Of a stretch of 64,000 nucleotides of DNA, positions 1 to 64,000 are shown one piece after another. The notes beneath the pieces were generated by a model. The model had not been told where the DNA came from. It saw only the letters and a list, made by a program, of their open reading frames with translations, and made no database searches. The translations under genes were made by a program, and so were the position numbers. How positions within the stretch are numbered: the stretch's first letter is position 1; each line of letters opens with the position of its first letter. Source of the stretch: a bacterium (lineage in GTDB: Bacteria > Patescibacteriota > CPR2 > UBA1875 > JAJYID01); the NCBI GenBank assembly GCA_021787535.1, contig JAJYLR010000002.1, positions 24,556-88,555 of the forward strand, in the 5' to 3' direction.

Positions 1-56
1 TCCAATATTTTGAGCTTCGAAAAGACAAATAAAGATTTACTTGGTAAAATAGGAGT

Positions 57-476
57 ATGAATCACAAAGAAAAAGTATCTATCGTTTTATCTTGTATCGA
101 TTATCGGTTTTGGCCTGATGCTCTGCCTCTCCTAGAAAAGAAATTTGGAGAATTTGATTTGATTGAGCTGGCCGGAGGAAGTAAAAATCTGGCTTCGCCT
201 GCAACTGAAGCAGATAAGCAAGCGGTGCTTGAAAGCATTAAAGTCTCAGTCGATCTGCATGGCGCGAACCAGATCATCCTCACAAATCACACAGATTGCG
301 GAGCGTACGGCGGAAGCAGAAAGTTCGCTTCAAAATCAAGCGAGATCATGTTTCACAAGCAAGAATTGGAAAAAAGCGCCAAGGTTATTAAAGATTATTT
401 CCCAAATCTTAATGTCCAAAAAGTCATAATCGATCTGGATGATAAAAACAGAATTCAACTTTTGCAAGTTTCTTAA
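57..476 (+). CDS. beta-class carbonic anhydrase-like protein (short)
   Basis: Zn-ligand motifs C-x-D-x-R (SCIDYRF) and H-x-x-C-G (HTDCGA) typical of beta-CA. Only 139 aa, shorter than canonical beta-CAs. Confidence 0.5.
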   Translation: MNHKEKVSIVLSCIDYRFWPDALPLLEKKFGEFDLIELAGGSKNLASPATEADKQAVLESIKVSVDLHGANQIILTNHTDCGAYGGSRKFASKSSEIMFHKQELEKSAKVIKDYFPNLNVQKVIIDLDDKNRIQLLQVS

Positions 477-533
477 GTTTGCTCTAAATCATTGAAAAAA
501 CGCCGGCTTTTAAGTATAATTACATGGTCATGA

Positions 534-623
534 GGTGAGGTGGCCGAGTGGTTGAAGGCAGCAGTCTTGAAAACTGCCGTGCCGGCAACGGTACCGTGGG
601 TTCGAATCCCACCCTCACCGCCA
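534..623 (+). tRNA. tRNA-Ser (anticodon TGA)
   Basis: GGTGAGG..CCCTCACC acceptor stem, anticodon loop CTTGAAA, long variable arm, T-arm GGTTCGAATCC, encoded CCA end. Confidence 0.85.
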
Positions 624-660
624 TGTACCGTCTGGTACATGGCACCGCCAAATAAATGCT

Positions 661-930
661 ATGAATAAATTTTATTACGTTTATGTTTTGTTGTGTAAAG
701 ATGGAAAATCTTATACAGGTTCGACGAGTAATTTGAAAGCAAGGGTTGAAAAACACAAAAGCGGTCAAGTTTTAGCAACAAAGCATAGGATACCAGTTAA
801 ACTGATATTTTACGAAGCATATTTGAATAAGTATGATGCATTAAGAAGAGAGAAATATCTAAAGTCATCAAAGGGTAAGACAACCCTAAAAACAATGTTA
901 AAAGAGTATTTTGAGCAAAATTTAGTATAA
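661..930 (+). CDS. stand-alone GIY-YIG nuclease domain protein (UPF0213/YhbQ-like)
   Basis: N-terminal YYVYVL..GKSYTGST..L..R..H matches GIY-YIG motifs. 89 aa, no extra DNA-binding domain. Confidence 0.7.
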   Translation: MNKFYYVYVLLCKDGKSYTGSTSNLKARVEKHKSGQVLATKHRIPVKLIFYEAYLNKYDALRREKYLKSSKGKTTLKTMLKEYFEQNLV

Positions 931-939
931 TAAATCCGT

Positions 940-1032
940 GGTGAGGTACCCAAGTGGCTGAAGGGGCGGGTTTGCTAAACCTGTAGGTCGGAGTTTTCCG
1001 GCGCGAGAGTTCGAATCTCTCCCTCACCGCCA
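940..1032 (+). tRNA. tRNA-Ser (anticodon GCT)
   Basis: Same GGTGAGG/CCCTCACC acceptor as the first tRNA, anticodon loop TTGCTAA, long variable arm, T-arm AGTTCGAATCT, encoded CCA. Confidence 0.85.
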
Positions 1033-1092
1033 TAAACTGTCTGGTATAGGCACCGACAAAGTTCAGAAATCATATAAAAGTAGTTAAGCTAA

Positions 1093-1123
1093 ATTGCAAG
1101 GGACGGACCCTTGCAATTTTTTT
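1093..1123 (+). terminator. rho-independent terminator after tRNA pair
   Basis: TTGCAAGGG-acgga-CCCTTGCAA hairpin followed by a T7 run. Confidence 0.7.
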
Positions 1124-1144
1124 GAAAATTGAAACATTAAAAAA

Positions 1145-2824
1145 TTGATTGATCATTGGAAATTGGAAATTGGTCATTTCCTTCGGTTGTGCTATCATTT
1201 AGCCATGGCAGATGATCTTGATATAGTTTCAAAAGCCAAGTTAGTTAATAGAAACTCTCTTGAGCAAAAGATAATGGATGAGGCAAACCGGCTCGATCTG
1301 CCGTATTTTGACTTGCGTGAAACGGCTCTATCCAAAGAAATCCTAGAAAACTTTGATTCGAAGGACTTTTTCGACTATGCGGTTATTCCAATAAAGGAAG
1401 AAAAAGGCACGCTCGTAATCGCTTCGCCAAATCCGAGATCTGATAAAGTAAACCAGTTTAAGAAAAAGTATGCCAAACCATTCCCAAAAATGACGGCGGG
1501 AATGATTTCCAACGAGAGTTTTGAAGATAATAAAGATCTTTTAAAAAGCATTGTCAGAGTTACTCCGCAAGAGGCAGCCGGCGAGATGGACGTTACGGCA
1601 ATGAAAGTTGGTGAAAAATCTTTTGAAGAATTCCAAAAGAATCTCGATCAAGCGCCGATCCAAAACCTTTTAAAAGTAGTGATAGTGGAGGGCTTTGCCC
1701 TAAATGCTTCAGATATTCACATAGAGCCGGCCGATGAGGAGGCAGCAATACGTTTCCGCATGGACGGCGTCTTGCACAAGGCGGGGGAACTCACAAAAGA
1801 AAAATATAAGTATCTCCTCTCGCAGGTGGAGCTCAGATCAGGACTGAAACTCAATGTCAACTATCCGCAAAACGGCCGTTTCAAAGTTAAGTTTGATGAT
1901 AAAAGCGAACTTGCGGTCAGAATCGAGGTTATGCCTTCACTCTACGGCTCTGATATCGTTATTCGTATTTTCAATGTTGAAGCTGATTTTTTGAATATCA
2001 ACGAGCTGGGCATTCGCGACATCCAGCTGCCAATCTTAGAGTCAGCTCTTATCCGCCCCCATGGCATGATCCTGGTTGTCGGACCTACCGGCGCCGGAAA
2101 AACCACGACTATTTACTCTATCTTAAACAAATTGAATGCACCGGAGATCAAACTTATCACTCTGGAAGATCCGATTGAGTATACTCTGCCCGGCGCGACA
2201 CAGTCGCAAATCAATGAGGGCGAGAACTTTGCCGGCCGGCTGAAAGCAGTGCTCCGGGAAGATCCGGACATCATCATGCTCGGCGAAATTCGCGACGCAG
2301 AAACAGCCAAGACGGCCCTGCAAGCAGCTATTACCGGACATCTTCTCATCACAACCTTGCATGCCAATGACGCGGTAACGGCCGTACCGAGAATAATCGG
2401 GCTTGTAGAAGATGCTTCATCCTTTCTTGACGCCGTCAATATTATTATTGCCCAGCGTCTTGTGCGAAAAATTTGCACGCACTGCCGCAAAGAATACAAA
2501 CCCTCAGATAACGAGATGGCGGAGATTAATAAAATCATTGATAATCTGCCCATCGAGCACAAGCCGAAAAAACCGCCTGAATTCTTTCATGGCACGGGCT
2601 GCGACAAATGCACAAACATCGGTTATAAAGGGCGAATCGGCATATACGAACTTTTGCAAGTCTCACCGGATTTTCAAAGAGCGGTGATAGAAAACAGCAC
2701 TCTGCACGAGTTAAAAGAAATTGCCGTGCGTGACGGAATGCTGACCATGGAACAGGACGGCTTCCTAAAAGCCATCGCGGGAACAGTCGATATTGTTGAA
2801 GTACTAAAAGTAATTAAAGAATGA
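1145..2824 (+). CDS. PilB/GspE-family type II secretion / type IV pilus assembly ATPase
   Basis: Walker A VVGPTGAGKTTT, Asp box, His box TTLHAND, tetracysteine zinc motif CTHC..CDKC, N-terminal GspE_N-like region. 559 aa is PilB-sized rather than VirB11-sized. True start may be Met at 1205. Confidence 0.85.
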   Translation: MIDHWKLEIGHFLRLCYHLAMADDLDIVSKAKLVNRNSLEQKIMDEANRLDLPYFDLRETALSKEILENFDSKDFFDYAVIPIKEEKGTLVIASPNPRSDKVNQFKKKYAKPFPKMTAGMISNESFEDNKDLLKSIVRVTPQEAAGEMDVTAMKVGEKSFEEFQKNLDQAPIQNLLKVVIVEGFALNASDIHIEPADEEAAIRFRMDGVLHKAGELTKEKYKYLLSQVELRSGLKLNVNYPQNGRFKVKFDDKSELAVRIEVMPSLYGSDIVIRIFNVEADFLNINELGIRDIQLPILESALIRPHGMILVVGPTGAGKTTTIYSILNKLNAPEIKLITLEDPIEYTLPGATQSQINEGENFAGRLKAVLREDPDIIMLGEIRDAETAKTALQAAITGHLLITTLHANDAVTAVPRIIGLVEDASSFLDAVNIIIAQRLVRKICTHCRKEYKPSDNEMAEINKIIDNLPIEHKPKKPPEFFHGTGCDKCTNIGYKGRIGIYELLQVSPDFQRAVIENSTLHELKEIAVRDGMLTMEQDGFLKAIAGTVDIVEVLKVIKE

Positions 2825-2905
2825 AGAGAATATTGGAGGCGTTAAAAAGGTTGGGTATGAAAAACAAAATTTCTCCAAGCAAGGCGATCCTTCACTTCTA
2901 ACATT

Positions 2906-3601
2906 TTACTTATTTCTCGCCAGTACAAATCCCCAAACCCGTGTCGCGCCCATTTTGCGGATTTCATGAGCACAGGCATCCAGCGTCGCCCCGCTTGTCA
3001 CAAGGTCATCAACAATCATTACCTGAGCTCCGCTTAAATCCATTTTTTTGCCGGCGGCGAAGGATTTTTCTACGTTTTTGAATCTCTCCTTACGGTTCAG
3101 CTGAGTCTGAGGGGTCTTATACTTTGTACGTTTTAAGAGGTTCGGGTAAAACCTCATGCCGGTATGCGCCGCGAGAATCCGAGCCAGCTCTTCGGCTTGG
3201 TTATATCCCCGCCAAGCCAGTCTTTTAGGATTTGAAGGTACGCAAGTTAAAATAGTTTTTTGAGGAAAGTCGTTCAGATAGGGCCAGGCAATATCGGCTA
3301 AATCATCTTTGAGCGCCTTGATAAATTCATATTTATACGTGTGAATGGCAGTTTTGAGCGGTTCTTCATAGTGCGCTGCTACGTAAACACCGGTGAGAGA
3401 ACTTTTACAGCTCGGGCAAACTCTGCCCCGAACAGTGATTTTGTTGCAAAAGGGACAGTTTTGGGTTTTTAAAAAAAGAATCTTCGCCCGGCATTTCTCG
3501 CAGAAAAGGGTATCAAACTTGCCGCAAGACACGCATTTTTTTGGAAACATAATATCGAGCAAAAATTCAGTGATTTTCTCTTTTTTACTTTGATTTTTCA
3601 T
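2906..3601 (-). CDS. comF: ComF family competence protein (PRTase domain)
   Basis: N-terminal Cys-rich zinc finger (CVSCG..CEKC..CPFC..CPSC) plus PRTase motif VMIVDDLVTSGATL. Confidence 0.8.
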   Translation of the reverse strand: MKNQSKKEKITEFLLDIMFPKKCVSCGKFDTLFCEKCRAKILFLKTQNCPFCNKITVRGRVCPSCKSSLTGVYVAAHYEEPLKTAIHTYKYEFIKALKDDLADIAWPYLNDFPQKTILTCVPSNPKRLAWRGYNQAEELARILAAHTGMRFYPNLLKRTKYKTPQTQLNRKERFKNVEKSFAAGKKMDLSGAQVMIVDDLVTSGATLDACAHEIRKMGATRVWGFVLARNK

Positions 3602-3695
3602 TAAAATGCCACTTAAATTTCCTCTTGCATTATTAACAAATTTGAGCTACCATGATAGCAACAAATTATAGGATTTTAAAGCACTAGGAGGGCAT

Positions 3696-4109
3696 ATGAA
3701 AAAAGACAGCACTCTCACGGATGAAGGTTTCTTTGCGGGTGGCGCAGTGCAGGAACAATGGGATAGCGATGACGACGCAGACGGTCAGCTCGCCGTCGAC
3801 GTTTACCAGACAAAGAAAGACGTTGTGGTAAAAGCGCCTGTGGCAGGCGTGGATCCTGAAAATATCGATATCGATGTTACAAACGAGTCGGTAGCAATCC
3901 GGGGTGAGAGATATGATGAAAAAGAAGTAGATCAGGAGGGTTATCATTTTCAGGAATGCTATTGGGGTTCATTTGCCCGCAGCGTCGCTCTACCAGTGGA
4001 ATGTGATGCCGACAAAGCAGACGCTACTTTCAAAAACGGCATTTTAACTATCCGTATGCCAAAGCTGGTAAAGACCAAGACCAAGAAAGTCAAAGTCAAA
4101 GCCGCTTAA
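3696..4109 (+). CDS. Hsp20/alpha-crystallin family small heat-shock protein
   Basis: Alpha-crystallin domain pattern (DVYQTKKDVVVKAPVAGVDPENIDIDV..AIRGER...FKNGILTIRMPK). Confidence 0.7.
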   Translation: MKKDSTLTDEGFFAGGAVQEQWDSDDDADGQLAVDVYQTKKDVVVKAPVAGVDPENIDIDVTNESVAIRGERYDEKEVDQEGYHFQECYWGSFARSVALPVECDADKADATFKNGILTIRMPKLVKTKTKKVKVKAA

Positions 4110-4135
4110 AGGATTGTGACAAAATGAATTCAAAG

Positions 4136-4157
4136 AAGGCCTAGCTGGCCTTTTTTG
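4136..4157 (+). terminator. rho-independent terminator after Hsp20 gene
   Basis: AAGGCC-tagct-GGCCTT hairpin followed by TTTTTT. Confidence 0.6.
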
Positions 4158-4411
4158 TTTACCCATAAAAACCTGAACACCCTCACCTTTGTCATTCCGG
4201 ACTATTCCTTTAAAAAACATAATCAGTTGATCCGGCATCCAGTGTAAAGAATGATTCTGGCCAAGCTCTTCGAGTCTGAGCGATGAGTTCACCTCAGAGT
4301 CGAAAACCGCTCGCCACTAGCGTGGAGTTGGCCGGAATGACAGTGCAGGTGATATTAAATTGAATTTCCGGATTTACGGATAAAAAATTTGGAAAATTTG
4401 GAAAATGGGGG

Positions 4412-4440
4412 TTGACAAATAGTAGACAATTATATAAAAT
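4412..4440 (+). promoter_or_regulatory. sigma70-type promoter with flanking 10-bp inverted repeat
   Basis: TTGACA, 17 nt, TAAAAT (within TATATAAAAT), about 30 nt upstream of ATG 4470. GACAATTAT..ATAATTGTC inverted repeat brackets the -10/TSS. Confidence 0.6.
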
Positions 4441-4469
4441 CACAATGATATAATAATTGTCTTCTAAAC

Positions 4470-5555
4470 ATGGATATAAAAGAGTTAATAATAAAGAGAT
4501 TGAATACTGCGGGTGAGGTTCGGGTTGCTGATATTGTAGATGAAACATCTTTCTCCCGAAAATACATTCACCGTTTTTTTGATGAACTTCAGAAGGAAAA
4601 TAAGATAGCAAAAATTGGCACGACAAAGGCTGCCAGGTATGTATTTTCCAGTCATCAAAAGGTTTTTGAAGCTAAAAAAAATATTATAAAGATAGATCTT
4701 CTTTTAAAAAATAGAGGGCTCAAAGAAGATTTGGTTGAAGATAAAATCAAGGAAGATACGGGTATCTTTATCGGATTATCAAAAGAAGTGAAGGCAGCGG
4801 CAGACTTTGCTTTCTTGGAAATACTTAACAACGCTATTGAGCACTCAAAAAGTGAAAACATTCGCGTCACTATGTCGAGGATGGAAAACAAGCTTATTTT
4901 TGACATTTTTGATTGGGGAGTAGGCGTATTTGCCAGTATTAGAAAAAAGAAGGGGCTCCAAAATGATCTTGAAGCTATCCAAGATCTTTTAAAAGGAAAG
5001 GAAACAACTAACCCGGCAAGACACACGGGGCAAGGAATTTTTTTTACTGCGCGTATCGCTGATAGGTTTATTCTATATAGTTCGAAAAAAAAGCTGATTT
5101 TTGATAATAATATCGATGATGTTTTCTTGAAAGATTCTCCCGCCAGAAAGGGTACAAGGGCTCATTTTGAAGTTGCTCTGGATACAAAGAAGAAATCGGA
5201 AGAAATTTTTAGGCGTTATTCGGATCCTGACTCTTATGAATTCTCAAAAACCGAGGTAATGATCCATCTCTACAAAATGGATATTGGCTACATATCTCGT
5301 TCTCAGGCGAGAAGAGTAACGGCGGGGCTTGAAAAATTTAAATCGGTCGTGTTGGACTTTAGCAGGGTGGATACGATTGGACAAGGTTTTGCCGATGAAG
5401 TTTTTCGCGTATGGCAGAAAAGGAATCCGAAAACAAGGATCTCCTATAAAAATGCTGATGAAAATGTGCAGTTTATGATAGAGCGTGCAAAATCAGATTT
5501 AAAGAATCATTTTGATCGGCACCAAAAAAAACAAAACAAAGATATTGACAAATGA
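4470..5555 (+). CDS. wHTH - GHKL (RsbW/SpoIIAB-like HATPase_c) - STAS-like (DUF4325-type) fusion regulator
   Basis: N-terminal winged-helix-like region. GHKL N-box EILNNAIEHS, G1 DWGVG, G2 GQGIFF. C-terminal about 100 aa STAS-like segment (VVLDFSRVDTIGQGFADEVF). Confidence 0.6.
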   Translation: MDIKELIIKRLNTAGEVRVADIVDETSFSRKYIHRFFDELQKENKIAKIGTTKAARYVFSSHQKVFEAKKNIIKIDLLLKNRGLKEDLVEDKIKEDTGIFIGLSKEVKAAADFAFLEILNNAIEHSKSENIRVTMSRMENKLIFDIFDWGVGVFASIRKKKGLQNDLEAIQDLLKGKETTNPARHTGQGIFFTARIADRFILYSSKKKLIFDNNIDDVFLKDSPARKGTRAHFEVALDTKKKSEEIFRRYSDPDSYEFSKTEVMIHLYKMDIGYISRSQARRVTAGLEKFKSVVLDFSRVDTIGQGFADEVFRVWQKRNPKTRISYKNADENVQFMIERAKSDLKNHFDRHQKKQNKDIDK

Positions 5556-5691
5556 GCTGTTTTATGATATCTTAATATAACCGATTCTCGAAAATCGGAG
5601 CAAGCAAGTTCTTTGAAAATAATTGAGATGTATGTTTCCCTGTTTTTCCGCCTATTGGCGATTCCGATATTCAAACAAAGGAGTGATTTGC

Positions 5692-6483
5692 ATGAAAACG
5701 ACAAAATGGATATTTGCATTAGCAGCACTCGTCATTATCGCAATTTTGGCTGTTACCACCACCGGCTGCGGTAGCGACAACGGCACCGCCCGGGCCGGCA
5801 ACTCACCGACAACCGAAAACAGCAGTGGCCCGAATGGCCAGAACGGCCCCAAGCCCGATAAGATCAGTATGCTGAGCGACAAGTGGAGTAAGGTGACCAC
5901 TGCCAAAGCCGCTCTGGAAAATGCGGTATTTGCGGCTGAAGCGAATGAAACCGGCGGAGACGCTTATTTCAAGGATAGCCAAGCGAGGGAATTCACAAAG
6001 AATGTCGATGACGCGCAAGCAGCATTCGATTCCGCCTTGAAAGAGTATATCCAGCTCGCATCCGGCGTTGATGCGCAAGGGCTTACTGACAGCGGCTTGC
6101 CGACCATTGACGGCGATCATCTGATATTGGACAACGACTTAAAGCCATCTTGGGATGCTGCCGTAGACGCAGACAAGCAGATACAGGTCTTGGCGGGGAC
6201 TATGTGCAAATCAAAATGCTATGCCCTCAGCGATCCAAAGTATCAGAGCCAAGTACAGGACGCTTTGAGCAAGTGGCAAACGGCCGCCAAAAACTACAAC
6301 GAGCAGGCAGCCAAGTTCAAGAGCGACCTTCTGGTTGCCTATAGCTACCCTGTATCGTTGGATGTCTCTTTCAAAATGAGCGCGATTGATGGAATTGATA
6401 AATATGGCGACACTGGATACACAACACCAATGGCATCCATTCGCTATGCGCTGGAGAATAACCAGCCGCTGCCCAGCGGTTAA
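5692..6483 (+). CDS. secreted lipoprotein, unknown function
   Basis: RBS AAGGAG before ATG 5692. Signal peptide plus lipobox-like VTTTGC. Ala/Asp/Gln-rich mature region. The ORF track start 5623 lacks an RBS. Confidence 0.6.
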   Translation: MKTTKWIFALAALVIIAILAVTTTGCGSDNGTARAGNSPTTENSSGPNGQNGPKPDKISMLSDKWSKVTTAKAALENAVFAAEANETGGDAYFKDSQAREFTKNVDDAQAAFDSALKEYIQLASGVDAQGLTDSGLPTIDGDHLILDNDLKPSWDAAVDADKQIQVLAGTMCKSKCYALSDPKYQSQVQDALSKWQTAAKNYNEQAAKFKSDLLVAYSYPVSLDVSFKMSAIDGIDKYGDTGYTTPMASIRYALENNQPLPSG

Positions 6484-6505
6484 GTAACAGCATTACATCT
6501 CAAAA

Positions 6506-6536
6506 AAAGGCCCCATTCCGGGGCCTTTTGTTTTTT
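6506..6536 (+). terminator. rho-independent terminator
   Basis: GGCCCC-attcc-GGGGCC hairpin followed by TTTTGTTTTTT. Confidence 0.75.
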
Positions 6537-6589
6537 CATTTTAGTTTTTATACTTTACAAAAGAAACAGAAAATCATTATAATACGCTT

Positions 6590-7150
6590 ATGAACACTTT
6601 TGGCATGAAGCTTGGCTCATTAACACTTGCTTTTTTGTTTTCAATGTTTGTGGTAATCTGTTTCCCCAGCATTCGGCTTCAAAGTGTTGACGCAGCAACC
6701 CCTCTTTGCAACAACACACAAGATCCTAATTCTCCACCAGGTTGTTCTCAAACACCCGTTTGCCCGTCGGGTAAGTATTATATACCTAGTCAAGATCCCA
6801 AAAAACCTGATGAAGCTTGCGTTCCACCCCCTTGTGATAATCAAAACCCTGATTATGATAATCCAGACTGTGTCAAACAAACTTTTAAATCAGTTTCCGG
6901 CGGATTTGATTTCGGCAATGCCAACAGCTTCAAAGATGTCGGCAAGACCATAATAGACACAGCCGGCGGTATTATTCTGGGAGTCGCAGTTCTCAAAATA
7001 ATTTTCGGCGGCATAATGTATTCAACCGCAGCCGGCAATCCCCAGCGAATAGAAGAAGCAAAGAGTCATATCTACTATGCCCTTATCGGCGTAGCCCTGC
7101 TTGTAGGCATGAATATTTTACTCTTTTTAATCGGAGCCCAAACATACTAG
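6590..7150 (+). CDS. T4SS pilin-like protein (VirB2/TrbC-like), paralog 1, with Cys/Pro-rich N-terminal extension
   Basis: Signal peptide. C-terminal TM - MYSTAAGNPQRIEEAK - TM module shared with the two following ORFs. Confidence 0.55.
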   Translation: MNTFGMKLGSLTLAFLFSMFVVICFPSIRLQSVDAATPLCNNTQDPNSPPGCSQTPVCPSGKYYIPSQDPKKPDEACVPPPCDNQNPDYDNPDCVKQTFKSVSGGFDFGNANSFKDVGKTIIDTAGGIILGVAVLKIIFGGIMYSTAAGNPQRIEEAKSHIYYALIGVALLVGMNILLFLIGAQTY

Positions 7151-7157
7151 CTATCCC

Positions 7158-7517
7158 ATGAAAATGAAAGAGTTAGAAAGATACAAAAAAATATTTTCCA
7201 GAACAACATTTCTTGCCCCTGGGCTTTATGTTCCTAACTTTGGTGGTCCGCTTTTGGGTGGGTGCAATATGAATGATCCAAATACTGGTGATATGCAATG
7301 TATTGTCAACAATATCACAAGTTGGGTCCTTGGACTTGCCGGCCTTGTTATAGTGTTAATGATTGTTATAGCCGGTGTCAGATATATTGTTTCGGCTGGC
7401 AACCCAAATCAAACTGAAGGCGCAAAAAAAACTCTTGTCGGCGCTATAATAGGGCTTATAATAATTATATTGGCAAAGGTTTTGATATCAATCGTCGTGA
7501 AACTTATTACAGGATAA
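7158..7517 (+). CDS. T4SS pilin-like protein (VirB2/TrbC-like), paralog 2
   Basis: TM - RYIVSAGNPNQTEGAKKTL - TM. Same conserved core as neighbours. Confidence 0.6.
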   Translation: MKMKELERYKKIFSRTTFLAPGLYVPNFGGPLLGGCNMNDPNTGDMQCIVNNITSWVLGLAGLVIVLMIVIAGVRYIVSAGNPNQTEGAKKTLVGAIIGLIIIILAKVLISIVVKLITG

Positions 7518-7616
7518 TCTCAGCTTTTAGCAAATTGTTAAATTAATTAAACAAACTAAGTTAGCTCTTTCTCAATTAATGAATACTGAGAAGAGACATA
7601 AAGGAGGTATAAAAAA

Positions 7617-7949
7617 ATGAAAGCAAAAATTACAGCGGCATCGATGGCAATAAGCCAGTTTATTTTAGCTGCTAGTGTGCGAGCGCAATCAAACCCAAAT
7701 CCACTACCGCAACCGCACAGTTCAGATCTAGGGCCAATTCTGCAAAACGTGATAAACTGGATTTTGGGCATAGCCGGTTTGCTGGCAGTGCTTATGCTTG
7801 TTATCGGCGGTATCAGATATGTGATTTCGGCCGGCAATCCGTCACAGACAGAGGGAGCAAAGAAAACCATTATCTACTCACTTGTAGGCATAGTGGTCAT
7901 CATACTCGCCGTTGTCTTGGTCAATACGGTTATAGGCCTGTTTCACTAA
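7617..7949 (+). CDS. T4SS pilin-like protein (VirB2/TrbC-like), paralog 3
   Basis: Strong RBS AAAGGAGG. Signal peptide. TM - RYVISAGNPSQTEGAKKTI - TM. Confidence 0.6.
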   Translation: MKAKITAASMAISQFILAASVRAQSNPNPLPQPHSSDLGPILQNVINWILGIAGLLAVLMLVIGGIRYVISAGNPSQTEGAKKTIIYSLVGIVVIILAVVLVNTVIGLFH

Positions 7950-8001
7950 AATCATCGGTAGAGGATAGAAATACCAAATTGTTCTTGCTCTTTAAACGCT
8001 C

Positions 8002-10017
8002 GTGTTATATATTTTTAATATGAGGGTGAGTTTATCTGAAAAAGCATTTATAAAGAGATTATCAAAAAAACGGACTGCTCAGGTTCTGCTTCCGTTTTTT
8101 TTGTTAGTAATTTTCCTGGGTGTTGCTATAACCCCGCATATTGCTTTTGCTTCCTGGTGGAATCCCATTGACTGGGTACAGGATTTTATCTCCGATTTGC
8201 TTATTGCCTTTTCTACTGCTCTTTATTTTCTAGGTTTTGGTTTAGTGAGGATAGGCGTCGATTTTACTACCTTCTTGATTAGCACGCCTGCCGTTTCTGA
8301 AAAATGGCAGCTGATGCGAAACTTTACGCTGACCATTTTCGGACTCTTCATAATCATTATCGCCGCCATGAATATCCTGAAAGTCAAGATAGAGGAGTGG
8401 GGAGTAAATAAAATGATCCCCAAGCTTGCTCTGGCTGCCTTTGTGGTCATGTTTTCAAAGTATGTCTGCATTACCATAGTGAACTTCTCTAACATTATCT
8501 CAAGTGTCGTGGCATCCTCAATGAACTTTAATCTCTTTCAGCCATTCAGCCAGTTGGGCGACATGTTTGCCAACTTCTGCCAGGACTGTGCCTCTGGACC
8601 AAAATTATATGCAGCTTGGCTCCTTTTATTGGTCTCTGTAATCGGCTTCATTTTTTTAGCTGCTTTATTCCTTATCTTGCTTATAAGGGCCCTGGTTCTG
8701 ATATTGCTGATTGTAGTCTCGCCACTTGCTTTCGCGCTTTATGTCTTACCCTGGACTAACAAGGTCTTCACTAAGTGGTGGGACATGTTCCTGAAGTGGA
8801 CTTTCTTCTATCCGATATGTCTGACAATTCTTGTCATAGGGGTATCTCTGTCTATGGACGCGCATAATACCGGTGGCAATCAGGTAAACAGTATTATGTC
8901 AGGGATTCTAAAATCGGTACCCTTGTTCGGTAACGATGCTGCGACTCAGATGGCTCCAGTCATGGCCCAATTCGCCTTTACTATGATAGCTTTTCTTACT
9001 ATACCTCTGGCAATGATTCTGCCGCTTTCACTTCTAGGGCAGGCAGGTAAAATGATCAACAATGCAATGAAAGGAGCCGGTAAGGCCGCGGGTGGGAAAG
9101 CATATAAGAGCAGTGTCATCCCCGGTGTCAGACGCAGTCCGAAGGCGTTGCTGCAAGCAGGAATGCGCAGAGGACTTCGGCCGTTTGGCTCCCGCGGCCC
9201 GAAACTCGGCTATGGCTATGACAAGATGCGAGATATGAATAGGGAGATGGTGAAAGAGATTAGTAAGACTCCTTTAAGCAAAGAGGAGAGGCGAAACTAC
9301 GCCAGAGGCCTTTTAGGCCGTGGTTCTCCTGCATTTAATAATCTATCAAACGAGAAACAGGCATGGATTAGGGATTTTGAAACAAAAGGCGGGGGCAGGA
9401 ACGAGATGATAGATTACCTTGCAGACAAAGGGGAAATAAATGCCGGGGTTATTGCGAATCCGCAAGTACAGCAGCGCTTGCAACAAACTGGAGACTGGAA
9501 TAAAGCCATAAGAGACGGTAAGCTTTTCCATGTTAATATGCACGATTCCCAAGGTGGAGAACTACAATATTACGGCAATGGAGATCCAATCATGATGCCA
9601 ACTAATCTAAATGAAGAAGGTCTCGGTCCAGTATCTGAAATGATTACCCCCAGCATTAATCAACTTCAGACCACCCAGCTAGCTGGACCGCAAGCCATAA
9701 CAGATGAAAACCTAGGACTTCTTGCCCGCGATCCTACCAAAGCCAAGTTTTTGTCAGATTATCGAGATTCTATTCATGATAGAATTGGAAATGTCCAAGA
9801 TGGTGATGTGCATCAACAAACAGCGGCTCAAATAAACGCTGAACTTCAAAGAAAGGAAAATGTCATCAACAACCTTCTTGGGCAAGCAGCACCGGGCGGA
9901 GGACAGGGACAAGGCGGTCAAGCGCAAGGACAACCTCAAGTGATAGTTCCTCATGTTGGACAAGGAAATCGCGATAACCCCCATCAGGATGATATCCCGC
10001 CAAACAGAAGATTATAA
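8002..10017 (+). CDS. VirB6/TrbL-like polytopic membrane protein with Gly/Gln-rich C-terminal tail
   Basis: At least 6 predicted TM helices, large hydrophilic C-terminal extension ending in GQGQGGQAQGQ low complexity. Position between pilins and VirB3/VirB4. Confidence 0.5.
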   Translation: MLYIFNMRVSLSEKAFIKRLSKKRTAQVLLPFFLLVIFLGVAITPHIAFASWWNPIDWVQDFISDLLIAFSTALYFLGFGLVRIGVDFTTFLISTPAVSEKWQLMRNFTLTIFGLFIIIIAAMNILKVKIEEWGVNKMIPKLALAAFVVMFSKYVCITIVNFSNIISSVVASSMNFNLFQPFSQLGDMFANFCQDCASGPKLYAAWLLLLVSVIGFIFLAALFLILLIRALVLILLIVVSPLAFALYVLPWTNKVFTKWWDMFLKWTFFYPICLTILVIGVSLSMDAHNTGGNQVNSIMSGILKSVPLFGNDAATQMAPVMAQFAFTMIAFLTIPLAMILPLSLLGQAGKMINNAMKGAGKAAGGKAYKSSVIPGVRRSPKALLQAGMRRGLRPFGSRGPKLGYGYDKMRDMNREMVKEISKTPLSKEERRNYARGLLGRGSPAFNNLSNEKQAWIRDFETKGGGRNEMIDYLADKGEINAGVIANPQVQQRLQQTGDWNKAIRDGKLFHVNMHDSQGGELQYYGNGDPIMMPTNLNEEGLGPVSEMITPSINQLQTTQLAGPQAITDENLGLLARDPTKAKFLSDYRDSIHDRIGNVQDGDVHQQTAAQINAELQRKENVINNLLGQAAPGGGQGQGGQAQGQPQVIVPHVGQGNRDNPHQDDIPPNRRL

Positions 10018-10048
10018 ATCTCTCCGGTTAACTATTTAAAATGAAGAC

Positions 10049-10711
10049 ATGCAGTACAAAATACCTCAAGAGTTTAACGTCGAAGACAAGATAATCGGTC
10101 CCTTTACTTTAAAGGGATTCGGTTTCATTTTCGCTGCAGCCGTCGTAGCTTTAGTATGCGTCGTTTCTCTGTCAAAGCATATCGGCTTCATACCTTCCGT
10201 TTTGATTGGCGCACTCTTGGGCTCGGTCTTTATAATCGTCGGATTTATCCCCTTCAACGGCCGGCCGATGTATACCTTCGCATCACCCTTTATAAACTTT
10301 TTGATAAAGCCGAGACAAAGGGTCTGGAGAAGAGAGGTTGAGACGGCTAAAAAACCTCAAACAGCTAATAAACCCGCAGCAACAACCGAAGCAAAACCGG
10401 GTAATACACCGGCAAAAGCAGATGTCTCATCAATTGCAGAAAAGATCGAAGACATCGCTCTCACAGTAGACACCGGCGGAGCATATGCCGGGAGCCAGGC
10501 GGAAACAGCAGGTGATATCCTAGAGAAAGGAAGTCCTACTGTAGAGCAGGCGCTTCAGAAAGCGCAGGCCGAGGCTAGCCGAAAGAAACAGCGGCCAGAA
10601 CCGGCCATATCAGAAATGGCTAGCGTAGATCCGGACAAAAAGTTCGGCTATGAGCGTCCAGATACTTCAAAATATAAAATTGATGAGGAGTTAAAAAAGA
10701 ACAGGCAATGA
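10049..10711 (+). CDS. VirB3/PrgI-like small membrane protein
   Basis: Two N-terminal TM helices immediately upstream of VirB4. Hydrophilic Ala/Lys/Glu-rich C-terminus. Confidence 0.45.
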   Translation: MQYKIPQEFNVEDKIIGPFTLKGFGFIFAAAVVALVCVVSLSKHIGFIPSVLIGALLGSVFIIVGFIPFNGRPMYTFASPFINFLIKPRQRVWRREVETAKKPQTANKPAATTEAKPGNTPAKADVSSIAEKIEDIALTVDTGGAYAGSQAETAGDILEKGSPTVEQALQKAQAEASRKKQRPEPAISEMASVDPDKKFGYERPDTSKYKIDEELKKNRQ

Positions 10712-11457
10712 ATCCTTTTAAGAAAAAACAAACTGGGGCAAACCCGCAGTCATTCGAAAGCACCCAGAAGTACCTGGCCATCGACCAGATTAAAGACGAT
10801 GTTTTGCTAATGAAAGACGGCTCTTTGAGAGGTGTGCTTATGGTTTCCAGCATTAATATGTCTCTGCGCTCGGAACAAGAACAGTCATCAATCATTTATG
10901 CCTATCAAAACGCTTTAAATTCTTTGGATTTTCCTGTACAAATCCTAGTGCAATCAAGAAAAGTTGATCTCACCTCCTACATGGCGATACTGGAAAAAGA
11001 ATATGAGAAGGAGGCGCCCGGACTTTTGAAAGATCAGATTCAAGAATACATTAGCTTCCTGCAGCAGATCTTGGAAAGCGTCAATGTCATGGACAAACGT
11101 TTTTTCGTGACAGTTCCATACTTTCCCAATGTCATTCAGGAAAGCTCAAAAGGCGTACTTTCTATAGTGGGTTTAGGGAAAAAGGCGAACCCCGTCTCCC
11201 AAAGCCAGCGCAACTACAGTATAAACCTTGACCAGTTAAACCAGAGGTTGGATATCGTTACCTCCCTTCTTTCCACTATAGAGCTAAAAGCATCGCGCCT
11301 GCCTACAGAGGCCCTTATAGAGCTTTTTTACGTCTGCTACAATCCTGAAACAGCCGGCCATGAGCATATAAAAAATCTGGACAGCTTTGGGGCAAAGTAC
11401 ATTACAAGGAGAGAATCGCTTGGAGGTAATACGATAGGTGGCGGGTATGCTGGATAA
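10708..11457 (+). CDS. VirB4/TrbE-family ATPase, N-terminal domain fragment (frame 1)
   Basis: Pattern YLAIDQIKDDVLLMKDGSLRGVLMVSSIN..SEQEQ resembles the VirB4 N-terminal region. Overlaps the next ORF by 20 nt in a different frame. Confidence 0.5.
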   Translation: MNPFKKKQTGANPQSFESTQKYLAIDQIKDDVLLMKDGSLRGVLMVSSINMSLRSEQEQSSIIYAYQNALNSLDFPVQILVQSRKVDLTSYMAILEKEYEKEAPGLLKDQIQEYISFLQQILESVNVMDKRFFVTVPYFPNVIQESSKGVLSIVGLGKKANPVSQSQRNYSINLDQLNQRLDIVTSLLSTIELKASRLPTEALIELFYVCYNPETAGHEHIKNLDSFGAKYITRRESLGGNTIGGGYAG

Positions 11458-13240
11458 GTTTCTGAAGAAGAGCCAGCCAACCCAGGAAGAGATCCTTGCC
11501 ACGCAAAAGGTGCAGGCCTTCCAGCGGGGAATAAGCACAATACGCGATCTTATAGCCCCTGCTTCATTTGCAAAAAACTTTAACTATCTGCAGATTGGGG
11601 AAACATATGCCAGAACTCTCTTCGTATATGAATATCCCAGATTTTTGTATTCCGGCTGGATATCTCCCATTATTAATATTGACATTCGACTTGATCTTTC
11701 AATATTTATCTATCCTGAAGATTCCCAGGATGTGGCCAAAAAACTGCGCGCCAAATCCACTCAAGTAGAATCCTCGATCAATATGGAGGCAGATAAAGGG
11801 CTGGCGAGAAATCCCACGCTTGAAGCGACTTATCAGGATATCGAGGAACTGAGAGACAAACTTCTCACCGGACAGTCCAAAATGTTCAAACAGGGTATGT
11901 ATATCACGGTTTACGAAGACTCGCTGGACGAGCTGAACGAATGCACAAAGATTTTGGAAAATATGCTTGGAACAGAAATGGTTTTTACCAAGCATGCTTC
12001 CCTTCAAATGGAGGAGGGTTTTAACTCCACGCTGCCAATGGGGCTGGATCAGCTCATGTACAATCGCAATATGGACACAGAGGCAATCTCCGTATCTTTT
12101 CCTTTTGTTTCATCGACTTTAACCAGTAACGAGGGTATTCTCTACGGAGCCAACAAGTCAAACAACAGTTTAATTATCTTCGACCGCTTTAAGCTGCAAA
12201 ACTACAATTCCGTTGTTCTGGCTTCCTCGGGAGCAGGAAAATCATATACAGTGAAGCTGGAGATATTAAGACAGCTTATGTTTGACGCGGATGTTATAGT
12301 GATTGACCCTGAAAAAGAGTTTGAAACTTTATGCCAAACTGTTGGCGGATCATATATAAATATCCATTTGAATTCAAAGGAGGTCGTAAATCCTTTCGAC
12401 CTACCCCAAAATCTGACCGATTATGATGACCAAAAAGATGCCCTCCGAAGCAATATCATTATTCTGACGGGGCTCCTTAGAGTTATGATGGGCAAACTCA
12501 CAGATGAGGAAAGCAATATCCTGGACAAGGCGCTGGTGGAAACATATGCTTCGAAGGGTATAACAGAAGATCCGTCAACCCATCACCTGACTCCGCCTAT
12601 CATGAGCGATTTAAAGAGTATCTTAGAAAGCATAAACGGAGGCGAGAGTATGGCCCTTCGCCTGGGCAAATTCACGGAAGGGACATTCTCGGGTCTCTTT
12701 AATGATTACACCAACATTTCGCTGGGCAATAGGATGGTCTGCTTTTCTATCCGAGACCTGGAAGAGGATTTGAGGCCGATTGCCATGTATTCCATACTGA
12801 ACTTCATCTGGAATAAGGTTAAAAGCGATAAGAAAAAAAGAATTCTGGTGGTTGATGAGGCCTGGACTATGATGAAATATGAAGACTCGGCCCAATTCCT
12901 TTACGCCATAGCAAAAAGAGGCAGAAAATATTACCTGGGCATGACTACTATCGGCCAGGACATCGGCGACTTTTTAAAGAGCGAGTACGGGAAACCTTTG
13001 ATTTCAAACGCTTCAATGGCTCTGCTTTTGAAGCAGCATCCTTCGCAGGTTGAGCTTATTAAAGAAGTATTCGACCTAACAGATTCTGAGAAAAACTATC
13101 TGCTGCAATGCGGAGTCGGTGAAGGGCTTTTTGTCGCCGGGCTAAACCATGCTCTAATACAAATCATCAGTTCGGAAAAAGAAGACTCAATCGTCACTAC
13201 TAATCCCGAGCAGTTAAAATCAATGCAGGGAGGAGCTTAA
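11438..13240 (+). CDS. VirB4/TrbE/CagE-family T4SS ATPase (C-terminal 600 aa, frame 2)
   Basis: Walker A LASSGAGKSYTVK, Walker B ILVVDEAWTMM, IAPASF..IGETYARTLFV segment typical of the family. Confidence 0.8.
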   Translation: MAGMLDKFLKKSQPTQEEILATQKVQAFQRGISTIRDLIAPASFAKNFNYLQIGETYARTLFVYEYPRFLYSGWISPIINIDIRLDLSIFIYPEDSQDVAKKLRAKSTQVESSINMEADKGLARNPTLEATYQDIEELRDKLLTGQSKMFKQGMYITVYEDSLDELNECTKILENMLGTEMVFTKHASLQMEEGFNSTLPMGLDQLMYNRNMDTEAISVSFPFVSSTLTSNEGILYGANKSNNSLIIFDRFKLQNYNSVVLASSGAGKSYTVKLEILRQLMFDADVIVIDPEKEFETLCQTVGGSYINIHLNSKEVVNPFDLPQNLTDYDDQKDALRSNIIILTGLLRVMMGKLTDEESNILDKALVETYASKGITEDPSTHHLTPPIMSDLKSILESINGGESMALRLGKFTEGTFSGLFNDYTNISLGNRMVCFSIRDLEEDLRPIAMYSILNFIWNKVKSDKKKRILVVDEAWTMMKYEDSAQFLYAIAKRGRKYYLGMTTIGQDIGDFLKSEYGKPLISNASMALLLKQHPSQVELIKEVFDLTDSEKNYLLQCGVGEGLFVAGLNHALIQIISSEKEDSIVTTNPEQLKSMQGGA

Positions 13241-13243
13241 GCA

Positions 13244-15124
13244 ATGGCTGCGGAGCTGCAAGAACCAGAGGAACTGGAAGAAGAGCCCCAAGAAGATGAA
13301 GGGCTTGGCGACACCGTCCGTGATGCGGATCAGGACTTTAAAAATCTAAACAAGTTCAGAAATAAGGGCAAGGGAGGAGAAGGCGCATCAGATGCCGCAA
13401 AGGGTGGAGCAAAAGCTGCCGGAAAAGAAGGAGCTGAACTGGCCGCTGAAGAAGAAGCAGCCCACATAGCCGAAAAAAGGGTGGCAGCTGAGGCAGCGGC
13501 AAGGTTAGGGGCGGAGGCCATCGGCGCGATTTCAACCGGGGTTGGAGTGGTGCTTGCTATTCCCGATCTTGTCCGGCTGGCAAAAAGCAAGTGGGGGAAG
13601 ATAACAATTGGTTCCTGCTGTGTTTGTGCGTGTTTGCCGTTTGCAGGAATATTGTTTGGCGGCATGATCTTGATTGCCGCCATTGGTGGTGGCCAAAGCG
13701 GAGACTCTAACAATCAATGCCCTTATATTCGCAGTGATGGAGAGGTGATCGAAGATTGGAGTTATGAGTTGGTAGATGGTAACAAAGAGAATTATAAAAC
13801 TGCCCTCCAAGATGCTGAAGCAATTACACATGTACCCGCTGCTATTCTGGCAGCTATTGATTATGAAAAGTACGCTAACGGTTATCAAGACGATAGAGAT
13901 AATCCACACAGAAGTCATGAACAAGCATTAATTGAGATAGGCAAAAAGGTACAGGAAACAAATGAATTGAGAGATAAATCGACAGGCAAGCTAGTTCTTG
14001 ATGAGAATGGAAAGCCCATAGATACCGTCTGGACTGATTCGGTTAGCAAAGATAACCCCAATATTGCCACTGGAATAGCTATCTTATCAAACTATCGATG
14101 CCCTGAGGTGGCAGAATCCTTGGCAGATCAAGCTAACCCACCCATAGCCGGGAATCAAAAAAATGAGTTCATAAATGAGTTTTGTTATTCATCCAAAGGG
14201 GGACCGGGTAACAGCACCTATACAGCAATGGACGATGATTGGATCATGCGAGATTTTGTTGACGATTCAGTAGCTGGTGAAATTCAAAAATTAAATCCTG
14301 TGCAGTCGGTTCCTTACTTAGGCACCTTTGTGGGAGGCGTTTTAAAGGGAGTGTCCACAGCTAAACAATTACTTGACTCATTGGCAAACGTGCCGGGAGC
14401 AGTTTGGTCTGCAAAATGCCACATAGGAGTAGGAAATTGCGAAACACCAGAGATTGGCGCGGCTACATGGCTAAAGGTATATCTTGATGGCGATGAACTG
14501 ATAAAGAGCCACACAGTAACAGAAAATGGGAAAAAGAAGACCATTCCAGGATGTCCTATCAAGAAATGGACGGGTGGCAGTAGCAACGGTTCTCCAAGTT
14601 CAGGTAGTCCAGGCCAATGCGTTAACGGCATTGCCCAAGTTCCCGAGTTTTTCCAATTTTCTCCACCCTGGGCATCTATACCTATAGATGAGTCGGGAGA
14701 CAACGTCCGAGCAGGCGGTTGCGGACTCACTTCACTGACAATGGTGTTAAACTGGTATGGCAAAGGTGTTACACCGGCCGATACTATTACTTGGCTGGAT
14801 GCCAATCCCCCTGTTTGCTATTCAGGTGGCTGGACCGGCTGCATGTATCCAAAAGTAGCACAACACTGGGGTATGAATGCCGGATTTAATACCATAGGAT
14901 GGGCAGAGGCAGAACAAAAACTTAGGAACTGCCAACCTGTTATTGTGGCAAATAATAGCGGCAGTTGGGCTTATACATGGCATTTAGTGGTTCTAACAGG
15001 AATTGACAGCAACAACAATGTCCATGTTAACGATCCGTTTCCTCGGGATATGAAAACTGGCCAATACACCGTGCCTCTTGATACAATAAAATCAACCATA
15101 GGAAATATCATCGATGTATACTGA
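13244..15124 (+). CDS. membrane-anchored cell-wall hydrolase with C39-like papain-fold cysteine peptidase domain (VirB1/PrgK functional analogue)
   Basis: Acidic N-terminus, TM helices, C-terminal GGCGLTSLTMVLNWYG (Cys nucleophile) and WHLVVLTGID..VHVNDP (His/Asp). Confidence 0.55.
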   Translation: MAAELQEPEELEEEPQEDEGLGDTVRDADQDFKNLNKFRNKGKGGEGASDAAKGGAKAAGKEGAELAAEEEAAHIAEKRVAAEAAARLGAEAIGAISTGVGVVLAIPDLVRLAKSKWGKITIGSCCVCACLPFAGILFGGMILIAAIGGGQSGDSNNQCPYIRSDGEVIEDWSYELVDGNKENYKTALQDAEAITHVPAAILAAIDYEKYANGYQDDRDNPHRSHEQALIEIGKKVQETNELRDKSTGKLVLDENGKPIDTVWTDSVSKDNPNIATGIAILSNYRCPEVAESLADQANPPIAGNQKNEFINEFCYSSKGGPGNSTYTAMDDDWIMRDFVDDSVAGEIQKLNPVQSVPYLGTFVGGVLKGVSTAKQLLDSLANVPGAVWSAKCHIGVGNCETPEIGAATWLKVYLDGDELIKSHTVTENGKKKTIPGCPIKKWTGGSSNGSPSSGSPGQCVNGIAQVPEFFQFSPPWASIPIDESGDNVRAGGCGLTSLTMVLNWYGKGVTPADTITWLDANPPVCYSGGWTGCMYPKVAQHWGMNAGFNTIGWAEAEQKLRNCQPVIVANNSGSWAYTWHLVVLTGIDSNNNVHVNDPFPRDMKTGQYTVPLDTIKSTIGNIIDVY

Positions 15125-15674
15125 TAGAAAAATTTTGCTTCTCGCCGGCCTGTCTGTTTTTATGATTCTGTTTTTAGTGTTTTCTATCATATTTTCAAGA
15201 GTAAAAAATCTGGAAATAACAACAAGTCCAAGCGGTGCGAGTTATAGCATTCAAGGCGATTCATCGGGTACAACACCTGTAAAACTCCGGCTCTCACCGG
15301 GCAAGCATATAATTAAAATAACAAAGGGTTCCTACAAAACGATCAATGCTAATATAAATATCCCCTTCTGGGGCTTTCAGAAAATACACTATGATTTGGA
15401 ATACAATGGGCCTAAAAAATCCGATACGCAAACCTCTCTCCAAGAAAGAATTGACACGCGTGAAAAATATAATCATGATTTTCCATTCGCAAAGTATCTA
15501 CCCTTTCATGGAAATAACTTTTACATGACGCCGCCCTCCAATGACGGCACGCTTAATATATATTACAGCCCAACCAATGAAGCGCAAGGAAAAGCTGAGG
15601 CCGAGACGTGGCTTCAGCAGCATCAAGTTAATACAGCTAATCTAAAGATCAATTGGCTTCCAGGTGTAGAATAG
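15114..15674 (+). CDS. PEGA domain membrane protein
   Basis: N-terminal TM plus ITTSPSGASYSIQGDSSGTTPVKLRLSPGKHIIKITKGSYK, a PEGA-like beta-sandwich motif. Confidence 0.45.
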   Translation: MYTDRKILLLAGLSVFMILFLVFSIIFSRVKNLEITTSPSGASYSIQGDSSGTTPVKLRLSPGKHIIKITKGSYKTINANINIPFWGFQKIHYDLEYNGPKKSDTQTSLQERIDTREKYNHDFPFAKYLPFHGNNFYMTPPSNDGTLNIYYSPTNEAQGKAEAETWLQQHQVNTANLKINWLPGVE

Positions 15675-15703
15675 TTATAATAAAAATATAAAGGAGAGTC
15701 TCA

Positions 15704-16975
15704 TTGTATTCACCAATTGAAAATAAAAAAGAAAAAGTGGAATTCCTAGTAGCATTTTTTATAACTTTTCTTTTTATTTTTATTCCATTGACAATAACAT
15801 TTGCTGGTAATACAAAAAGGTTTTTCTCTACCCCACCCGGTGCTTTAAATCTGGATCAATGTAATGGACCTTGGGCTGTAACGTTCAGCGATAAAACAGA
15901 TGATCCCAATGTTAAGAGTGACGCTGCAATAGAAAAAAACAAGAGAAAACTCGCTGATGCTATAAACGCCGAGATTGCCAAATTCCCTAAGTCTAAGTTT
16001 TTAAAGACAAACGGCGGACTAGATGATCCGGGTAAAGCTTTTGTTGATGCCAGTATCGAAAATAATATCAACCCTATACTTTTAGTGGCTATGGCTTACA
16101 CCAATTCGGATATGGCGAGTACGACGAATGCGGCCCTGAAATGCGGCAACCCATGGGGCCAGCAGCCCATAACCGGCAAACCAACCTGTCAGACTAATGA
16201 TGGTGGCCAAACCCTTTCATGGTATGAATATAACAAAGATCATCAGTATAATGAGGGCATGATTGGCGATGAGGCAAAGAGAGTTTTTCAAACATATCTG
16301 AACCAGACCGACTGGAACCCGCCACTTATCACTCTGGATGATTTCGTACAAAGATATGACGAGAAAAATCCTTGGAGAGAAATGGGCGTGCCAGATCAAA
16401 GTAAATCAATCGCAGACAACTATAAAACTGTTTACAATGACATATTAACATCAAAGAATGGGAAAGATACCCTTGTGTGCTCTCAGAGTGGAAATGGTGG
16501 GGGGGATTTAGCAAATGCCGACTCCCTGAGCGTCAAAGGCATAGAATGTGTTCTAGATGCAACAGGCCATGGCTACAATCTAAAGCCTTATGCTCAGGAT
16601 TTGTATAAAGCTGCTCATGATTTTCATGTTAACCCCCTTTATTCCCTTGCGCAATTTGATAAGGATAGTTCCCTAGGTACAGCAGGAGCCGGCCTCGACA
16701 ATAAAAATCCAGGAAATATAGGTTGCGACCAAGGATACACCACAGGAGCTGGTGTGCAATACAGCTGTGCTGACTTTGCCGTTTTTAATACCTTTGGTGA
16801 TGGAATGAGGGCTCACAACTGGTTAATCAGAACTGAATATCTAGATCAGGGACTTACCACAATTGAAGCCATTATCAACAAGTATGCCCCTCCTAGTGCA
16901 AATGACACCAACCAATATATTCAAGATGTGAAAGATTTTATGAGTAAATATGGGCCAATGTGTTCCGGCCAATAA
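15704..16975 (+). CDS. membrane-anchored glucosaminidase/muramidase-like peptidoglycan hydrolase (two repeats)
   Basis: N-terminal TM. Two segments with an L-L-h-A-x-A..NS..S pattern (NPILLVAMAYTNSDMAS; NPLYSLAQFDKDSSLG) reminiscent of the FlgJ-type glucosaminidase domain. Confidence 0.4.
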   Translation: MYSPIENKKEKVEFLVAFFITFLFIFIPLTITFAGNTKRFFSTPPGALNLDQCNGPWAVTFSDKTDDPNVKSDAAIEKNKRKLADAINAEIAKFPKSKFLKTNGGLDDPGKAFVDASIENNINPILLVAMAYTNSDMASTTNAALKCGNPWGQQPITGKPTCQTNDGGQTLSWYEYNKDHQYNEGMIGDEAKRVFQTYLNQTDWNPPLITLDDFVQRYDEKNPWREMGVPDQSKSIADNYKTVYNDILTSKNGKDTLVCSQSGNGGGDLANADSLSVKGIECVLDATGHGYNLKPYAQDLYKAAHDFHVNPLYSLAQFDKDSSLGTAGAGLDNKNPGNIGCDQGYTTGAGVQYSCADFAVFNTFGDGMRAHNWLIRTEYLDQGLTTIEAIINKYAPPSANDTNQYIQDVKDFMSKYGPMCSGQ

Positions 16976-16989
16976 GGAGGTAAAACTAA

Positions 16990-17508
16990 ATGAGAGATAA
17001 AAAAATAATTATTTTATTGTTAGTTATAGGAGCTTTTATAATTATATTCTTATTTGCACTCATTTTTTTGCACCCCAAAAGAAACACTCCCCAAAAACCC
17101 AGTAACAGTTCAGCTACCCAACAAAGAAGTCCTGAGGAAATATTTGCAGAGGATTTTGTAAAGAAATTTGTTACATATAGCTACCAAGATACTTCTAACT
17201 ATATACCACAGCTAACCCCATATATAGCGCCGAAATACCTAGCCAATTTTCAAAAAAGATTCAGATTACCTAAAAATATAACACCGGACATAAGGAATAA
17301 TTATAGTAAATATCAGTCAACCATTCAGGTACTAACTTTGGCAAAAAGCGATTCCAGACAAACGATATATGTTGAGTATGTTGCTTCAAAAGTTGATGCC
17401 CCTAATCGCCCCCAAGAATTCAAGGACACAAATGCAGTAACAGTTGTATTAGACAAGATTAATGGCAAATTTTTAATTACCGCTGTAGATTTTTCCACTC
17501 CCCAATAG
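16990..17508 (+). CDS. membrane-anchored protein, unknown (possible VirB8-like)
   Basis: Single N-terminal TM plus about 140 aa extracytoplasmic domain. Last gene of the T4SS-like cluster. Assignment speculative. Confidence 0.3.
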   Translation: MRDKKIIILLLVIGAFIIIFLFALIFLHPKRNTPQKPSNSSATQQRSPEEIFAEDFVKKFVTYSYQDTSNYIPQLTPYIAPKYLANFQKRFRLPKNITPDIRNNYSKYQSTIQVLTLAKSDSRQTIYVEYVASKVDAPNRPQEFKDTNAVTVVLDKINGKFLITAVDFSTPQ

Positions 17509-17829
17509 CGGCTCAATCACAAATACTATTCTCAGTTCTCCACTTTGAAGCTCTATTTGCCGTAGATTAATCTCTTGGGCCCAGGCGCTTGAGGTAACGG
17601 CGACTTTTAATATTCCGTCGCGGAATGAGATTGCTCTTACGTTCCTTTGCCCCTTTTCTCCAAAAACTTCCATAATAGTCCTGTCAAACTCCTCACAAAT
17701 CATAGCAGCATCAACCTGTTTTTTGATGCCAAGCTGGCTGAGGCGCTTGGCAAAAATATCCCCCAAGTTACCGGTACTGGAATTTGGAATAGGAGTATTG
17801 GATTTTGAATTTTGGGGATTGTTTTTCAC
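17473..17829 (-). CDS. dciA: DUF721/DciA-like protein
   Basis: Pattern ..AAMICEEFDRTIMEVFG.. and conserved position downstream of recF. ATGA overlap with recF. Confidence 0.6.
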   Translation of the reverse strand: MKNNPQNSKSNTPIPNSSTGNLGDIFAKRLSQLGIKKQVDAAMICEEFDRTIMEVFGEKGQRNVRAISFRDGILKVAVTSSAWAQEINLRQIELQSGELRIVFVIEPLLGSGKIYSGN

Positions 17830-18941
17830 GATACTTTCTCCGCTTTTCCGCTTTCTATTTTGTAAATTAGGGCGGTTTTTCGCAAACTTTTATCAATATG
17901 GTCCAGGTCGGTTGTGGTCACTATGGTTTGCTGGCTATTAAAAGTCTTGGCTAAATGTCTTCTTCTTAATTCATCGAGCTCGCTAAAAACATCATCGAGA
18001 AGCAAAACCGGCCTTTCTCTTGTCTTTTCCTCTAGAAGCATGGCTTCGGATAGTTTAAGAGCCAAAATAACAGATCTAAGTTCGCCGCGGGAAGCAAAAG
18101 TTTCTGCATTTTTGCCTTGAAGGCGAAATGCAAAACCGTCCCGATGAGGTCCGGCCGTAGTGGCCTTTAGGGCTAGGTCTTTCTCTCGAGATTTAATGAG
18201 GGTTTTGAGCATGATAGCCCAAAAGTCTTCACCTGTTTTACCGTCTTTCCCGCCCCAAACAGCTGGGCTATACTCCAGCATCAAATCTTCTTTACCACCT
18301 GCTACCTTTTTGTAGTCACCGGCAAGGGTTTTATTTAACCCATCCGCGGCTTTGCGCCTTTCGCTGATAATTTTTGAACTATGCTCAGCCAGTTTACCAT
18401 CCCAGATTTCCAGTTCCCCCGCCTTTGCCCGGCCTTCTCCAATTTTACGCAGGAGTGCGTTCCTGTGCTCTAAGACCTTTCTGTAATTAATAAGCTCACG
18501 AGCGTATTCTTTATTTATCTGGGAAATGAAAATGTTGAAATGCCGCCGCCTCTCGGCCGGAAAGCCAAAAAACATATCAGTCTCGTCGGGAGAAAAGAAA
18601 ATGCATTTAAGCCCATCCAGGAGAGCGGAGCTGGCCTTCTTAACGCCGTTTATCTTGACTGTTTTCCTACCGCTGCCGGCATTTGCTTCGTAAATATACT
18701 CTATCTTGATTGGCTTCGCGTTTTCCGACTCCGCCTCAATGCGGAAAAATGTCTCATCCCAAAAAACCATGTCGCACTCTTTCCCCCGAAAAGACTTGCC
18801 TACCGATGTTAGATATATGGCCTCAAGCAAATTAGTCTTCCCTTGGGCGTTTGCACCGACCAAGATAGTATTTTTACCAAGCTTAATGTTAAGCTTCTTA
18901 TACGAACGGAAGTTTTGTAATTTTAGTGAATGAATTTGCAT
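17826..18941 (-). CDS. recF: DNA replication and repair protein RecF
   Basis: N-terminal LKLQNFRSYKK..GANAQGKTNLLEAIY Walker A, signature and D-loop. Position after dnaN. Confidence 0.9.
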   Translation of the reverse strand: MQIHSLKLQNFRSYKKLNIKLGKNTILVGANAQGKTNLLEAIYLTSVGKSFRGKECDMVFWDETFFRIEAESENAKPIKIEYIYEANAGSGRKTVKINGVKKASSALLDGLKCIFFSPDETDMFFGFPAERRRHFNIFISQINKEYARELINYRKVLEHRNALLRKIGEGRAKAGELEIWDGKLAEHSSKIISERRKAADGLNKTLAGDYKKVAGGKEDLMLEYSPAVWGGKDGKTGEDFWAIMLKTLIKSREKDLALKATTAGPHRDGFAFRLQGKNAETFASRGELRSVILALKLSEAMLLEEKTRERPVLLLDDVFSELDELRRRHLAKTFNSQQTIVTTTDLDHIDKSLRKTALIYKIESGKAEKVS

Positions 18942-19034
18942 AAGATTAATTGTTGGAATTGTTAGATCGCTTTACTTGTGGGAATTGTTTAAAAATACAT
19001 TTCCTCATTTCCCACGCCTCCCACAATTTCCATG

Positions 19035-20141
19035 CTAATTTCTTAACGGCATAATGATATAAATATAACCTTTGTCGTTAGGGGTTCTAATTATGCCGGG
19101 GTTTAGTTTCCCGCTTATTTCAAAGCTGACTTCCTTTGCGCTTAAATTATTCAAAACATCTATAATATACTTTCCATTAAAGGAAGCTTCGCCGTCCTTG
19201 CCTTCAACATGCGCCTTAATTTTTGCTTTATTTTGGCCTACTTGGGAGCCCCCGGAATCCACCTCCAAAACTCCCTTGGATTTCATAGACACCTTTATAT
19301 TATTGGCATTTTCTCTGGCAAATAAGCTGGCAATCTTGACGGCAGTCAGAAGCTCCTCCTTTGGAACTATGGTTTTAGTATCTGAACTTTCTGGGATAAT
19401 CTGGCGGTAATTTGGAAACTGCCCTTCAATTAATCTAGAGATAAAGTCCAGCCCGTCTGTCTCAAAGAGAATCTGATTATCAGAGAGGTAGACGCCTACA
19501 TTTAAATCTTCTTTAAACTCTCCTAAAATACGAGCCAGCTCTAAAAGTGTTTTGGCCGGCAATATCAGCTCTTCTTTTTTGGTTTTGCCACTTTTTACAT
19601 TCACAACCTTTTCTGCGAGGCGGTAGCTATCTGTAGCAGCTAAAGTCACTTTAGAACCGTCGACTTTCAAGTACACCCCAGCAAGTACCGGCCTGGAATC
19701 ATCTATCGCTGCGGCAAAAGCTGCCAGTAAAATAGCTTTTCTTAAATCGGAAGATTTTATATCCATAACTTTTCCGGTTTTTATTTCCGGAATTAAAGGA
19801 AATTCATCTGCCGAGATACCTTTTATATTTGATTCATAATTTTCTGATTTGGATATAAGCGTATCCCCATTGAGTTCTAAAGTAATTTTTTCATTGGGAA
19901 GTGAATTTATAAATTCACTAAAAAGCCGAGCCGGAACAGTAATAGCGCCTTCACTATCAACTTTAGCCCCAAGACGATAATTAATTCCTACCTCAAGATT
20001 TGTGGCTGAAAGACACACTCTTCCTTTTTCTGTTTTAATAAGGATATTACCCAACACTTCCAAACTTCCCCGAGTTGAAACTATTCTGCTTATAATATTC
20101 AAACCCTTAGATAGATTTTCTTTAAGTAGGGTGACTTTCAT
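19035..20141 (-). CDS. dnaN: DNA polymerase III beta sliding clamp
   Basis: 368 aa, three-domain clamp pattern, immediately downstream of dnaA. Confidence 0.9.
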   Translation of the reverse strand: MKVTLLKENLSKGLNIISRIVSTRGSLEVLGNILIKTEKGRVCLSATNLEVGINYRLGAKVDSEGAITVPARLFSEFINSLPNEKITLELNGDTLISKSENYESNIKGISADEFPLIPEIKTGKVMDIKSSDLRKAILLAAFAAAIDDSRPVLAGVYLKVDGSKVTLAATDSYRLAEKVVNVKSGKTKKEELILPAKTLLELARILGEFKEDLNVGVYLSDNQILFETDGLDFISRLIEGQFPNYRQIIPESSDTKTIVPKEELLTAVKIASLFARENANNIKVSMKSKGVLEVDSGGSQVGQNKAKIKAHVEGKDGEASFNGKYIIDVLNNLSAKEVSFEISGKLNPGIIRTPNDKGYIYIIMPLRN

Positions 20142-20400
20142 TTTTCCTCACAATCTTATTAATTTTTTTATATAAATTTAGTATTAGTTTTTATAGTGTC
20201 TGTGTAAACTGTTTATAACCCGCTTTTTAAATTTATTTTTTATAATTTTTCCTGTGTTTTTCTTGGGATTTTATAAGCCGTTTTTATGGGGATGAAATGT
20301 AAGGGCTGTTGAAAATATTTTATCTTATCTTCTATTATCCTAAATTTATAATCAACATTTTCACCTTTTTTCCATAGAAAACATCATCTTTTCCACACCC
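20142..20400. promoter_or_regulatory. putative oriC region (dnaA-dnaN intergenic), AT-rich with DnaA-box-like 9-mers
   Basis: 259-bp AT-rich spacer with TTTTCCACA (20389-20397) and TTATCCTAA (20335-20343) variants of TTATCCACA, and a long A/T tract at 20160-20200. Confidence 0.45.
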
Positions 20401-21768
20401 TCAGCCGATATATAATCTCTCCCGGATTAAATTAATATTATGCCTGAGCGGTTCGTCTTTATCCATTTCTTTTTCAATTTTTGAACAAGCATGCATTGCG
20501 GTAGTATGGTCGTTCTTGCCGGCTTCTCTTGAAATCTTTGGATATGAGAGATTTAATTCTTCCCGCATCAGATACATGGCGATTTGGCGCGGCAAAACTA
20601 TCTCTTTATCCCTTTTTTTGCTTATCAGGTCGCTTGCGGGCAGATCAAAAAAGTCGGCCACGCTTGAGAGGATTTTTTTGCCGGTCAGGGCCTTTCTTTT
20701 AGGATTGGCAAGGAGACTGCCTAGTACATTTTGGGCCAAGGCCATATCCGGTTTTTTATTGTTTAGCTCGGCGTAAGCGATAATTCTATTTAAGGCCCCC
20801 TCAAGTTCGCGCACGTTATGCTGAATGTTTCTGGCAATGTAATCATAGATTTCGAGAGGCAACTCATGGCCGCGAAGATAAGCTTTTTTCTGCAAAATAG
20901 CTATTCGCGTTTCAATTTCCGGCGGCTGGATGTCAACCAAAAGCCCCCATTCAAACCGGGATCTAAGGCGCTCTTCCAGTGTTGGGATGGCTTTGGGCGG
21001 ACGGTCTGACGCTAGTACTACTTGTTTGTTTGCCTGGTGCAGGGCGTTAAAGGTATGAAAAAACTCTTCTTGAGTTTGTTCCTTGCCGCCTAAAAACTGA
21101 ATGTCATCGACAATTAAAACATCCACCTTTCTGTATTTGTTTTTAAAAGCATCTGTTTTTTTATCGAATATTGATTTTATAAGTTCGCTTGTAAATTTCT
21201 CGCTTGTGACATATTCTATTTTCTTTTTGGGATTTTTCTTTTTCAGCTCATTGCCAATAGCTTGTATGAGGTGGGTCTTGCCTAGCCCCACTCCGCCGTA
21301 TACAAACAAAGGGTTATAGGAGACACCCGGTTTTTTGGCTACGGATTGGCAGGCGGCCGTGGCCAGCTTGTTTGTTTCGCCGACGACAAAGCTTTCAAAA
21401 ACATATTTAGGGTTTAGATTATAGAGTACCTCGGGTGCGTCTGCAGCCGCGAAATCCAGCAACTCTTCTTTAGCCGTTTCCTTCATTTCCATTTTCAGCT
21501 TGTCAGCCCGCCCAACTTTGTAAGTTATTTTAGAAATAGGGCCAGCTATATGCTCTATGGTGGATTTAATCTCGGTGTTGTACTTATTTTCCAGCCACTC
21601 CTTAGTGAACACATTGGGCACGCTTATCACAACCTCGCCATTTTCCTGGGAAACAATATTCGTTCCCCTAAACCACGTGGTAAAGTTAGCCTTTGATAAG
21701 CTAAGTTCGAGTTCTCCCAGGGCTGCTTGCCACAAACTTTTATTATCCATAAAATATCTCTCCGCCAA
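20401..21768 (-). CDS. dnaA: chromosomal replication initiator DnaA
   Basis: AAA+ Walker A GGVGLGKTHL, sensor motifs, C-terminal DNA-binding helix-turn-helix. Confidence 0.95.
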   Translation of the reverse strand: MAERYFMDNKSLWQAALGELELSLSKANFTTWFRGTNIVSQENGEVVISVPNVFTKEWLENKYNTEIKSTIEHIAGPISKITYKVGRADKLKMEMKETAKEELLDFAAADAPEVLYNLNPKYVFESFVVGETNKLATAACQSVAKKPGVSYNPLFVYGGVGLGKTHLIQAIGNELKKKNPKKKIEYVTSEKFTSELIKSIFDKKTDAFKNKYRKVDVLIVDDIQFLGGKEQTQEEFFHTFNALHQANKQVVLASDRPPKAIPTLEERLRSRFEWGLLVDIQPPEIETRIAILQKKAYLRGHELPLEIYDYIARNIQHNVRELEGALNRIIAYAELNNKKPDMALAQNVLGSLLANPKRKALTGKKILSSVADFFDLPASDLISKKRDKEIVLPRQIAMYLMREELNLSYPKISREAGKNDHTTAMHACSKIEKEMDKDEPLRHNINLIRERLYIG

Positions 21769-22011
21769 ACTTTAAAGCGTTAGAAAAATAATGCCGTACT
21801 CGAAATCTTCGAGCCAGCCGCATCATTTATATTGCCAGTATGCGTTCATCCACCCCGCAGTAAGGGTATTATAGCCAAAAACTGAGTTATACACAAGGGG
21901 AATTTCGCAAAAAGATTTTTCCACATGGTTTTTGCTTGAGAGGCCGCTCCGATTGACCAAAGGATGATTTTACGCTAAACTTATATAACGTAAATAAAAA
22001 AAGGAAAAAGT

Positions 22012-22146
22012 ATGAAAAGAACCTTCCAGCCCAAAAAGGCCAAAAGGAAAAAGAGACACGGTTTTCTAAAGAGAATGTCTGCTGCGTCCGGTCGCAATGT
22101 TTTAAAGAGAAGGCGCGAAAAAGGCAGGAGCCGCCTCGCGGCCTAG
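22012..22146 (+). CDS. rpmH: 50S ribosomal protein L34
   Basis: [44 protein letters not shown], 44 aa. Below the ORF-track length cut-off, found by manual translation. Confidence 0.9.
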
Positions 22147-22154
22147 GGGTTAAT

Positions 22155-22496
22155 ATGCTGCCAAAGGAGAAAAGGCTGGTTAAGAGCCGCGACTTTGATC
22201 GAGTCTATCAAAAAGGCAAAAGGCTTCATTCGAAGTCTTTTAATCTTAGCTACTATTCCAATCGGACGCATGTCACGAGAATAGGAGTCGTCGCCGGCAA
22301 AAAATATTCCAAAAAAGCCGTTGCCAGGAACAAAGCAAAAAGAGTGATCAGGGCGGTAGTGCAAGATGAGTATGGAATGTTAAAAGAGGGCTTAGATGTG
22401 GTAATATTCGTTAAAAATACAGGCGCGGAGCTCGGGACATCTTCTTTTAGGAGAGAATGGGGCGAGATACTTGCAAAAGGAGGGCTCAAAAAATGA
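22155..22496 (+). CDS. rnpA: ribonuclease P protein component
   Basis: Basic 113-aa protein ([18 protein letters not shown]...) directly after rpmH. Confidence 0.85.
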
Positions 22497-22726
22497 GAAA
22501 GCCATTTCTTGCCTTAATACGGCTTTACCAAAAAACTCTCTCGCCGGATCATGGGCCTTTGAGCGCCAAATTTCCGCACGGCTACTGCCGGTTTCAGCCC
22601 ACCTGCAGCCAGTATACCTATGAAGCAATCGAAAAATACGGTATTATAAAAGGCGGACTTATGGGTTCGTGGCGAATTCTGCGCTGCAACCCCTTTTCGA
22701 AAGGGGGAGAGGATCCGGTAAAATGA
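22493..22726 (+). CDS. yidD: membrane protein insertion efficiency factor YidD
   Basis: Conserved LIRLYQ..SP......CR..PTCSQY..EA....G..KG..L...RILRCNP. RBS AAAGGAGGG. ATGA overlap with rnpA stop. Confidence 0.85.
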
Positions 22727-22893
22727 CTAATGCCCAATATCCAATGACCAATAAAATCCCAACTTGAAAATTAATTGACTGAAACATTTATTGGAAATTT
22801 CAATAGAAAAAGTTTAAGACATTTGAATTTAGGATTTATAATTTGTTTCAGATTTCGGATTTAGAGATTAGGATTTAACAACGAAGGAGTTAA

Positions 22894-23676
22894 ATGGGAA
22901 ATATATTTAATACACTTATCACACAACCGCTTTTAAACCTGTCAATATTTCTGTATAGCATTATGCCGGGTTGGGATTTCGGTTTGGCTATCATTGCCAT
23001 CACGGTTGTTATCAGGGCTGTTCTATGGCCGCTTTCGGCCAAGTCGCTGCACAGCCAGAAGGCCCTGAAAGCTTTGCAGCCTGAAATTGATAAAATTAAA
23101 AAGCGAAACAAAAACAATCCCCAGGCGCTGCAAAAAGCCATGACCGAGCTGTATAAAGAAAAGGAAATCAGTCCGTTTTCTTCCTGTTTGCCGACTTTGC
23201 TGCAGTTTCCTATTCTTATCGGGCTCTACTGGGTGTTTGTGAAGTTTAAAGACCCTGCTTTTATCCAAGTTGCAGATACCTCCAAAAGCTTTATTGCCCA
23301 ACTTTATCCCTGGGTAAAAAGCTTCCCAACTGTCAAATCAGTCATTGTGGCCGATGGCTCTCTTCACACAAGTTTTCTCGGCATTGTAAATCTGGCCAAG
23401 CCCAATATCATACTGGCAATTATTGCCGGAGCCGTTCAGTTTTTGCAGACTAAGCTGATGACGCCCAACACGGCGCAAGATCCGACCCAAAAAATGATGG
23501 CCAATATGGTTTATATATTTCCCTTGGTTACTATTTTAATTTCCTTGAGTTTGCCTGCCGCTCTTCCGCTTTATTGGACGGCTTCTACCGGCATCGCCGC
23601 CTACCAGCAATGGCTGATTATGAACAAGGAAGTAACATTGCTTGAACACCTGCGGCTTAAAAAGCCGAAATCCTAA
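22894..23676 (+). CDS. yidC: membrane protein insertase YidC (short form)
   Basis: 260 aa, 5 TM, conserved rnpA-yidD-yidC-jag context. Confidence 0.85.
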   Translation: MGNIFNTLITQPLLNLSIFLYSIMPGWDFGLAIIAITVVIRAVLWPLSAKSLHSQKALKALQPEIDKIKKRNKNNPQALQKAMTELYKEKEISPFSSCLPTLLQFPILIGLYWVFVKFKDPAFIQVADTSKSFIAQLYPWVKSFPTVKSVIVADGSLHTSFLGIVNLAKPNIILAIIAGAVQFLQTKLMTPNTAQDPTQKMMANMVYIFPLVTILISLSLPAALPLYWTASTGIAAYQQWLIMNKEVTLLEHLRLKKPKS

Positions 23677-23812
23677 GCGAGAAATCCCTGCTTTGCCGGC
23701 AGGCAGGCGAGACAATGTCAGAATTCAAATATTTAAAGAAGGCAATGAAATTATGAAATTTAAAATTAAGATATTAGAGCTTGTTAGCATTTAGAAATTA
23801 GAGATTAATACC

Positions 23813-24274
23813 ATGGCAAATATTAGCGTCAGCACAATTAAAAAGGTCAAAGAGCAAGCAGACCGAATGCTCTCCCTGCTTGGGGTTGACGCAAATACAA
23901 ACGTTTCAGCCCAGGAAGGAAGAGTAAAGATTGAAATCGTATCTGCGGATAAAGCCCTTTTAATCGGTTATCGCGGAGAAAACCTGTTTGCCCTTAGATA
24001 TATGATGGCGCTTGTGGCAAGAGAACTGCTTCCGGAAGGCACTTCCCTGGCTGTAGATGTTGGCGGCTACTTAAAAGATAAGGAAAAAAGAATTGAGAAT
24101 ATGGTAGATGTGGCTGCGAAAAAAGCCAAAGAAACAGGGATGGAAGAAATGCTGCCGCCGATGAATGCTTATGAAAGGATGCTAGCCCACCAAAGAGCAT
24201 CAAAAATAACCGGAGTTACCAGTTATTCTGAAGGTGCCGGAAGCGAAAGAAGAATTTTTATAACTAAAGGATGA
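23813..24274 (+). CDS. jag: Jag/KhpB-like RNA-binding protein (KH + R3H)
   Basis: IEIVSADKALLIGYRGENL (KH-like) and C-terminal R3H-like region. Position after yidC. Confidence 0.7.
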   Translation: MANISVSTIKKVKEQADRMLSLLGVDANTNVSAQEGRVKIEIVSADKALLIGYRGENLFALRYMMALVARELLPEGTSLAVDVGGYLKDKEKRIENMVDVAAKKAKETGMEEMLPPMNAYERMLAHQRASKITGVTSYSEGAGSERRIFITKG

Positions 24275-25164
24275 ATCTCCAAATGCAGGGTGTAAAAGTT
24301 AAAAAAGCAATTTTGCCGGTAGCCGGGTTTGGCACCAGATTTTTGCCGGCCACAAAAGCGATGCCGAAGGAAATGCTACCCATAGTTGACAAGCCGGTAA
24401 TCCAGTATTTGGTCGAAGAGGCGGTAAACTCAGGGATAGAGGAAATCATCTTTGTTACAGGGCGAGGGAAACGCGCCATTGAGGATCATTTTGATATTTC
24501 ATACGAGCTGGAAGATACACTGGTCGAAAAGAATAAAAAAGATCTACTTGCCTCGGTCCAGGATATACCGACGCTTGCCAAGTTTTCTTATGTGCGCCAG
24601 TCGCTGCCGCTTGGCGACGGCCATGCCATCTTGCAGGCCGCCCATCTTTTAAATGGCGAGCCGGCCCTTGTAATCTTCGGCGATTGTCTTTATGATAGCG
24701 AAGTCCCGGCCTCCAAACAGCTGATTGACGCATTTGAAAAATACGGCGATTCAATCATAGGGCTCAGTGAAGTGCCAAGAGAGGAAGTAAAAAAATTTGG
24801 CGTCATTGACGGCAAAGAGATCGAAGCCGGTATTTATGACGTTAAGCAGGTAGTTGAAAAACCGGAACCCAAAGATGCACCGACCAATCTGGTGGCTGTC
24901 GGGAAATATATAATTACCAAAGACGTTCTTGATACTTTAGCGGGGATGGAATCCGGCAAATCCGGCGAGATCCGCCTGGCCGATGCTTTTGATATAATGC
25001 TGGCATCCGGTAAATCCATTTATGGCAAGGTGCTGGACGGCGAGTGGCTAGATACAGGAACCAAGCTCAACTTTTTGAAAGCCACTGTCAAAATGGCCTT
25101 AAAGCATGACAAATTGCAAAGTGACTTTAAAAAGTTTTTAAAAGAGGTAACAAAGGAGCAATAA
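24271..25164 (+). CDS. galU: UTP--glucose-1-phosphate uridylyltransferase
   Basis: AILPVAGFGTRFLPATKAMPKEMLPIVDKP nucleotidyltransferase signature. Confidence 0.85.
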   Translation: MNLQMQGVKVKKAILPVAGFGTRFLPATKAMPKEMLPIVDKPVIQYLVEEAVNSGIEEIIFVTGRGKRAIEDHFDISYELEDTLVEKNKKDLLASVQDIPTLAKFSYVRQSLPLGDGHAILQAAHLLNGEPALVIFGDCLYDSEVPASKQLIDAFEKYGDSIIGLSEVPREEVKKFGVIDGKEIEAGIYDVKQVVEKPEPKDAPTNLVAVGKYIITKDVLDTLAGMESGKSGEIRLADAFDIMLASGKSIYGKVLDGEWLDTGTKLNFLKATVKMALKHDKLQSDFKKFLKEVTKEQ

Positions 25165-25919
25165 TGAAAGGAATAATCCTTGCTGGAGGGAAGGCAACTC
25201 GGCTAAGGCCGCTAACCAAAGTCATCACCAAACAGCTCTTGCCAGTTTATAACAAGCCGATGATCTACTACCCCATCGAAACTCTAGTCGGCGCCGGTAT
25301 TAAAGATATTTTAATAATTGTCGCGCCCGAACATGCCGGCAACTTCATGAATATGCTTGGTTCCGGCAGAGACTTTGATGCCAAGTTCAGCTACGAAATC
25401 CAAGATGAACCGCGAGGATTAGCCGATGCTTTCATTGTAGGAGAAAACTTTATTGGCAGTGATGATGTTACTCTTGTCTTGGGTGATAATATTTTTGATT
25501 ATGATTTCACTGATCACATCAAGTCATTTAAAAAAGGAGCCACTATTTACGCCAAAGAGGTGCATGACCCGGAAAGATATGGTGTGGTTGAGTTTGACGA
25601 ACAGATGAATGTCATTTCTATAGAGGAAAAACCGGCAAAGCCAAAGTCCAACTTTGCCGTTGTTGGTTTATATACTTATGATAATCGTGTGATTGAGTAT
25701 GCAAAGGGATTAAACCCTTCTGATAGGGGTGAGATTGAAATCACTGATCTTAACAATGTTTATCTGAAAAAAGGCGAAATGAAAGTAAACATAATTGACG
25801 GTATCTATGAGGACGCAGGAACCTTTGACAGCTTGCTGCGGGCCGGTAATATCATGGCCGAAAAAGCCACCTCTTCTTGTCATTCCCGCGAAGGCGGGAA
25901 ACTGGAGAGTAAAAAATGA
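25164..25919 (+). CDS. rmlA: glucose-1-phosphate thymidylyltransferase-like sugar nucleotidyltransferase
   Basis: MKGIILAGGKATRLRPLT..LLPVYNKPMIYYP signature. 251 aa. Confidence 0.75.
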   Translation: MKGIILAGGKATRLRPLTKVITKQLLPVYNKPMIYYPIETLVGAGIKDILIIVAPEHAGNFMNMLGSGRDFDAKFSYEIQDEPRGLADAFIVGENFIGSDDVTLVLGDNIFDYDFTDHIKSFKKGATIYAKEVHDPERYGVVEFDEQMNVISIEEKPAKPKSNFAVVGLYTYDNRVIEYAKGLNPSDRGEIEITDLNNVYLKKGEMKVNIIDGIYEDAGTFDSLLRAGNIMAEKATSSCHSREGGKLESKK

Positions 25920-26923
25920 AAATACTTGTAACAGGTGGTGCCGGCTTCATTGGCTCTAATTTTATCTATTGGGTTTTAAAAAATAGAGATTGGGAAATCA
26001 TAAATCTAGACAAACTGACATACGCCGGTAATCTAGAAAATCTAAAGGGTATAGAAAACGATCCACGATACAACTTTGTGCAGGGTGATGTCTGTGATTC
26101 GCACACTGTTAATGAACTCATGGCAAAGGTGGACTGTGTAGTACATTTTGCCGCCGAATCTCACGTTGACCGTTCGGTTCTTGAGCCGGCCGTTTTTGTA
26201 GAGACTAATGTGGTTGGCACACAAGTGCTTCTGCAGGCAGCCCTCGAAAATAAAATTAAAAAATTTCATCATGTCTCAACCGATGAAGTCTTTGGCGCGC
26301 TCGAGCTTGATGGCAGCAAAAAGTTTAATGAGGAAACACCCTACAACCCGCACAGCCCTTATTCCGCTTCCAAGGCAGCGTCTGACCACCTAGTCAGAGC
26401 TTACGGCGACACTTTTGGCCTCGAGTATACCATTACTAACTGCTCTAATAACTATGGCCCGTACCAGTTTCCGGAAAAAATCATTCCTCTTTTTGTAACC
26501 AATGCTCAGGAAGATAAATCTTTGCCGATTTACGGCGATGGTAAGGCGGTTCGTGACTATCTATACGTTGATGATCATTGCGAGGCGATTGCTTTGGTTT
26601 TGGAGAATGGCAAGGCAGGGGAAACTTATTGTGTCGGCGGTGACAGTGAGAAAAACGGCATTGAGATGGCCGAAACCATTCTAAAAGCGCTTGGTAAGCC
26701 GAAAAGTCTCATGACATTTGTCAAAGACCGGCCGGGGCATGATCGCAGGTACGCCATAGACCACTCTAAAATCACCAAAGAGCTTGGCTGGAAACCGCGA
26801 GTCACATTTGAGGAAGGAATTGCCAAAACTATTCAGTGGAATCTGGATAATAAAGGATGGGTCGAAAATATCTTAAGCGGCGAATATCAGAAATATTATG
26901 AAAAGCAGTACGGAGCGAGGTAA
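25916..26923 (+). CDS. rmlB: dTDP-glucose 4,6-dehydratase
   Basis: SDR fold [11 protein letters not shown], catalytic YxxxK (YSASKAASD), 335 aa. Confidence 0.85.
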
Positions 26924-27096
26924 TGAACAGCAAGCTTTTAGTTACAGGTGGAGCAGGTTATATCGGCAGCCATGTTATAAGGCAGCTTTTGGATGCCGGT
27001 TATAATGTGAAGGTTTTTGACTCTTTAGAAAACGGACCACACAGAATAAAAACTTTAAAAAGTCTTAAAATGATGTGCCCAACGGGTAGTAATTAA
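26923..27096 (+). pseudogene. truncated UDP-glucose 4-epimerase (GalE) N-terminal remnant
   Basis: First about 37 codons match the GalE N-terminus ([22 protein letters not shown]). The reading frame then diverges and stops after 57 codons, overlapping the convergent - strand gene. Confidence 0.55.
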
Positions 27097-29137
27097 TTTC
27101 AGTATTGTTCACAAGAATAATATTATTCCAATCATAATTTAAAAAACAGAAAACTTCTGGTGAGCTAATCCATCGCTTTTGTCCGTTCTCAAGAACGTAA
27201 ACTGGGGGATCACTCCCTTTCAAAAGGGTTCCATCGGGATAATGCATGTCTGAAGCAGAAGAATAAGAGGATATCTCAGATGGAGAAATTACCACTATAT
27301 TCCTCCAAAAAAACTGAGAATTGAAAATATTCGGATCCCCAATCCATCTTTTTTGACCATTGCTAATTAAATAGACATTTGGATTATCTACTGCTTTCAC
27401 TAAGGTACTATTGGGGTGTAGCGCGGTGTTTGTAACATTTTCACCAGATGGATAGTATGCAACCTCTGCGTCCGAAGTATATACGAGGTTATCCCAGTTG
27501 TATCCAAGACTATTAAAGACATCAGGACTGGTAATCCATCGCTTTTGTCCATTCTCAAGAACGTAAACCTGTTGAGTGCTACCCTTGATTAATGTTCCAT
27601 CTGGGAAATGTAGAGAAGGTCCATCACTATATCCTTTGATTCTGCCCTCTGATACTGTTAAAACTCTTTCTGACTTAAGATTTAACCTGAAAAATTGAGG
27701 ATCTCCAACCCATCTTTTTTGACCATTGCTAATTAAATAGACATTTGGATTATCTGGAGACTTTACAAGAGTTCCATTTGGATTGAATTTGTTATTATAG
27801 TTTAACGAACTTCTTATATCCATTCTTCCAAAACCATATTCAAATGAGAAGTTACCATCAGGGATTTGTAATTTTTCTCCGGAAGATATAATCATGTCCA
27901 TGATTTCATTGTTTGTTGAACTTGGAAACTCAGAAAAAAGCAAACTTGCTTCGCCGGTTACCTCTGGTGCTGCTAACGATGTTCCATCGGCGGTAGCATA
28001 ACTATTTGTAGTATAGGTATTACCTTGCCAAGTAGTTGAAGAAGACAAGATATTAACTCCAGGAGCCATAACATCAAGTTCTGGACCATAGTTTGAACCC
28101 CAACCATAGTTAGCTGTAGTAACCCTCCTATCTTGATTATCTGTAGCACCAACTGCAATTACATCTGAGTAGGCGGCTGGATAATCCACACCCTGAATAT
28201 CATCATTTCCTGCAGCAGCCACTAAAACAACCCCCTTCCCATAAGCATAATTGATTGCATTTTCCAAAATAGTATCGGGTCCTTGTGATTGTAATTCTCC
28301 AAAACTCATATTAATAACCTTTGCACCATTGTCAGCCGCATACTCAAGAGCTAAGGCAACCTTATCGCTGGTACCACTACCATTATTGTCCAGACATCTT
28401 ACCGGCATAATTTTGGCATTCCAATCAATACCAGTAATACCTTTACTGTTGTTGGCATTCGCAGCAATCACTCCAGCTACTAGGGTACCGTGCATATAAG
28501 CAGATCCACCCCCACTTGCCGGAGAAGGATCGTTGTTACCGTCAACAAAATTCCAACCATATTTATCGTCAACATAACCATTATTATCATCATCAACACC
28601 TGATACGCCATTCACTTCTTTGGTATTTTGCCAGATTCGTCCAGTAAATTCTTCATGTATTGGATGCGCACTATCCATACCAACGTTTATCCCCGTATCA
28701 AGTACTGCGACAGTAACAGAGTTACTACCTGTTGCTCCGGTAGCCCATGCTTGGTCTGCCGTTATCTTTGGAATGTTCCACTGGTTTGTATAAAGAGGAT
28801 CATTAATAACTGCTGTAGCATTATAGTGCTTTATAGGCTGCTTATTGTTAATAAGTAAGGGTTCAGTAATAAGGCCCAGAATGCTGACATTTTTTCTGCG
28901 AATCTTATATAGACCAGGTGAAGATTTTAGCTTGAGAGCTTGAACATCATAACCTTCATTTTTTAGAGTTTGTATGTTCTGAGGGGCTATTTTGCCAAAG
29001 AATGTGGTTTGGTAACTACCTGCAAAAGTTTTATCATACAAGAACAAACAAAAAAAGAAAATGCAGAGCAAAATAAGGGTTTTTTTATAATTAAATAATT
29101 TTAAAATCTTTGTTGACATAAACATTATTAATGACAA
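27065..29137 (-). CDS. secreted subtilisin-like (S8) serine peptidase with four C-terminal about 65-aa repeats
   Basis: Catalytic Asp (VAVLDTGI), His ([11 protein letters not shown]), Ser ([11 protein letters not shown]). Signal peptide. C-terminal repeats with core [18 protein letters not shown]. Confidence 0.8.
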
Positions 29138-29173
29138 TAAAAATTTATCATAAAACTATTCTTTTATTCAAGC

Positions 29174-29201
29174 TTGACAATGTGCTCAATCATGCTAGAA
29201 T
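29174..29201 (+). promoter_or_regulatory. sigma70-type promoter in divergent intergenic region
   Basis: TTGACA, 16 nt, TAGAAT about 75 nt upstream of ATG 29278. Confidence 0.5.
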
Positions 29202-29277
29202 GCAAAAGCAAACAAACATAAAATTTATGATAAGTATCATTAGTTTATTTAAATTATTTTCCAAGGGTAAGGGGGTA

Positions 29278-32025
29278 ATGGCGCTTCTACTAACAACTCT
29301 TGGTTTTTTGTTTATTATAGGTCACCCCCAAAAAACATTCGCAGCATTAGATAATAGTAATGTTATTTCAGATAATAGGTTTGTTGCTTCTGGCACAATG
29401 TCGGAGCAGGATATACAGAATTTTTTAAGTTCACATGGAAGCTACTTGGCAACTTATACTGTACCAGCAGCTAGATATGAAACATGGCAAGGTACCAGTT
29501 ATTATGAGAATCCTTGGATAGGACCCATTGGTAATGAAGTTAACGCTACTGGATGGAGTGCTGCTCATGTTATATATCAGGTTTCACAGTGGTATACCAT
29601 AAATCCGCAAGTCTTAATTACTACCCTAGAAAAAGAATCAGGTCTCATCACAACATCTAACCCTAGTTATTATGGGTTAGTACAATGGTCAATGGGATAT
29701 GCGTATACCGAAGGAGGTATTCTGAATGCCTGCGGTACAAGTACAAATTATAACCCGACGGGTTCGTGTGCCGGTTTCGCCATGCAGGTAGATTGGGGTG
29801 GAGGTGCTCTAAAACAATGGATGGTTTGGGCTAATGAACATAACTCAAGTGCAGGTATATATTACACAGGGAATACTGTGTCTATTGACGGGCAATCAAT
29901 ATACCTAGGCAATGGAGCAACTGCTGCTTTATACCGATATACTCCTCATATTCAGACAAGTTTTTACAATATTTTTACCTCCTGGTTTAGTATAGAGAGG
30001 GCAATTGCAGACAATGGAGATCAACGCCAATGGATTGTTGATTATACAACAGGCACGCGACAATATATCCCAAGTGCTAGTGTAATTAATGCTTGGAATT
30101 TAGATACTAATGCACCTTTACAAACAATGAGCGCTACAACATTGGGGTCTTTTCGTGATATGACAGATCCTTTGGGAAACATAATCCGTCCCAGTGGAAC
30201 CCTTACCATCTATTATGTTAATGGTGGTAGAAAGTATCCAATTGCCTCAATTGGGGTTTTTGCAGAGTGGGGTCTTTCCACCCAAGATATCATTGATACC
30301 ACGGCCAATACTGGAAGTTTATCTATAACCACTAATACTGCTACATATTTGGATAGTAATCAACAACAATGGTTAATAGATTTTACGGTAAATACTCGAT
30401 ATTATATTTCTTCAGGCGATATATCTAGCGCTTGGGGTATTAGTGTTGATCCAAATAACCAAAACAATAATGCTCCTACTGTTAGCTTGCCTAATGCTAT
30501 TTTCTCTGGGATTGTACAAGGAGCAAATCTAGGAAGAGTTGTAAGACCTAGTGGCGATGTGGCAATTTATTTTGTTGATAATGGAACCCGCTACCATATT
30601 ATGTCTCCCGAGATGATGTCTGCTTGGGGAATCTCTACAGATTCGGTTCTCAATCTCTCAAAGCAATTAATAGATGTTTCGTTACATCAAGCAGATTTAG
30701 GATATATAGTAAAGGATCCAAATAACACAAATATCTACATGGTTGATGGTTCGAATGGATTAGGCCAAACAATTCTTAGGCAATATGGCAGTCCTGATGT
30801 TCTGGTTGCATGGGAAGGGAATGTGCAAAATATAGCCATTTCAAATACTTTCTTTACAAGCAACATGACTGTTAGTGCTGATCAGATTACCACAACAAAA
30901 ATTGCCTATAATGGTAATGAATATCAAGTTGTTTCGGGACAAAAACTGCCTATGTCAGACACTGTTGCCCACCTTTATCCAGGAGTGGCACAAAATATCT
31001 CTGATGCTACCTTTAATAGACTAGTTCCTAGTGCTCCTGTTGTTCAATTTATAAGAAGCTATGATAGCACCGATGTATATATGATAGATAACCTTAAGAA
31101 ACATAAGGTTTTAAGTCCAGAGATACTTCGAGCATGGGGTATAGGACCTGATCCCATTATTAATATTGTCAATAGTGGCTACCTTAACTTAATCCCTTCC
31201 GATACAGATTTAAATACTTATGAAGCTGATGTAAGTGGCCAGCTTTATCTGATGGATGGTCGCAAGATTACTATTCCAGCAAACTTAGATACTGCATATA
31301 GAACAGTTAATGTTTATAGTCCTAGTACATACCTAATAACCCTTTTAGTTTCCGGTGAAAATGCCTCAAATTTTTTAAAGGGTTTTCAGACTGTGCCTAT
31401 TTATCTCATGGATAACGCTAAACTTCGTCATATCCGTTTCCCAGCTGATCTTGAACTTTTGAATTCAGGAGAAAACATTACCTCTGTTTCCCAATATGTT
31501 CTAAGCCAGTTTTCGGAAGATGCTTTTGTAGGGCATTATGTTACAGATGGGAGCACTAAATACCTAATAGATCATGGCACTAAGTACACTGTAAGCGACT
31601 CATTAGCTTCAGAATGGGGTCTTGGTACACCAGACACTTTAACGAGTGCTACTATCTCTAGATTTACAGGGTCTTCTGCCCTAACTAATCTTTTTAGAGA
31701 TTCGGGGGGCAATATTTATTTAATCAATCAAGGGATAAAAAGGCATATTCTCGGTCCCTCTGTTTTCTCAGCATGGGCCTTTCAAGAAAACCAAGTATTA
31801 AATACCTCAGATGCCTTGATTAATACTGTGCCCACGGGTCAATACCTTGATATATTAGCAAAGACTTCATCATCTCCGGCAATATATAAAATGGAACTAG
31901 GGATAAAAAGGCATATTCTTTCTCCCGAGGTCTTTACGTCCTTAGGATATCAACCGTCTATGGTATCCATAGTATCCTCAGCATTATTGGATAGCTATAA
32001 TGAAGGAAGTCCGATTTCGAATTAA
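29278..32025 (+). CDS. large secreted protein with at least 10 copies of the same about 65-aa repeat as the neighbouring peptidase
   Basis: Signal peptide MALLLTTLGFLFIIGHPQKTFA. Repeated cores IYYVNGGRKYPIAS, IYFVDNGTRYHIMSPEMMSAWGIS, VYMIDNLKKHKVLSPEILRAWGIG, IYKMELGIKRHILSPEVFTSLGY. The ORF-track start 29131 would overlap the divergent gene. Confidence 0.7.
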   Translation: MALLLTTLGFLFIIGHPQKTFAALDNSNVISDNRFVASGTMSEQDIQNFLSSHGSYLATYTVPAARYETWQGTSYYENPWIGPIGNEVNATGWSAAHVIYQVSQWYTINPQVLITTLEKESGLITTSNPSYYGLVQWSMGYAYTEGGILNACGTSTNYNPTGSCAGFAMQVDWGGGALKQWMVWANEHNSSAGIYYTGNTVSIDGQSIYLGNGATAALYRYTPHIQTSFYNIFTSWFSIERAIADNGDQRQWIVDYTTGTRQYIPSASVINAWNLDTNAPLQTMSATTLGSFRDMTDPLGNIIRPSGTLTIYYVNGGRKYPIASIGVFAEWGLSTQDIIDTTANTGSLSITTNTATYLDSNQQQWLIDFTVNTRYYISSGDISSAWGISVDPNNQNNNAPTVSLPNAIFSGIVQGANLGRVVRPSGDVAIYFVDNGTRYHIMSPEMMSAWGISTDSVLNLSKQLIDVSLHQADLGYIVKDPNNTNIYMVDGSNGLGQTILRQYGSPDVLVAWEGNVQNIAISNTFFTSNMTVSADQITTTKIAYNGNEYQVVSGQKLPMSDTVAHLYPGVAQNISDATFNRLVPSAPVVQFIRSYDSTDVYMIDNLKKHKVLSPEILRAWGIGPDPIINIVNSGYLNLIPSDTDLNTYEADVSGQLYLMDGRKITIPANLDTAYRTVNVYSPSTYLITLLVSGENASNFLKGFQTVPIYLMDNAKLRHIRFPADLELLNSGENITSVSQYVLSQFSEDAFVGHYVTDGSTKYLIDHGTKYTVSDSLASEWGLGTPDTLTSATISRFTGSSALTNLFRDSGGNIYLINQGIKRHILGPSVFSAWAFQENQVLNTSDALINTVPTGQYLDILAKTSSSPAIYKMELGIKRHILSPEVFTSLGYQPSMVSIVSSALLDSYNEGSPISN

Positions 32026-32107
32026 CATCAGAATACATATGTCTTGTCAGATTAAGATATAATTGACACTGTTGGCAATTTTTGCTATATTTTAACTTGT
32101 TTTCAAG

Positions 32108-32902
32108 ATGGAAAAAATAAAACAATACAATTACTTTGGATTAACCAGAGAACTGGCTCTTACTGATTTTAAACTTAAATACCAGGGCTCTTTTTTTGGA
32201 TATTTATGGTCCCTAGCTAAGCCTTTAATGCTTTTTGGAGTTCTTTACCTCGTGTTTACTAGATTCTTTAGATTAGGTGGTTCGATACCCCACTATCCCG
32301 TTTACTTATTATTGGGCATAGTTCTTTTTAACTATTTCGTAGAGTCAACATCAGCTTCAATGGGGTCTATAGTAGGTAAAGGTGATCTTATTAGAAAGGT
32401 TTACTTTCCAAGAATTATACTGACGGTTTCTACATCGATCACAGCTCTGATAACTCTATTACTTAATATGATTGTAGTATTTATTTTTATGATATTATCA
32501 AAAACGGTTCCCACTATAGATACACCCTTCTTAGTTCTACTTTTATTGGAACTCTTCGTTTTGGTATCAGGTGTTTCCTTATTTCTTGCCTCACTATTTG
32601 TGCGCTTTAGAGACATTGCTCATATTTGGGAGGTTTGTAATCAAGTACTTTTCTATGCGGTTCCTATAATCTACCCCCTTAGTTTTGTTCCTGGTAGAAT
32701 TGGAAAAATACTATTATTAAATCCCCTTGCTCAAATTATTCAAGATTCGAGATTCGTATTAATTACCCATCAAACAGCTACGGCTGGGTCTATGTTACAT
32801 TTTCCATATGTTTTTATTCCATATACTCTACCCTTCATAGTTTTTGCATTTGGGTATTGGTTTTTTCAAAAATCAGCAGCTAAGTTTGCGGAAGAGGTTT
32901 AA
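32108..32902 (+). CDS. wzm: ABC-2 type polysaccharide/teichoic acid export permease (Wzm/TagG-like)
   Basis: 6 TM ABC-2 architecture directly upstream of the cognate ATPase. Confidence 0.8.
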   Translation: MEKIKQYNYFGLTRELALTDFKLKYQGSFFGYLWSLAKPLMLFGVLYLVFTRFFRLGGSIPHYPVYLLLGIVLFNYFVESTSASMGSIVGKGDLIRKVYFPRIILTVSTSITALITLLLNMIVVFIFMILSKTVPTIDTPFLVLLLLELFVLVSGVSLFLASLFVRFRDIAHIWEVCNQVLFYAVPIIYPLSFVPGRIGKILLLNPLAQIIQDSRFVLITHQTATAGSMLHFPYVFIPYTLPFIVFAFGYWFFQKSAAKFAEEV

Positions 32903-34173
32903 TGAGTGATGTAATACAAAAACTAACCAAAAAGAAAAAAACTTCTAAAAAAGAAGTTGCAATTGAGGTAAAGAATATTTCAAAGACCTTTAAAGTACCC
33001 CATGAAAAACATATGACATTAAAAGCAACAGCATTAAATGTATTGCGAAAAAAACGTTATGAAGAATTTCAAGCTTTAAAGAATATAAATTTTGAGGTTA
33101 AAAAGGGTGAGTTTTTTGGAATTATTGGTAGAAATGGTTGCGGGAAAAGCACTTTGCTAAAGATTATTGCGAGTATTTACATTCCCACCGAAGGACAAAT
33201 AAAAATTAAAGGTAAAATCTCTCCCTTTTTAGAGCTTGGGGTAGGATTTAACCCCGAATTAACCGCTAGAGAAAATGTTTTTTTAGGAGGTTCTATTCTT
33301 GGCTTGTCAAGGAAAGAAATTTTTAAAAAATTTGATGAGATTATTCAATTTGCCGAATTAGAAGAATTTGTTGACATGAAATTTAAAAACTTCTCATCTG
33401 GAATGCAGGTTAGACTTGCATTCTCACTTTCCATTTACGCTCATGCCGAGATTCTTTTGATGGATGAAGTCTTGGCTGTTGGAGATGCAAATTTTCAGGC
33501 CAAGTGCCTAGAAGAATTTAAGAAATATAGGCAACGTGGTAAAACAGTTGTTCTAGTAACGCATGATATTGGAACTGTTAGACAACATTGTGACAGAGCT
33601 GCACTTTTAAGGAATGGTAAGATTGTTAAGATAGGCAAGGCAGAAGACGTGACGACAAAATATATAGCCCAAAATATGTCTGACCAAGAAGCAGCAGAAA
33701 TAAAAACAGATCACGCTAGTAAGTTGAAGCAATTTGGCACAAAGGATATAGTAATTACCTCAACCAAGGTTTTTGATTCAAACAATAAGGAAAGACAGTC
33801 TTTTTTAGCTGGAGATCCTATGACAGTTAAGATTGAATACAAGGCCAAAAAGACAGTAGAAGGACCACATTTTGGTATAGCAATGATTGATACGGGGGGA
33901 AATCTGCTTTGTTCTAGCAATCATTTAAGACATATGCAGATCATTAATAAAATTGAGAAAGGCCAAGTTGGTTATGTGGAATGCAAAATAAAAAGTCTAC
34001 CATTTTTAACAGGCAGTTATTTTATAACAGTCTCAATTTATTCTGATAAGTTTAAAAGTGCTCCTCGTGCCATTCATCACATTGAAAAAGCTAAGAAGAT
34101 TAATATAACAAACAAAAATCAGATTTCTGATGAGGGCATGATATTTTTAAATTGTGATTGGAAAATTTCATGA
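32902..34173 (+). CDS. wzt: polysaccharide ABC exporter ATP-binding protein (Wzt/TagH-like) with about 170-aa C-terminal extension
   Basis: Walker A GRNGCGKST, signature SSGMQVRLAF, Walker B LLMDEVLAVGD. Extra C-terminal beta-rich domain as in Wzt carbohydrate-binding domains. Confidence 0.8.
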   Translation: MSDVIQKLTKKKKTSKKEVAIEVKNISKTFKVPHEKHMTLKATALNVLRKKRYEEFQALKNINFEVKKGEFFGIIGRNGCGKSTLLKIIASIYIPTEGQIKIKGKISPFLELGVGFNPELTARENVFLGGSILGLSRKEIFKKFDEIIQFAELEEFVDMKFKNFSSGMQVRLAFSLSIYAHAEILLMDEVLAVGDANFQAKCLEEFKKYRQRGKTVVLVTHDIGTVRQHCDRAALLRNGKIVKIGKAEDVTTKYIAQNMSDQEAAEIKTDHASKLKQFGTKDIVITSTKVFDSNNKERQSFLAGDPMTVKIEYKAKKTVEGPHFGIAMIDTGGNLLCSSNHLRHMQIINKIEKGQVGYVECKIKSLPFLTGSYFITVSIYSDKFKSAPRAIHHIEKAKKINITNKNQISDEGMIFLNCDWKIS

Positions 34174-35087
34174 ATCTAAACAAAATTAAGCTTAGAAAAC
34201 TTTTATTTACTCAGGACAAAAAGTATACAATCAAGTGGATTAACTATGAGTTTTGCTCATCCTGTAATCTTAGGTGCAAATGGTGCTCACTGGATCATAA
34301 AAAGAAACCTATGTTTATAACAAATGAGATTTTGACATCTAGTCTGGATAATATAATACAAGATGAAGGGTTTGATATTGAGCGGATAGATTTGCATAAT
34401 GCCGGTGAGACATTGCTTCATCCGAAACTATCAGAATTATTAGGTATTCTAGCTAGCAAAAAAAAAGAGTTTAAAAACAAACCAACTATTCATCTCCTGA
34501 CGAATGGAACCTTGTTAAATGAAGAAAAGACGAAAATTATTCTTGCAAGTAATGCCCTTGACGAATTACGAGTTAGTATTGATGGTGGGACTAGACAATA
34601 TTATAACGAGATAAGGATTGGCGCTGATTGGGATAAAGTCAAAGAAAGAATTTCAAACTTTATTACATTCAATAAAAAGAAAATTAAAATTGGTGTTATT
34701 TGCATGGTGCCTCAAGAAAAACCACTGACAACTGACTGGATGGAAAGGGATTTTAAAGAACTTTTTAGTAAAATGGATAGTGTAGACCTTAGACATCCTC
34801 ATAACTGGGATGGGGCTAAAGATTTAAACTTATTTAAAAGTTCTGATTGGAAGGAGGAAAACAAGTTATGTAAATTCCTGTTAAAAAATCTGGTTATTCT
34901 TCCAAATGGAGATGTTACCGTTTGTTGTGCTGACTTGAATTCCAGAGGTGTTGTAGGGAACCTAAGAAACAAAACACTGACTGAGATCTTTTTTTCAGAA
35001 TCGAGATTAAAAATGATTGATTTATATAATAAAGGAAGGAAGTCAGAAATAGAACTTTGCAAAAACTGCACAGGATATTATGAATAG
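34158..35087 (+). CDS. radical SAM enzyme with C-terminal SPASM/twitch Cys cluster
   Basis: CNLRCKWC (CxxxCxxC). C-terminal VTVCCADL...CKNCTGYY auxiliary-cluster cysteines. Confidence 0.7.
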   Translation: MENFMNLNKIKLRKLLFTQDKKYTIKWINYEFCSSCNLRCKWCSLDHKKKPMFITNEILTSSLDNIIQDEGFDIERIDLHNAGETLLHPKLSELLGILASKKKEFKNKPTIHLLTNGTLLNEEKTKIILASNALDELRVSIDGGTRQYYNEIRIGADWDKVKERISNFITFNKKKIKIGVICMVPQEKPLTTDWMERDFKELFSKMDSVDLRHPHNWDGAKDLNLFKSSDWKEENKLCKFLLKNLVILPNGDVTVCCADLNSRGVVGNLRNKTLTEIFFSESRLKMIDLYNKGRKSEIELCKNCTGYYE

Positions 35088-35128
35088 TTTAATAAGTTGT
35101 TGTTGTTCACTAAAAGAGGTTTTCGCAT

Positions 35129-38062
35129 ATGAATGATGAAAAAAAATTATATTTGGAAGAACTACCATTTGATACTTATGGGAGACATGCTCTTATTCGA
35201 GATATTATTAATCTTGATCGTTCTGGCGATAAGATTAAAATACTTGATGTTGGGGGACGATATAATCTTATGACGAAATTTTTCCCAAATGACGAGGTTT
35301 TTTACCTTGATTTGGAGATTAACCCAGGGGATAAAAATGCAGTACAAGGTGATGGTTGCGATATTCCGCTCAAAGACAATAGTTTTGACTATGTTGTATC
35401 CTCTGATGTTTTCGAGCATATAAAACAAAAGGATAGGCAAAGATTTCTAAGGGAGTGCATGAGGGTAGCGAAAAATGGGCTTGTTTTAGCAGCTCCATTT
35501 TATTCAAAAGAAGTTGAGGAGGCGGAGAAAATTGCTAACGAAAGTTACAAAATAATTTTTGGGGGGCAAGACCATAGATGGCTTATTGAACATATAAAAA
35601 ACGGATTGCCAAGGGAAGATGAAGTTAAGAACTTTGTAAAAAGTAATAATTTGTACTCACAGGTATCTAACGTAAATAACCTTGGGTTGTGGGCGCAGTT
35701 AATCACAATCGGCTTTATAGCGATAGACAAAGGATTGATTAGTGAAGAATATAGTCGATTTAATAAATTCTACAATCAAGAGATTTACCCTATAGACAGA
35801 ACAAGGAACTCATATCGTAAAATCTTCCTTATTAAAAGAGAAAATAACTTTAATATGCCAAAAATTACAGAGGAGATTCCATTGGATTTGTACTTAAGAG
35901 CTGTTTCAATGGGCAACAATTTAACATTTGGTGTGATTAGTAAACTGGAGAGTAATGAAAGGGAACTGATTTTGAAAAATCAAGAGATCAGGAAAGAAAT
36001 GAAACAACAACTGGATCAAAAGCACAAAGAGCTAGAAGAAAAAGTGAAAGAGACAGAAGAGATACGGACTTCAACAAGTTGGAAGGTTACAAAGCCAATG
36101 AGAAAAATCAAAGATATAAGTAATAAAGTCTTATTATTAGGTAAAAAATCCATTACTGTGATCAAAGAGGAAGGTGTCTTTGAATTTTTTAAGCGAGTGG
36201 GTAAATACGTAACTCATAGAACAATAGCTAGATTGCATCAACAAAAAACCTTCTCCCATAGTTACCTAGATATCTCCCAATGGTATCAGGGAAATAAGAA
36301 GAAAGTGACTGTAGTCATACCAAGTTATAACGACTACAAATTGCTTAAAAAATGTATTGATAGTATTAACAGGACAGCAGATGAGAGATATGTGGATGTG
36401 ATAATAGTTGATGATGCTAGTACTAAGAATGAACACCAAAGCTTTTTGAAGTCATTAAACCAGAAGAATATTAAAGTAATCTATAACAAGAAAAATAGTG
36501 GTTTCGCCAAAACAGTTAATGTTGGTATGAAGGCAGCAAAAACCGGTGATATTGTTGTTTTAAATAGTGATATAGAAGCAAAGAAATACTGGCTTGAGTC
36601 TCTTCAGTATGCTGCATATTCCTCAAAAGACATAGGAATCGTCGGTGGTAAGCTTCTATATCCTAATAAAACCATTCAATATGCTGGATCATATCGTAAT
36701 CTAGATGCTCCTGAATGGTTTGATCACTATTACCGTTTTAAACCATCATCTTTTCCACCCGCAAATATACCTAACTTTGTACTAGGAATTACAGGGGCTT
36801 GTATGTATATCAAAAGCGAGGTAATTAAAAACATAGGTTATATGGATGAAAAATTTCCAATGGCCTTTGAGGATATGGATTATAGTATACGGGCTTGGAA
36901 TGTGGGATATAAAAGTCTGTATTTCCCTATGGCTACTCTCATTCATCATGAGTCGATTACACGTGGGACAAAACAAGGAGCTCGAGAGAAGGAATCTCTC
37001 AGATATTTCTGGCAAAAATGGGGTGATTGGTTTGACAAAAGAAATGTAAGAAATAGTGAGGGAGTAACAAAGATTATATATGTTATTCAATCTACGGGTG
37101 TTGGTGGAGGAGCGAGGATTATATTTGAACATGTTAATAAACTTAAAGAGCTTGGTTATGATGTAGAACTCTATAATCTCGAAGGAAATCCAAAATGGTT
37201 TAAGCTAGACGTTCCAGTGAAGACGTTTAAGAACTATTCTCAGCTTATAAAAGCATTGGAAAATGAAGAGGCAATTAAAGTTGCCACTTGGTGGGAAACA
37301 GCAGAACCAGTTTGGCTTTCTTCTGTAAGAAAGGGAGTCCCAGTTTATTTCGTCCAAGACATAGAATCGTCTTATTACAAAGATGATGAATATATGCAGA
37401 ACTTTGTGTTATCAAAGTACAGAAAGGAATTCAGATATTTTACTACCTCTGGAGTTAATGAAAAGGCACTTAAGGATATGGGTTTAATACCAGCAGTCAT
37501 TCCTTGTGGCATGGATACCACTATATATAAACCTCTTGAGGTGAAAAGAGAAAAAGATGTGATGCTTTCTGTAGGTCGAAGTCACTACTTGAAGAATCTC
37601 ACTATGACTATGGATGCTTGGAAAGAAATCAAAGATAAACAACCTACATTTTGGATGTTTGGTATAGAACCACAAGTTGCTGATGGAATACAAAATACTA
37701 AATACTATTACAAACCAACAGATGAAGGTGTAAACGAACTTTATAATAAGGCAACTATATTTGTTCAAACTTCAAGACATGAAGGTTTTTGTCTCCCTGT
37801 TCTAGAAGCTATGGCTGCTGGGGCTCCAGTGATATGCACAGATGCACATGGAAATGCAGATTTCTGTGTCGATGGGGAAAATTGTCTGATGATTGAGCAT
37901 GATGATGTAAATAATCTTAAAAGACAGATTAAAAAACTTTTCTCAGATAAGAAACTACAAGAAAAATTGAGGAAATCAGGATATAAAACAGCGCAGCAAT
38001 ATTCCTGGCCAGTTATAATGAAAAAATTAACAAATTTTTTTGATAACATTGCAAATAATTAG
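35129..38062 (+). CDS. three-domain glycan-synthesis protein: class I SAM methyltransferase - coiled coil - GT2 glycosyltransferase - GT1/GT4-like glycosyltransferase
   Basis: MTase motif I ILDVGGRYN and post-I acidic DL. Coiled-coil at about aa 260-310. GT2 VTVVIPSYND..IIVDDAS..DMDY. C-terminal RHEGFCLPVLEAMAAGAPVI (E-x7-E). Confidence 0.7.
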   Translation: MNDEKKLYLEELPFDTYGRHALIRDIINLDRSGDKIKILDVGGRYNLMTKFFPNDEVFYLDLEINPGDKNAVQGDGCDIPLKDNSFDYVVSSDVFEHIKQKDRQRFLRECMRVAKNGLVLAAPFYSKEVEEAEKIANESYKIIFGGQDHRWLIEHIKNGLPREDEVKNFVKSNNLYSQVSNVNNLGLWAQLITIGFIAIDKGLISEEYSRFNKFYNQEIYPIDRTRNSYRKIFLIKRENNFNMPKITEEIPLDLYLRAVSMGNNLTFGVISKLESNERELILKNQEIRKEMKQQLDQKHKELEEKVKETEEIRTSTSWKVTKPMRKIKDISNKVLLLGKKSITVIKEEGVFEFFKRVGKYVTHRTIARLHQQKTFSHSYLDISQWYQGNKKKVTVVIPSYNDYKLLKKCIDSINRTADERYVDVIIVDDASTKNEHQSFLKSLNQKNIKVIYNKKNSGFAKTVNVGMKAAKTGDIVVLNSDIEAKKYWLESLQYAAYSSKDIGIVGGKLLYPNKTIQYAGSYRNLDAPEWFDHYYRFKPSSFPPANIPNFVLGITGACMYIKSEVIKNIGYMDEKFPMAFEDMDYSIRAWNVGYKSLYFPMATLIHHESITRGTKQGAREKESLRYFWQKWGDWFDKRNVRNSEGVTKIIYVIQSTGVGGGARIIFEHVNKLKELGYDVELYNLEGNPKWFKLDVPVKTFKNYSQLIKALENEEAIKVATWWETAEPVWLSSVRKGVPVYFVQDIESSYYKDDEYMQNFVLSKYRKEFRYFTTSGVNEKALKDMGLIPAVIPCGMDTTIYKPLEVKREKDVMLSVGRSHYLKNLTMTMDAWKEIKDKQPTFWMFGIEPQVADGIQNTKYYYKPTDEGVNELYNKATIFVQTSRHEGFCLPVLEAMAAGAPVICTDAHGNADFCVDGENCLMIEHDDVNNLKRQIKKLFSDKKLQEKLRKSGYKTAQQYSWPVIMKKLTNFFDNIANN

Positions 38063-38086
38063 TTTCTTAGTCACGAAAGGAATAGC

Positions 38087-38977
38087 TTGGGAAGATTCTT
38101 ATCGGCTGTTAAATCTCCAAATAAAACTATCAAAATCCTTAAAAAGCGCTATTTGGCTTTAGGTATTGATAGTACTTTAAGGGAACTGGAAAAAATATCT
38201 ACCGAACATAAGTTACAAGAAGGTCCACAAGGATCTAAGGTAAGCATTATTTTACTCACTTTTAATAATCTCAGATATTCAAAATCCTGTATTTATAGTA
38301 TTTTAGACTTTTCTAATTACTCAAATCTCGAGCTGGTCATTATTGATAACGGTTCTTCCGATGAAACGCCGGAATTTTTGAAAAACTTGGATAAAGATTA
38401 CGGAAATGTAAGAGTCATTCTGAATAAAAACAATAGAGGTTTTGCCGGAGCCTGCAATCAGGGTATCAAAAAAGCAACCGGCGAGTATTTTATTTTCCTA
38501 AATAACGATACCATTGTGACGCCGAACTGGATTGAGAGGCTTGTCCAGCCGCTCAAAGACAAAAAGATAGGACTGGTCGGGCCGATCACTAACTTTATGT
38601 GGAACCATCAGGAGATTGATATTTTTTATCGATCGCTTGATACGATGCTCAAAAAATCCAGCCAGGTTACCGGTCAAAACAAAGGTAAGACAAGAGTGGC
38701 ACGCGATGTCGCCTTTTTCTGTGTAGCGGCCCGCAGTGATGTTATAAAGGAGGTTGGAGATTTGGACGAACGTTTCGGTATGGGGATGTTTGAGGATGAT
38801 GATTACTGTCTAAGGGTGCAAAAAGCTGGCTATAAAATAGTTGTTGTCGAGGATGTTTTCGTTCATCATTTTGGACAAATTTCCCTTTTTAGTTTAGGAA
38901 GAGGCAAGTATAATGAGTTACTCGAGGAAAATCGGGAGAAGTTTGAGAAAAAATGGGGCAAGGGACAAAATGACTAA
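38087..38977 (+). CDS. GT2 family glycosyltransferase
   Basis: VSIILLTFNN..ELVIIDNGSSDET..FLNNDT..DDDYC motifs. Confidence 0.75.
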   Translation: MGRFLSAVKSPNKTIKILKKRYLALGIDSTLRELEKISTEHKLQEGPQGSKVSIILLTFNNLRYSKSCIYSILDFSNYSNLELVIIDNGSSDETPEFLKNLDKDYGNVRVILNKNNRGFAGACNQGIKKATGEYFIFLNNDTIVTPNWIERLVQPLKDKKIGLVGPITNFMWNHQEIDIFYRSLDTMLKKSSQVTGQNKGKTRVARDVAFFCVAARSDVIKEVGDLDERFGMGMFEDDDYCLRVQKAGYKIVVVEDVFVHHFGQISLFSLGRGKYNELLEENREKFEKKWGKGQND

Positions 38978-39047
38978 TTAAGAATTTTTAATGTCTAATG
39001 AAGTTCCAATTTATCAATTTAAAAACAATTTATATTAGAACGAAGTT

Positions 39048-40997
39048 ATGATGAAAGAACTAGCAATCACCTTAAGTAAAAAAATCTTTGGTATAAAAGT
39101 GCGAAACTCTATTAAAGTTTTTATTTCCAAGCATCCTTATCTGACCGGCAGAGAAAATTATTTTGAAAAGAAGAAGTACAAAGCCGAACTCCAGAATATT
39201 CTAAAAGAGCACAAAGATGTTAAGGGCATCATTATTTATCCGTCTATTTCCGACTGGAATATGCCGCTTACCCAGCGGTTTAATCATCTGGCCAGAACAT
39301 TTTCAAGGGCGGGTTATCTTTTTTTCTACGGCACCCACAATCTTCGCTATGATAAAGTTAACGGTTTTGAGAAAATTGAAAGAAATCTTTATTTAACGAA
39401 TCAGCTTGAGGCTTTAAGGGATATTAAGGATCAGATTCTCTATCTCACTTGGGCGGCAAATAGTTTCTACACCCGAAGGTACAAAGCAAAGTCGATCATT
39501 TATGACTTTGTGGATGACCTTGAAATGTTTCCCTTGATCGGCAATAAGATTTATAAGTGCCACAACGAACTTCTGGAAAAGGCAACCATTATTCCCGTAA
39601 CGGCCAGCAGGTTGTTTGATAGTATTAAAGATAAGAGACCGGATGCATTTTTGTCTCATAACGCAGTACTCTTTGATGTCTGGCATCTGAGCGACAAAAA
39701 CATAAAACCCGACAAGGAGATGAAAAATCTAGTCGGCAAGAAGCCGCTAATCGGTTACTTCGGGTCATTAATTGAGAGCTGTTTTGACTATAACCTTTTA
39801 AAGTATGCGGCCAAAGCGCGTCCGGAATACGACTTTGCTATCAGCGGACCGCTTGACTTCGATACCTCAAACAGCGTGCATAAATGGAGTGACTACCCAA
39901 ATATCCACTTTATCGGAACAGTTCCCAAATATGAAGATTTGGCTGAGAGGATTCATTTTTTTGACGTTTGTACTGTCCCGTTTGTACTAAATGAGGTTAC
40001 TCAGTCTATATCACCTTTAAAACTTTTCGAGTACATGGCGGCAGGCAAACCTATTGTGACTACCGATATGCGGGAATGCAAAAAGTACAAGAGCGTTCTG
40101 GTTGCCAAGACTAAGGAAGAGTTTGTTAAAAACCTAGACAGGGCTATAAAGCTGAAAGACGACCCGAAGTTTCAGACTTTGGTTTTGAAGGAAGCGAAGG
40201 AAAATACCTGGGAAGTTAGAACCAGGGAAATTATTAAGCAGCTGGAGGCGCAAAAAAAGAGGAGACATTCTATACTGGGAGTCGGAGTAGACCCGCATTC
40301 TTTCAGTGAATCGGTTGAGAAAGCCATGAATGCTGCCAGAGAAAGAAAAGGATTTTTTGTTGTGACGGCAAATGCAGAGATCGTCTCAAAAGGCGCCAAA
40401 GATGAAGCTCTAAACGATATTTTTGCCCAAGCCGATATGGTGACCGCGGACGGTTCGGGGGTGGTGCTGGCCGGTAAAATCCTGGGCAAGCATTTTCCGG
40501 AGAGGGTTGGCGGAGCCGATCTTGCTGAAGCGTTAATTCGAGAAGGTTCTAAAGAAGGTTTGAGTTTTTATTTTCTAGGTGCTACCAAGGATATCTTGGA
40601 CAAGGCAGTTAAAAATATCCGCGCCAAGTATCCGCACGTTAAAATTACCGGTTACAGAGATGGCGGAGTCTGCAGTTTAGACGGGAATTTTGAGAAAAAC
40701 AGCGAAATCATTCAGGAAATTAAAAGTTTAAAGCCCAACTTTATATTTGTGGGTTTGGGTTGCCCTAAACAAGAACGGTGGATTGTGAGGCACAAGGAAG
40801 AACTTGGGGCGGTTTGTATAGGATTGGGAGGAACTTTTCGTTATTGGTCAGGCATCGAAAGAAGAGCTCCGAAGTTTATCCAGAAAATGTATATGGAGGG
40901 GGTTTGGCGTTTGATACAAAACCCTAAAAGGCTTGGCAGATTTCTTGCTTTGCCGAAATTCTTTTATAATGTAATGAAGGAAAGGATTGGCTCATGA
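39048..40997 (+). CDS. bifunctional glycosyltransferase: N-terminal GT1/GT4-like domain fused to C-terminal WecB/TagA/CpsF (GT26) domain
   Basis: N-terminal PLKLFEYMAAGKPIV (E-x7-E). C-terminal ILGVGVD..VVTANAEI..ADMVTADGSGVVLA..FVGLGCPKQE GT26 signature. Confidence 0.7.
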   Translation: MMKELAITLSKKIFGIKVRNSIKVFISKHPYLTGRENYFEKKKYKAELQNILKEHKDVKGIIIYPSISDWNMPLTQRFNHLARTFSRAGYLFFYGTHNLRYDKVNGFEKIERNLYLTNQLEALRDIKDQILYLTWAANSFYTRRYKAKSIIYDFVDDLEMFPLIGNKIYKCHNELLEKATIIPVTASRLFDSIKDKRPDAFLSHNAVLFDVWHLSDKNIKPDKEMKNLVGKKPLIGYFGSLIESCFDYNLLKYAAKARPEYDFAISGPLDFDTSNSVHKWSDYPNIHFIGTVPKYEDLAERIHFFDVCTVPFVLNEVTQSISPLKLFEYMAAGKPIVTTDMRECKKYKSVLVAKTKEEFVKNLDRAIKLKDDPKFQTLVLKEAKENTWEVRTREIIKQLEAQKKRRHSILGVGVDPHSFSESVEKAMNAARERKGFFVVTANAEIVSKGAKDEALNDIFAQADMVTADGSGVVLAGKILGKHFPERVGGADLAEALIREGSKEGLSFYFLGATKDILDKAVKNIRAKYPHVKITGYRDGGVCSLDGNFEKNSEIIQEIKSLKPNFIFVGLGCPKQERWIVRHKEELGAVCIGLGGTFRYWSGIERRAPKFIQKMYMEGVWRLIQNPKRLGRFLALPKFFYNVMKERIGS

Positions 40998-41434
40998 TAC
41001 TAGATAAAGAGGGCAAGATTTTCGGGAAAGTTAATATACTGGACTTTTTAGCGGCTGTTTTTGTGATAGCCGTTTTGGGGTTCATAGGGTTTAAATTTTT
41101 AAAAACGGACTCCAGGGCTAAGTCTGTCGAGCCGATGACGGTGACTGTATATGTAGATAATGTGCAGCCCGATATAGCAAAGAGTATGCAAGGGGTAAAG
41201 CAAGTTTATTTTGGGCGGGGACTAGTGAAAACTCCAGTATCGAATGTCCAGGTTTTGTCCATGCCGGCAGGGTCGGGACGGCCAGACTTCAAAGAGGTGA
41301 GGGTTACATTATCCGGAAGCGGTTACGTTTACTCTGATGGCGCTTATTTTGACGATCAGAGAGTATCGCTTGGCGAAAAGGTTTGGCTCAGGTCTATCTA
41401 TGAACTTGAGACAACCGTAATGAAAATTAACTAA
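40994..41434 (+). CDS. small membrane-anchored protein, unknown
   Basis: Single N-terminal TM, within the glycan operon. Confidence 0.35.
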   Translation: MILDKEGKIFGKVNILDFLAAVFVIAVLGFIGFKFLKTDSRAKSVEPMTVTVYVDNVQPDIAKSMQGVKQVYFGRGLVKTPVSNVQVLSMPAGSGRPDFKEVRVTLSGSGYVYSDGAYFDDQRVSLGEKVWLRSIYELETTVMKIN

Positions 41435-42897
41435 TGAAAGCGAATTTTCAAAATATCTATGCAAGCAGCAGGTTTGCTTCTCTTGCGCGGAAGCTTTCTT
41501 TTTTCTGTGAAAATAGCTTCGTTTTTAAGCAGAGGGAATATTTCAAAAACAGCCGGCTGAGTTGGCCGGAGCTATGGAGAAATAGCAAATTTTTTAGTAC
41601 CTTGTCATCTGGTCTTGATCGGCTAAGACCTCAGATTCAGTCCGGATTTCTTGATAAACTGACACTTCTTCTTTTCTTCATAATATTTCTCTTTACGCCA
41701 TTTAAAAGCTGGCTGAAAAATGCCTACCCTTCAAACCTTTATACATTTTTGGTGCCTGTGGCGCTGGTATTAATCGCCGCTTGGCTTTTAGCCAGAAAGA
41801 GGTCGGAAAAGATGCATTTTACCTTAGCTGACCTTGGAATAATATTTATAGTCTTCAGTATTTTAGTTTCTTCTTTTGCCAGCCTTTTTACTTATGGACA
41901 AGTCAAAAATATATATTATGAAGGGTTTATCTGGCTTTCATACATTGCCGTTTTCTATATCGGCCGGACAATCTTTCAGACAAAAAAACAACTTAAGGTA
42001 TTTCTAGCCTTCAATTTATTTATTGTCTTTGTCGTTTCTCTCATAGGGATCGGCCAGCTGGTTTTAGGCGTCCAGACGCCCCAGTGGATTGAAGGTTTTG
42101 AACTGATAAAAACCAGAATATTTTCAACGCTAGACAATCCGATCATTTTATCCGGGTATTTAAATATCTTTTTCTTTATAGCTCTAGGGATTTTTTTCGG
42201 GTTAAAGCGTCTCAAAAGTAAACTGTTACTCCTGCCGTTATTTGCTGTTATGCTAGTTGCTTTAGTTCTGACTTTTTCGAGGAGCGGCTGGATCGGCTTG
42301 GTGTTGGGTTTGCTCTTTTTCTTCTTCATTTATAAACCCAAATATATTTTGGGTATTATACCGCTTTCCATATTTTCTCTGCTTGTGATCCCAAAAAGTT
42401 ATTTTTATCGTCTTACTGATATCTTCGACAGCCGATATAACGCCATTTCTTCTGTTTCTGGCAGGACATGGACCTTGCATAATGTTTTTCATATACTACC
42501 GCATCACCTTCTTTTTGGAGTTGGGCCGGGGATGTATGGTGGAGAAGTTGCCTTTAAAACGAGTCCATCCATAGTTTACATGGAAGGTATTCAAGGCGGA
42601 GCAGTACCGATGCAAAACACAGATAATCAGTTTCTGCAAATCCTGATAGAGCAGGGTTTGCTTGGTATCTTAGCTTTCATTTTTTTTGCTCTAGCTATCC
42701 TATGCTCAGGGCTCATAGTTTATCAGCACTTGAATGATAGATTGTTAAAAATGCTAGCACTAGGGATTACGACTGCTTTTTTTGCTTTTTTAGTGCAGAG
42801 CGTCTTCACTGACAGCCTGCAGTTTCCTCAAATGGCACTGACTATGTTTGGATTTTTAGGGATATTACTATCTTTGCCAAGAATAAAATTGACTTAG
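41434..42897 (+). CDS. O-antigen ligase/polymerase-family (Wzy_C-like) polytopic membrane protein
   Basis: At least 10 TM helices, periplasmic-loop motif LTFSRSGWIGL characteristic of O-antigen ligase-like proteins. Confidence 0.6.
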   Translation: MKANFQNIYASSRFASLARKLSFFCENSFVFKQREYFKNSRLSWPELWRNSKFFSTLSSGLDRLRPQIQSGFLDKLTLLLFFIIFLFTPFKSWLKNAYPSNLYTFLVPVALVLIAAWLLARKRSEKMHFTLADLGIIFIVFSILVSSFASLFTYGQVKNIYYEGFIWLSYIAVFYIGRTIFQTKKQLKVFLAFNLFIVFVVSLIGIGQLVLGVQTPQWIEGFELIKTRIFSTLDNPIILSGYLNIFFFIALGIFFGLKRLKSKLLLLPLFAVMLVALVLTFSRSGWIGLVLGLLFFFFIYKPKYILGIIPLSIFSLLVIPKSYFYRLTDIFDSRYNAISSVSGRTWTLHNVFHILPHHLLFGVGPGMYGGEVAFKTSPSIVYMEGIQGGAVPMQNTDNQFLQILIEQGLLGILAFIFFALAILCSGLIVYQHLNDRLLKMLALGITTAFFAFLVQSVFTDSLQFPQMALTMFGFLGILLSLPRIKLT

Positions 42898-42945
42898 ATC
42901 TTTCAACTTTTTATACTTAAATTTTAATCATTCAAAAGGAGGATT

Positions 42946-44334
42946 ATGAATAAATTAAAAATTTACCCTGTTATTTTAGCCGGAGGCAGCGGTACTCGGC
43001 TCTGGCCATTTTCTCGGGAGGCGACGCCGAAGCAGCTACTCTCGCTAACAGACGAGAAATCACTTATTGAAAAATCGGTTGCCAGATGCAAATATTTTAC
43101 GAAAGAAAATGTTCGTGTTGTTGCCATAGTGGACTTAGCGGAAAAGATTAGACACCACACTACAAATGACCAAATTATTTATATAGAAGAACCTATGAAA
43201 AGAGGTACGGCCGCAGCGATTGCTCTTGCTGTTCGAGAGATTTATAAAAAAGATCCTACCGGAGTGATAGCTGTTCTGACGGCCGACCATGAACTAGATG
43301 ATCAGAAGCTGGCGGAAGATTTGAAAATGGCAGCCCATGCAGCTTCTAGGGAAAATTCGATTACATTACTCGGCATAAAGCCAACAAGTCCTGAAACTGG
43401 TTATGGCTATATTAAGTTAGGCAAAAAATTGGATGGATTTAAAGATTGCTATGTCTCAGGTGGATTTGTAGAGAAGCCAAATAAGGACACGGCAGAAAAG
43501 TATTTAAGAAATGGTAATTATCTCTGGAATTCCGGTATGTTTGTGGCTACAGCTGAAACATTTGTTCAGGAATTTAAAAGACATTTGCCGCAAACAGCAA
43601 GTTTAATCGCAGCAACAACCAGTGACGTTGATAAAGTATTTGGATCACTGCCAAAAGTGTCGTTTGATGATGGAGTGCTAGAGAAGACAAAAAACATTAC
43701 CGTACTCGAAACTGATATTTACTGGAATGATCTAGGCAGTTGGCAAAGTGTCTATGAACTTCTCCCAAAAGATGAAGGCCATAACTATATTGATAATGGA
43801 TGTATATCTCAAAACAACGACCATACTATGATTTTTAATAAAAAAGATCGGCTTGTGGTAGGTATTGGCCTCAAAAACACCGTGATTGTTGATACTGAGG
43901 ATGCGACTTTGGTCTGTGACATGGATATGACTCAAGAAGTTAAAGAAGTTGTTGAAACGATTAAACAAAGCGGCCGCAAAGAACACCTGGAACATAAGAC
44001 AACTCACAGGCCATGGGGAAGATATACCATTCTTGATGAAGGCGAAGGATTTAAAGTTAAGTTTATACATGTTAAACCCGGAGCAAAATTATCCCTTCAG
44101 TCGCATAAACACAGAAGTGAACATTGGATAGTTGTGAAGGGTGAGGCCAAGATTACGAATGGCGATAAGGTAATCATTCTAAAGCAAAACGAGAGCACCT
44201 TTATCCCGGCAAAATCAAAGCATAGATTAGAAAATGATAATAAATCGGAACTTACGATCGTTGAGGTTCAGAGCGGATCATACTTAGGAGAAGATGATAT
44301 CGTCAGATATGATGATATGTATGAAAGAAAATAG
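42946..44334 (+). CDS. manC: mannose-1-phosphate guanylyltransferase / mannose-6-phosphate isomerase (cupin C-terminus)
   Basis: IYPVILAGGSGTRLWP signature. C-terminal cupin with HxH..E..H. Confidence 0.8.
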   Translation: MNKLKIYPVILAGGSGTRLWPFSREATPKQLLSLTDEKSLIEKSVARCKYFTKENVRVVAIVDLAEKIRHHTTNDQIIYIEEPMKRGTAAAIALAVREIYKKDPTGVIAVLTADHELDDQKLAEDLKMAAHAASRENSITLLGIKPTSPETGYGYIKLGKKLDGFKDCYVSGGFVEKPNKDTAEKYLRNGNYLWNSGMFVATAETFVQEFKRHLPQTASLIAATTSDVDKVFGSLPKVSFDDGVLEKTKNITVLETDIYWNDLGSWQSVYELLPKDEGHNYIDNGCISQNNDHTMIFNKKDRLVVGIGLKNTVIVDTEDATLVCDMDMTQEVKEVVETIKQSGRKEHLEHKTTHRPWGRYTILDEGEGFKVKFIHVKPGAKLSLQSHKHRSEHWIVVKGEAKITNGDKVIILKQNESTFIPAKSKHRLENDNKSELTIVEVQSGSYLGEDDIVRYDDMYERK

Positions 44335-44596
44335 TCATGGAATTTATTTTGGGAAGTTGTACTGGTGATTTGCGACAGCCAAGGATGCCAATACATATCT
44401 TCATACTTATCCTTAACCTTGGATAATTTATATCTGACATGCCTGATAGACTAGCTGTTCGGGGGGTTGGCCCTTGGCCGATTGAAATTTCTTGCTAAAA
44501 ACTGAGATATTCCGCACATTATCGCTGATTAATATATTAATATATAAATATTAGCGTAGTGATTTTTTGAAGATTTCAGTTCAAAATTGGCCAAAA

Positions 44597-44620
44597 ATAG
44601 TGTCAGTAAGCTGACACTAT
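44597..44620. promoter_or_regulatory. perfect 24-bp palindrome ATAGTGTCAG-taag-CTGACACTAT (candidate operator)
   Basis: 10-bp perfect inverted arms about 125 nt upstream of the WecA-like gene. Half-site shared with the palindromes at 52676, 53854 and 53900. Confidence 0.5.
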
Positions 44621-44743
44621 TTGAGGATTGTTTTTAATTAATCTTTGGATACGAAGTAATCAGCCTTCTGGTGAAGCCCTACAAGATTTGCCGGGAAGTT
44701 TGCTGTAGCAAAGCGAGCATAAAAGTAGTATAATAGCTCTCAC

Positions 44744-45751
44744 ATGATAGAAGTTTTGGTTTTTAGTTTAGTGCTTAGCTACCTTCTTTGTATCGCTGTC
44801 AGAAAAGCCCTCATACATTTCAATGTTTTGGCAGCGCCGAGCGAGAGAAAGGTTCATAAGGAAGCTATTCCGGAAGGCGGGGGAATAGCTATTTTTATTA
44901 CGGTTATTTTGACCTCTCTCTTATTTGCGGGCTTTCACAGAGAGTTTCTTGGCTTCTATGTCGGGGCGACTCTCATGTTCATAATGGGGCTTATTGATGA
45001 CGTTTTCGACATTCGAGCCAGGTATAAGCTTCTGGGGCAAATAGCGGCGATCGGACTTGCGATGTATCTAGGGCTCACTATTGAATTTGTCACCGGGCGT
45101 GACAGCGTTGTGCACACTGGTATTTTTTCTATTCCGCTTACATTTCTCTGGCTGCTTGGCATCACCAACGCCATTAACTTAATTGACGGTCTGGACGGCT
45201 TATCCGGAGGAGTAGGATCGATCGTGGCTGTTGTGCTTGGAATAGTGGCTCTGGGGCAAGGCAGAGGAGATGTGGCAACGATTGCCTTCATATTAGCCGC
45301 AGCGACTATAGGATTCTTGCCTCATAATTTTTCTGGAAAGAAAAAAATGTTCATCGGAGATACCGGATCACAGTTTTTAGGATTTTCTCTCGCCGGTTTG
45401 GCTATTCTCGGAGTGACTAAAGTCGCGGCCACCTTTGTTATCTTGGCGCCGGTTATGATTTTAGCAATTCCGATCTTTGACACGGTTTTTGCCATAATCC
45501 GCCGTACTAAAAACGGCCAGAAAATCTTTGTGGCTGATCGAGGGCACCTTCACCACCGTCTGCTCGACCTGGGCTTTACAGAAAAGAAAGCCGTAACCTT
45601 TATCTATTATGTCACTGTACTTCTTGGCTTTGTAGCTATTTTTTCAACTACCTTGAGACCAAAGGACGCTGTGATACTTTTCGTTATCACTGTGGGAATC
45701 ATTGCGGCTCTTTCTTTCATGTTAGCCCGCCAGCATCGGCTGAAAAAATAG
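44744..45751 (+). CDS. MraY/WecA-family polyprenyl-phosphate N-acetylhexosamine-1-phosphate transferase
   Basis: DDVFDIRARYK, NAINLIDGLDGL, multi-TM, 335 aa. Confidence 0.8.
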   Translation: MIEVLVFSLVLSYLLCIAVRKALIHFNVLAAPSERKVHKEAIPEGGGIAIFITVILTSLLFAGFHREFLGFYVGATLMFIMGLIDDVFDIRARYKLLGQIAAIGLAMYLGLTIEFVTGRDSVVHTGIFSIPLTFLWLLGITNAINLIDGLDGLSGGVGSIVAVVLGIVALGQGRGDVATIAFILAAATIGFLPHNFSGKKKMFIGDTGSQFLGFSLAGLAILGVTKVAATFVILAPVMILAIPIFDTVFAIIRRTKNGQKIFVADRGHLHHRLLDLGFTEKKAVTFIYYVTVLLGFVAIFSTTLRPKDAVILFVITVGIIAALSFMLARQHRLKK

Positions 45752-45898
45752 TCTGGAATTCCCTTTAAGTTTGTGCTAATATATTTTTGACGAGGGGTTT
45801 CTGGAAAGAAGCTTTTTTTAAATCCCGCGCACTATTTGCAAAATGCGGGGCAAGCAAAAATTAAGGTTAAGTTTTACATAAGAAAGGAACAAAAAGGA

Positions 45899-47917
45899 AT
45901 GAACAGTTATCTTCTGTTTGCGCTAGGCGCTTCAGCTGCCAGTATTTTATACGGCATATATCTTATCAAATGGATTTTAGGCAAAAGTGATGGAAATGAC
46001 AAAATGAAAGAAATCGCATCCGCGATCCAGGAAGGCGCTAAAGCATATTTAAACAGGCAATACAAAACTATATTCTTAGTAGCGATTTTGGTTTTCGGAG
46101 CTCTCCTTTTTACCTTGGGAGTGAACACGGCTTTCGGCTTTTTAATCGGTGCAGCAGCTTCGGCATTGGCCGGCTATATCGGGATGAATATCTCAGTAAG
46201 AGCTAACGTCAGGACGGCCGAAGCGGCTAAAAAAGGTATGAAAGAAGCGCTTGAAGTAGCGGTAAAAGGCGGTGCCGTCACCGGATTTTTAGTAGTCGGG
46301 CTGGCGCTTCTTGTTATTACCCTCTTCTGGATGGTTACGCATGATGCCAAAGCTCTCGTCGGTCTTGGTTTTGGGGGCTCTTTGATTTCCGTTTTTGCCC
46401 GTCTTGGCGGAGGTATTTATACCAAAGGCGCCGATGTGGGCGCTGATCTCGTCGGCAAGGTTGAGGCCGGCATTCCGGAAGACGATCCTAGAAATCCGGC
46501 TGTTATCGCAGACAATGTCGGCGATAATGTCGGCGATTGCGCCGGGATGGCGGCCGATCTTTTTGAAACTTACGCCGTCACAGCCGTAGCGGCAATCCTA
46601 CTGGGCACGCTTGTATTCGGCGACTTTAAAAATGCGGTTTATTATCCGCTTGTGATTGGCGGAGTTTCCATTGTCGCTTCTGTGATTGGCTCGTTTTTTA
46701 TCAGGATGGGAAACAGCAAAAATATCATGGGCGCGCTCTATAAAGGATTGATAGTCTCTGCCGGCATTTCGGCGATAGCATTTTACTTTGTGACTCAAAA
46801 ACTCATGACAGGAAACGGCCTTTACACTCCTGAGAATCTCTACTTTGCTTCCCTGATCGGCTTAGTCGTAACCGCAGGCATGGTTATTATTACCGAATAC
46901 TTTACTTCCACTAAATACAAGCCGGTTAAGTCAATTGCGAAATCTTCTGAAAGCGGCCATGGCACTAATATTATTACCGGGTTGGCTGTTAGTATGAAGT
47001 CCACTGCTTTGCCGGTTCTTTTAATAGGTGCGGCAATTATTGTTTCCTTTAGTTTAGCCGATATTTACGGGGTGGCCGTAGCGGTCATGAGCATGCTTTC
47101 GATGGCGGGAATTATTATTACAATCGATTCTTACGGTCCTATCACGGATAACGCCGGCGGAATAGCCGAGATGGCCGAACTGCCGGCTAAAGTCAGGGCT
47201 ATCACCGATCCTTTGGATGCAGTAGGAAACACAACCAAGGCGGTGACCAAAGGTTATGCCATCGCTTCTGCGGGACTTGCGGCAATAGTCCTTTTCTCGG
47301 CCTTTACGGAAGAGCTTGCCAAAGCCGGAGGTGTCAAGATCAACTTTACCATTTCTGATCCTTATGTTCTCGTCGGGCTTTTTCTGGGCGGACTTCTGCC
47401 TTATATCTTTGCAGCCCTTTCCATGGAAGCGGTTGGTAAAGCGGCTGGCGCCGTTGTGGCTGAAGTAAGAAGACAGTTTAAAGAAATTAAAGGCATCATG
47501 ACCGGCAAAGCGAAGCCCGAATATGGGAAATGCGTGGATATCGTTACAAAATCAGCCATCAGGCAAATGATTATGCCGGCCCTTTTGCCTGTGCTTGCGC
47601 CTATTGTGATAGTGATTATCGGCAAAGCCCTGGGTGATGAGGTAGCGCCGAAAATGATCGGCGGTTTGCTTGTCGGCTCTATTGTTACCGGAATCTTTGT
47701 GGCCATCAGCATGACTTCAGGCGGAGGCGCTTGGGATAATGCTAAAAAATACATCGAGGACGGGAACTACGGCGGCAAAGGATCGCTGGCCCATCAGGCC
47801 GCCGTGACCGGAGACACGGTAGGAGATCCCTATAAAGATACTGCCGGACCGGCCATCAATCCGATGATCAAGATCTTAAACATTGTTGCGCTGCTGCTTG
47901 TAAGCTTGATGTTCTAA
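45899..47917 (+). CDS. hppA: membrane H+-translocating pyrophosphatase, K+-independent type
   Basis: 16 TM. GNTTKA (Lys at the position diagnostic for K+ independence), DNVGDNVGD motif. Start chosen at Met 45899 (MNSYLLF). Confidence 0.9.
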
Positions 47918-47934
47918 AATCTTATTATCCTTTA

Positions 47935-47962
47935 AAAGGGCCCGCATAAGGGTCCTTTTTTA
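47935..47962 (+). terminator. rho-independent terminator after hppA
   Basis: AAAGGGCCC-gcataa-GGGTCCTTT hairpin followed by a T-run. Confidence 0.65.
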
Positions 47963-48023
47963 GCCAAAGAAAAAACGCTTATTGTTTACTGGGAAGCTTT
48001 TTAAGTGTTATATTAATGAAAGA

Positions 48024-48245
48024 ATGCCTATGCGTATAACAAAAGTGACAGTCGAGAAATTAGATTCGGATTTTGCCGTTTTTCGAGCCGGTGAAATCAG
48101 TTTTGAGGTGCCGAGGGCGCTCTTGCCTGACAACGCAGAAGAGGGCGCTGTGCTTTATTTGGATGTGAAAAGCGATGAAGAAGCCGCGCTTACCCAAGAG
48201 GGCTTGGCGAAAGCAATACTGGGTGAGGTATTAAAGGAAGGTTAG
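48024..48245 (+). CDS. DUF3006-like small protein
   Basis: RITKVTVEKLDSDFAVF..EISFEVPRALLP..EGAVLYLD pattern. Start ambiguous between 47982, 48024 and 48030. Confidence 0.5.
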   Translation: MPMRITKVTVEKLDSDFAVFRAGEISFEVPRALLPDNAEEGAVLYLDVKSDEEAALTQEGLAKAILGEVLKEG

Positions 48246-48248
48246 ATC

Positions 48249-50018
48249 ATGGAGGCGCATAAAACAGTTGCAAAAAAGCAAAACCAAAGCTGGCGTGAAG
48301 ACAAAAGAGTAATGTATGGATACATTGCCTTATTTGTCTTGGCTCTTATCTATGTCGACGCGCTTTTTTATAATTCCGTAAGGTATGAAGATAGAATTTA
48401 TCCCGGGATAAAGATTGCCGGCACAGATGTAGGGGGGGAAACTAGAGAAGAGGCGGCTCGGCGGATTGCTGAAAAAGTAAAATCCTCCAGCAGTGATATT
48501 GTTTTGAAAGGAAGCCACAGTTACACATTTAGCAAGGAAGATTTGGGTGTTGCCTATGATATCCCAAAGACTGTCGATCATGCTTTTAGCATAGGCAGAG
48601 ACAATGATTTAAATCCGATTAAAAAATATCACGAGGATGTGCCCTTGGCGGTGAATCTTGATTCTGATAAAGTCACAGGTGCTCTGATGGATGTTACCCA
48701 AAAAGAGAATCGAGGTGTTGAAGATGCAAGTGTTTTCATGAGAAACGGCAAACTTCAAACCGAGAAAGAACAAATTGGCAAACGTGTTCTTCTAGGAGAA
48801 AATGTCCGGATGATCCAGGACGGACTTAGCGGACTTGATGATAGTTTTAATCTCAAAATCCGCAATATGGATCCTGCTGTTACAGGGGCGGATATTAACT
48901 CGGCGAAAGATCAGATTCAAAACGCCTTGTCGCAAAAGCTTGTTCTTCAAAATGTCGGGGAAAAATATGTTTTAAATGAGAAAGATATCGCCGGTTTTCT
49001 CTCTTTTCAGTCAAGCAGCAGCAGTTCCCTTGCATATGCTACCAATTTCTCGCAAATTTTTCCGAATGTTGTTCAGGCAGTTCGGGTATCATATGACAGA
49101 AAGGCGATCAGGGATTGGGCGGTTAGGTTTTCCGGCCACATAAACCAGGATCCGAAAAATGCAAAGTTGGCTATGAACGAAGGGGGCTTAACCGTTGTCG
49201 CTTCGAGCAAAGATGGGGTGAAAGTTAATGCAGAAGAACTAACCGATCGGATAAAAGACGCTCTGGTTAATCAAAAACAAACTGTCGATGTTCCTGTTGA
49301 TACCATAAAACCTGAGGTCTCAAGCGATAATTTGGATAAGCTGGGCCTGAAAGAACTAGTTTCGACCGGCTGGACTGACTTCTCTGGTTCGCCGGCGAAT
49401 AGAATTCATAATATTCAAGTCGGTGCGGCAAAATTTAATGGAGTTCTTATAAAACCGGGCGAGGATTTCTCGTTTGACGATACTCTGGGTAATGTTGATG
49501 CTTCTACCGGTTATTTGCCGGAGCTGGTGATACTCAAGGATAAAACAGTGCCTGAGTACGGCGGGGGGCTTTGCCAAGTGTCGTCGACTGCTTTTCGGGC
49601 GGCGCTAAATGCGGGTCTGCCTATTTTAGAACGAGCTGCACATGCTTATCCAGTCGGATACTATAAGCCATATGGGGTTGATGCTACTATTTATCTGCCT
49701 TCTCCGGATTTAATCTTCAAAAATGACACGCCGGGATACATTCTCATTCAAACCAGAATTGCCGGCAACAAACTTTATTTTGATTTCTACGGCACCAAAA
49801 AGCCGGGAAGCATCAAATTTGCCGGTGACGAGAACGCTACTCAGGGAGTTTCATCTACAGTAGAAGGTATTACCCCGACTATTACAGAACAAGACGCGCG
49901 TGGCCCCAAATCTTTTACGGCTACCTTTTACAGGTTTATTTATGATACGGCCGGCAATCTGATCAAGAAAAACTATTGGGTTTCCAAGTACGATTCTCCG
50001 GACAAATACCCTCATTAG
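48249..50018 (+). CDS. VanW-family protein with N-terminal TM anchor
   Basis: C-terminal VanW core (FSFDDTLGNVDASTGYLPELVI..EYGGGLCQVSSTAFRAALNAGLPILERAAHAY). Confidence 0.8.
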   Translation: MEAHKTVAKKQNQSWREDKRVMYGYIALFVLALIYVDALFYNSVRYEDRIYPGIKIAGTDVGGETREEAARRIAEKVKSSSSDIVLKGSHSYTFSKEDLGVAYDIPKTVDHAFSIGRDNDLNPIKKYHEDVPLAVNLDSDKVTGALMDVTQKENRGVEDASVFMRNGKLQTEKEQIGKRVLLGENVRMIQDGLSGLDDSFNLKIRNMDPAVTGADINSAKDQIQNALSQKLVLQNVGEKYVLNEKDIAGFLSFQSSSSSSLAYATNFSQIFPNVVQAVRVSYDRKAIRDWAVRFSGHINQDPKNAKLAMNEGGLTVVASSKDGVKVNAEELTDRIKDALVNQKQTVDVPVDTIKPEVSSDNLDKLGLKELVSTGWTDFSGSPANRIHNIQVGAAKFNGVLIKPGEDFSFDDTLGNVDASTGYLPELVILKDKTVPEYGGGLCQVSSTAFRAALNAGLPILERAAHAYPVGYYKPYGVDATIYLPSPDLIFKNDTPGYILIQTRIAGNKLYFDFYGTKKPGSIKFAGDENATQGVSSTVEGITPTITEQDARGPKSFTATFYRFIYDTAGNLIKKNYWVSKYDSPDKYPH

Positions 50019-50122
50019 AAAATTTTCAATTTTCAAGTAACAATTTTCATTGAAATATCAGTCTCCCAAATTCCAAAGCATCAGGATAGTACACTAAACT
50101 GGTTTAGTGTACCAAAAAAGTA

Positions 50123-50306
50123 TTGCAAATGGATGATGGCTAAGATATAATTGCTTTTGTGAAAAGAAGAATGATTCAAACAAAATACTGGTTTACCTTC
50201 AGGGCTTAGCTTTGTAGGTTTCATATTTGTTGAATCAAAAGTAAGAGTCCTGCAAAGCGGGGCTATTTTTAATTCGAAAATAGCCCTTTTGTTGCAGGAT
50301 TTTTTG
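50123..50306 (+). ncRNA. candidate small RNA: sigma70 promoter, about 150-nt ORF-poor transcript, intrinsic terminator
   Basis: TTGCAA, 17 nt, TATAAT at 50123-50151. Terminator hairpin CCTGCAA..GGGCTATTTT/AAAATAGCCC..TTGCAGG at 50249-50298 followed by TTTTTT. Only a 12-codon ORF lies inside. Confidence 0.3.
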
Positions 50307-50343
50307 TACCTTTAAAAACAAGATTTCGGAGGAAACTAGAAGA

Positions 50344-50580
50344 ATGACAATGTTTTGCCAAGGAAAAATCAAGGTTGAATTCGGAAAGAAAGGGGTGAGT
50401 GTTTTGGATGACACAATCAGGAGAATTCTTGAGGCGCGCGTCAGAAATGCTGTTCGAGGGTACTATCATGCGAATGGGAACAAGGATGAAAAAATGAGCG
50501 AGCTGCTAGAATGCTCCAGTGAATTTCTGGCAAAAGGCGGTACTCTTGAAGAGCTGGAAAGTCTTACAAGCGGCAAGTAA
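50344..50580 (+). CDS. small hypothetical protein (78 aa)
   Basis: GGAGG RBS 11 nt upstream. No recognisable motifs. Confidence 0.35.
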   Translation: MTMFCQGKIKVEFGKKGVSVLDDTIRRILEARVRNAVRGYYHANGNKDEKMSELLECSSEFLAKGGTLEELESLTSGK

Positions 50581-50590
50581 AGGGGAATTG

Positions 50591-50800
50591 ATGTTTTATA
50601 TGAAAAGCGATAATGCTCCGATAATCGTTAGTGATTCTTTGACGGTAGAAGACTATGTCCGGCAGTTTCTTCAGTCGAGAAAAGCAGATAAGATAGTCCA
50701 AATGAGGAAACCAGGGCATAGACTGATTGAATTATTTTCAACATATACTGTTGATGAGATTCGCGCTCTTTTCGTCGAAATCGAAAAGGAAGTTTCTTGA
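50591..50800 (+). CDS. small hypothetical protein (about 69 aa)
   Basis: Follows the previous small ORF after a 10-nt gap. No recognisable motifs. Confidence 0.3.
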   Translation: MFYMKSDNAPIIVSDSLTVEDYVRQFLQSRKADKIVQMRKPGHRLIELFSTYTVDEIRALFVEIEKEVS

Positions 50801-50812
50801 GTGAAACGCCAA

Positions 50813-50840
50813 GGGCCGTCCGGTAACTGCCGGACGGCCC
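50813..50840 (+). terminator. GC-rich perfect hairpin (11-bp stem)
   Basis: GGGCCGTCCGG-taactg-CCGGACGGCCC after the small ORF pair. Weak U-tract, so may act as a transcript-stabilising or terminating structure. Confidence 0.45.
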
Positions 50841-50908
50841 AAAATCTTTGGATTGATTTTTTACGCTATTTTCGCTATAATATTCCAGTATTTGCACCTC
50901 AAAAATAA

Positions 50909-50983
50909 TCCCGGGTAGCTCAATGGTAGAGCAGTTGACTGTTAATCAATTGGTTGCCGGTTCGAGTCCGGCCCCGGGAGCCA
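50909..50983 (+). tRNA. tRNA-Asn (anticodon GTT)
   Basis: TCCCGGG/CCCGGGA acceptor, D-loop AGCTCAATGGTAGAGC, anticodon loop CTGTTAA, T-arm GGTTCGAGTCC, encoded CCA. Confidence 0.85.
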
Positions 50984-50987
50984 AGGT

Positions 50988-51008
50988 AACAGCTAATAGC
51001 TGTTTTTG
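50988..51008 (+). terminator. terminator hairpin after tRNA-Asn
   Basis: AACAGCT-aat-AGCTGTT followed by TTTTG. A second A/T-rich stem follows and may also serve the convergent - strand gene. Confidence 0.55.
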
Positions 51009-52612
51009 ATTTTAAACAGCTTTTTTTCTGCCACGATGATCATGCTGGTTACCGGATATTCGACCGGTATAAGCCGATCGTTTGCCATTTCGTAGAGCTG
51101 GACACTTTCTTCAACTCTCTTTTTGACAATCCAGGGATTTCTATAGGTTTTTGATTCCGGACGTACACTTAAACCTGCTTTTTCTAGCGCCTCTACCCAG
51201 TCGCTATATGCCCAGAAGCAGAAAGTTTCATGGGTTTCGCTTTGCCAGTTGTCGGTATAATCTTTTTTTGTCACAAATTCGCACGTGTCCTTTAGCTTTA
51301 TTTTTATTAAATTTTTACCGGATACCTTTACGATTTGGTACTTCATTTTATACCCTTCCCTAGCTCGAAAATCTTTGGAAAACCTTAAAAATCTACCGAA
51401 TGTTGAAAGTCCGTCTAAATATTCTTTGAATTTATTTCTATCTTCAATTTTCTTATCATAATCATTATTTCTGCCATCGGTTGCATTCAAATCCAAATAG
51501 ATTTCCTTTTCTCCGTCTTCGGGCCCTATAACATCGCGATTGATCCAGCGGCCCCCTTCGCTTAGTTCAATAGACCGATTTTTTATAAATTTCAAAAGAT
51601 CTTTCCGTCCGCCGTAAGATTCTATTTCATGAGTGAGAGAGGAGGTAAGGATAGTATCCATGCTATCCGGTTCGAAAACGAGTCCGGTAATGGCATTTTT
51701 TTTCATGAAAAATACATAATCGCTTGCAAAGTCGCCATTATCTTTTCTTTGCTCGCAAATGTCGTAAAGTTTTCTGGTAACCTCTACTCCATAAAAGTCA
51801 GATTCGGAGAGTTTAGGATCCTGGCAGGCCATTTTAATCCAAGAGCCGATTGCGCAGCCGATATCTCCGATCCTTCCCGGTTTAACATATGGTGATGTTT
51901 CAGCATATTTCTGTTCGATGCTATTATCCATTGAGCGAACATAAGTGTTGTAGTCTCTGGTTTCTGTCATGTCGCCATCATCGCCGAGAGTGGTATCGCT
52001 AAAAAGCAGCTGGATCTTATCTCCTAAATTATAATCCTCAAAAATCCTCTTCGAAGAAGAATGAGTTTTATCTTGATGTATCTTATTATTTCGCCAGTTC
52101 CCTCTAGAGTTTGCTATTTCCTCTATAATTTCCCAAGGCAGCAAATCGGCATATTTTTTAAAGTCATGAGATGCGAGTTCTACCGGTAAAATCTTGAAGC
52201 CAAGTTTTTGGTACATTCTAAGCACCGGCGTTGAGCAGGCGATAATCGTATTTTTTGGTGTTAGTTTAAGTTTTCCCTCGCTTTGGTTATTAATTCTCTT
52301 TAAAGTGTACTCTCCGAACCTATCCGTGGTTCCGACGTCATTTATAGCATATACCGTGGTTTTAACTGGAAGTTCTCTGGAAAAATCTTGAATTGCCATT
52401 GCTCTCTGATACAAGGGCAAAGGATTTCTTCTGGTATTTGCATGATTCGCAGAAGTGATGGCAAAGACAATGCCGTCAATTTCCCCTTCTTTTTTAAAGG
52501 ATTTTCCATCGAAATCTTTTTTTGATCCCAGACCATTTTTTGCTAAATCATAAAGATAACCAAACTGAAAATTGGTCAGAAGATGATGCCTGCCGGGGAA
52601 TAGAATATACAT
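50993..52612 (-). CDS. two-domain protein: N-terminal nucleotidyltransferase-like region fused to class I SAM-dependent methyltransferase-like domain
   Basis: Central GRIGDIGCAIGSW (MTase motif I-like) and downstream acidic motif. N-terminal ILFPGRHH..TSANHANTRR loosely resembles HxGH/SxxxxR nucleotidyltransferases. Function unknown. Confidence 0.4.
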   Translation of the reverse strand: MYILFPGRHHLLTNFQFGYLYDLAKNGLGSKKDFDGKSFKKEGEIDGIVFAITSANHANTRRNPLPLYQRAMAIQDFSRELPVKTTVYAINDVGTTDRFGEYTLKRINNQSEGKLKLTPKNTIIACSTPVLRMYQKLGFKILPVELASHDFKKYADLLPWEIIEEIANSRGNWRNNKIHQDKTHSSSKRIFEDYNLGDKIQLLFSDTTLGDDGDMTETRDYNTYVRSMDNSIEQKYAETSPYVKPGRIGDIGCAIGSWIKMACQDPKLSESDFYGVEVTRKLYDICEQRKDNGDFASDYVFFMKKNAITGLVFEPDSMDTILTSSLTHEIESYGGRKDLLKFIKNRSIELSEGGRWINRDVIGPEDGEKEIYLDLNATDGRNNDYDKKIEDRNKFKEYLDGLSTFGRFLRFSKDFRAREGYKMKYQIVKVSGKNLIKIKLKDTCEFVTKKDYTDNWQSETHETFCFWAYSDWVEALEKAGLSVRPESKTYRNPWIVKKRVEESVQLYEMANDRLIPVEYPVTSMIIVAEKKLFKIKNSY

Positions 52613-52675
52613 GATTTCTCCTTTTGTTTAATTCAATTATACATTTGCCTCTCGTGATTAAAAAGATTAATCAAC

Positions 52676-52694
52676 TGTGTTATAATAACACTAT
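52676..52694. promoter_or_regulatory. palindrome TGTGTTATAATAACACTAT in divergent promoter region (candidate operator overlapping a TATAAT)
   Basis: GTGTTAT/ATAACAC perfect inverted arms. Near-identical to the 53900-53920 palindrome. Confidence 0.5.
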
Positions 52695-52708
52695 TAATAG
52701 GAAAACAT

Positions 52709-53101
52709 ATGGAAAGAGAAAGACCAGGAGAAGAAATAAAAGAAGGTGATCAAAAAGATAGCTTACACCAAAGGGTAGAAAAAGTTCTTAAAAAAGCCCG
52801 AGAACACGATAATTTTCAAAGAGAAAATAGAGGCGGAGAACTTCCGGAAATATTTGCAGACATTGATCGGGAAGGATTTGTTAGTTTTGGAGTGATTTCA
52901 CATGGTCTTATGAATAAACAGAGCCAATATGCGAGCAGGTATCTTAATGAAAAATTTTCTGATGAATATCCATATCTTGGAGAAGATATCAGATTGAAGG
53001 GTGATCTTGATGATTATCATGCGTTTAGAATACATAAAGATGATATCGAAGAGTTTGTAGAAAGATATGAAAAATACATGAAAAAAATTGGAGCGATGTA
53101 A
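52709..53101 (+). CDS. small acidic hypothetical protein (130 aa)
   Basis: ORF with TAATG overlap to the downstream NrtR-like gene. No recognisable motifs. Confidence 0.4.
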   Translation: MERERPGEEIKEGDQKDSLHQRVEKVLKKAREHDNFQRENRGGELPEIFADIDREGFVSFGVISHGLMNKQSQYASRYLNEKFSDEYPYLGEDIRLKGDLDDYHAFRIHKDDIEEFVERYEKYMKKIGAM

Positions 53102-53787
53102 TGAGGAGAGAAGAGGACTTTATCCCATCGCCAGTTGCCACCGATGTTGTTATTTTTACAGTCATTGGGAATGAGCTCAATGTACTTTTAGTAAAAAGAG
53201 GAAAGTTTGCGCCTCTCGGCTGGTCCTTGCCTGGCGGATTTGTTGGACAAAGGGAAGATCTGGATGAATCAGCGGTTAAGACCTTGCGGGAGAAAACCGG
53301 TGTCAGAAATGTTTACCTCGAACAGCTATATACATTCGGTGAACCCAAACGAGATCCTCGAGGCAGAGTCATATCGATAGCTTATATGGCACTAGTTGAT
53401 GCTCAAATGGTCAAGCTTGAGAAGGGCAAAGATACAGAAGGCATAAAGTGGCTACCAGTCAAGAAACTGCCTCAACTTACCTTCGACCACAGACAAATTA
53501 TTGATTATGCAAAAAAGCGGCTTATTTGGAAGATGGAATATACCAATGTTGTTTTCTCGCTTTTGCCTACTTATTTTTCACTGACAGAGCTACAGAAGGT
53601 TTATGAGGCAATTCTTGAACGGGATCTGGACAAAAGGAACTTCAGAAGAAAGTTTTTATCTACAGGGCTCATTAAGGAGACGAAGAAGAAAAGCCAAGGT
53701 GCGCATAGACCGGCGACTCTCTATAATTTTGCCGAAAAGCGGCTTGAATATATTACAAATCCTTTTGGCCAATTTCTCAAAAAATAG
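53101..53787 (+). CDS. NrtR-like Nudix-wHTH transcriptional regulator
   Basis: Nudix box GGFVGQREDLDESAVKTLREKTGV. C-terminal about 70-aa winged-helix-like region (FSLTELQKVYEAILERDLDKRNFRRKF), as in the NrtR family. Confidence 0.6.
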   Translation: MRREEDFIPSPVATDVVIFTVIGNELNVLLVKRGKFAPLGWSLPGGFVGQREDLDESAVKTLREKTGVRNVYLEQLYTFGEPKRDPRGRVISIAYMALVDAQMVKLEKGKDTEGIKWLPVKKLPQLTFDHRQIIDYAKKRLIWKMEYTNVVFSLLPTYFSLTELQKVYEAILERDLDKRNFRRKFLSTGLIKETKKKSQGAHRPATLYNFAEKRLEYITNPFGQFLKK

Positions 53788-53826
53788 CTTTCTATAAGTT
53801 AAAAATAAAATTTTTCAAAAAAGTAC

Positions 53827-53854
53827 TTGACAGTGTTTTAAAAGGGAGTATAAT
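53827..53854 (+). promoter_or_regulatory. sigma70-type promoter upstream of PP2C/kinase operon
   Basis: TTGACA, 16 nt, TATAAT. The -10 overlaps the palindrome TAGTGTCACATATACACTA. Confidence 0.6.
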
Positions 53855-53872
53855 AGTGTCACATATACACTA
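53854..53872. promoter_or_regulatory. palindrome TAGTGTCA-cat-ATACACTA (candidate operator at -10/+1)
   Basis: AGTGT/ACACT inverted arms immediately at the -10 of the promoter. Confidence 0.5.
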
Positions 53873-53899
53873 ATAACGTGTGTTTTTAAAAAATAAAAG

Positions 53900-53920
53900 A
53901 TAGTGTTATAAAAACACTAT
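53900..53920. promoter_or_regulatory. palindrome ATAGTGTTATAAAAACACTAT (candidate operator)
   Basis: 8-bp perfect inverted arms. Same half-site family. A third reversed copy ACACTTAGTGT lies at 53933-53943. Confidence 0.5.
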
Positions 53921-54030
53921 TAAATAATCAAAACACTTAGTGTATATGAAACAATTACAAAGGGGCGATCATATCAAACTGATGAGAACTTTGACAAAAG
54001 AATCGCTAAAACCTATAGAAAGGAACCGAA

Positions 54031-54762
54031 ATGGAGCTCTTACGAATAAGGGGAGGTAGAGTCATAGGAAGGCAACATTCTTTGGCAGGCAAGAACAGTC
54101 AGGATGCTTATCAAATCTATGAGCCAGAGATAATAACTTCATTATTCTCAGAGCCCAAAGTGTTTCGAGCGGGTATTCTCTCTGATGGATGCGGAAGTAC
54201 CAAGACCAGTGAGGTTGGGGCAAACCTTATCGTTCAAAAGATAGTAAGCATTCTTTGCGAAAGCAAAGTTGTGAGAATGTGCCGGAGATGGTCTCTGGAG
54301 GAGATTATTGATTACATTGAGGATTCAACATATGAGTTTCTCGATGAACTCTCAAGGGGCTGGCGGCAAATTCCATTTGTCCAAGATAATCTCTTGGCTA
54401 CTATTCTAGGGTTTGTAACTAATGGGAAAAAGCTGGTGATATTCTCAAGCGGTGACGGAACAATATTTCTTGATGATGATGTTCTTGTTATTGATGAGGA
54501 TAACACACCATCCTACTTTGCCTATCGTTTATTCGAGAAGCAAGTCAGTTTTAAGAGGATAGAGGTTGATCTGCAAAAAGTGCAGAGAGTTGCGATAGCA
54601 AGTGACGGCTTTGAACCGGAGCTTATAAATGAGTTCTGGGGCAAAGAACATCCAAATGGGGTTCAACGTCTCTTGAACGTTTATTCAAAGAAAAAGCACT
54701 TTTTGGATGATGCAACCTTAATAACTCTCGAGAAAATTCAGGGGGAAGGAGGTAGAAAATGA
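54031..54762 (+). CDS. PP2C-family Ser/Thr protein phosphatase
   Basis: PP2C motifs GRQHSLAGKNSQDAY, LSDGCGST, IASDGFEP, and a C-terminal Asp (LDDATLITLE). Confidence 0.65.
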   Translation: MELLRIRGGRVIGRQHSLAGKNSQDAYQIYEPEIITSLFSEPKVFRAGILSDGCGSTKTSEVGANLIVQKIVSILCESKVVRMCRRWSLEEIIDYIEDSTYEFLDELSRGWRQIPFVQDNLLATILGFVTNGKKLVIFSSGDGTIFLDDDVLVIDEDNTPSYFAYRLFEKQVSFKRIEVDLQKVQRVAIASDGFEPELINEFWGKEHPNGVQRLLNVYSKKKHFLDDATLITLEKIQGEGGRK

Positions 54763-56606
54763 AAGTCGTAGTCCAGGGGAAGGCGATCAATCTCAATCCG
54801 AAAGACGTACTGGGAACCGGCGGTGAGGCAGTAGTGATCAAGAAAGGCAAAGCGGCATACAAGATATTTCACCAGCCGAGTAGAGAAAAAACACAGAAAC
54901 TCCAATCCCTTCTCAAGAAAAGACTGCTCCTGCCAGATCGGGTACTTGCGCCTCTTAAACTGGTAAAAGCGGCAGGCGGCGGCGGAGTGATTGGATATAT
55001 GATGCCGCTTGCTGATCCGGGAGCAGAACCGCTGGCAAAACTGAGCAATCGGAACTTTAGAAAGACTAGCAGGATCAACATCAAAGACGTTACCGATATC
55101 TTCTTGGACACGTATAGAACAGTTGAAAAACTTCACTCGGCCGGCTTCGTGGTAGGAGACTTAAATGACTTAAATGAGATTTTTCTGGGAGATAAAGTCT
55201 ACTTTATAGATGTAGACAGCTTTCAGTTTGATCGGTTTTCCTGCCAGGTGGCAACAGAGCCATTCTTAAGTCCGACTCTCTATAATAAAGACCTGACCAA
55301 CGGTTTGGTTTTTACTCCGGAGACGGATTGGTACAGTTTCGCTGTTCTGTTATTCCGTTCACTGCTTCTGGTTCATCCTTATGGTGGTGTTCACCCCAAG
55401 ATAAATCAACTGACCGAAAGGGTAAAAAAGAGGGTAACCGCATTTGACAAAGATGTGCGTTATCCGAAATTTGCCCTAAACAGAGAAATACTTTCTGACG
55501 AGCTGCTTGACTACTTCGAGAAGACTTTCGAGAAAGGCCGTATAAGCCAATTCCCAAAGAACATTCTCGAGCAGTACGATGGCATTCTAATCAAATGCTC
55601 TAAGTGCCATGATTATTTCCCTAACAACAGGCGTCAATGTCCGGCATGCAGTACAAAGTCGGCGTTTGTAATAAACCAGAAGATAATCCTCGACTATGAG
55701 ATATCTCTGATTACTGAAACGCTCGGACAGTTTGTCTATTCCAAACTAGTTGGCAATAAGCTTTACGCTATTGCCTACGAAGATGGTATGGCAGTACTGC
55801 ATACATGGAAGAAAGGAGAGAAAACGCAAAAAACAGTCCTTTTTCCAGTAGCTCGGGATCTGGGCTTTGACATCGCCTTCGACAAGTTAATTCTGTCGAG
55901 AAAGGGCTCTAAGCAACTGATAGTTTTAGATGCAAATGATGGTTCGGTATTTACAAAAACCACGACCGATTTGTTCCAAAACTATCCGATAAAAGCCGGT
56001 ACCCATGATTCGCTGTACAGAACAGCCGGCGGTATTCTCCTAAAGTCAGAAATGATGGCAGGGAATCTCGTAAGCAGGACTGTTTCCACCATAGCCGATG
56101 AACAGACCTGGTTTCACGGAGAAACTGTTCAGGGTAAAGAAAAACTAGCAGTGGTTAGCCGGATCTTTGACAAATGGGTCTACCGGGTCTTGGTAGATGG
56201 TGCCAGCTATGAAGCTGATGTTAGGGAGCTCGAAAAAGGCGAGAAGCTAGTGTCTCTAAACGCCCGTTTCGATACAAAGGGCGCTCTTGTTATCCGTGAG
56301 ACAAAAAAGAAGGGTAAAGCATTTGTCCTGCTTGATTATATAAGTGACAATGGCGTTTCTCTCTTCTACAGTCGGGAAACATACAACGACGAAGATCATG
56401 GTAACTTACAGGGTGCAACCTTAGGAAACGGTTCGCTTCTCTTTGCCACGGCAAATGGACTCAAAGGCAAGTCTCTCACGAAGGGCAGCACTTTTGAGTT
56501 CACTGGAACTGATAAGTTCATTCAGGGAAATGAAAAAATCCACGGACTTCAAGGAGGCATTATTGTCGTAAGTGATAATAAGGCATTCCTGATAAGAAAG
56601 AGGTGA
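54759..56606 (+). CDS. Hanks-type Ser/Thr protein kinase with zinc ribbon and about 330-aa beta-rich C-terminal domain
   Basis: Gly-loop LGTGGEAVV, Lys (AYKIF), catalytic loop GFVVGDLNDLNEIF, DFG-equivalent DVDSFQF, APE-like EPFLSP, DxWS (TDWYSF). CxxC..CxxC (CSKCH..CPAC). ATGA overlap with the phosphatase. Confidence 0.7.
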   Translation: MKVVVQGKAINLNPKDVLGTGGEAVVIKKGKAAYKIFHQPSREKTQKLQSLLKKRLLLPDRVLAPLKLVKAAGGGGVIGYMMPLADPGAEPLAKLSNRNFRKTSRINIKDVTDIFLDTYRTVEKLHSAGFVVGDLNDLNEIFLGDKVYFIDVDSFQFDRFSCQVATEPFLSPTLYNKDLTNGLVFTPETDWYSFAVLLFRSLLLVHPYGGVHPKINQLTERVKKRVTAFDKDVRYPKFALNREILSDELLDYFEKTFEKGRISQFPKNILEQYDGILIKCSKCHDYFPNNRRQCPACSTKSAFVINQKIILDYEISLITETLGQFVYSKLVGNKLYAIAYEDGMAVLHTWKKGEKTQKTVLFPVARDLGFDIAFDKLILSRKGSKQLIVLDANDGSVFTKTTTDLFQNYPIKAGTHDSLYRTAGGILLKSEMMAGNLVSRTVSTIADEQTWFHGETVQGKEKLAVVSRIFDKWVYRVLVDGASYEADVRELEKGEKLVSLNARFDTKGALVIRETKKKGKAFVLLDYISDNGVSLFYSRETYNDEDHGNLQGATLGNGSLLFATANGLKGKSLTKGSTFEFTGTDKFIQGNEKIHGLQGGIIVVSDNKAFLIRKR

Positions 56607-56665
56607 GGCAAGGCAAAAAAACTGATAGTCAAGTCCAATTCCTATTTCCAAAAAGGAGGAAAAAA

Positions 56666-57589
56666 ATGAAAGCGCCAGCTTTCTATGATCCTGCTATCAT
56701 TGGATCTCTTGAATTGCCAAAGGTCCAAGAAGCAACGGAAGAAGGCCGCCGGCAGAATGTAGCTCCGGCTGCCGAAGACAAGCAGAAAGTCATCCTGGTA
56801 AATGTAGATTTCCAGGTCGACTTTGTCTTCCCAAACGGCGCCCTTCCGGTAGCAAATGCTCTCGGCGATGTAGAAAGGACAGTTGACTGGGTTTTTAGGA
56901 ACCTGGATCAAGTAACGACCATCGCCTCGAGCATCGACTCGCATATCCCCGTTCAGATCTTCTATTCCACTTGGTGGGTAGATGAGAACGGGAACCCGCC
57001 TGCTCCATATACGATGATCACGCTGAAAGACGTGGAGGACGGCAAGTGGAGGCCTGTCGTTGATCCGGTGTGGACGCGGAAATATCTGACAGAGCTGGAT
57101 AAGGGCGGCAAGAAAACTCTGATGATCTGGCCTTTCCACTGCATGATCGGCACTCCCGGTCAGGCACTGGTGCCGAATCTGATGGAGGCAATTGCCTTCC
57201 ACTCCGCTGCCAGGCGTTCGCAACCGGTATACCTCGTCAAGGGCTCCATCCCTCAGACGGAAAACTACTCCATCGTTGAGCCCGAAGTAAAGTATCCCAA
57301 GCATCCGGCCGGTGACTTAAATACTCCGTTTCTGGACCTTGTGGCCAGACACGACCTGGTTTATGTAGCCGGCGAGGCGAAGAGCCACTGCGTGTTGGAT
57401 ACGATGCATTCCATCGTGAAACACTTTGCCGGTCAGGATGAAATCCTCGGCAAGATCCGTTTTCTGATGGACTGCACATCTTCGGTGGAGCATCCCGATG
57501 TTCCGTTCAATGAAATCGCCAATGCCGAACTCGCCGAAATGGAAAAGCTCGGCGTCCGTTTGGTCAAATCCACCGATCCGATCGGCTAA
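56666..57589 (+). CDS. nicotinamidase-like isochorismatase-family hydrolase (PncA-like, long form)
   Basis: D-x-Q-x-DF (VNVDFQVDF), conserved Lys, Cys nucleophile in AGEAKSHCVLDT. Strong RBS AAAAAGGAGG. Start at Met 56666. Confidence 0.55.
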   Translation: MKAPAFYDPAIIGSLELPKVQEATEEGRRQNVAPAAEDKQKVILVNVDFQVDFVFPNGALPVANALGDVERTVDWVFRNLDQVTTIASSIDSHIPVQIFYSTWWVDENGNPPAPYTMITLKDVEDGKWRPVVDPVWTRKYLTELDKGGKKTLMIWPFHCMIGTPGQALVPNLMEAIAFHSAARRSQPVYLVKGSIPQTENYSIVEPEVKYPKHPAGDLNTPFLDLVARHDLVYVAGEAKSHCVLDTMHSIVKHFAGQDEILGKIRFLMDCTSSVEHPDVPFNEIANAELAEMEKLGVRLVKSTDPIG

Positions 57590-57611
57590 TTTAAAAGGAG
57601 GAGGTGACAAA

Positions 57612-58388
57612 ATGTCTAATATGAACGATGTCAACGATCTCTTCGAAGAGGCGGTTGAGGACGGTCTGGATGAACAAGCGAGCCAGATCATGGTAGCAAA
57701 CCTCGACGCAGTGGCGCTCGCCGGCTGTCAAGGTACAGAGATCGACCTTATCCCTGAGGATGAGGTTACACTAGTCTCTGTCATTCACGATGGCAGCGGT
57801 TCTATGAGCGGCGCGCGCGACGTGGTAGTCCAGAGCTATGAAGGCTTGCTCGACGCCTTAAGAAATTCAAAAAAGGCAGAGAGCATCTTCATTTCTGACT
57901 GGATCTTCAACACTCAGTCGGACTTAGTCCACGACTACTTGCCGGTTGAGCAAGCACCTGATCTCGGTAACAGCTACTTTCCAGGCGGCGGAACAGCTCT
58001 TTATGACACTGTTATGAAGGGCTTAAGCGGTATCGTCGCTTATGGCCAGCAGCTGAGATCAAACGGTGTTCGTACCAAGAACGTAGTTGTTGTCTTTTCT
58101 GATGGTGAAGATAACAGCTCAGGGGTTACGAACACAGAAGTCAAAAAAGTCACGAAGGCCCTTCTCGCTCAAGAGACATTCATCCTTGCCTATGTTGGTT
58201 TCACCACATACGGCATGATGAATGAAGCTGAAGTACAGCGTCTTGCTGGCGAGATCGGTTTCAATGACGTTATCGCGGTTGGCACGAGCCCTTCCGAAAT
58301 CCGGAAGATCTTCCAACAGGTAAGCGATTCTATTATACAAGTTAGCCAGTCGGCTGTTTCGTCCGGCGGATTCTTCGCCGCACCTTAA
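57612..58388 (+). CDS. von Willebrand factor A (vWA) domain protein (TerY-like)
   Basis: MIDAS DGSGSM (DxSxS), later Thr and VVFSDGEDN. Strong RBS AAAAGGAGGAGG. Confidence 0.65.
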   Translation: MSNMNDVNDLFEEAVEDGLDEQASQIMVANLDAVALAGCQGTEIDLIPEDEVTLVSVIHDGSGSMSGARDVVVQSYEGLLDALRNSKKAESIFISDWIFNTQSDLVHDYLPVEQAPDLGNSYFPGGGTALYDTVMKGLSGIVAYGQQLRSNGVRTKNVVVVFSDGEDNSSGVTNTEVKKVTKALLAQETFILAYVGFTTYGMMNEAEVQRLAGEIGFNDVIAVGTSPSEIRKIFQQVSDSIIQVSQSAVSSGGFFAAP

Positions 58389-58452
58389 GCAGCCGGTAAC
58401 TAACCTGTAGCTGTTTCTTTAAAAGAAACAAGGGGAATAATGCTTTAGCAAA

Positions 58453-58521
58453 GCGCCCCGGGCAAACGCCCGGGGTTCCCCTCCCAACATGGTCCGAAAA
58501 GGATCACCAATATGTACCTTG
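58453..58521 (+). promoter_or_regulatory. conserved leader element copy A (hairpin 1 - GGGGTTCCC - hairpin 2 - CCAATATGTACCTTG box)
   Basis: CCCCGGGC-aaac-GCCCGGGG hairpin. GGTCC-gaaaa-GGATC hairpin. Conserved box directly 5' of the RBS of ORF 58561. Confidence 0.45.
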
Positions 58522-58560
58522 GAAACCAACTATAAACTTTCTTGATTAGGAGAGATGAAA

Positions 58561-58698
58561 ATGTCCGGTTCAGATACAAGTATGATAAGGCCTATGACCA
58601 TCCAAGAACGGCTCGCCAGACTGGAAGAAGAAATGGCAAATGTCAGATTGCAAATGGAAAGAGAGAGGAGTGAAGATGATCCGCGCAGAAACACTTAG
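58561..58698 (+). CDS. small protein (45 aa), unknown
   Basis: RBS AGGAGAG 6 nt upstream. Helical RLARLEEEMANVRLQMERER. Not in the ORF track (below the length cut-off). Confidence 0.35.
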   Translation: MSGSDTSMIRPMTIQERLARLEEEMANVRLQMERERSEDDPRRNT

Positions 58699-58960
58699 GA
58701 GAATCATCGAAGATGCCGAGAGAGATATCGCTTCTACCCGTAAGTTTCTCGCCAGACAGAAAGCAGAGCTCAAGATGATCGAAGGCACCTGTCTCCACTC
58801 CTTCACGAAGTTTGTCTACGATCCAATCGTGACAATACCGGAAGCCAAGTGGCAAGGCAAGGGCCTGGTCGCGCCGGATGACATAACCGTTCGTTTCGTC
58901 AAACAGTGTGTTATCTGCGGCATGACCCGGATGGTCGAGACAGAATCGGCTCTCAACTGA
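58676..58960 (+). CDS. small Cys-containing protein (94 aa), unknown
   Basis: RBS GGAG within the upstream ORF end. CLHSF..CVICGM possible zinc-binding pairs. Start taken at Met 58676 (the track ORF 58640 has no RBS). Confidence 0.4.
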   Translation: MIRAETLRRIIEDAERDIASTRKFLARQKAELKMIEGTCLHSFTKFVYDPIVTIPEAKWQGKGLVAPDDITVRFVKQCVICGMTRMVETESALN

Positions 58961-59013
58961 CAGTTGGTCAAAGCTATTCTTTTTAAAAAAGAATGGGATT
59001 AAAGCAATGGCAT

Positions 59014-59082
59014 GCGCCCCGATGGATATCGGGGTTCCCTTCACATTATGGCGCTAAAAAGCGCCGCCAAATATGTACCTTG
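59014..59082 (+). promoter_or_regulatory. conserved leader element copy B
   Basis: CCCCGAT-ggat-ATCGGGG hairpin. GGCGC-taaaaa-GCGCC hairpin. CCAAATATGTACCTTG box. 5' of the RBS of the Nudix gene. Confidence 0.45.
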
Positions 59083-59121
59083 ACAACAGAATAAGCTAAA
59101 ATAAGAACAAAGGAGAGGATT

Positions 59122-59682
59122 GTGAAGATAATTAATGAAGAAACCTTGGCCGAAACGCCGTTTCTAAAGCTTGTCAGACTGGATTGCATAAGTCCTTTAG
59201 GAAGACGCTTGAAGTGGGATGGTACAAGGAGAGAAAACCGAAGAGCAGTCAGTGTAGTTGCCGTTACAAAAGACGAAAAGATAATTCTAGTGCGGCAGCC
59301 TCGTTACTTAATTGGCAGTGAAGTGATCGAATTTCCTGCCGGTCTCCTGGATATTAAGGGAGAAAATATGATCAAGACAGCAAAAAGAGAACTTCTCGAA
59401 GAAACCGGCTATGAGGCGACAGATTTTACCATTCTCCTGGGAGGAGAGGAAGGACTTGTCAATTCTCCCGGTATGACAGACGAAAGATCGTCTCTTGTCG
59501 TATGTAAAAATGCCGTCAAAGCCGCTGAACCGCTGGAAAATGAAGAAACCAAACCCTTCCTGCTTGATTTAAAAGGGGCTTACCAAGAATTGAAAGAGTT
59601 AGCTCAAAGGGAAGAAGTGGCCTTTAAGGTTTTCGGTAACCTGGCCCTAGCGAAAGATTGGTATGAAGGGAGGAGAAAGTGA
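59122..59682 (+). CDS. Nudix hydrolase (ADP-ribose pyrophosphatase-like)
   Basis: Nudix box GLLDIKGENMIKTAKRELLEETGYE. GTG start with RBS AAAGGAGAGG. Confidence 0.7.
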   Translation: MKIINEETLAETPFLKLVRLDCISPLGRRLKWDGTRRENRRAVSVVAVTKDEKIILVRQPRYLIGSEVIEFPAGLLDIKGENMIKTAKRELLEETGYEATDFTILLGGEEGLVNSPGMTDERSSLVVCKNAVKAAEPLENEETKPFLLDLKGAYQELKELAQREEVAFKVFGNLALAKDWYEGRRK

Positions 59683-60479
59683 AGGTATATCTGGCTATCA
59701 AACACGGGGATAAAGCTCAGTATATGGTAAAGAAACTGAGGGCGATATTTCCAAATCTGGGTATAGAAGAAATAAGTACACCCGAAGAAGCTGATAAGAT
59801 ATTCTCTGTCGGCGGAGACGGAACTCTTCTATATAACATTCAGAAATATCTCCACCTTGAGAAACCGCTTATCGGCATTAACGCCGGATCTGTCGGATAC
59901 CTCTGCCGAGCGCATGAAGACAACATGGAAGAAGACTTAAAGGAAGCATTAAACGAAGAGCCGCTAACTTTTTATGCCTTCGATGTAACATCAGAAAAAC
60001 TAGAGGAGGTGGCGATAGCGGAAGTAAGAGTAGAACGGCCCACACTTGATTGTGTCAGGATGAAAATAGTGAATAATGGTGCAACCTTAGCTCATAAACA
60101 TATCGGCGATGGCATCATTATTACAAACTCTCTGGGTTCTACTGGCTATAACGACTCGGCCGGCGGACCAATTCTCGCACTAGATGATAAGCGTGCGGTC
60201 TTAACCCCCATCTGCCCCTACAAAAGAGGAGGGGAAATATACGACTCAATCATAACCTCACAGATCTATGATGATATTGATATAGAAATCATCACAGATC
60301 ATGATGCGCGGCTGGTTCTGGAAAATCGGGGGTTTGTATTGACTGCCGGAGAGCCCGTACACATTACCTATGGCAAGAAAAAGTTCTTTCTTCACACGAA
60401 GAGAAAGGATGAAAGGAGAGAGGAAAATGAAAAAAAATCAGATACAAGCAAAACGCTTAAAACCAAAGCTCGGCTTTGA
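59679..60479 (+). CDS. nadK: NAD+ kinase
   Basis: GGDGTLL and NDSAGGPI motifs. GTG start with RBS GGGAGGAG. Confidence 0.8.
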   Translation: MKVYLAIKHGDKAQYMVKKLRAIFPNLGIEEISTPEEADKIFSVGGDGTLLYNIQKYLHLEKPLIGINAGSVGYLCRAHEDNMEEDLKEALNEEPLTFYAFDVTSEKLEEVAIAEVRVERPTLDCVRMKIVNNGATLAHKHIGDGIIITNSLGSTGYNDSAGGPILALDDKRAVLTPICPYKRGGEIYDSIITSQIYDDIDIEIITDHDARLVLENRGFVLTAGEPVHITYGKKKFFLHTKRKDERREENEKKSDTSKTLKTKARL

Positions 60480-61632
60480 TGATGTGGATGTCTATCTTCC
60501 AAGGGGCATCAAAGCTCTTGAAGCCGAGGGCCAAAACCCGATAGGTTTCTGGCGGCTCTTCCAGAGGCATGAAGGGGCTAGATTTTTTGGCATTCATGAG
60601 TTTATGAGTGCTCTCGCATCTCTGGTTCACAAGGATGATCTGGAAGACATCGTGATTTATGCAGTCCCTGAGGGCTATCAGCTGAAACGCCATGAAACGG
60701 CGGTTACGATGGAAGGTCCTGCCAGAAGTCTTCTGGCAAACGAGACGCTTCTGCATTACCTCTCGACCGGAACGCGTTTCCGCACTCTTGCCGGCGATTT
60801 CCCCTTTGATACCATAGCATCTCCCTGGGTTTTCATGGGTGCAAGGTATCTTTCTCTGGAGGATCTGACAATAGCGACCAGGGCGTTGAGCGAGGAAGGC
60901 ATTGTCTCAACCGTTCCCAGTCTGGCTGACAAAGTGATTGGCACAGAAAGCCATTCTCAGATTGCCATGTGGGGAGCGCTTAGACTGGATAGCGTGGCTG
61001 AAGAAGCCATTCAAAGCATTACGCGTGATCCGGGGACGCAGGCTACGATTCGGGCAACGGTAGCTTTTAACAAAGCAAATCCTGAGGTGCCGCTCTTTGT
61101 TCTGGGTGACTTTGCAGCCAGAAGCATTGGCTGCTTTGAAACATTCAAGGCAACCAAAAAAGCATGTGACCTTCTTGGCATCAAACTGGTTGGCGGCCGG
61201 ATGGATATCTCGAAAGCCGACTTAAACGATGAACCGATTGTGGATGCGGCCTTTGGCGGAAACTCGAAAGAAGATGCCGGCATGAAACTGCATGTAGTCA
61301 AAAAGATCCGTCAAATGTTAGACAAAGACGGCATGAGCGGTTTCAAGCTTGTTGTTTCAAGCGGGATCAAGCTTGAGGATATAGGCAAATACAGAGAAGT
61401 CGGAGCCGATATCATCGGTATCGGCGAACAAGCGGCTTACTACTTAAACCAAGGCCAATGCAACTTCACTTCAGACGCTTCCGGTTTCTTTGAAGGTGAA
61501 CGGCTGGTTCCTTTTGCCAAAGAAGGCCGGGAACTTCGGCGGGTGATGGCATCCGAAGATCTTGTAAATGCAGCCAGAGGCATCAAGATCTCCGATTCAC
61601 TAGTTCGCCATAATCTACGAAATTACGTCTAA
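60427..61632 (+). CDS. pncB: nicotinate phosphoribosyltransferase, archaeal-type (type II PRTase)
   Basis: Segments IVIYAVPEGYQL, TMEGPARSLLANETLLHYLS..RFRTLAG and FKLVVSSGIKLEDIGKYREVGADIIGIGEQ match the short NAPRTase family. Start at Met 60427 with RBS AGGAGAGAGG. Confidence 0.65.
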   Translation: MKKNQIQAKRLKPKLGFDDVDVYLPRGIKALEAEGQNPIGFWRLFQRHEGARFFGIHEFMSALASLVHKDDLEDIVIYAVPEGYQLKRHETAVTMEGPARSLLANETLLHYLSTGTRFRTLAGDFPFDTIASPWVFMGARYLSLEDLTIATRALSEEGIVSTVPSLADKVIGTESHSQIAMWGALRLDSVAEEAIQSITRDPGTQATIRATVAFNKANPEVPLFVLGDFAARSIGCFETFKATKKACDLLGIKLVGGRMDISKADLNDEPIVDAAFGGNSKEDAGMKLHVVKKIRQMLDKDGMSGFKLVVSSGIKLEDIGKYREVGADIIGIGEQAAYYLNQGQCNFTSDASGFFEGERLVPFAKEGRELRRVMASEDLVNAARGIKISDSLVRHNLRNYV

Positions 61633-61692
61633 TTAAAACGGCGGGCGCTTCACATCAAGAAGCGCCCGCTCCAAAACCAAAGGGAGAAGAAA

Positions 61693-62457
61693 ATGAAATT
61701 CGATGTACAAAAGTTCACCGACAAGGCTTGTAATTTCCTACAAAATTACATGCGAGACAATAATCTGAACAAAGTCGTCATCGGCTTGTCCGGCGGCGTT
61801 GATTCGGCCACAGCTCTTGCCCTCGCGGTAAGGGCGCTTGATCCGGACCGGGTAATCGCAGTCACTATGCCAAACGGCGTGCTCGGTTTTAAAGACCGGG
61901 ATGATGCGCGTCTTGCGGCGGAGACCTTCGGCGTAAAGGATTTGAGAGATGTCGATATCTCTCCCGCAGTAGAGACTTTCTGCGAAATGCTATCCTCGGA
62001 TCAACCGAAGTGCGTCGGTAATATTTCGGCCAGATGCCGGATGATCACTCTCTATGACATAGCCCGGCGGGAAGGTGCGATCGTACTTGGTACCGAAAAC
62101 AAGACGGAGCACTTCCTGGGCTACTTCACAAAGGCCGGCGATGAAGTGTCTGATATTGAGCTTATTCGAGACCTTTGGAAGACGCAGGTTCGCGAGCTGG
62201 CTCGTTCTTTGGGTGTTCCCAGGGAGATTATCGAGAAAGCTCCGAGCGCCCGTCTCTGGGAGGGTCAGACCGACGAAGATGAACTCGGCGTCATCTACGA
62301 ACTGGCCGACCAAATCCTGAAGGCATTGGTCGTGGACCAAAAGCAGGATGAAGACCTCGTTCGGGAAGGTTTTCAAACTCAAGATGTCGCCAAAGTCAGG
62401 GAGCTGATGGCGGGTATTGCTTTCAAGCTCCAGGATGTACCTTTCCCGAAAGTGTAA
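61693..62457 (+). CDS. nadE: NH3-dependent NAD+ synthetase
   Basis: PP-loop VIGLSGGVDSA, 254 aa. Confidence 0.85.
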   Translation: MKFDVQKFTDKACNFLQNYMRDNNLNKVVIGLSGGVDSATALALAVRALDPDRVIAVTMPNGVLGFKDRDDARLAAETFGVKDLRDVDISPAVETFCEMLSSDQPKCVGNISARCRMITLYDIARREGAIVLGTENKTEHFLGYFTKAGDEVSDIELIRDLWKTQVRELARSLGVPREIIEKAPSARLWEGQTDEDELGVIYELADQILKALVVDQKQDEDLVREGFQTQDVAKVRELMAGIAFKLQDVPFPKV

Positions 62458-62468
62458 ACAAACAAACC

Positions 62469-62497
62469 GGCCCCGCTATATGCGGGGCCATTTTCTG
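62469..62497 (+). terminator. rho-independent terminator after nadE
   Basis: GGCCCCGC-tatat-GCGGGGCC hairpin followed by ATTTTCTGATTTT. Confidence 0.75.
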
Positions 62498-62557
62498 ATT
62501 TTAAATGGTAAATTCTCTTCTTGAAAAAGTTTTGAATTTAACCTACTCTATTTAAGT

Positions 62558-63223
62558 ATGTTGGGACTTGTTATCGTAAACGGGCTGATAGACAGTTTTA
62601 ACCCCTGCGCCATAGGGATTTTTTTGATTTTCCTTTCGATGCTTTTTATGCTCAAAAAAGACAAAAAGCATATCTTTAAAATCAGCTTGGCCTATATTTT
62701 ATCCATTTACATTCTTTACCTCTTAATCGGTTTGGGTCTTATAAAGGTTATTTTCTTTCTCGGCATTCCCCACCTCATAACTTTTATCGGCGCGGTGATC
62801 ATTGTCTTGGTCGGGGTGCTTTCGATCAAAGATTACTTTTTCCCAAACTCTATGTTTTCAACCAAAATTCCTTACAGCGCCCGCCAGCTGATCTTGAAAT
62901 GGGCATATAAAGCTTCTTGGCCGGCGGCAGCTGTCATGGGGGTCTTAGTCGGCATCTCCGGTTTTCCCTGCGCCGGCGGGATCTATGTGGCAACGCTGGG
63001 TCTGCTTTCACAGAAATCTACCTTTATCCAGGGATTTTTCTACCTCTTGCTTTACAACTTGATGTTCGTGATGCCGCTCATAGTTATTTATGCGGCCACA
63101 GCCAACCAAAAAGTGGCTATGAAAATGCTGGACTGGCAGGAGAGAGAAAAAAACCACATGAAACTGATCATGGGTCTTATCATGACGATATTAGGTGTTA
63201 TAATATTTAAGTGGTATATTTAG
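62558..63223 (+). CDS. ccdA: CcdA/DsbD-family thiol-disulfide transmembrane electron transporter
   Basis: TM1 Cys in SFNPCA, second Cys in GFPCAGGIY, 6 TM. Confidence 0.7.
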   Translation: MLGLVIVNGLIDSFNPCAIGIFLIFLSMLFMLKKDKKHIFKISLAYILSIYILYLLIGLGLIKVIFFLGIPHLITFIGAVIIVLVGVLSIKDYFFPNSMFSTKIPYSARQLILKWAYKASWPAAAVMGVLVGISGFPCAGGIYVATLGLLSQKSTFIQGFFYLLLYNLMFVMPLIVIYAATANQKVAMKMLDWQEREKNHMKLIMGLIMTILGVIIFKWYI

Positions 63224-63312
63224 TTACCAAATTGGTTAGTTGTAAGTTACTAAGTTCAAAGTTATTTTGTTAAAAATTTGTAGATTAGTAAACATTCGTA
63301 ATTGGTCACATA

Positions 63313-63702
63313 ATGAAAAAGTTTGTTCCATATATTATCATAGGGGTTCTGGTCATTGGCTTTATTGGCCTGATTGGCTATGTCAAGATGAGCCAAATAC
63401 CTAATCAGCCCCAGACCAACACCAAAATTTCTGATATAGAGCCATATTTCGACCAGAATGCTACCGTGATGTATTTTTATTCGCCAAACTGCTCTCATTG
63501 TCAGGATGAGAAGTCAGTGCTCACCGATCTTGCAAAACAAGGGTATAGGGTTAAGCCGATGAATATTTTGGACCACCCGGAATACGGCAAGCAGTACAAC
63601 ATTGAAGGCACGCCGACTTTTGTTTCCCAAAAAGACCAGGCGAGAGTTGTCGGTTTCCAAAAAGAAGATGCTCTAAAGTCCTGGCTTGATCAGCACAAGT
63701 AA
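63313..63702 (+). CDS. membrane-anchored thioredoxin-fold protein (CxxC)
   Basis: N-terminal TM. YFYSPNCSHCQ active-site motif. Adjacent to ccdA. Confidence 0.7.
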   Translation: MKKFVPYIIIGVLVIGFIGLIGYVKMSQIPNQPQTNTKISDIEPYFDQNATVMYFYSPNCSHCQDEKSVLTDLAKQGYRVKPMNILDHPEYGKQYNIEGTPTFVSQKDQARVVGFQKEDALKSWLDQHK

Positions 63703-63827
63703 CCTTAGTTAAAAGTTCAAATTTAAAAATTAAAAGTTATTTTGGGAATTGTAAACATTGATAATGATTACAATTTCTTTTGATTTTACAATTTGTTTAA
63801 GATTAAAATTGAAACAAGGAGGATAAA

Positions 63828-64000
63828 ATGGAAAAACTTGAAGCCATCGAACTGCCGTATAAAAAGTTAAAAGGAATTTCGCATGATCAAATTGCCGAGC
63901 ATTTTGAGGTGCTTTATAAGGGTTATGTAGGGAAGGTGAACGCGATACGCAAAGATTTGGAAGATGGTTTTAAAGGAATGCCAAATGCAACATATGACAA
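63828..64000 (+). CDS. partial CDS at the 3' edge of the window, Fe/Mn superoxide dismutase-like N-terminus (tentative)
   Basis: RBS AGGAGG. LPY..L.GIS.DQIAEHFEVLYKGYV..VN loosely matches the SOD N-terminal helix hairpin, but the usual His residues are partly substituted. Truncated by the window end. Confidence 0.3.
   Translation, partial: MEKLEAIELPYKKLKGISHDQIAEHFEVLYKGYVGKVNAIRKDLEDGFKGMPNATYD

What the first reader, a model, noticed from the sequence alone, without database searches (positions are those of the whole stretch)
4140..5555. Single-polypeptide partner-switching-like regulator (wHTH + RsbW-like GHKL ATPase + STAS) with palindromic promoter
The 361-aa protein fuses a DNA-binding winged helix, an anti-sigma-factor-type serine kinase fold (N-box ENAIEH, G1 DWGVG, G2 GQGIFF) and a STAS-like antagonist domain that are normally separate proteins. 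A strong TTGACA-17-TAAAAT promoter is bracketed by a GACAATTAT/ATAATTGTC inverted repeat, suggesting autoregulation. The mRNA leader is only about 25 nt with no SD. Upstream, an 11-bp perfect inverted repeat (TGTCATTCCGG 4190-4200 / CCGGAATGACA 4332-4342) and a tandem TTTGGAAAAT x2 occupy a 330-bp non-coding stretch.
Basis: partly seen in the sequence, partly recalled or inferred. Interest (0 to 1): 0.55.

Follow-up and report, generated by a model that had tools for sequence, protein, structure and literature searches.

The report
Self-regulating wHTH–kinase–STAS regulator with conserved operator
This gene encodes one member of a large, uncharacterised family of stand-alone bacterial regulators that join a DNA-binding domain to an anti-sigma-type kinase domain and its usual partner domain in one chain, and every member carries the same repeated binding motif in its own promoter, which marks it as a self-contained, self-regulating switch whose signal is still unknown.

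Summary
ORF 4470-5555 encodes a 361-aa protein with three domains:
- an N-terminal winged helix;
- a C-terminal STAS domain (Pfam DUF4325, E 2e-15; fold matches RsbS and SpoIIAA).

The promoter palindrome is one instance of a family-wide operator of 9-11 bp sites, T[T/A][G/T]ACAA[C/T]T. Typically two tandem copies overlap the -35 and one inverted copy follows the -10. The motif is about 35-fold enriched upstream of 78 homologues. Its variable base tracks residues of the winged-helix wing, and a prediction made from that link held.

The family is large (627 clusters at 50% identity, at least 594 species). It occurs in Patescibacteria and many other phyla, always at about 340 aa, and has no conserved neighbour gene.

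The canonical STAS phosphorylation position holds an invariant Gln, so classical partner switching is doubtful. My best reading is an autorepressed one-component regulator gated by an ATP-dependent GHKL-STAS module. The closest characterised analogues are CapK/CapS (2026) and Rv1364c.

The 153-nt inverted-repeat element upstream is lineage-specific and unrelated.

Verdict: a new variant of a known kind, of moderate to high interest.

The parts
4136..4160 (+). Hairpin AAGGCC-TAGCT-GGCCTT followed by TTTTGTTT. This is the likely intrinsic terminator of the upstream hsp20 gene, so the regulator is its own transcription unit.
   Evidence: The sequence was read directly. The same hairpin was listed by the scan on the minus strand. 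hsp20 was identified by Pfam.
4412..4420 (+). Operator site 1, TTGACAAAT. It contains the -35 hexamer TTGACA (4412-4417).
   Evidence: Identical in relatives L082 and L085. Matches the family motif.
4423..4431 (+). Operator site 2, TAGACAATT. It is a direct repeat of site 1, 11 bp downstream of it, and lies in the promoter spacer.
4435..4440 (+). -10 hexamer TAAAAT of promoter P1. P1 scores 11/12 with a 17-nt spacer.
4446..4454 (+). TGATATAAT, a candidate extended -10 (P2). It would give a leader of about 8 nt.
   Evidence: Read from the sequence. TGTTATAAT sits at the same place in L082. In the main clade a TATAAT likewise sits directly before the inverted site. This is an inference.
4455..4463 (-). 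Operator site 3. It reads AAGACAATT on the minus strand, is the inverted copy, and covers the start of the transcript.
   Evidence: (pair I4). The equivalent in other clades is AAAGTTGTCAAC.
4470..5555 (+). Gene for the 361-aa wHTH-GHKL-STAS protein, stop codon included.
4470..4649 (+). Winged helix-turn-helix, residues 1-60. The recognition helix is about residues 30-42 and the wing about 46-59.
4683..5219 (+). GHKL ATP-binding domain of the RsbW/SpoIIAB class, residues about 72-250. N-box E117/N121/H125, G1 D148xGxG, G2 G187xG189, and G228-T229.
5235..5504 (+). STAS domain (Pfam DUF4325), residues 256-345. Invariant S276-R277-S278 and R282. Invariant Gln305 at the canonical phosphosite position. 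T302 lies three residues before it.
   Evidence: The domain-only AF2 model has pLDDT 87.7. Foldseek top hits are RsbS, SpoIIAA, the stressosome and SLC26/YchM STAS domains. Conservation. Weak profile alignment to VapS.
5545..5573 (+). Promoter-like site TTGACA-17-TATCTT with TG, overlapping the stop codon and facing the downstream lipoprotein and type IV secretion pilin genes. Its -35 region, TTGACAAAT, is identical to operator site 1 but has no partner sites.
   Evidence: (family D11). Whether the regulator binds here was not tested.

Best explanation
The gene encodes a stand-alone, autorepressed one-component regulator.

DNA binding. The winged helix binds 9-11 bp sites with the consensus T[T/A][G/T]ACAA[C/T]T. 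In this window there are three: two direct copies 11 bp apart (TTGACAAAT, TAGACAATT), one holding the -35 and the other lying in the spacer, and one inverted copy (AATTGTCTT) over the transcript start. Several protomers bound there would shut off the promoter.

The switch. The rest of the protein is a built-in switch. An RsbW/SpoIIAB-type ATP-binding kinase domain is tethered by a flexible linker to a STAS domain. I infer that ATP binding or phosphotransfer within this module, triggered by an unknown signal, changes oligomerisation or DNA affinity and derepresses the promoter. CapK-dependent phosphorylation does this to CapS. ssDNA or another anion bound at the invariant Arg-rich STAS face is one candidate signal.

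Outputs. These would be the protein itself, genes transcribed with it, and in some genomes other promoters that carry the same operator.

Shown: the domain identities, the invariant ATP-site residues, the conserved operator and its covariation with wing residues, and the solitary genomic context.

Inferred: repression, the ATP-gated switch, the signal, and the nature and site of any phosphorylation.
For: 1. Domains are established by profile and by fold.
2. ATP-site residues N121, H125, D148, G150, G152, G187, G189 and G228 are invariant in 116 sequences; E117 is conserved in 112/116 and T229 in 115/116.
3. Operator enrichment: the regex T[TA][GTA]ACAA[CT] gives 19.8 hits/kb in the -140..-1 region of 78 homologous loci against 0.56/kb elsewhere. 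65 of 78 loci have at least 2 hits and 47 of 78 have at least 3.
4. Operator architecture: the main-clade consensus is tAtACAACTtGTTGACAACTT - spacer - TATAAT - AAAGTTGTcAAC, so the sites overlap the -35 and the +1.
5. The operator is conserved between the window, L082 and L085, although the flanks and the genomic context differ.
6. Specificity link: ACAAC operators go with L48/A52/N53 and A31, and ACAAT operators with K48/T52/R-K53 and Q31. The window protein (K48/T52/K53) has ACAAT/ACAAA sites. P0089, predicted from its wing (GRTKT) to use ACAAT, does so.
7. No conserved neighbour was found in 80 loci.
8. Operators with the full architecture also occur just after the stop codon of the gene, and in front of other genes on contigs where no family gene was detected.
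9. Experimental precedent: CapK phosphorylates CapS, which releases it from palindromic operators (PMC13373217). Rv1364c autophosphorylates its own fused STAS domain (cited in PMC7693655).
Against: - There is no experimental data for any member.
- The canonical STAS phosphoacceptor position is an invariant Gln. T302 is hydrophobic in 17% of members, so a CapS-like phosphoswitch at the usual site is excluded, and any phosphosite (S276, S278 or T302) is guesswork.
- The docking of STAS on the GHKL domain could not be inspected, because the tool returns neither coordinates nor PAE.
- No second operator cluster exists in the 64-kb window, so here the only visible target is the gene itself, and the physiological output is unexplained.
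- The covariation is partly confounded by phylogeny.
Confidence: 0.55

Rival explanations
1. DNA-tethered anti-sigma factor. The SpoIIAB-like domain sequesters or handles a sigma factor, possibly the primary sigma factor, at promoters. The fused STAS domain acts as an intramolecular antagonist. The winged helix places the protein on -35-like sites. This would be classical partner switching compressed into one chain.
For: - The best fold matches are all anti-sigma kinases.
- The operator sites contain -35-like hexamers: TTGACA, TTTACA, TAGACA.
- In two loci (L079; L228 = P0089) the gene overlaps the start of dnaG and is followed by rpoD. In L062, dnaG-rpoD lies 2.4 kb away.
- One operator copy precedes a sigma-70 region-4 fragment (L159).
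Against: - No sigma gene is conserved next to the family. Only 2-3 of about 86 loci are near rpoD.
- The canonical phospho-Ser is replaced by Gln.
- No PP2C phosphatase partner was seen.
- Sigma binding cannot be assessed from sequence.
Confidence: 0.15
2. Stress or immune regulator of the CapK/CapS or VapKSC type. It would be a DNA-damage (ssDNA)-activated kinase module controlling a defence or toxin gene, here with kinase and repressor fused.
For: - The same three domain types occur in CapK, and the GHKL-to-STAS kinase logic has been proven experimentally (PMC13373217).
- DUF4325 genes are coupled to PIN.4 VapC toxins (PMC5499597).
- VapS (9Z7O) is the top PDB hit of the STAS profile, though not significant at E = 0.12.
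- Some tightly linked downstream genes act on DNA or nucleotides: Pyr_excise, HolA x2, NUDIX x2, DnaG x2, Ham1.
Against: - No PADLOC hit.
- No effector, toxin or immune operon is conserved next to it, and contexts are housekeeping genes.
- The domain order differs: wHTH-GHKL-STAS here, HTH-STAS-GHKL in CapK.
- No separate CapS-like gene is present.
- The phosphosite is Gln.
- Rare in viral contigs and absent from the plasmid and phage collections.
Confidence: 0.15
3. Component of a mobile or selfish element. One version is a replication-initiator-like protein that binds iterons. Another is a gene cassette bounded by repeated operator units.
For: - Direct repeats with a helical period resemble iterons.
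- In L038, L119, L122, L136 and L154 an operator unit lies on both sides of the gene, with start-to-start spacing of 1091 nt in four of them and 1215 nt in L119.
- L106 and L110 carry a deletion remnant: the operator followed by only the last 47 codons.
- The distribution across phyla is patchy while identity stays at 40-55%.
- GC is slightly low: 36.6% against 41.6% for the window.
Against: - No hits in 72,556 plasmids or 50,697 phages, and only 18 hits in 2.9 million viral contigs.
- No integrase, transposase or replication genes are conserved nearby.
- The repeats sit exactly on a promoter.
- The GHKL-STAS architecture has no precedent in Rep proteins.
Confidence: 0.05

Closest known systems
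CapK + CapS (Chambers et al., EMBO J 2026, PMC13373217) and the related VapKSC toxin-antitoxin system
   Same: The same three domain types are used: an HTH, an anti-sigma-type GHKL kinase and a STAS domain. CapK itself carries all three in one chain. The DNA-binding component represses its own promoter through repeated half-sites. The logic is a kinase-STAS module controlling a winged-helix repressor.
   Different: - The domain order here is wHTH-GHKL-STAS, whereas CapK is HTH-STAS-GHKL and CapS is STAS-wHTH.
- This is one gene rather than two.
- There is no adjacent immune operon or toxin.
- The serine that CapS and VapS require is an invariant Gln here.
- Sequence similarity is insignificant (best PDB profile hit is VapS, E = 0.12).
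- The signal is unknown.
Mycobacterium tuberculosis Rv1364c (PAS, PP2C phosphatase, RsbW-like kinase and STAS in one polypeptide)
   Different: Rv1364c has no DNA-binding domain, and it has PAS and PP2C domains that this protein lacks. It acts on SigF. Nothing equivalent is known here.
SpoIIAB/SpoIIAA and RsbW/RsbV partner-switching pairs
   Same: The fold and the catalytic motifs of the kinase (N-box, G1, G2) match, as does the STAS fold of the partner.
   Different: Those are separate proteins. Their output is sequestration of a sigma factor, and they depend on a conserved phospho-Ser at the N-terminus of STAS helix alpha-2, which is Gln305 here. No sigma factor or PP2C partner is conserved nearby.
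Enzyme-repressor fusions with an N-terminal winged helix (archaeal RbkR; BirA)
   Same: An N-terminal winged helix is fused to a nucleotide-binding catalytic domain, so that one chain both senses and represses. RbkR (5TRD) is the top full-length Foldseek hit.
   Different: The catalytic domains are unrelated. The Foldseek match has a TM-score of only 0.15-0.24, so it reflects the winged helix rather than the whole protein.

Membership tests
Pfam PF14213 DUF4325 (STAS-like) | Match to the family HMM above the gathering score | tested here: met
   56.6 bits against a cut-off of 23, E 2.1e-15, residues 279-334 covering profile positions 1-64 of 64.
Pfam PF13581 HATPase_c_2 (anti-sigma-type GHKL) | Match to the family HMM above the gathering score | tested here: met
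   29.8 bits against a cut-off of 27.4. The margin is small, but fold searches support it.
Partner-switching kinase/antagonist modules (SpoIIAB-SpoIIAA, RsbW-RsbV) | Kinase domain with the RsbW/SpoIIAB fold and intact N-box, G1 and G2 residues | tested here: met
Partner-switching kinase/antagonist modules (SpoIIAB-SpoIIAA, RsbW-RsbV) | Antagonist with the STAS fold | tested here: met
   The domain model has pLDDT 87.7. Top Foldseek hits are RsbS 6JHK, SpoIIAA 1H4Y and the stressosome, with probability 0.97-1.0 and query-normalised TM-score about 0.66.
Partner-switching kinase/antagonist modules (SpoIIAB-SpoIIAA, RsbW-RsbV) | Conserved phosphorylatable Ser/Thr at the N-terminus of STAS helix alpha-2 | tested here: not met
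   Helix alpha-2 starts at Q305, and Q305 is invariant in 116/116. The profile alignment places the position I equate with VapS S48 opposite Q305. That equivalence assumes the 134-residue chain carries an 18-residue tag on the 116-residue protein. T302, three residues earlier, is Ser/Thr in 96/116. The residue-level equivalence with SpoIIAA S58 rests on my memory of its sequence plus the secondary-structure register. It was not checked by a structural superposition.
Partner-switching kinase/antagonist modules (SpoIIAB-SpoIIAA, RsbW-RsbV) | Cognate sigma factor and/or PP2C phosphatase encoded with the module | tested here: not met
   No gene family recurs next to the gene in 80 loci. No Pfam family occurs in more than 2 of 103 flanking proteins. 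rpoD lies downstream in only 2 loci.
   The order here is wHTH-GHKL-STAS in one ORF. The downstream genes are unrelated. The definition is taken from PMC13373217.
CapK/CapS regulators | Location directly upstream of an immune or stress operon | tested here: not met
   No PADLOC hit for the protein itself. Neighbours are heterogeneous housekeeping genes. The neighbours themselves were not scanned with PADLOC.
CapK/CapS regulators | Kinase activated by ssDNA; phosphorylation releases the repressor from DNA | not testable with these tools
   This needs biochemistry. Only the analogy is available.
Rv1364c-type multidomain regulators | PAS sensor and PP2C phosphatase domains N-terminal to the kinase-STAS pair | tested here: not met
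   No PAS or PP2C/SpoIIE match at E <= 10. The N-terminus is a winged helix.
Winged-helix one-component transcription regulators | wHTH fold plus a cognate, conserved DNA site in its own promoter | tested here: met

The most novel reading that the evidence does not exclude
The family is a previously unrecognised, self-contained ATP-gated switch of uncultured bacteria. Its STAS domain has given up the phospho-serine (invariant Gln305) and instead uses an invariant Ser/Arg-rich face (S276-R277-S278, R282) to sense a ligand such as ssDNA or a nucleotide. Its winged helix sits on -35-like hexamers. In some lineages it heads the dnaG-rpoD operon, so it would couple a stress or DNA-status signal directly to the supply of primase and primary sigma factor, as a DNA-tethered relative of anti-sigma factors.
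Probability: 0.12. Interest if true: 0.8.

Novelty: new variant of a known kind. Interest (0 to 1): 0.6.

Why it matters
Patescibacteria and many other uncultured phyla have few recognisable transcription factors, and almost nothing is known about how they sense stress.

This family offers a compact model for how a partner-switching kinase-STAS pair can be rewired into a one-component regulator:
- It is large: 627 clusters at 50% identity at E <= 1e-30, in at least 594 species representatives.
- It is strongly conserved: 40-55% identity across phyla, with constant length.
- Its DNA site can be read from sequence alone.

It extends the CapK/CapS principle published in 2026 to a different architecture that is not linked to immune operons. 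It also raises a clear biochemical question: what does a STAS domain with Gln at the phosphosite do next to an intact kinase?

The operator and the wing-residue code give immediate handles for EMSA, reporter assays and regulon prediction in metagenome-assembled genomes.

Tried and rejected
1. Defence system. PADLOC gave no hit, no conserved effector was found, and plasmid and phage tblastn gave no match. Rejected as the primary reading.
2. Conserved operon partner. All-against-all clustering of 879 flanking ORFs from 80 loci found nothing recurrent, and no Pfam family occurs more than twice among 103 immediate neighbours.
3. Heat-shock link through the upstream hsp20. It is seen only in the window and its 85%-identical relative, and not in the 75% relative L085.
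4. Link to the downstream type IV secretion pilin cluster. It is lineage-specific synteny only.
5. Regulon within the window. There is no second cluster of exact sites in 64 kb. Relaxed 7/8 matching gave 17 clusters against 8.5 in shuffles, and the two I inspected were AT-rich low-complexity sequence.
6. T302 as the SpoIIAA-like phosphosite. This was my first guess from the 'DT-G' motif. I dropped it after the conservation count (83%) and the helix register placed the canonical position at Q305.
7. Upstream inverted-repeat element 4190-4342 as part of the regulator. It is absent from L082 and has no Rfam match.
8. PDB sequence search with the whole protein. No hits at E <= 10.
9. The AFDB fold library was not available.
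10. Literature. 'DUF4325' appears in only three papers, and none describes this family.
Full report
**What is there**

ORF 4470-5555 on the + strand encodes a 361-aa protein.
- Pfam finds a C-terminal DUF4325 STAS-like domain (residues 279-334, E 2.1e-15) and a central HATPase_c_2 domain (residues 102-202, 29.8 bits, cut-off 27.4). Only sub-threshold winged-helix hits appear at the N-terminus.
- An AlphaFold2 model built on 36 homologues (mean pLDDT 79.7) gives a confident H-H-H-E-E winged helix at residues 3-59. It also gives a GHKL alpha/beta sandwich and a beta-alpha-beta-alpha-beta-alpha C-terminal domain. Confidence is low only in the ATP-lid loop (177-188) and in the linker before the last domain (251-260).
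- A separate model of residues 256-343 (pLDDT 87.7) has RsbS, SpoIIAA, the stressosome and SLC26/YchM STAS domains as its best matches.

**The promoter**

The scan finds TTGACA (4412), 17 nt, TAAAAT (4435), scoring 11 of 12.

It is more informative to read the region as three copies of one short site:
- TTGACAAAT at 4412;
- TAGACAATT at 4423, a direct copy one helical turn later;
- AATTGTCTT at 4455, an inverted copy.

The pattern WGACAAWT is not enriched in the window overall (13 matches against 14.8 expected). These three copies are nevertheless the only cluster of exact sites in 64 kb.

A second possible -10, the extended TGATATAAT at 4446-4454, lies directly before the inverted site. Depending on which promoter is used, the leader is about 23 nt or about 8 nt. 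There is no Shine-Dalgarno sequence, but that is unremarkable here, since only 20 of 44 large ORFs in the window have one.

A hairpin followed by a T-run at 4136-4160 after hsp20 suggests the gene is transcribed on its own.

**The family**

- The word-indexed search returned 4567 proteins at E <= 0.001. The best 120 are all about 340 aa with the same Pfam content. Names, where present, are 'DUF4325 domain-containing protein' or 'anti-sigma regulatory factor'.
- The exhaustive search of 50%-identity representatives gives 627 clusters at E <= 1e-30 and 2133 at 1e-3.
They are not only Patescibacteria. They include Omnitrophota, Planctomycetota, Syntrophaceae, Nitrospirota, Ignavibacteria (on a 2.47-Mb contig), Melainabacteria and others, at 40-54% identity to the query.
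- Among the listed hits every record that carries a name is a metagenome-assembled genome.
- The family is rare in viral contigs (18 hits) and absent from the plasmid and cultured-phage collections.

**No partner gene**

I called ORFs in 80 loci with 6-kb flanks and clustered them. Apart from the family itself, the largest cluster has 10 members scattered at different positions.

Among 103 immediately flanking proteins no Pfam family occurs more than twice. Further annotated contexts are equally varied.

Tightly linked downstream genes are heterogeneous: PfkB, pyrimidine-dimer glycosylase, HolA, NUDIX, GDSL lipase, YgjP and DnaG.

**The operator is a family trait**

Upstream of nearly every homologue lies the same short motif. 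With the regex T[TA][GTA]ACAA[CT], the density is 19.8 hits/kb in -140..-1 against 0.56/kb in the rest of the loci. 65 of 78 loci have at least two hits and 47 have at least three.

In the main clade the layout is tAtACAACTtGTTGACAACTT, a spacer, TATAAT, then AAAGTTGTcAAC. That is a tandem pair whose second copy holds the -35, and an inverted copy that starts right after the -10. In a more divergent clade three to six direct copies of TTTACAATT fill the same space.

The window's closest relatives keep the operator almost base for base while everything upstream diverges. One of them (L085, 75% protein identity) sits in a different genomic context.

Sites overlapping both the -35 and the +1 are the classical geometry of repression. 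That step is inference.

**Specificity link**

Loci were split by whether their sites read ACAAC (36 loci) or ACAAT (25 loci). Among the protein columns most informative for this split are residues of the recognition helix and the wing:

| Residue | ACAAC class | ACAAT class |
|---|---|---|
| 53 | N in 32/36 | R or K in 19/25 |
| 52 | A in 30/36 | T in 22/25 |
| 48 | L in 28/36 | K in 22/25 |
| 31 | A in 24/36 | Q in 21/25 |

. Phylogeny confounds this comparison. However, the window's subclade is closer overall to the listed ACAAC-class loci (44-54% identity) than to the divergent direct-repeat clade (about 40-44%), yet it carries K48/T52/K53 and ACAAT/ACAAA sites.

I then predicted that P0089, whose wing reads GRTKT, would have ACAAT sites. 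Its upstream region reads TACAATTGGTTGACAATTA ... TATAAT GTAATTGTAAAC. This supports direct recognition of the motif by the winged helix.

**Targets beyond itself**

- Several loci carry two promoter-operator units in tandem.
- In L038 and L052 a unit follows the stop codon directly.
- An exact 18-mer of the main-clade operator was scanned against metagenome contigs. Of 84 matches, 34 lie upstream of a family gene, 5 lie just after one, 5 are at contig ends and about 40 are elsewhere.
- Most of the last group look like chance matches. About ten keep the full architecture in front of other genes: Ham1, a zincin-like peptidase, a protein that by eye looks like a thiolase (not tested against Pfam), a membrane protein and a sigma-70 region-4 fragment. 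Two (L106, L110) are deletion remnants holding the operator plus only the last 47 codons.

A small and variable regulon is therefore plausible in some genomes. In this window none is visible.

**The kinase-STAS module**

The ATP-site residues N121, H125, D148, G150, G152, G187, G189 and G228 are invariant in 116 sequences. E117 is conserved in 112/116 and T229 in 115/116. The domain is therefore under selection to bind ATP and probably to transfer phosphate.

The STAS domain is different from the textbook case:
- Its second helix starts at Q305, the position of the phospho-serine in SpoIIAA, RsbS and RsbV. That equivalence comes from my knowledge of those structures.
- Q305 is invariant in all 116 sequences.
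- The only PDB sequence the STAS profile reaches is VapS (E 0.12, not significant). That alignment places the residue I take to be VapS S48 opposite Q305, assuming an 18-residue tag on the deposited chain.
- T302, three residues earlier, is Ser/Thr in 96 of 116 members and hydrophobic in nearly all of the rest.
- S276, R277, S278 and R282, at the start of the first helix, are invariant.

A CapS-like switch at the usual serine is therefore excluded. The remaining options are a non-canonical phosphosite (S276, S278 or T302), or a non-phosphorylated STAS domain that docks on the kinase in a nucleotide- or ligand-dependent way. I could not examine docking, because the modelling tool returns no coordinates or PAE.

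**Comparison with known systems**

- *CapK/CapS* is the closest characterised system. CapK is HTH-STAS-GHKL and CapS is STAS-wHTH. ssDNA activates CapK, which phosphorylates CapS S54. This breaks the CapS dimer and releases it from palindromic operators, including its own (PMC13373217). The related VapKSC system uses the same kinase-STAS pair to control a PIN toxin. An older survey noted PIN.4 VapC genes coupled to DUF4325 genes (PMC5499597).
- *Rv1364c* shows that an RsbW-like kinase can be fused to, and phosphorylate, its own STAS domain (PMC7693655).

The present family shares the parts and probably the logic. It fails the defining features of each: domain order, a second gene, an adjacent immune operon, the conserved serine, and PAS/PP2C domains. 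I file it as a new variant of this kind, not as a member.

**A lead I could not settle**

In L079 and in the P0089 locus the gene overlaps the start of dnaG, and rpoD follows. In L062, dnaG-rpoD lies 2.4 kb away on the other strand.

Two immediate adjacencies in about 86 loci is more than I would expect by chance, on a rough estimate of my own. It remains a small number. The protein is a relative of anti-sigma factors and its sites look like -35 hexamers, so this is worth a larger count.

**The other features in the finding**

- The perfect 11-nt inverted repeat (4190-4200 / 4332-4342) is real. It bounds a 153-nt stretch that folds better than shuffles (z -3.6).
- That stretch has no Rfam match. 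It is missing from the 85%-identical relative, whose gap between hsp20 and the regulator is 107 nt. It is a lineage-specific insertion and not part of the regulator.
- The 9-nt tandem repeat (4384-4401) is not conserved either.

**Verdict**

The finding is one member of a large, uncharacterised, solitary regulator family with a readable operator. I rate it moderately to highly interesting. The mechanism of the switch and its signal remain open.

Noticed in passing
window 4190-4342: A 153-nt stretch bounded by a perfect 11-nt inverted repeat (19 nt at 84%), with an internal hairpin. It folds better than shuffles (z -3.6 on the + strand). It has no Rfam match and is absent from the 85%-identical relative L082. 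It may be a MITE-like insertion or a small RNA.
   Followed up: partly
window 5692-13240: A type IV secretion-like cluster lies downstream: a 263-aa protein with no Pfam match that I took for a lipoprotein, three T4SS_pilin/TrbC genes, a 671-aa TrbL_3-like protein and a PrgI-family protein. Its first promoter-like site (5545-5573) overlaps the regulator's stop codon and shares the 9-mer TTGACAAAT with operator site 1.
   Followed up: partly
L228 6001-9878 and L079 6001-11224: In two homologous loci the family gene overlaps the start of dnaG, and the primary sigma factor gene rpoD follows. The family gene thus takes the first position of a dnaG-rpoD operon. L062 has dnaG-rpoD convergent, 2.4 kb away.
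   Followed up: partly
L106 about 5679-5872 and L110 about 825-1018: A complete operator is followed directly by only the last 47 codons of the gene (STAS C-terminus, 64% identity). This is an internal-deletion remnant that kept its promoter.
   Followed up: no
L038 7021-7071; L119, L122, L136, L154 (second match in each): A second full promoter-operator unit sits immediately after the stop codon of the family gene. Start-to-start spacing is 1091 nt in four loci and 1215 nt in L119. In L122, L136 and L154 no ORF of at least 60 aa begins within about 130 nt after it. It could be a looping site, a small-RNA promoter or a duplication scar.
   Followed up: partly
L079 7020-9968: The DnaG primase here is 982 aa and carries an intein with a LAGLIDADG homing-endonuclease domain (Pfam Hint, Intein_splicing, LAGLIDADG_3).
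   Followed up: no
window 5505-5552 (residues 346-361): The window protein has a lysine- and glutamine-rich C-terminal tail of about 17 aa that homologues lack (they cover 94-95% of the query). The tail runs into the downstream promoter.
   Followed up: no
window 534-620, 940-1029, 50909-50980: Three tRNA genes (Rfam). Two lie close upstream of the PilB-like T2SSE ATPase gene (1145-2824).
   Followed up: no

Follow-up and report, generated by a model that had tools for sequence, protein, structure and literature searches.

The 64,000-nucleotide stretch of DNA analysed here (the window) very probably carries a chromosomal, non-conjugative T4SS of the Patescibacteria type, which is MPF_FATA-derived and the positional orthologue of SEML1_0004-0019 of Southlakia epibionticum. 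The features of the Patescibacteria type are present: a VirB4 of ~600 aa, TrsD and PrgI encoded upstream of it, a pilin array, a location near dnaA and no nearby relaxase or coupling protein (T4CP). The host is an ultra-small CPR/Patescibacteria bacterium, and the operon adjoins its replication origin. A sequence-only reading had proposed a chromosomal, non-conjugative CPR T4SS rather than an ICE, a view supported by the oriC flanks, the missing mobility genes and the collinearity with other loci. The observation stands, although it is not new, because the system has been described phylum-wide and is essential in a cultured relative. Our additions are the complementarity of TrsD and VirB4, the interchange of hydrolase heads and the pilin-bearing plasmid relatives in Bacillota and Actinomycetota; the rest is already published.

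Positions 6590-17508 on the plus strand form a single co-directional operon of 12 genes by our count, 11 of which are itemised here, with intergenic gaps of at most 99 nt and three overlapping junctions. All the genes described by the sequence-only reading lie on this strand where it had placed them, and its list of ten omitted one, encoding a TrsD-like protein between PrgI and VirB4. An intrinsic-terminator-like hairpin (6505-6529, plus strand; 10-bp stem with six GC pairs, then a T run) is the strongest such site across 5.5-18 kb and is predicted to terminate the upstream lipoprotein gene and to set the 5' boundary of the operon. It is followed by the region's best promoter match (6554-6583, plus strand), a sigma-70-like TTTACA-18-TATAAT that fits at 11 of 12 positions and is a candidate to function as the promoter. 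Pilin 1 may be leaderless, because the -10 hexamer ends 6 nt ahead of its ATG; no Shine-Dalgarno sequence was found before 6590. Upstream of the operon lie the expected PilB-type ATPase and ComF (2906-3601, minus strand; DZR_2 and Pribosyltran domains). ComF-Hsp20 stands beside the pilin array in ~16 loci and likewise in S. epibionticum, and we regard ComF as a conserved neighbour and at most a putative member of the machine. Housekeeping genes around oriC (DciA, recF, dnaN, dnaA, rnpA, yidC) flank the operon, GC content is uniform (0.40-0.46) with no anomaly at the locus, and all 12 operon ORFs are intact, as are their catalytic motifs.

Matches to the Pfam models for the pilins, PrgI, VirB4, C39_2, PEGA and Glucosaminidase all lie above gathering score. 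Profile searches, which had been proposed as a check on the pilin-like ORFs, matched all three tandem pilins to T4SS_pilin above the PF18895 gathering score. Pilin 1 (6590-7150, 186 aa; T4SS_pilin 1e-7, NF045849 1.1e-7) consists of a signal peptide, a ~75-aa extension and a VirB2-type two-helix core, as judged from composition, TM scan and alignment. The Cys/Pro-rich character ascribed to this extension is evident from residues 36-110, which hold six Cys and 19% Pro. Pilin 2 (7158-7517, 119 aa; T4SS_pilin 1.3e-14, TrbC 2.3e-5) yielded no canonical signal peptide, and an alternative gene call starts it at 7269 to give 82 aa. Pilin 3 (7617-7949, 110 aa; T4SS_pilin 1.6e-16, TrbC 1.2e-7, NF045849 1.4e-11) has a signal peptide, is preceded by a strong Shine-Dalgarno sequence, and scores 43.9 bits against NF045849, above the cutoff of 40. 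The shared core that had been described is matched exactly by pilins 2 and 3 (RY-x-x-SAGNP-x-QTEGAKKT), and the alignment places a looser MYSTAAGNPQRIEEAKSH in pilin 1. Within this core, pilins 2 and 3 are 53% identical, and pilin 1 is 31-39% identical to them. Pilin arrays hold one to nine divergent paralogues, some with Cys-rich extensions. Pilin diversification and a role in cell-cell interaction or DNA uptake are hypotheses already present in the literature (PMC12102498; PMC11665869; PMC12857230).

The next gene (8002-10017) encodes a 671-aa polytopic membrane protein with ~7 TM helices in aa 23-349, an invariant R229 and P241 motif and a hydrophilic, G/Q/N-rich tail of 320 aa, the 'extended VirB6' layout. 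Its earlier designation as VirB6-like agrees with topology and gene position, whereas the match to TrbL is weak (E=0.0057, N-terminal aa 1-400); seven of 27 homologues match TrbL (best 2.8e-7), and precomputed annotation gives a weak TrbL_3 match. Alignment by hhalign to a CD1112-family VirB6 produced a mere 25-column motif match at 5% probability, and a PDB profile search returned nothing. We therefore call the protein VirB6-like with weak to moderate confidence. It is followed by a PrgI/VirB3-like protein (10049-10711, 220 aa; Pfam PrgI 1.4e-6, 29.2 bits against a cutoff of 27), in which the TM scan places a two-TM hairpin before a charged tail.

The TrsD-like gene (10708-11457, 249 aa) matches VirB4_plasma at positions 93-218 (7.2e-9), TrsD NF041427 (6.4e-7) and TIGR00929 at positions 18-136 among NCBIfam models, and carries a precomputed PF26593 TraC-like annotation. 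Its stop codon overlaps the start of virB4 by 11 nt. VirB4 itself (11447-13240, 597 aa, in an ORF that opens earlier, at GTG 11438) has its best curated match, above cutoff, in the CD1110 family (NF045971, 8.6e-113), and also matches P-loop_TraG (1.6e-23) and CagE_TrbE_VirB (4.3e-5); Walker A (GAGKS) lies at residue 262 and Walker B (VVDEAW) at residue 468. TrsD and VirB4 show no homology when compared with each other and match consecutive, non-overlapping stretches of full-length VirB4 profiles. The TrsD-like protein thus appears to represent the very N-terminus of a full-length VirB4, separately encoded and complementing VirB4. Such a gene is present in 61 of 81 virB4 loci, the contig of the window included, and is fused to PrgI in Embleya. 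VirB4 has at least 8000 homologues; for the best 120 of these the median length is 599 aa, and the named organisms among them are Patescibacteria. Identity is ~50-56% to named Saccharimonadia, at most 56% to any named class and 30-37% to conjugative-plasmid relatives of Bacillota and Actinomycetota.

Downstream of virB4, a membrane-anchored hydrolase (13244-15124, 626 aa; Peptidase_C39_2 1.9e-14) combines a charged N-terminus, a TM region and a conserved middle module; a C39_2 cysteine peptidase with motif residues Cys493 and His580 forms its C-terminal part. Its topology is ambiguous between two and three TM segments, so that an extracellular position of the peptidase head is an assumption. 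In relatives the same N-terminal module bears a glucosaminidase, NlpC/P60+M15 or M23 head, and the equivalent hydrolases carry NlpC/P60, M23, M15_4, Amidase_2 or Phage_lysozyme2 domains; across relatives, the heads of the post-virB4 hydrolase are thus interchangeable. A single-pass PEGA protein (15114-15674, 186 aa; 1e-9) follows. PEGA proteins lie downstream of virB4 in 17 loci; in S. epibionticum the counterpart is an essential gene, SEML1_0005. The next protein (15704-16975, 423 aa) is a membrane-anchored GH73-type glucosaminidase (Glucosaminidase 6.7e-8, 33.7 bits against a cutoff of 30.2) that matches the N-terminus of the phage protein 9vvp and, by alignment, has Asp321 at the usual position of the catalytic Glu. 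A predicted peptidoglycan glycosidase (GH73) and peptidase (C39_2) thus accompany virB4, as in the VirB1-like hydrolases of monoderms. The operon ends with the 'small membrane protein' of the sequence-only reading (16990-17508, 172 aa), whose identity can be refined. It is bitopic, and an N-terminal TM helix and an NTF2-like extracytoplasmic domain give it the VirB8 layout. Identity to solved VirB8s is 8-15%, and no Pfam or NCBIfam match to VirB8, PrgL or TcpC profiles was obtained; by fold model and T4SS operon context alone, it is a confidently modelled VirB8-like protein. The NTF2-like gene of S. epibionticum, SEML1_0012, is non-essential.

As had been claimed for the window, no ORF of at least 110 aa matched the Pfam families of VirD4/T4CP, relaxase or integrase. 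None of the three occurs among the genes called within 10 kb past each end (~84 kb in total), where a relaxase or VirD4 would have pointed to an ICE, and no flanking att-like direct repeats were found. The conjugative relatives examined carry a T4CP within ~3 kb of virB4 and a relaxase on the element. A T4CP may be encoded elsewhere in this genome; according to the literature, VirD4-like matches lie far from virB4 in most Patescibacteria.

From what is known of VirB-type systems, we infer how the machine might operate. A single promoter would drive all 12 genes, and the pilins would enter the membrane as two-helix hairpins. VirB4 would form a hexamer completed by TrsD, its detached N-terminal piece, and PrgI/VirB3 would tether this hexamer to a membrane platform of VirB6 and the VirB8-like protein. 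Using ATP, VirB4 would then extract pilins for assembly into an extracellular tube, while the C39_2 peptidase head, the GH73 glucosaminidase and the PEGA protein may open and span the wall, possibly also that of the host. Identity and mechanism taken together, this is probably the best explanation of the locus. As to function, we tentatively suggest that a pilus or tube is the main product, possibly a host-contact and penetration conduit that would most likely take up host material. The T4SS is essential, whereas comEC and a T4CP homologue are dispensable (PMC12102498; PMC12857230), and a cultured relative takes up host RNA and forms tubular structures that penetrate the host (bioRxiv 10.64898/2026.06.21.733656). 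More speculative, and rather doubtful as a whole, is a fuller model in which a T4CP-independent, VirB2-type tube would breach the host wall and import host nucleic acids or nutrients, hydrolase heads and divergent pilins would determine host range, and the pilin/split-VirB4 module would have been inherited from pilus-bearing monoderm conjugation systems that persist in Bacillota and Actinomycetota.

We favour a conduit over T4CP-dependent export of DNA or effectors because neither coupling protein nor relaxase was found in the ~84 kb. For Saccharibacteria it has nevertheless been speculated that effectors, among them toxins or enzymes that remodel the wall, are exported into or onto the host; substrate export is the commonest T4SS role, Wang et al. 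(2023; PMC10633639) raised the idea that this one 'may instead export proteins', and the unusually rich hydrolase set could itself be cargo. We consider this unlikely, given that a T4CP to recruit cytoplasmic substrates is missing from the ~84 kb and that evident candidate effector genes are missing from the operon; moreover, TM or signal anchors at the N-termini of the hydrolases themselves point to Sec-dependent placement. The components that pilus biogenesis requires are VirB4, VirB3, VirB6, VirB8 and VirB2. Together with the arrays of one to nine divergent, partly Cys-rich pilins, which suggest surface recognition, this would also suit variable pili that only fix the epibiont to its host and let nothing through. 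Such a purely adhesive organelle seems quite improbable, as type IV pili, separately essential, already give Saccharibacteria adhesion and motility (PMC11665869) and the conserved comF linkage hints at nucleic-acid handling. A conjugative element with relaxase, T4CP and integrase elsewhere, or its decayed remnant, is highly improbable and largely refuted: this VirB4 family otherwise occurs on conjugative plasmids of Bacillota and Actinomycetota, and on an Embleya plasmid a T4CP and a relaxase-like gene come after the same pilin-VirB6-PrgI/TrsD-VirB4 module, but the locus sits in oriC synteny common to several classes, shows no integrase within the ~84 kb, no att repeats and no GC shift, retains intact ORFs with their motifs, and belongs to a phylum in which VirB4 transfer among classes is rare (PMC12102498).

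Few systems besides the T4SS are known to be essential for host-dependent life in Patescibacteria. A divergent lineage (VirB4 identity at most 56%) shares the same architecture, which reinforces the idea of an ancestral, oriC-fixed system. The VirB8-like subunit, as confidently modelled, would complete the minimal monoderm channel set, and the swapping of heads on the hydrolase after virB4 suggests that it adapts to differing cell walls. The textbook view is that Gram-positive T4SSs lack VirB2 pili. Pilin-bearing relatives of the module lie on Bacillota and Actinomycetota plasmids; with their split-off TrsD, these relatives provide culturable models as well as an evolutionary origin for a 'Gram-positive T4SS pilus'. 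Monoderm inheritance, if true, would mean that the pilin-plus-split-VirB4 module is not a Patescibacterial invention and would contradict the pilus-less view.

Among the closest known systems is the T4SS of S. epibionticum ML1 (Wang et al., 2023; PMC10633639), which is essential by Tn-seq for host-attached growth, a requirement known for this species only. Collinearity with SEML1_0001-0022 extends to tRNA-Ser, ComF, Hsp20 and the recF-dnaN-dnaA flanks; at least 20 other loci are collinear as well, so that the synteny expected with Saccharimonadia-like loci was recovered. SEML1_0004-0019 likewise comprises a pilin array, VirB6-like, PrgI, TrsD-like and ~600-aa VirB4 proteins, peptidase and lysozyme-type hydrolases and a PEGA protein, and lacks relaxase and coupling protein. 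It differs in having six pilins on the opposite strand (three on the same strand in the window) and two VirB6-like genes instead of one. The C39_2 and GH73 domains of the window lie on separate proteins; S. epibionticum instead has SEML1_0006, with two lysozyme-like domains fused to a Cys protease, and SEML1_0007, a 1113-aa DD-peptidase. Its NTF2/VirB8-like gene lies between the VirB6 genes rather than at the operon end, and HATPase/DUF4325 and lipoprotein genes as well as DciA between operon and recF are extras of the window. The Patescibacteria T4SS clade (Quinonero-Coronel et al., 2025; PMC12102498) similarly has VirB4 near dnaA, dnaN and rnpA, with TrsD, PrgI, VirB6 and VirB2 arrays near virB4, comF nearby and no relaxase. 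In that survey, VirB8 homologues were almost confined to class ABY1, and MPF_FATA was taken to lack VirB2 pilins, whereas the window has a predicted VirB8-fold protein in a Saccharimonadia-like arrangement, and pilin-bearing relatives were found in Bacillota and Actinomycetota.

The monoderm MPF_FATA systems compared (CTn2/CD1110-type, pCF10, pIP501 and pGO1/pSK41) share a CD1110-family VirB4, PrgI, a VirB6/TrbL-like protein, a wall hydrolase after virB4 and a VirB8-like NTF2 protein (PrgL, TraM, TcpC), and pGO1 also encodes TrsD separately. Unlike the window, they have a T4CP beside the T4SS genes and a relaxase, and are mobile rather than fixed at oriC; Clostridium botulinum pCDC3875 has a full-length VirB4 (797 aa) and no detected pilin. 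The Mycoplasma ICE genes CDS15-CDS16-CDS17 (NCBIfam Mbov_0395, 0396 and 0397) show the same order of small two-TM 'pilin-like', polytopic and VirB4 proteins; pilin 3 of the window passes the NF045849 cutoff, and the window's PrgI, TrsD and VirB4 fall in collinear order on the Mbov_0397 profile of 894 positions. This ICE, by contrast, is conjugative; it encodes the T4CP CDS5 as well as a DDE transposase, and lacks wall hydrolases and VirB8 because its host is wall-less (PMC12857230). The DNA-import CedB model scored 48.7 bits against the window, far under its cutoff of 700. Finally, Helicobacter pylori ComB (DNA uptake) and Bordetella pertussis Ptl differ from the window in their diderm VirB7, VirB9 and VirB10 cores, and sequence kinship is limited to VirB4, but both function without coupling protein or relaxase, and ComB sets a precedent for import.

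The genes under study (6590-17508) comprise 12 ORFs that all run in one direction on the plus strand, with intergenic gaps of no more than 99 nt and three overlapping junctions (4 nt at PrgI/TrsD, 11 nt at both TrsD/VirB4 and C39/PEGA). The sequence-only reading had the operon begin at 6590. We found this to be a genuine start because two elements lie directly upstream of the pilin 1 gene: at 6505-6529, the strongest terminator-like hairpin detected between 5.5 and 18 kb, and at 6554-6583, the best match to a promoter (TTTACA-18-TATAAT). Within 6554-6592, the predicted -10 hexamer ends 6 nt 5' of the pilin 1 ATG, and this start codon lacks a Shine-Dalgarno sequence; because of these two features the pilin 1 mRNA may be leaderless. 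Strong AGGAGG sites are found at the pilin 3 and the VirB8-like gene. At the far end of the operon, the last gene is convergent with the DciA gene, with a 36-nt overlap between their 3' ends.

Pfam matches above gathering thresholds were obtained for all three pilins (T4SS_pilin), for PrgI, for VirB4 (P-loop_TraG and CagE_TrbE_VirB), and for Peptidase_C39_2, PEGA and Glucosaminidase. These matches support the gene list of the sequence-only reading, and PilB and ComF were located upstream of the operon as it had described. Its list missed a 249-aa gene at 10708-11457, its VirB6 call is tentative, and its 'small membrane protein' is predicted to be VirB8-like. Membrane anchors are predicted on PrgI, VirB6, the VirB8-like protein, the PEGA protein and both hydrolases. 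We confirmed the core motif shared by the pilins as well as the extension of pilin 1 that is rich in Cys and Pro, and pilins 1 and 3 carry signal peptides as read from their sequence. The window pilins pass or approach the cutoff of NF045849, the NCBIfam model 'Mbov_0395 family pilin-like conjugal transfer protein' of mycoplasma integrative and conjugative elements (ICEs), which was matched at 7617-7949 and at 6590-7150; pilin 3, at 43.9 bits, exceeded the cutoff of 40. For the VirB6-like protein, similarity at the sequence level is weak. About seven TM helices are followed by a long hydrophilic tail, a topology that fits VirB6, as does the gene position, and tentatively suggests a VirB6-like identity. 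Sequence and profile searches of this protein against the PDB gave nothing beyond chance level, and a Pfam scan of the tail alone gave no match.

We wondered how the 249-aa gene, located between PrgI and VirB4 and in another frame than the overlapping VirB4 ORF, relates to the 597-aa VirB4 with its intact Walker A and B motifs. A frameshifted VirB4 was rejected because about 600 aa is the usual length (median 599 aa among the 120 best of at least 8000 homologues) and because the 249-aa gene is separately conserved, being an ORF of its own immediately 5' of virB4 in 61 of the 81 loci, the window's contig included. Besides a match to the TrsD family, the 249-aa protein aligns with positions 93-218 of the NCBIfam mycoplasma ICE VirB4 model, 18-136 of TIGR00929 and 7-129 of CD1110. 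On these three models, the 597-aa VirB4 aligns further along, at positions 280-891, 239-728 and 177-728, respectively. TrsD and VirB4 showed no similarity to each other by hhalign, and together with the complementary coordinates this also excluded that TrsD is a paralogue of an N-terminal domain kept in the 597-aa VirB4. Because the model positions are complementary and mutual similarity is lacking, we infer that TrsD is the N-terminal piece absent from this VirB4. In NCBIfam, PrgI also gave a weak alignment with the mycoplasma model of a VirB3-VirB4 fusion, over positions 14-96. The 759-aa VirB4 homologue P0116 was considered as a TrsD-VirB4 fusion and discarded, as its extension is low-complexity sequence and not TrsD. 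TrsD gave chance-level matches only in sequence and profile searches against the PDB. VirB4 shares 85% and 78% identity with proteins of two MAGs and no more than 56% with any other, showing that the lineage is poorly sampled.

The 172-aa protein at the end of the operon appeared to be an orphan in a word-indexed search, which returned only the protein itself, yet a full HMMER search found 24 relatives. A PEGA paralogue was likewise dismissed because BLASTP similarity was confined to the TM segment, and sequence searches against the PDB gave chance-level matches only. AlphaFold2 modelling with an alignment of the 24 HMMER relatives reached a pLDDT of 92.1, and on the strength of this model we assign the protein as VirB8-like. 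Its homologues always follow a glucosaminidase homologue, and in one of the 24 relatives the TM helix and the conserved domain are separated by a PEGA domain. An HMM of the VirB8-like domain also finds a fusion with PEGA in L003, the relative at 78% identity. In 17 other loci, Magasanikbacteria and Falkowbacteria among them, this HMM detected an ORF of about 200 aa located 5-77 nt 3' of virB4, with weak first-pass E-values but across the whole length of the domain. In seven ABY1-like loci (L023, L026, L029, L048, L052, L064 and L081, at ~11.8-13 kb in each), virB4, the VirB8-like gene and comF follow each other on one strand with short gaps, a recurrent comF linkage unlike the divergent ComF-Hsp20 beside the pilins in the window.

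The C39_2 peptidase (13244-15124) retains its catalytic Cys and His residues. A homologue search with the whole protein matched only itself, probably owing to the Ala/Glu/Gly-rich N-terminus. Its relatives in other virB4 loci (L004 11759-13735, L007 13151-14824, L040 14802-16418 and L068 16129-17724) keep the N-terminal membrane module and swap the C-terminal head, so that C39_2, glucosaminidase (GH73), M15_4 plus NlpC/P60 or M23 heads are found on a shared module at the same site after virB4. As relatives carry other wall-hydrolase heads there, a putative cell-wall role of the C39_2 head is supported. Relatives of the glucosaminidase family carry Amidase_2, GDSL, Phage_lysozyme2 or M23 as extra domains. 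Position 321 of the glucosaminidase is Asp (16664-16666), is Glu in the related GH73-type domains of L003 and L004 and is Asp in the diverged L086 and L088; this residue may alter the activity of the enzyme. Pfam scans of sub-regions (C39 N-terminal and middle parts, N-terminal half of the glucosaminidase, PEGA C-terminus) gave no match.

Between Hsp20 and the pilin array lie genes for a HATPase_c_2 plus DUF4325 (STAS-like) protein (4470-5555) and a 263-aa lipoprotein-like protein (5692-6483). They look like a lineage-specific insertion, since no homologue was found in 80 related virB4 loci. Two tRNA-Ser genes (534-637 and 940-1046; anticodons TGA and GCT) have about 20 nt of common sequence past the 3' end of the tRNA, pointing to an ancient tandem duplication. 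GC content is 0.33-0.35 at 32000-38000 over a polysaccharide cluster encoding an ABC-2/Wzt transporter, a radical SAM/SPASM protein and a 977-aa methyltransferase+GT2+GT4 protein, and this region may be an island for surface glycans that was acquired horizontally or evolves fast. Large ORFs of 964, 539, 615, 328 and 296 aa (29131-32025, 50993-52612 on the minus strand, 54759-56606, 56603-58388) had no Pfam match at E<=1e-3.

The sequence-only reading had reported that a coupling protein (T4CP), relaxase and integrase are absent. No window ORF of at least 110 aa matched T4CP, relaxase, integrase or transposase families, and the single Walker A-like match among the unannotated window ORFs lies near the C-terminus of the 615-aa ORF. 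The 10 kb past each window end contain housekeeping genes (LeuRS, CdaA, LepA, FtsH, MurJ, SOD). With these flanks, about 84 kb of the 90-kb contig were covered and the claim held; neither att-like direct repeats nor a GC anomaly was found.

From established VirB biology, a TrsD-VirB4 ATPase would dock on PrgI, VirB6 and the VirB8-like protein, and would extract pilins and polymerise them. The hydrolases and the PEGA protein would open the wall and span it. We favour the resulting pilus or tube as a host-contact or uptake conduit, because a T4CP is absent here and is dispensable in S. epibionticum (PMC12102498). This is in line with speculation in PMC12857230 and PMC11665869 and agrees with tubular structures observed in an RNA-feeding relative (bioRxiv 10.64898/2026.06.21.733656). 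A function in adhesion only is a live rival to such a conduit. Effector export is another, against which stands the missing T4CP that nearly all exporters need to recruit cytoplasmic substrates. Conjugation is very unlikely: the conjugative relatives examined have a T4CP no more than about 3 kb away from virB4 and also carry a relaxase on the element (pCDC3875 is of type MOBP, and on an Embleya plasmid about 2.5 kb separate virB4 from a replication-relaxation gene), whereas the window has neither.

The window represents the oriC region (DciA, recF, dnaN, dnaA, rnpA, yidC, jag). Its order of tRNA-Ser, ComF, Hsp20, pilins, VirB6, PrgI, TrsD, VirB4, hydrolases/PEGA, recF, dnaN and dnaA recurs in Saccharimonadia-like loci and matches, gene by gene, SEML1_0001-0022 of the cultured relative S. 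epibionticum ML1, where tRNA-Ser likewise adjoins ComF. The T4SS genes of S. epibionticum, including those for PEGA and lysozyme/peptidase proteins, are essential by Tn-seq (PMC10633639). Across the phylum, Patescibacteria VirB4 forms a monophyletic clade nested in the monoderm conjugative class MPF_FATA, TrsD, PrgI and VirB6 are abundant, and 441 arrays of 2-11 pilin genes are known (Quinonero-Coronel 2025, PMC12102498). Relaxases are nearly absent, T4CP genes are rarely near virB4, and the systems lie near dnaA, dnaN and rnpA and are linked to comF (PMC12102498). The locus is a new member of this already published system, and the earlier interpretation as a chromosomal, non-conjugative CPR T4SS is supported by the oriC setting, the collinearity with S. 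epibionticum and the lack of conjugation genes in the ~84 kb. What we add are the VirB8-like assignment, the complementary TrsD/VirB4 mapping, the swapping of hydrolase heads and pilin-bearing monoderm relatives.

The closest plasmid-borne VirB4s come from Bacillota and Actinomycetota (30-37% identity) and belong to the CD1110 family. An 898-kb non-mobilizable replicon of Pontibacillus sp. ALD_SL1 (NZ_CP062975.1 351362-361354) encodes two pilins, a 779-aa polytopic protein, PrgI, TrsD, a 621-aa VirB4 and a 1050-aa M23 hydrolase; neither a T4CP nor a relaxase lies within 10 kb of this module. Priestia megaterium pFDU301A (NZ_CP045273.1) carries a pilin, PrgI, TrsD and a broken VirB4. On the linear plasmid of Embleya sp. 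(NZ_CP108778.1 273700-285500), an unannotated pilin-like ORF, a VirB6-like gene, a PrgI-TrsD fusion and VirB4 are followed by a T4CP, a relaxase-like gene and NlpC/P60. Separate TrsD-like genes are present on 34 PLSDB plasmids. Because of these three modules, the match to the mycoplasma pilin model and the 34 plasmids with TrsD, we infer that the combination of pilins and a split VirB4 is not exclusive to Patescibacteria. The Patescibacteria pilins have been suggested to be co-opted from diderm systems, an idea on which the non-Patescibacterial modules bear. The Pontibacillus, Priestia and Embleya modules also question the view of monoderm T4SSs as lacking VirB2-type pilins, and in the mycoplasma ICE the order CDS15-CDS16-CDS17 parallels the pilin-VirB6-VirB4 order of the window.

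What the first reader, a model, noticed from the sequence alone, without database searches (positions are those of the whole stretch)
10708..13240. VirB4 ATPase split into two overlapping ORFs in different frames
ORF 10708-11457 (frame 1) carries a VirB4-like N-terminal segment. ORF 11438-13240 (frame 2) carries Walker A/B and the rest. The two overlap by 20 nt, and the first ORF's last about 10 codons (GGNTIGGGYAG) look like out-of-frame read-through. Total length 249 + 600 aa matches a full VirB4. This is either a genuine two-subunit VirB4, a +1 frameshift (assembly error or programmed), or early pseudogenisation of the T4SS.
Basis: seen in the sequence. Interest (0 to 1): 0.55.

Follow-up and report, generated by a model that had tools for sequence, protein, structure and literature searches.

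The report
Normal TrsD plus short VirB4 pair
The apparently "split" secretion ATPase is the normal, already published two-gene layout of the type IV secretion system in Patescibacteria: a small TrsD-like protein followed by a short VirB4 ATPase. It is not a frameshift, an assembly error or a decaying gene.

Summary
Both ORFs exist as described: 10708-11457 (249 aa) and 11438/11447-13240 (600/597 aa). ORF1 is a TrsD-like protein that resembles the first ~130-200 residues of full-length VirB4. ORF2 is a short VirB4 that starts where ORF1 homology ends and carries Walker A and B.

The split is neither an error nor recent:
- The junction DNA is identical in three further independent assemblies.
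- The best 120 database relatives of ORF1 are all 205-261 aa. Those of ORF2 are 569-629 aa, apart from one of 759 aa that is not a fusion.
- In 67 of 67 related genomes that carry both genes, they are separate ORFs. They sit in all three relative frames, from 14-nt overlaps to 509-nt spacers. Five spacers hold an inserted unrelated gene.
- The same PrgI - TrsD - short VirB4 order occurs in Staphylococcus pSK41 (TrsC-TrsD-TrsE) and other Firmicute plasmids. ORF2 aligns with TrsE from residue 1.

A 2025 paper (PMC12102498) already reports TrsD as the most abundant T4SS component of Patescibacteria, usually next to virB4. It notes remote homology to the VirB4 N-terminus and essentiality in Southlakia epibionticum.

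Verdict: ordinary and already known, so low interest. TrsD has no assigned function. The likely role, a detached VirB4 N-terminal module linking VirB3/PrgI to the ATPase, is inferred only.

The parts
10049..10711 (+). PrgI-family (VirB3-like) membrane protein gene. Its stop overlaps the ORF1 start by 4 nt (ATGA).
   Evidence: Pfam PrgI E 1.4e-6, 29.2 bits, above the cut-off of 27. A PrgI-like ORF lies immediately upstream of the ORF1 homologue in 68 of 77 related loci.
10708..11457 (+). TrsD-like gene (ORF1, 249 aa). A stand-alone protein homologous to the N-terminal segment of VirB4.
10762..11352 (+). Conserved folded core of ORF1 (residues 19-215, alpha/beta).
   Evidence: Alignment A1. In the AF2 model the core blocks reach pLDDT ~80-93, with a low-confidence loop at 143-164.
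11353..11457 (+). C-terminal tail of ORF1 (res 216-249), lying beyond the conserved fold. Residues ~216-236 are conserved only in the close clade and the last ~13 residues are variable. Its last codons carry the translation-initiation region of ORF2.
   Evidence: No conservation in A1 beyond the close clade. pLDDT is below 50 for residues 227-230 and 232-249, and ~57 for 211-220.
11436..11441 (+). SD-like AGGTGG, 5 nt (11442-11446) before ATG 11447. GGAGG at 11422-11426 lies 11 nt before the alternative GTG 11438.
   Evidence: Read directly from the sequence.
11447..13240 (+). Short-form VirB4 ATPase gene (ORF2, 597 aa from ATG 11447). The maximal ORF starts at GTG 11438.
   Evidence: NCBIfam conju_CD1110: 378 bits (cut-off 325), covering positions 177-728 of 752 only. 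Pfam P-loop_TraG, AAA_10 and CagE_TrbE_VirB. PDB 4ag5 VirB4 C-terminal domain, E 1e-43. Of the 120 best relatives, 119 are 569-629 aa. Aligns from residue 1 with pSK41 TrsE.
12224..12247 (+). Walker A motif (SSGAGKSY).
   Evidence: Sequence.
12848..12865 (+). Walker B motif (VVDEAW).
   Evidence: Sequence.
6590..7949 (+). Three T4SS pilin (VirB2-like) genes: 6590-7150, 7158-7517 and 7617-7949. They form the start of the T4SS operon.
   Evidence: Pfam T4SS_pilin E 1e-7, 1.3e-14 and 1.6e-16. A terminator-like site at 6505-6529 and a promoter-like site at 6554-6583 lie just upstream.
8002..10017 (+). Large protein, probable VirB6/TrbL-like channel component.
   Evidence: PF19590 TrbL_3 (weak) is recorded for the identical gene. 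No hit in my own Pfam scan.
13244..16975 (+). Downstream operon genes: C39-like peptidase (13244-15124), PEGA-domain protein (15114-15674) and glucosaminidase-domain protein (15704-16975). These are probable cell-wall-remodelling (VirB1-analogous) functions.
   Evidence: Pfam hits.

Best explanation
The locus holds two genuine, separately translated genes of a monoderm-type type IV secretion operon from a Patescibacteria (CPR) genome. The gene order is pilins - VirB6-like - PrgI/VirB3 - TrsD-like - short VirB4 - cell-wall hydrolases. ORF1 is a TrsD-family protein of about 215 folded residues that corresponds to the N-terminal sub-domain of full-length VirB4. ORF2 is a VirB4 that lacks exactly that sub-domain and begins with a short basic tail.

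The 11-nt overlap is ordinary operon packing and probably gives translational coupling. It is not a frameshift site.

Mechanism (inferred, not shown): TrsD supplies in trans the part of the VirB4 N-terminal domain that full-length VirB4 carries in cis. It probably bridges the membrane anchor PrgI/VirB3 and the hexameric ATPase body. I put about 0.9 on the two-gene arrangement and about 0.5 on this trans-complementation mechanism.
For: - Collinear, non-overlapping coverage of three full-length VirB4 models. ORF1 maps to 7-129, 93-218 and 18-136; ORF2 maps to 177-728, 280-891 and 239-728.
- ORF2 residue 31 aligns with residue 223 of full-length PrgJ (796 aa). ORF2 residue 254 aligns with TrwK residue 446. 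About 190-200 N-terminal residues are therefore missing from ORF2, close to the size of the ORF1 fold.
- The best 120 relatives of ORF1 are all 205-261 aa (38-67% identity). Of the best 120 of ORF2, 119 are 569-629 aa and the one 759-aa protein is not a fusion.
- At least 581 stretches in the one-genome-per-species collection encode a relative. In 67 of 67 loci with both genes they are separate ORFs, with relative frames 0/+1/+2 = 14/27/26 and spacing from -14 to +509 nt.
- Five of those spacers contain an inserted 23S_rRNA_IVP gene.
- The junction DNA is identical in an ENA assembly and two Logan assemblies from other runs.
- The same order occurs in pSK41 (TrsC/TrsD/TrsE), C. difficile BI1 and Pontibacillus plasmids. 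The last has an 11-nt overlap too.
- ORF2 aligns with TrsE from residue 1 to residue 1. The ORF1 family matches TrsD by hhalign at 87% probability, E 3.7e-6.
- Literature: PMC12102498 reports TrsD, with remote homology to the VirB4 N-terminal portion, as the most abundant T4SS component of Patescibacteria. 1,664 of 2,272 copies are associated with virB4, and the gene is essential in Ca. Southlakia epibionticum.
- The PrgI-TrsD pairing is kept even where VirB4 is not adjacent, consistent with a VirB3-TrsD sub-complex.
Against: - Nothing argues against the two-gene arrangement.
- For the mechanism there is no direct evidence of a physical TrsD-VirB4 or TrsD-PrgI interaction.
- The AF2 model of the concatenated ORF1+ORF2 chain was too poor to show docking (pLDDT 59, pTM 0.39, ORF2 part mostly below 50).
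- ORF1 scores far below the NCBIfam TrsD cut-off (29 vs 200 bits).
- The ORF1 profile does not detectably match the single PrgJ sequence or any PDB sequence.
- In Gracilibacteria-type genomes TrsD is encoded away from VirB4 (PMC12102498). TrsD could therefore have a role of its own.
Confidence: 0.88

Rival explanations
1. Assembly or sequencing error: a single-base indel near 11438-11457 artificially splits one ~850-aa VirB4 gene.
For: ORF2 is in the +1 frame relative to ORF1 with a short overlap, and the two parts together cover a full VirB4 profile.
Against: The junction sequence is identical in three further independent assemblies from different samples. Every relative is split, in all three frame relations and with spacers up to 509 nt. 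pSK41 and other finished plasmids have the same two genes.
Confidence: 0.01
2. Programmed +1 ribosomal frameshift in the overlap produces a fused full-length VirB4 in addition to, or instead of, the two products.
For: A +1 relationship and a 20-nt window that is open in both frames.
Against: There is no recognisable slippery or stop-stimulated motif in 11438-11457 (read). The junction RNA shows no structure (z -0.13). Among relatives the frame relation is 0, +1 or +2 and the genes are often separated by stops and spacers, so no frameshift site is conserved. ORF2 has its own SD-like element and an ATG that matches the N-terminus of TrsE.
Confidence: 0.02
3. Early pseudogenisation of the T4SS: VirB4 is broken and the system is decaying.
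For: Only the superficial appearance of a split gene.
Against: Both ORFs are intact and highly conserved (ORF2 up to 85% identity, ORF1 up to 67% identity to relatives). Walker A and B are intact. The whole operon is intact and tightly packed. Homologous genes, including the TrsD homologue, are reported as essential in Southlakia epibionticum (PMC12102498).
Confidence: 0.01
4. The two-gene arrangement is real, but TrsD does not act as a detached VirB4 sub-domain. It would be an independent accessory factor, for example a chaperone-like or adaptor protein acting with PrgI/VirB3 or with substrates, that merely shares ancestry with the VirB4 N-terminus.
Against: ORF1 and ORF2 are exactly complementary along full-length VirB4 profiles. 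The fission point is conserved from Patescibacteria to pSK41. The genes are adjacent in 67 of 80 loci. Gene distance says little about protein interaction.
Confidence: 0.3

Closest known systems
Patescibacteria T4SS TrsD-VirB4 pair (Quinonero-Coronel et al. 2025, Microb Genom, PMC12102498; Southlakia epibionticum T4SS SEML1_0006-0019, Wang et al. 2023, PMC10633639)
   Same: Same lineage and same gene set (VirB2-like pilins, VirB6, PrgI/VirB3, TrsD, VirB4). TrsD is usually next to virB4, except in Gracilibacteria, which I saw independently. Remote homology of TrsD to the VirB4 N-terminus is already stated in the paper.
   Different: Nothing substantive: this window is one more instance. The paper does not say in the text I read that the Patescibacteria VirB4 lacks the region TrsD resembles. 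That complementarity is shown here.
TrsC-TrsD-TrsE of Staphylococcus plasmids pSK41/pGO1 (MPF_FATA, pGO1 subclass)
   Same: Same order: VirB3-like, a ~227-aa TrsD, then a short VirB4 (672 aa), followed later by a cell-wall hydrolase. ORF2 aligns with TrsE from residue 1 at 26% identity, E 8e-48. The ORF1 family matches TrsD by hhalign at 87% probability.
   Different: Very divergent: ORF1 vs TrsD is 22% identical over 125 aa and far below the NCBIfam TrsD cut-off. pSK41 has a 14-nt spacer instead of an overlap. pSK41 is a conjugative plasmid with relaxase and coupling protein, whereas the window looks chromosomal, with pilin genes in the operon.
Full-length VirB4 ATPases (PrgJ of pCF10, 796 aa; TrwK of R388, 823 aa; CD1110 family)
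   Same: ORF1 plus ORF2 together cover the full-length profiles collinearly. The ORF1 model superposes on TrwK. ORF2 aligns with PrgJ residues 223-772 and with the solved VirB4 C-terminal domain 4ag5.
   Different: Here the first ~190-220 residues are a separate polypeptide. In pCF10, PrgI is followed directly by the full-length VirB4 with no TrsD gene.
VirB3-VirB4 fusion proteins (e.g. Campylobacter plasmids, cited in PMC12102498)
   Same: They show that the VirB3 / VirB4-N-terminus / VirB4-body module can be partitioned differently into polypeptides while keeping the same gene order.
   Different: They go the opposite way (fusion rather than fission). None was found in Patescibacteria, according to PMC12102498.

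Membership tests
TrsD/TraD family conjugative transfer protein (NCBIfam NF041427; Pfam PF26593 TraC-like) | Sequence match to the family model at the curated threshold | tested here: inconclusive
   NF041427: E 6.4e-7 but 29.4 bits against a cut-off of 200, so homologous but outside the narrow NCBIfam subfamily. PF26593 is recorded for the identical protein P0001 in precomputed tables. My Pfam scan of ORF1 returned only a weak PF11130 TraC_F_IV hit and no PF26593. hhalign of the ORF1 family vs pSK41 TrsD: 87% probability, E 3.7e-6.
TrsD/TraD family conjugative transfer protein | Small (~200-250 aa) stand-alone protein encoded between a VirB3-like gene and a short VirB4 gene | tested here: met
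   Window order is PrgI 10049-10711, ORF1 10708-11457, VirB4 11447-13240. The same order occurs in pSK41 and in 67 related loci.
TrsD/TraD family conjugative transfer protein | Remote homology or fold similarity to the N-terminal portion of VirB4 | tested here: met
   [not shown]
VirB4 ATPase (CD1110-type, monoderm MPF_FATA) | Family model score above the curated cut-off; P-loop domain with Walker A and B | tested here: met
   NF045971: 378.2 bits against a cut-off of 325. Pfam P-loop_TraG 83.5 bits. Walker A at 12224-12247 and Walker B at 12848-12865. PDB 4ag5, E 1e-43.
VirB4 ATPase (full-length form) | Single polypeptide covering the whole N-terminal domain (model positions 1 to ~176) | tested here: not met
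   ORF2 covers only positions 177-728 of 752 and starts at about PrgJ residue 193-223. The missing part is ORF1.
Programmed +1 frameshift gene | Conserved shift site, fixed frame relation among orthologues, stimulatory element | tested here: not met
   Frame relations among 67 loci are 14/27/26, with spacers up to 509 nt. No RNA structure at the junction (z -0.13). No recognisable shift motif.
Pseudogene / assembly frameshift | Intact single-ORF orthologues in relatives; junction not reproducible | tested here: not met
   No fused orthologue in the lists or loci examined (120 + 120 proteins, 67 loci). The junction is identical in 3 other assemblies.
TrsD-VirB4 functional complex | Physical association of TrsD with VirB4 and/or VirB3 | not testable with these tools
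   The concatenated AF2 model was too poor to judge. No experimental data were found in the papers I searched and read.

The most novel reading that the evidence does not exclude
TrsD is the physically detached N-terminal sub-domain of VirB4 and forms a stable unit with PrgI/VirB3 rather than with the ATPase body. The PrgI-TrsD gene pair is the more strongly conserved one and persists where VirB4 is encoded elsewhere. The short VirB4 hexamer would then dock reversibly onto a membrane-bound VirB3-TrsD platform. That would give monoderm and CPR T4SSs a regulatable motor-attachment step that full-length VirB4 systems lack.
Probability: 0.3. Interest if true: 0.4.

Novelty: already known. Interest (0 to 1): 0.1.

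Why it matters
It matters mostly for annotation. Automated or visual scans will keep flagging this locus as a frameshifted VirB4. It should instead be annotated as a TrsD-family protein plus a short-form VirB4, and T4SS-bearing Patescibacteria genomes should not be scored as carrying a pseudogenised system. The only open biological point is the function of TrsD. It is reported as essential in the one genetically tractable Patescibacterium, but its function is unassigned. The exact complementarity with short VirB4 gives a concrete, testable hypothesis.

Tried and rejected
1. Frameshift or assembly error: rejected by identical junctions in independent assemblies and by the 67-locus junction survey.
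2. Apparent in-frame fusion in L072: an artefact of my first script. The locus has an in-frame stop ('PIQLS*KHNKNM').
3. The single long ORF2 relative, P0236 (759 aa): not a fusion. It has no ORF1-like part.
4. Sequence search of the ORF1 family profile against PDB: no hit even at E <= 10.
5. hhalign of the ORF1 family against the full-length PrgJ sequence: no match.
6. Docking test.
   - A mixed alignment with many ORF2 homologues was misaligned by MAFFT.
   - The accepted alignment gave a poor model (pLDDT 59.4, pTM 0.39, ORF2 part mostly below 50). Nothing can be said about ORF1-ORF2 packing.
7. RNA structure at the junction: none.
8. The pELF 'TraD' paper turned out to concern a VirD4-like protein and is irrelevant.
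9. Guglielmini 2014 (PMC4027160), cited for the TrsD-VirB4 homology, does not name TrsD in its main text.
Full report
**Observation.** The window contains ORF 10708..11457 (+, 249 aa) and ORF 11438..13240 (+, 600 aa from GTG). ORF2 is in the +1 frame relative to ORF1 and they overlap by 20 nt. Frame translations show that the ORF2 frame is closed by TAG at 11435-11437, immediately before GTG 11438. An ATG follows at 11447 and the ORF1 stop TAA is at 11455-11457.

**What the two ORFs are.**
- ORF1 matches the N-terminal parts of three full-length VirB4 models:
  - Mycoplasma ICE VirB4 NF045975, positions 93-218 of 894, E 7e-9.
  - TIGR00929, positions 18-136 of 792.
  - CD1110 family NF045971, positions 7-129 of 752.
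- ORF1 also matches the TrsD/TraD family NF041427 (E 6e-7).
- ORF2 matches the same three models at 280-891, 239-728 and 177-728. For CD1110 it scores 378 bits, above the curated cut-off of 325.
- ORF2 also has Pfam P-loop_TraG, AAA_10 and CagE_TrbE_VirB hits and matches the solved VirB4 C-terminal domain 4ag5 at E 1e-43.
- Walker A (SSGAGKSY, 12224-12247) and Walker B (VVDEAW, 12848-12865) are intact.
- The two ORFs therefore cover a full-length VirB4 collinearly and without overlap.
- Against real proteins, ORF2 residue 31 aligns with PrgJ residue 223 and ORF2 residue 254 with TrwK residue 446. ORF2 thus lacks about 190-220 N-terminal residues, about the size of the folded part of ORF1 (residues 19-215).

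**Is the split an error, a frameshift or decay? No.**
1. The identical 249-aa protein and an identical junction sequence occur in an ENA assembly and two Logan assemblies of other sequencing runs.
2. ORF1 has 1,048 database relatives, and the best 120 (38-67% identity) are all 205-261 aa. Of the best 120 relatives of ORF2 (52-85% identity), 119 are 569-629 aa. The single 759-aa protein has extensions but no ORF1-like part.
3. A scan of one genome per GTDB species found at least 581 stretches encoding a relative, and every named record among the 80 loci kept is a Patescibacteria lineage.
4. In all 67 of those 80 loci that contain both genes, the two are separate ORFs.
   - The relative frame is 0, +1 or +2 in 14, 27 and 26 loci.
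   - Spacing runs from a 14-nt overlap to a 509-nt spacer. That breaks down as 11 overlaps, 34 gaps of 0-30 nt, 14 of 31-150 nt and 8 longer.
   - One apparent in-frame fusion (L072) has an in-frame stop.
   - Five of the long spacers contain an inserted gene for a 23S-rRNA-IVP (four-helix-bundle) protein, so the two cistrons can be pulled apart.
5. The junction RNA has no unusual structure (z -0.13) and I see no recognisable shift motif.
6. The C-terminal tail of ORF1 (GGNTIGGGYAG) lies in a region that varies in length and sequence in every relative and is predicted to be disordered. It is simply the part of ORF1 that overlaps the initiation region of ORF2. It is not read-through of a VirB4 frame.
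7. The likely ORF2 start is ATG 11447. This matches the 597-aa product called in public annotation, it is preceded by AGGTGG with 5 nt of spacing, and it aligns with the first residue of TrsE.
8. The real overlap is therefore 11 nt. The same operon has another 11-nt overlap (15114-15124) and a 4-nt ATGA overlap between PrgI and ORF1. This is ordinary tight operon packing.

**Context.**
- The pair sits in a typical Patescibacteria T4SS operon:
  - a terminator-like site (6505-6529) and a promoter-like site (6554-6583);
  - three VirB2-like pilin genes (6590-7949);
  - a 671-aa TrbL_3/VirB6-like protein (8002-10017);
  - PrgI/VirB3 (10049-10711), then TrsD-like ORF1 and the short VirB4;
  - a C39-like peptidase, a PEGA protein and a glucosaminidase-domain protein.
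- A PrgI-like ORF lies immediately upstream of the ORF1 homologue in 68 of 77 related loci.
- In 13 loci I found no VirB4-like sequence within the fetched flanks, up to 4 kb. Most are labelled Peregrinibacteria, Gracilibacteria, Peribacteria or Altimarinota, and four of them are cut short downstream.
- In nine of those 13 loci the PrgI-TrsD pair is nevertheless kept. An example is L046, from a complete chromosome.

**Comparison with what is known.**
- Staphylococcus plasmid pSK41 has the same TrsC (VirB3-like) - TrsD (227 aa) - TrsE (672 aa, short VirB4) order.
  - ORF2 aligns with TrsE from residue 1 to residue 1 (26% identity, E 8e-48), so the fission point is shared.
  - ORF1 matches TrsD weakly by BLASTP (E 1e-4). 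The ORF1 family matches it by hhalign at 87% probability.
- tblastn of ORF1 against plasmids finds 97 records, mostly Bacillus, Clostridium and Geobacillus. The two I inspected (C. difficile BI1 and Pontibacillus) show PrgI - TrsD-like - short VirB4. The Pontibacillus pair also has an 11-nt overlap.
- pCF10, in contrast, has PrgI followed directly by a full-length 796-aa VirB4.
- Quinonero-Coronel et al. 2025 (PMC12102498) already report most of this:
  - They found 2,272 homologues, 1,664 of them associated with virB4, with Gracilibacteria as the exception.
  - TrsD has no assigned function, and its homologue in Ca. Southlakia epibionticum ML1 is listed as essential.
- The finding is therefore an instance of an already described arrangement.

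**How it most likely works.**
- Shown: there are two conserved cistrons, their coverage of VirB4 is complementary, ORF1 has a VirB4-N-terminus-like fold, and the VirB3-TrsD-VirB4 order is conserved.
- Inferred: TrsD provides in trans the N-terminal sub-domain that full-length VirB4 carries in cis. From published R388 structures (my own knowledge, not checked here), VirB3 binds the VirB4 N-terminal domain. TrsD would therefore link PrgI/VirB3 to the ATPase body.
- The overlap probably couples translation of the two genes.
- I could not test the interaction. The only accepted concatenated alignment gave a poor AF2 model (pLDDT 59, pTM 0.39).

**Verdict.** Novelty is 'already known' and interest is low (0.1).

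Noticed in passing
L011:4633-5098, L040:4627-5114, L048:4618-5069, L057:4624-5046, L073:4681-5191: In five related Patescibacteria genomes, a ~130-aa gene for a 23S rRNA-intervening-sequence protein (PF05635, four-helix bundle; E ~1e-35 for the two scanned) is inserted exactly between the TrsD-like and VirB4 genes. Whether these are independent insertions or a shared ancestral one was not determined.
   Followed up: partly
L046:3483-7693 (also L026, L034, L036, L037, L049, L059, L060, L065, L071, L077, L079, L080): In these 13 loci, most labelled Gracilibacteria, Peregrinibacteria, Peribacteria or Altimarinota, no VirB4-like sequence lies within the fetched flanks (up to 4 kb). A PrgI-like gene is still directly upstream of the TrsD-like gene in nine of them. 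In L046, an unknown 159-aa ORF, RecG (opposite strand) and a T4SS pilin gene follow. This agrees with the Gracilibacteria exception noted in PMC12102498.
   Followed up: partly
[not shown]
   Followed up: no
window 10708-10730 and 11447-11475; P0133, P0142, P0143; L081:26584-26625: Both ORF1 and ORF2, their homologues and pSK41 TrsE begin with a similar short basic motif (M..F[KL]KK.: MNPFKKKQ, MLDKFLKK, MFFKKKKE, MIMAFLKKKK). It could be a shared membrane- or VirB3-binding tail, or just compositional bias.
   Followed up: no
L024, L027, L035, L070, L042; L085:3414-4382: Some TrsD-like genes are much longer (about 280-420 aa; 322 aa in C. difficile BI1) than the usual 205-260 aa. This implies C-terminal extensions of unknown nature.
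   Followed up: no
window 6505-6583: A strong terminator-like hairpin (10 bp, followed by a T-run) is followed directly by an 11/12 sigma-70-like promoter match just upstream of the first pilin gene. This is probably the start of the T4SS operon, which then runs with overlaps or short gaps to about 17508.
   Followed up: partly
window 1145-2824 and 4470-5555: Upstream of the T4SS operon lie a T2SSE/PilB-type secretion ATPase (E 4.5e-102) and a histidine-kinase-like ATPase with a STAS-like DUF4325 domain. Their relation to the T4SS was not examined.
   Followed up: no
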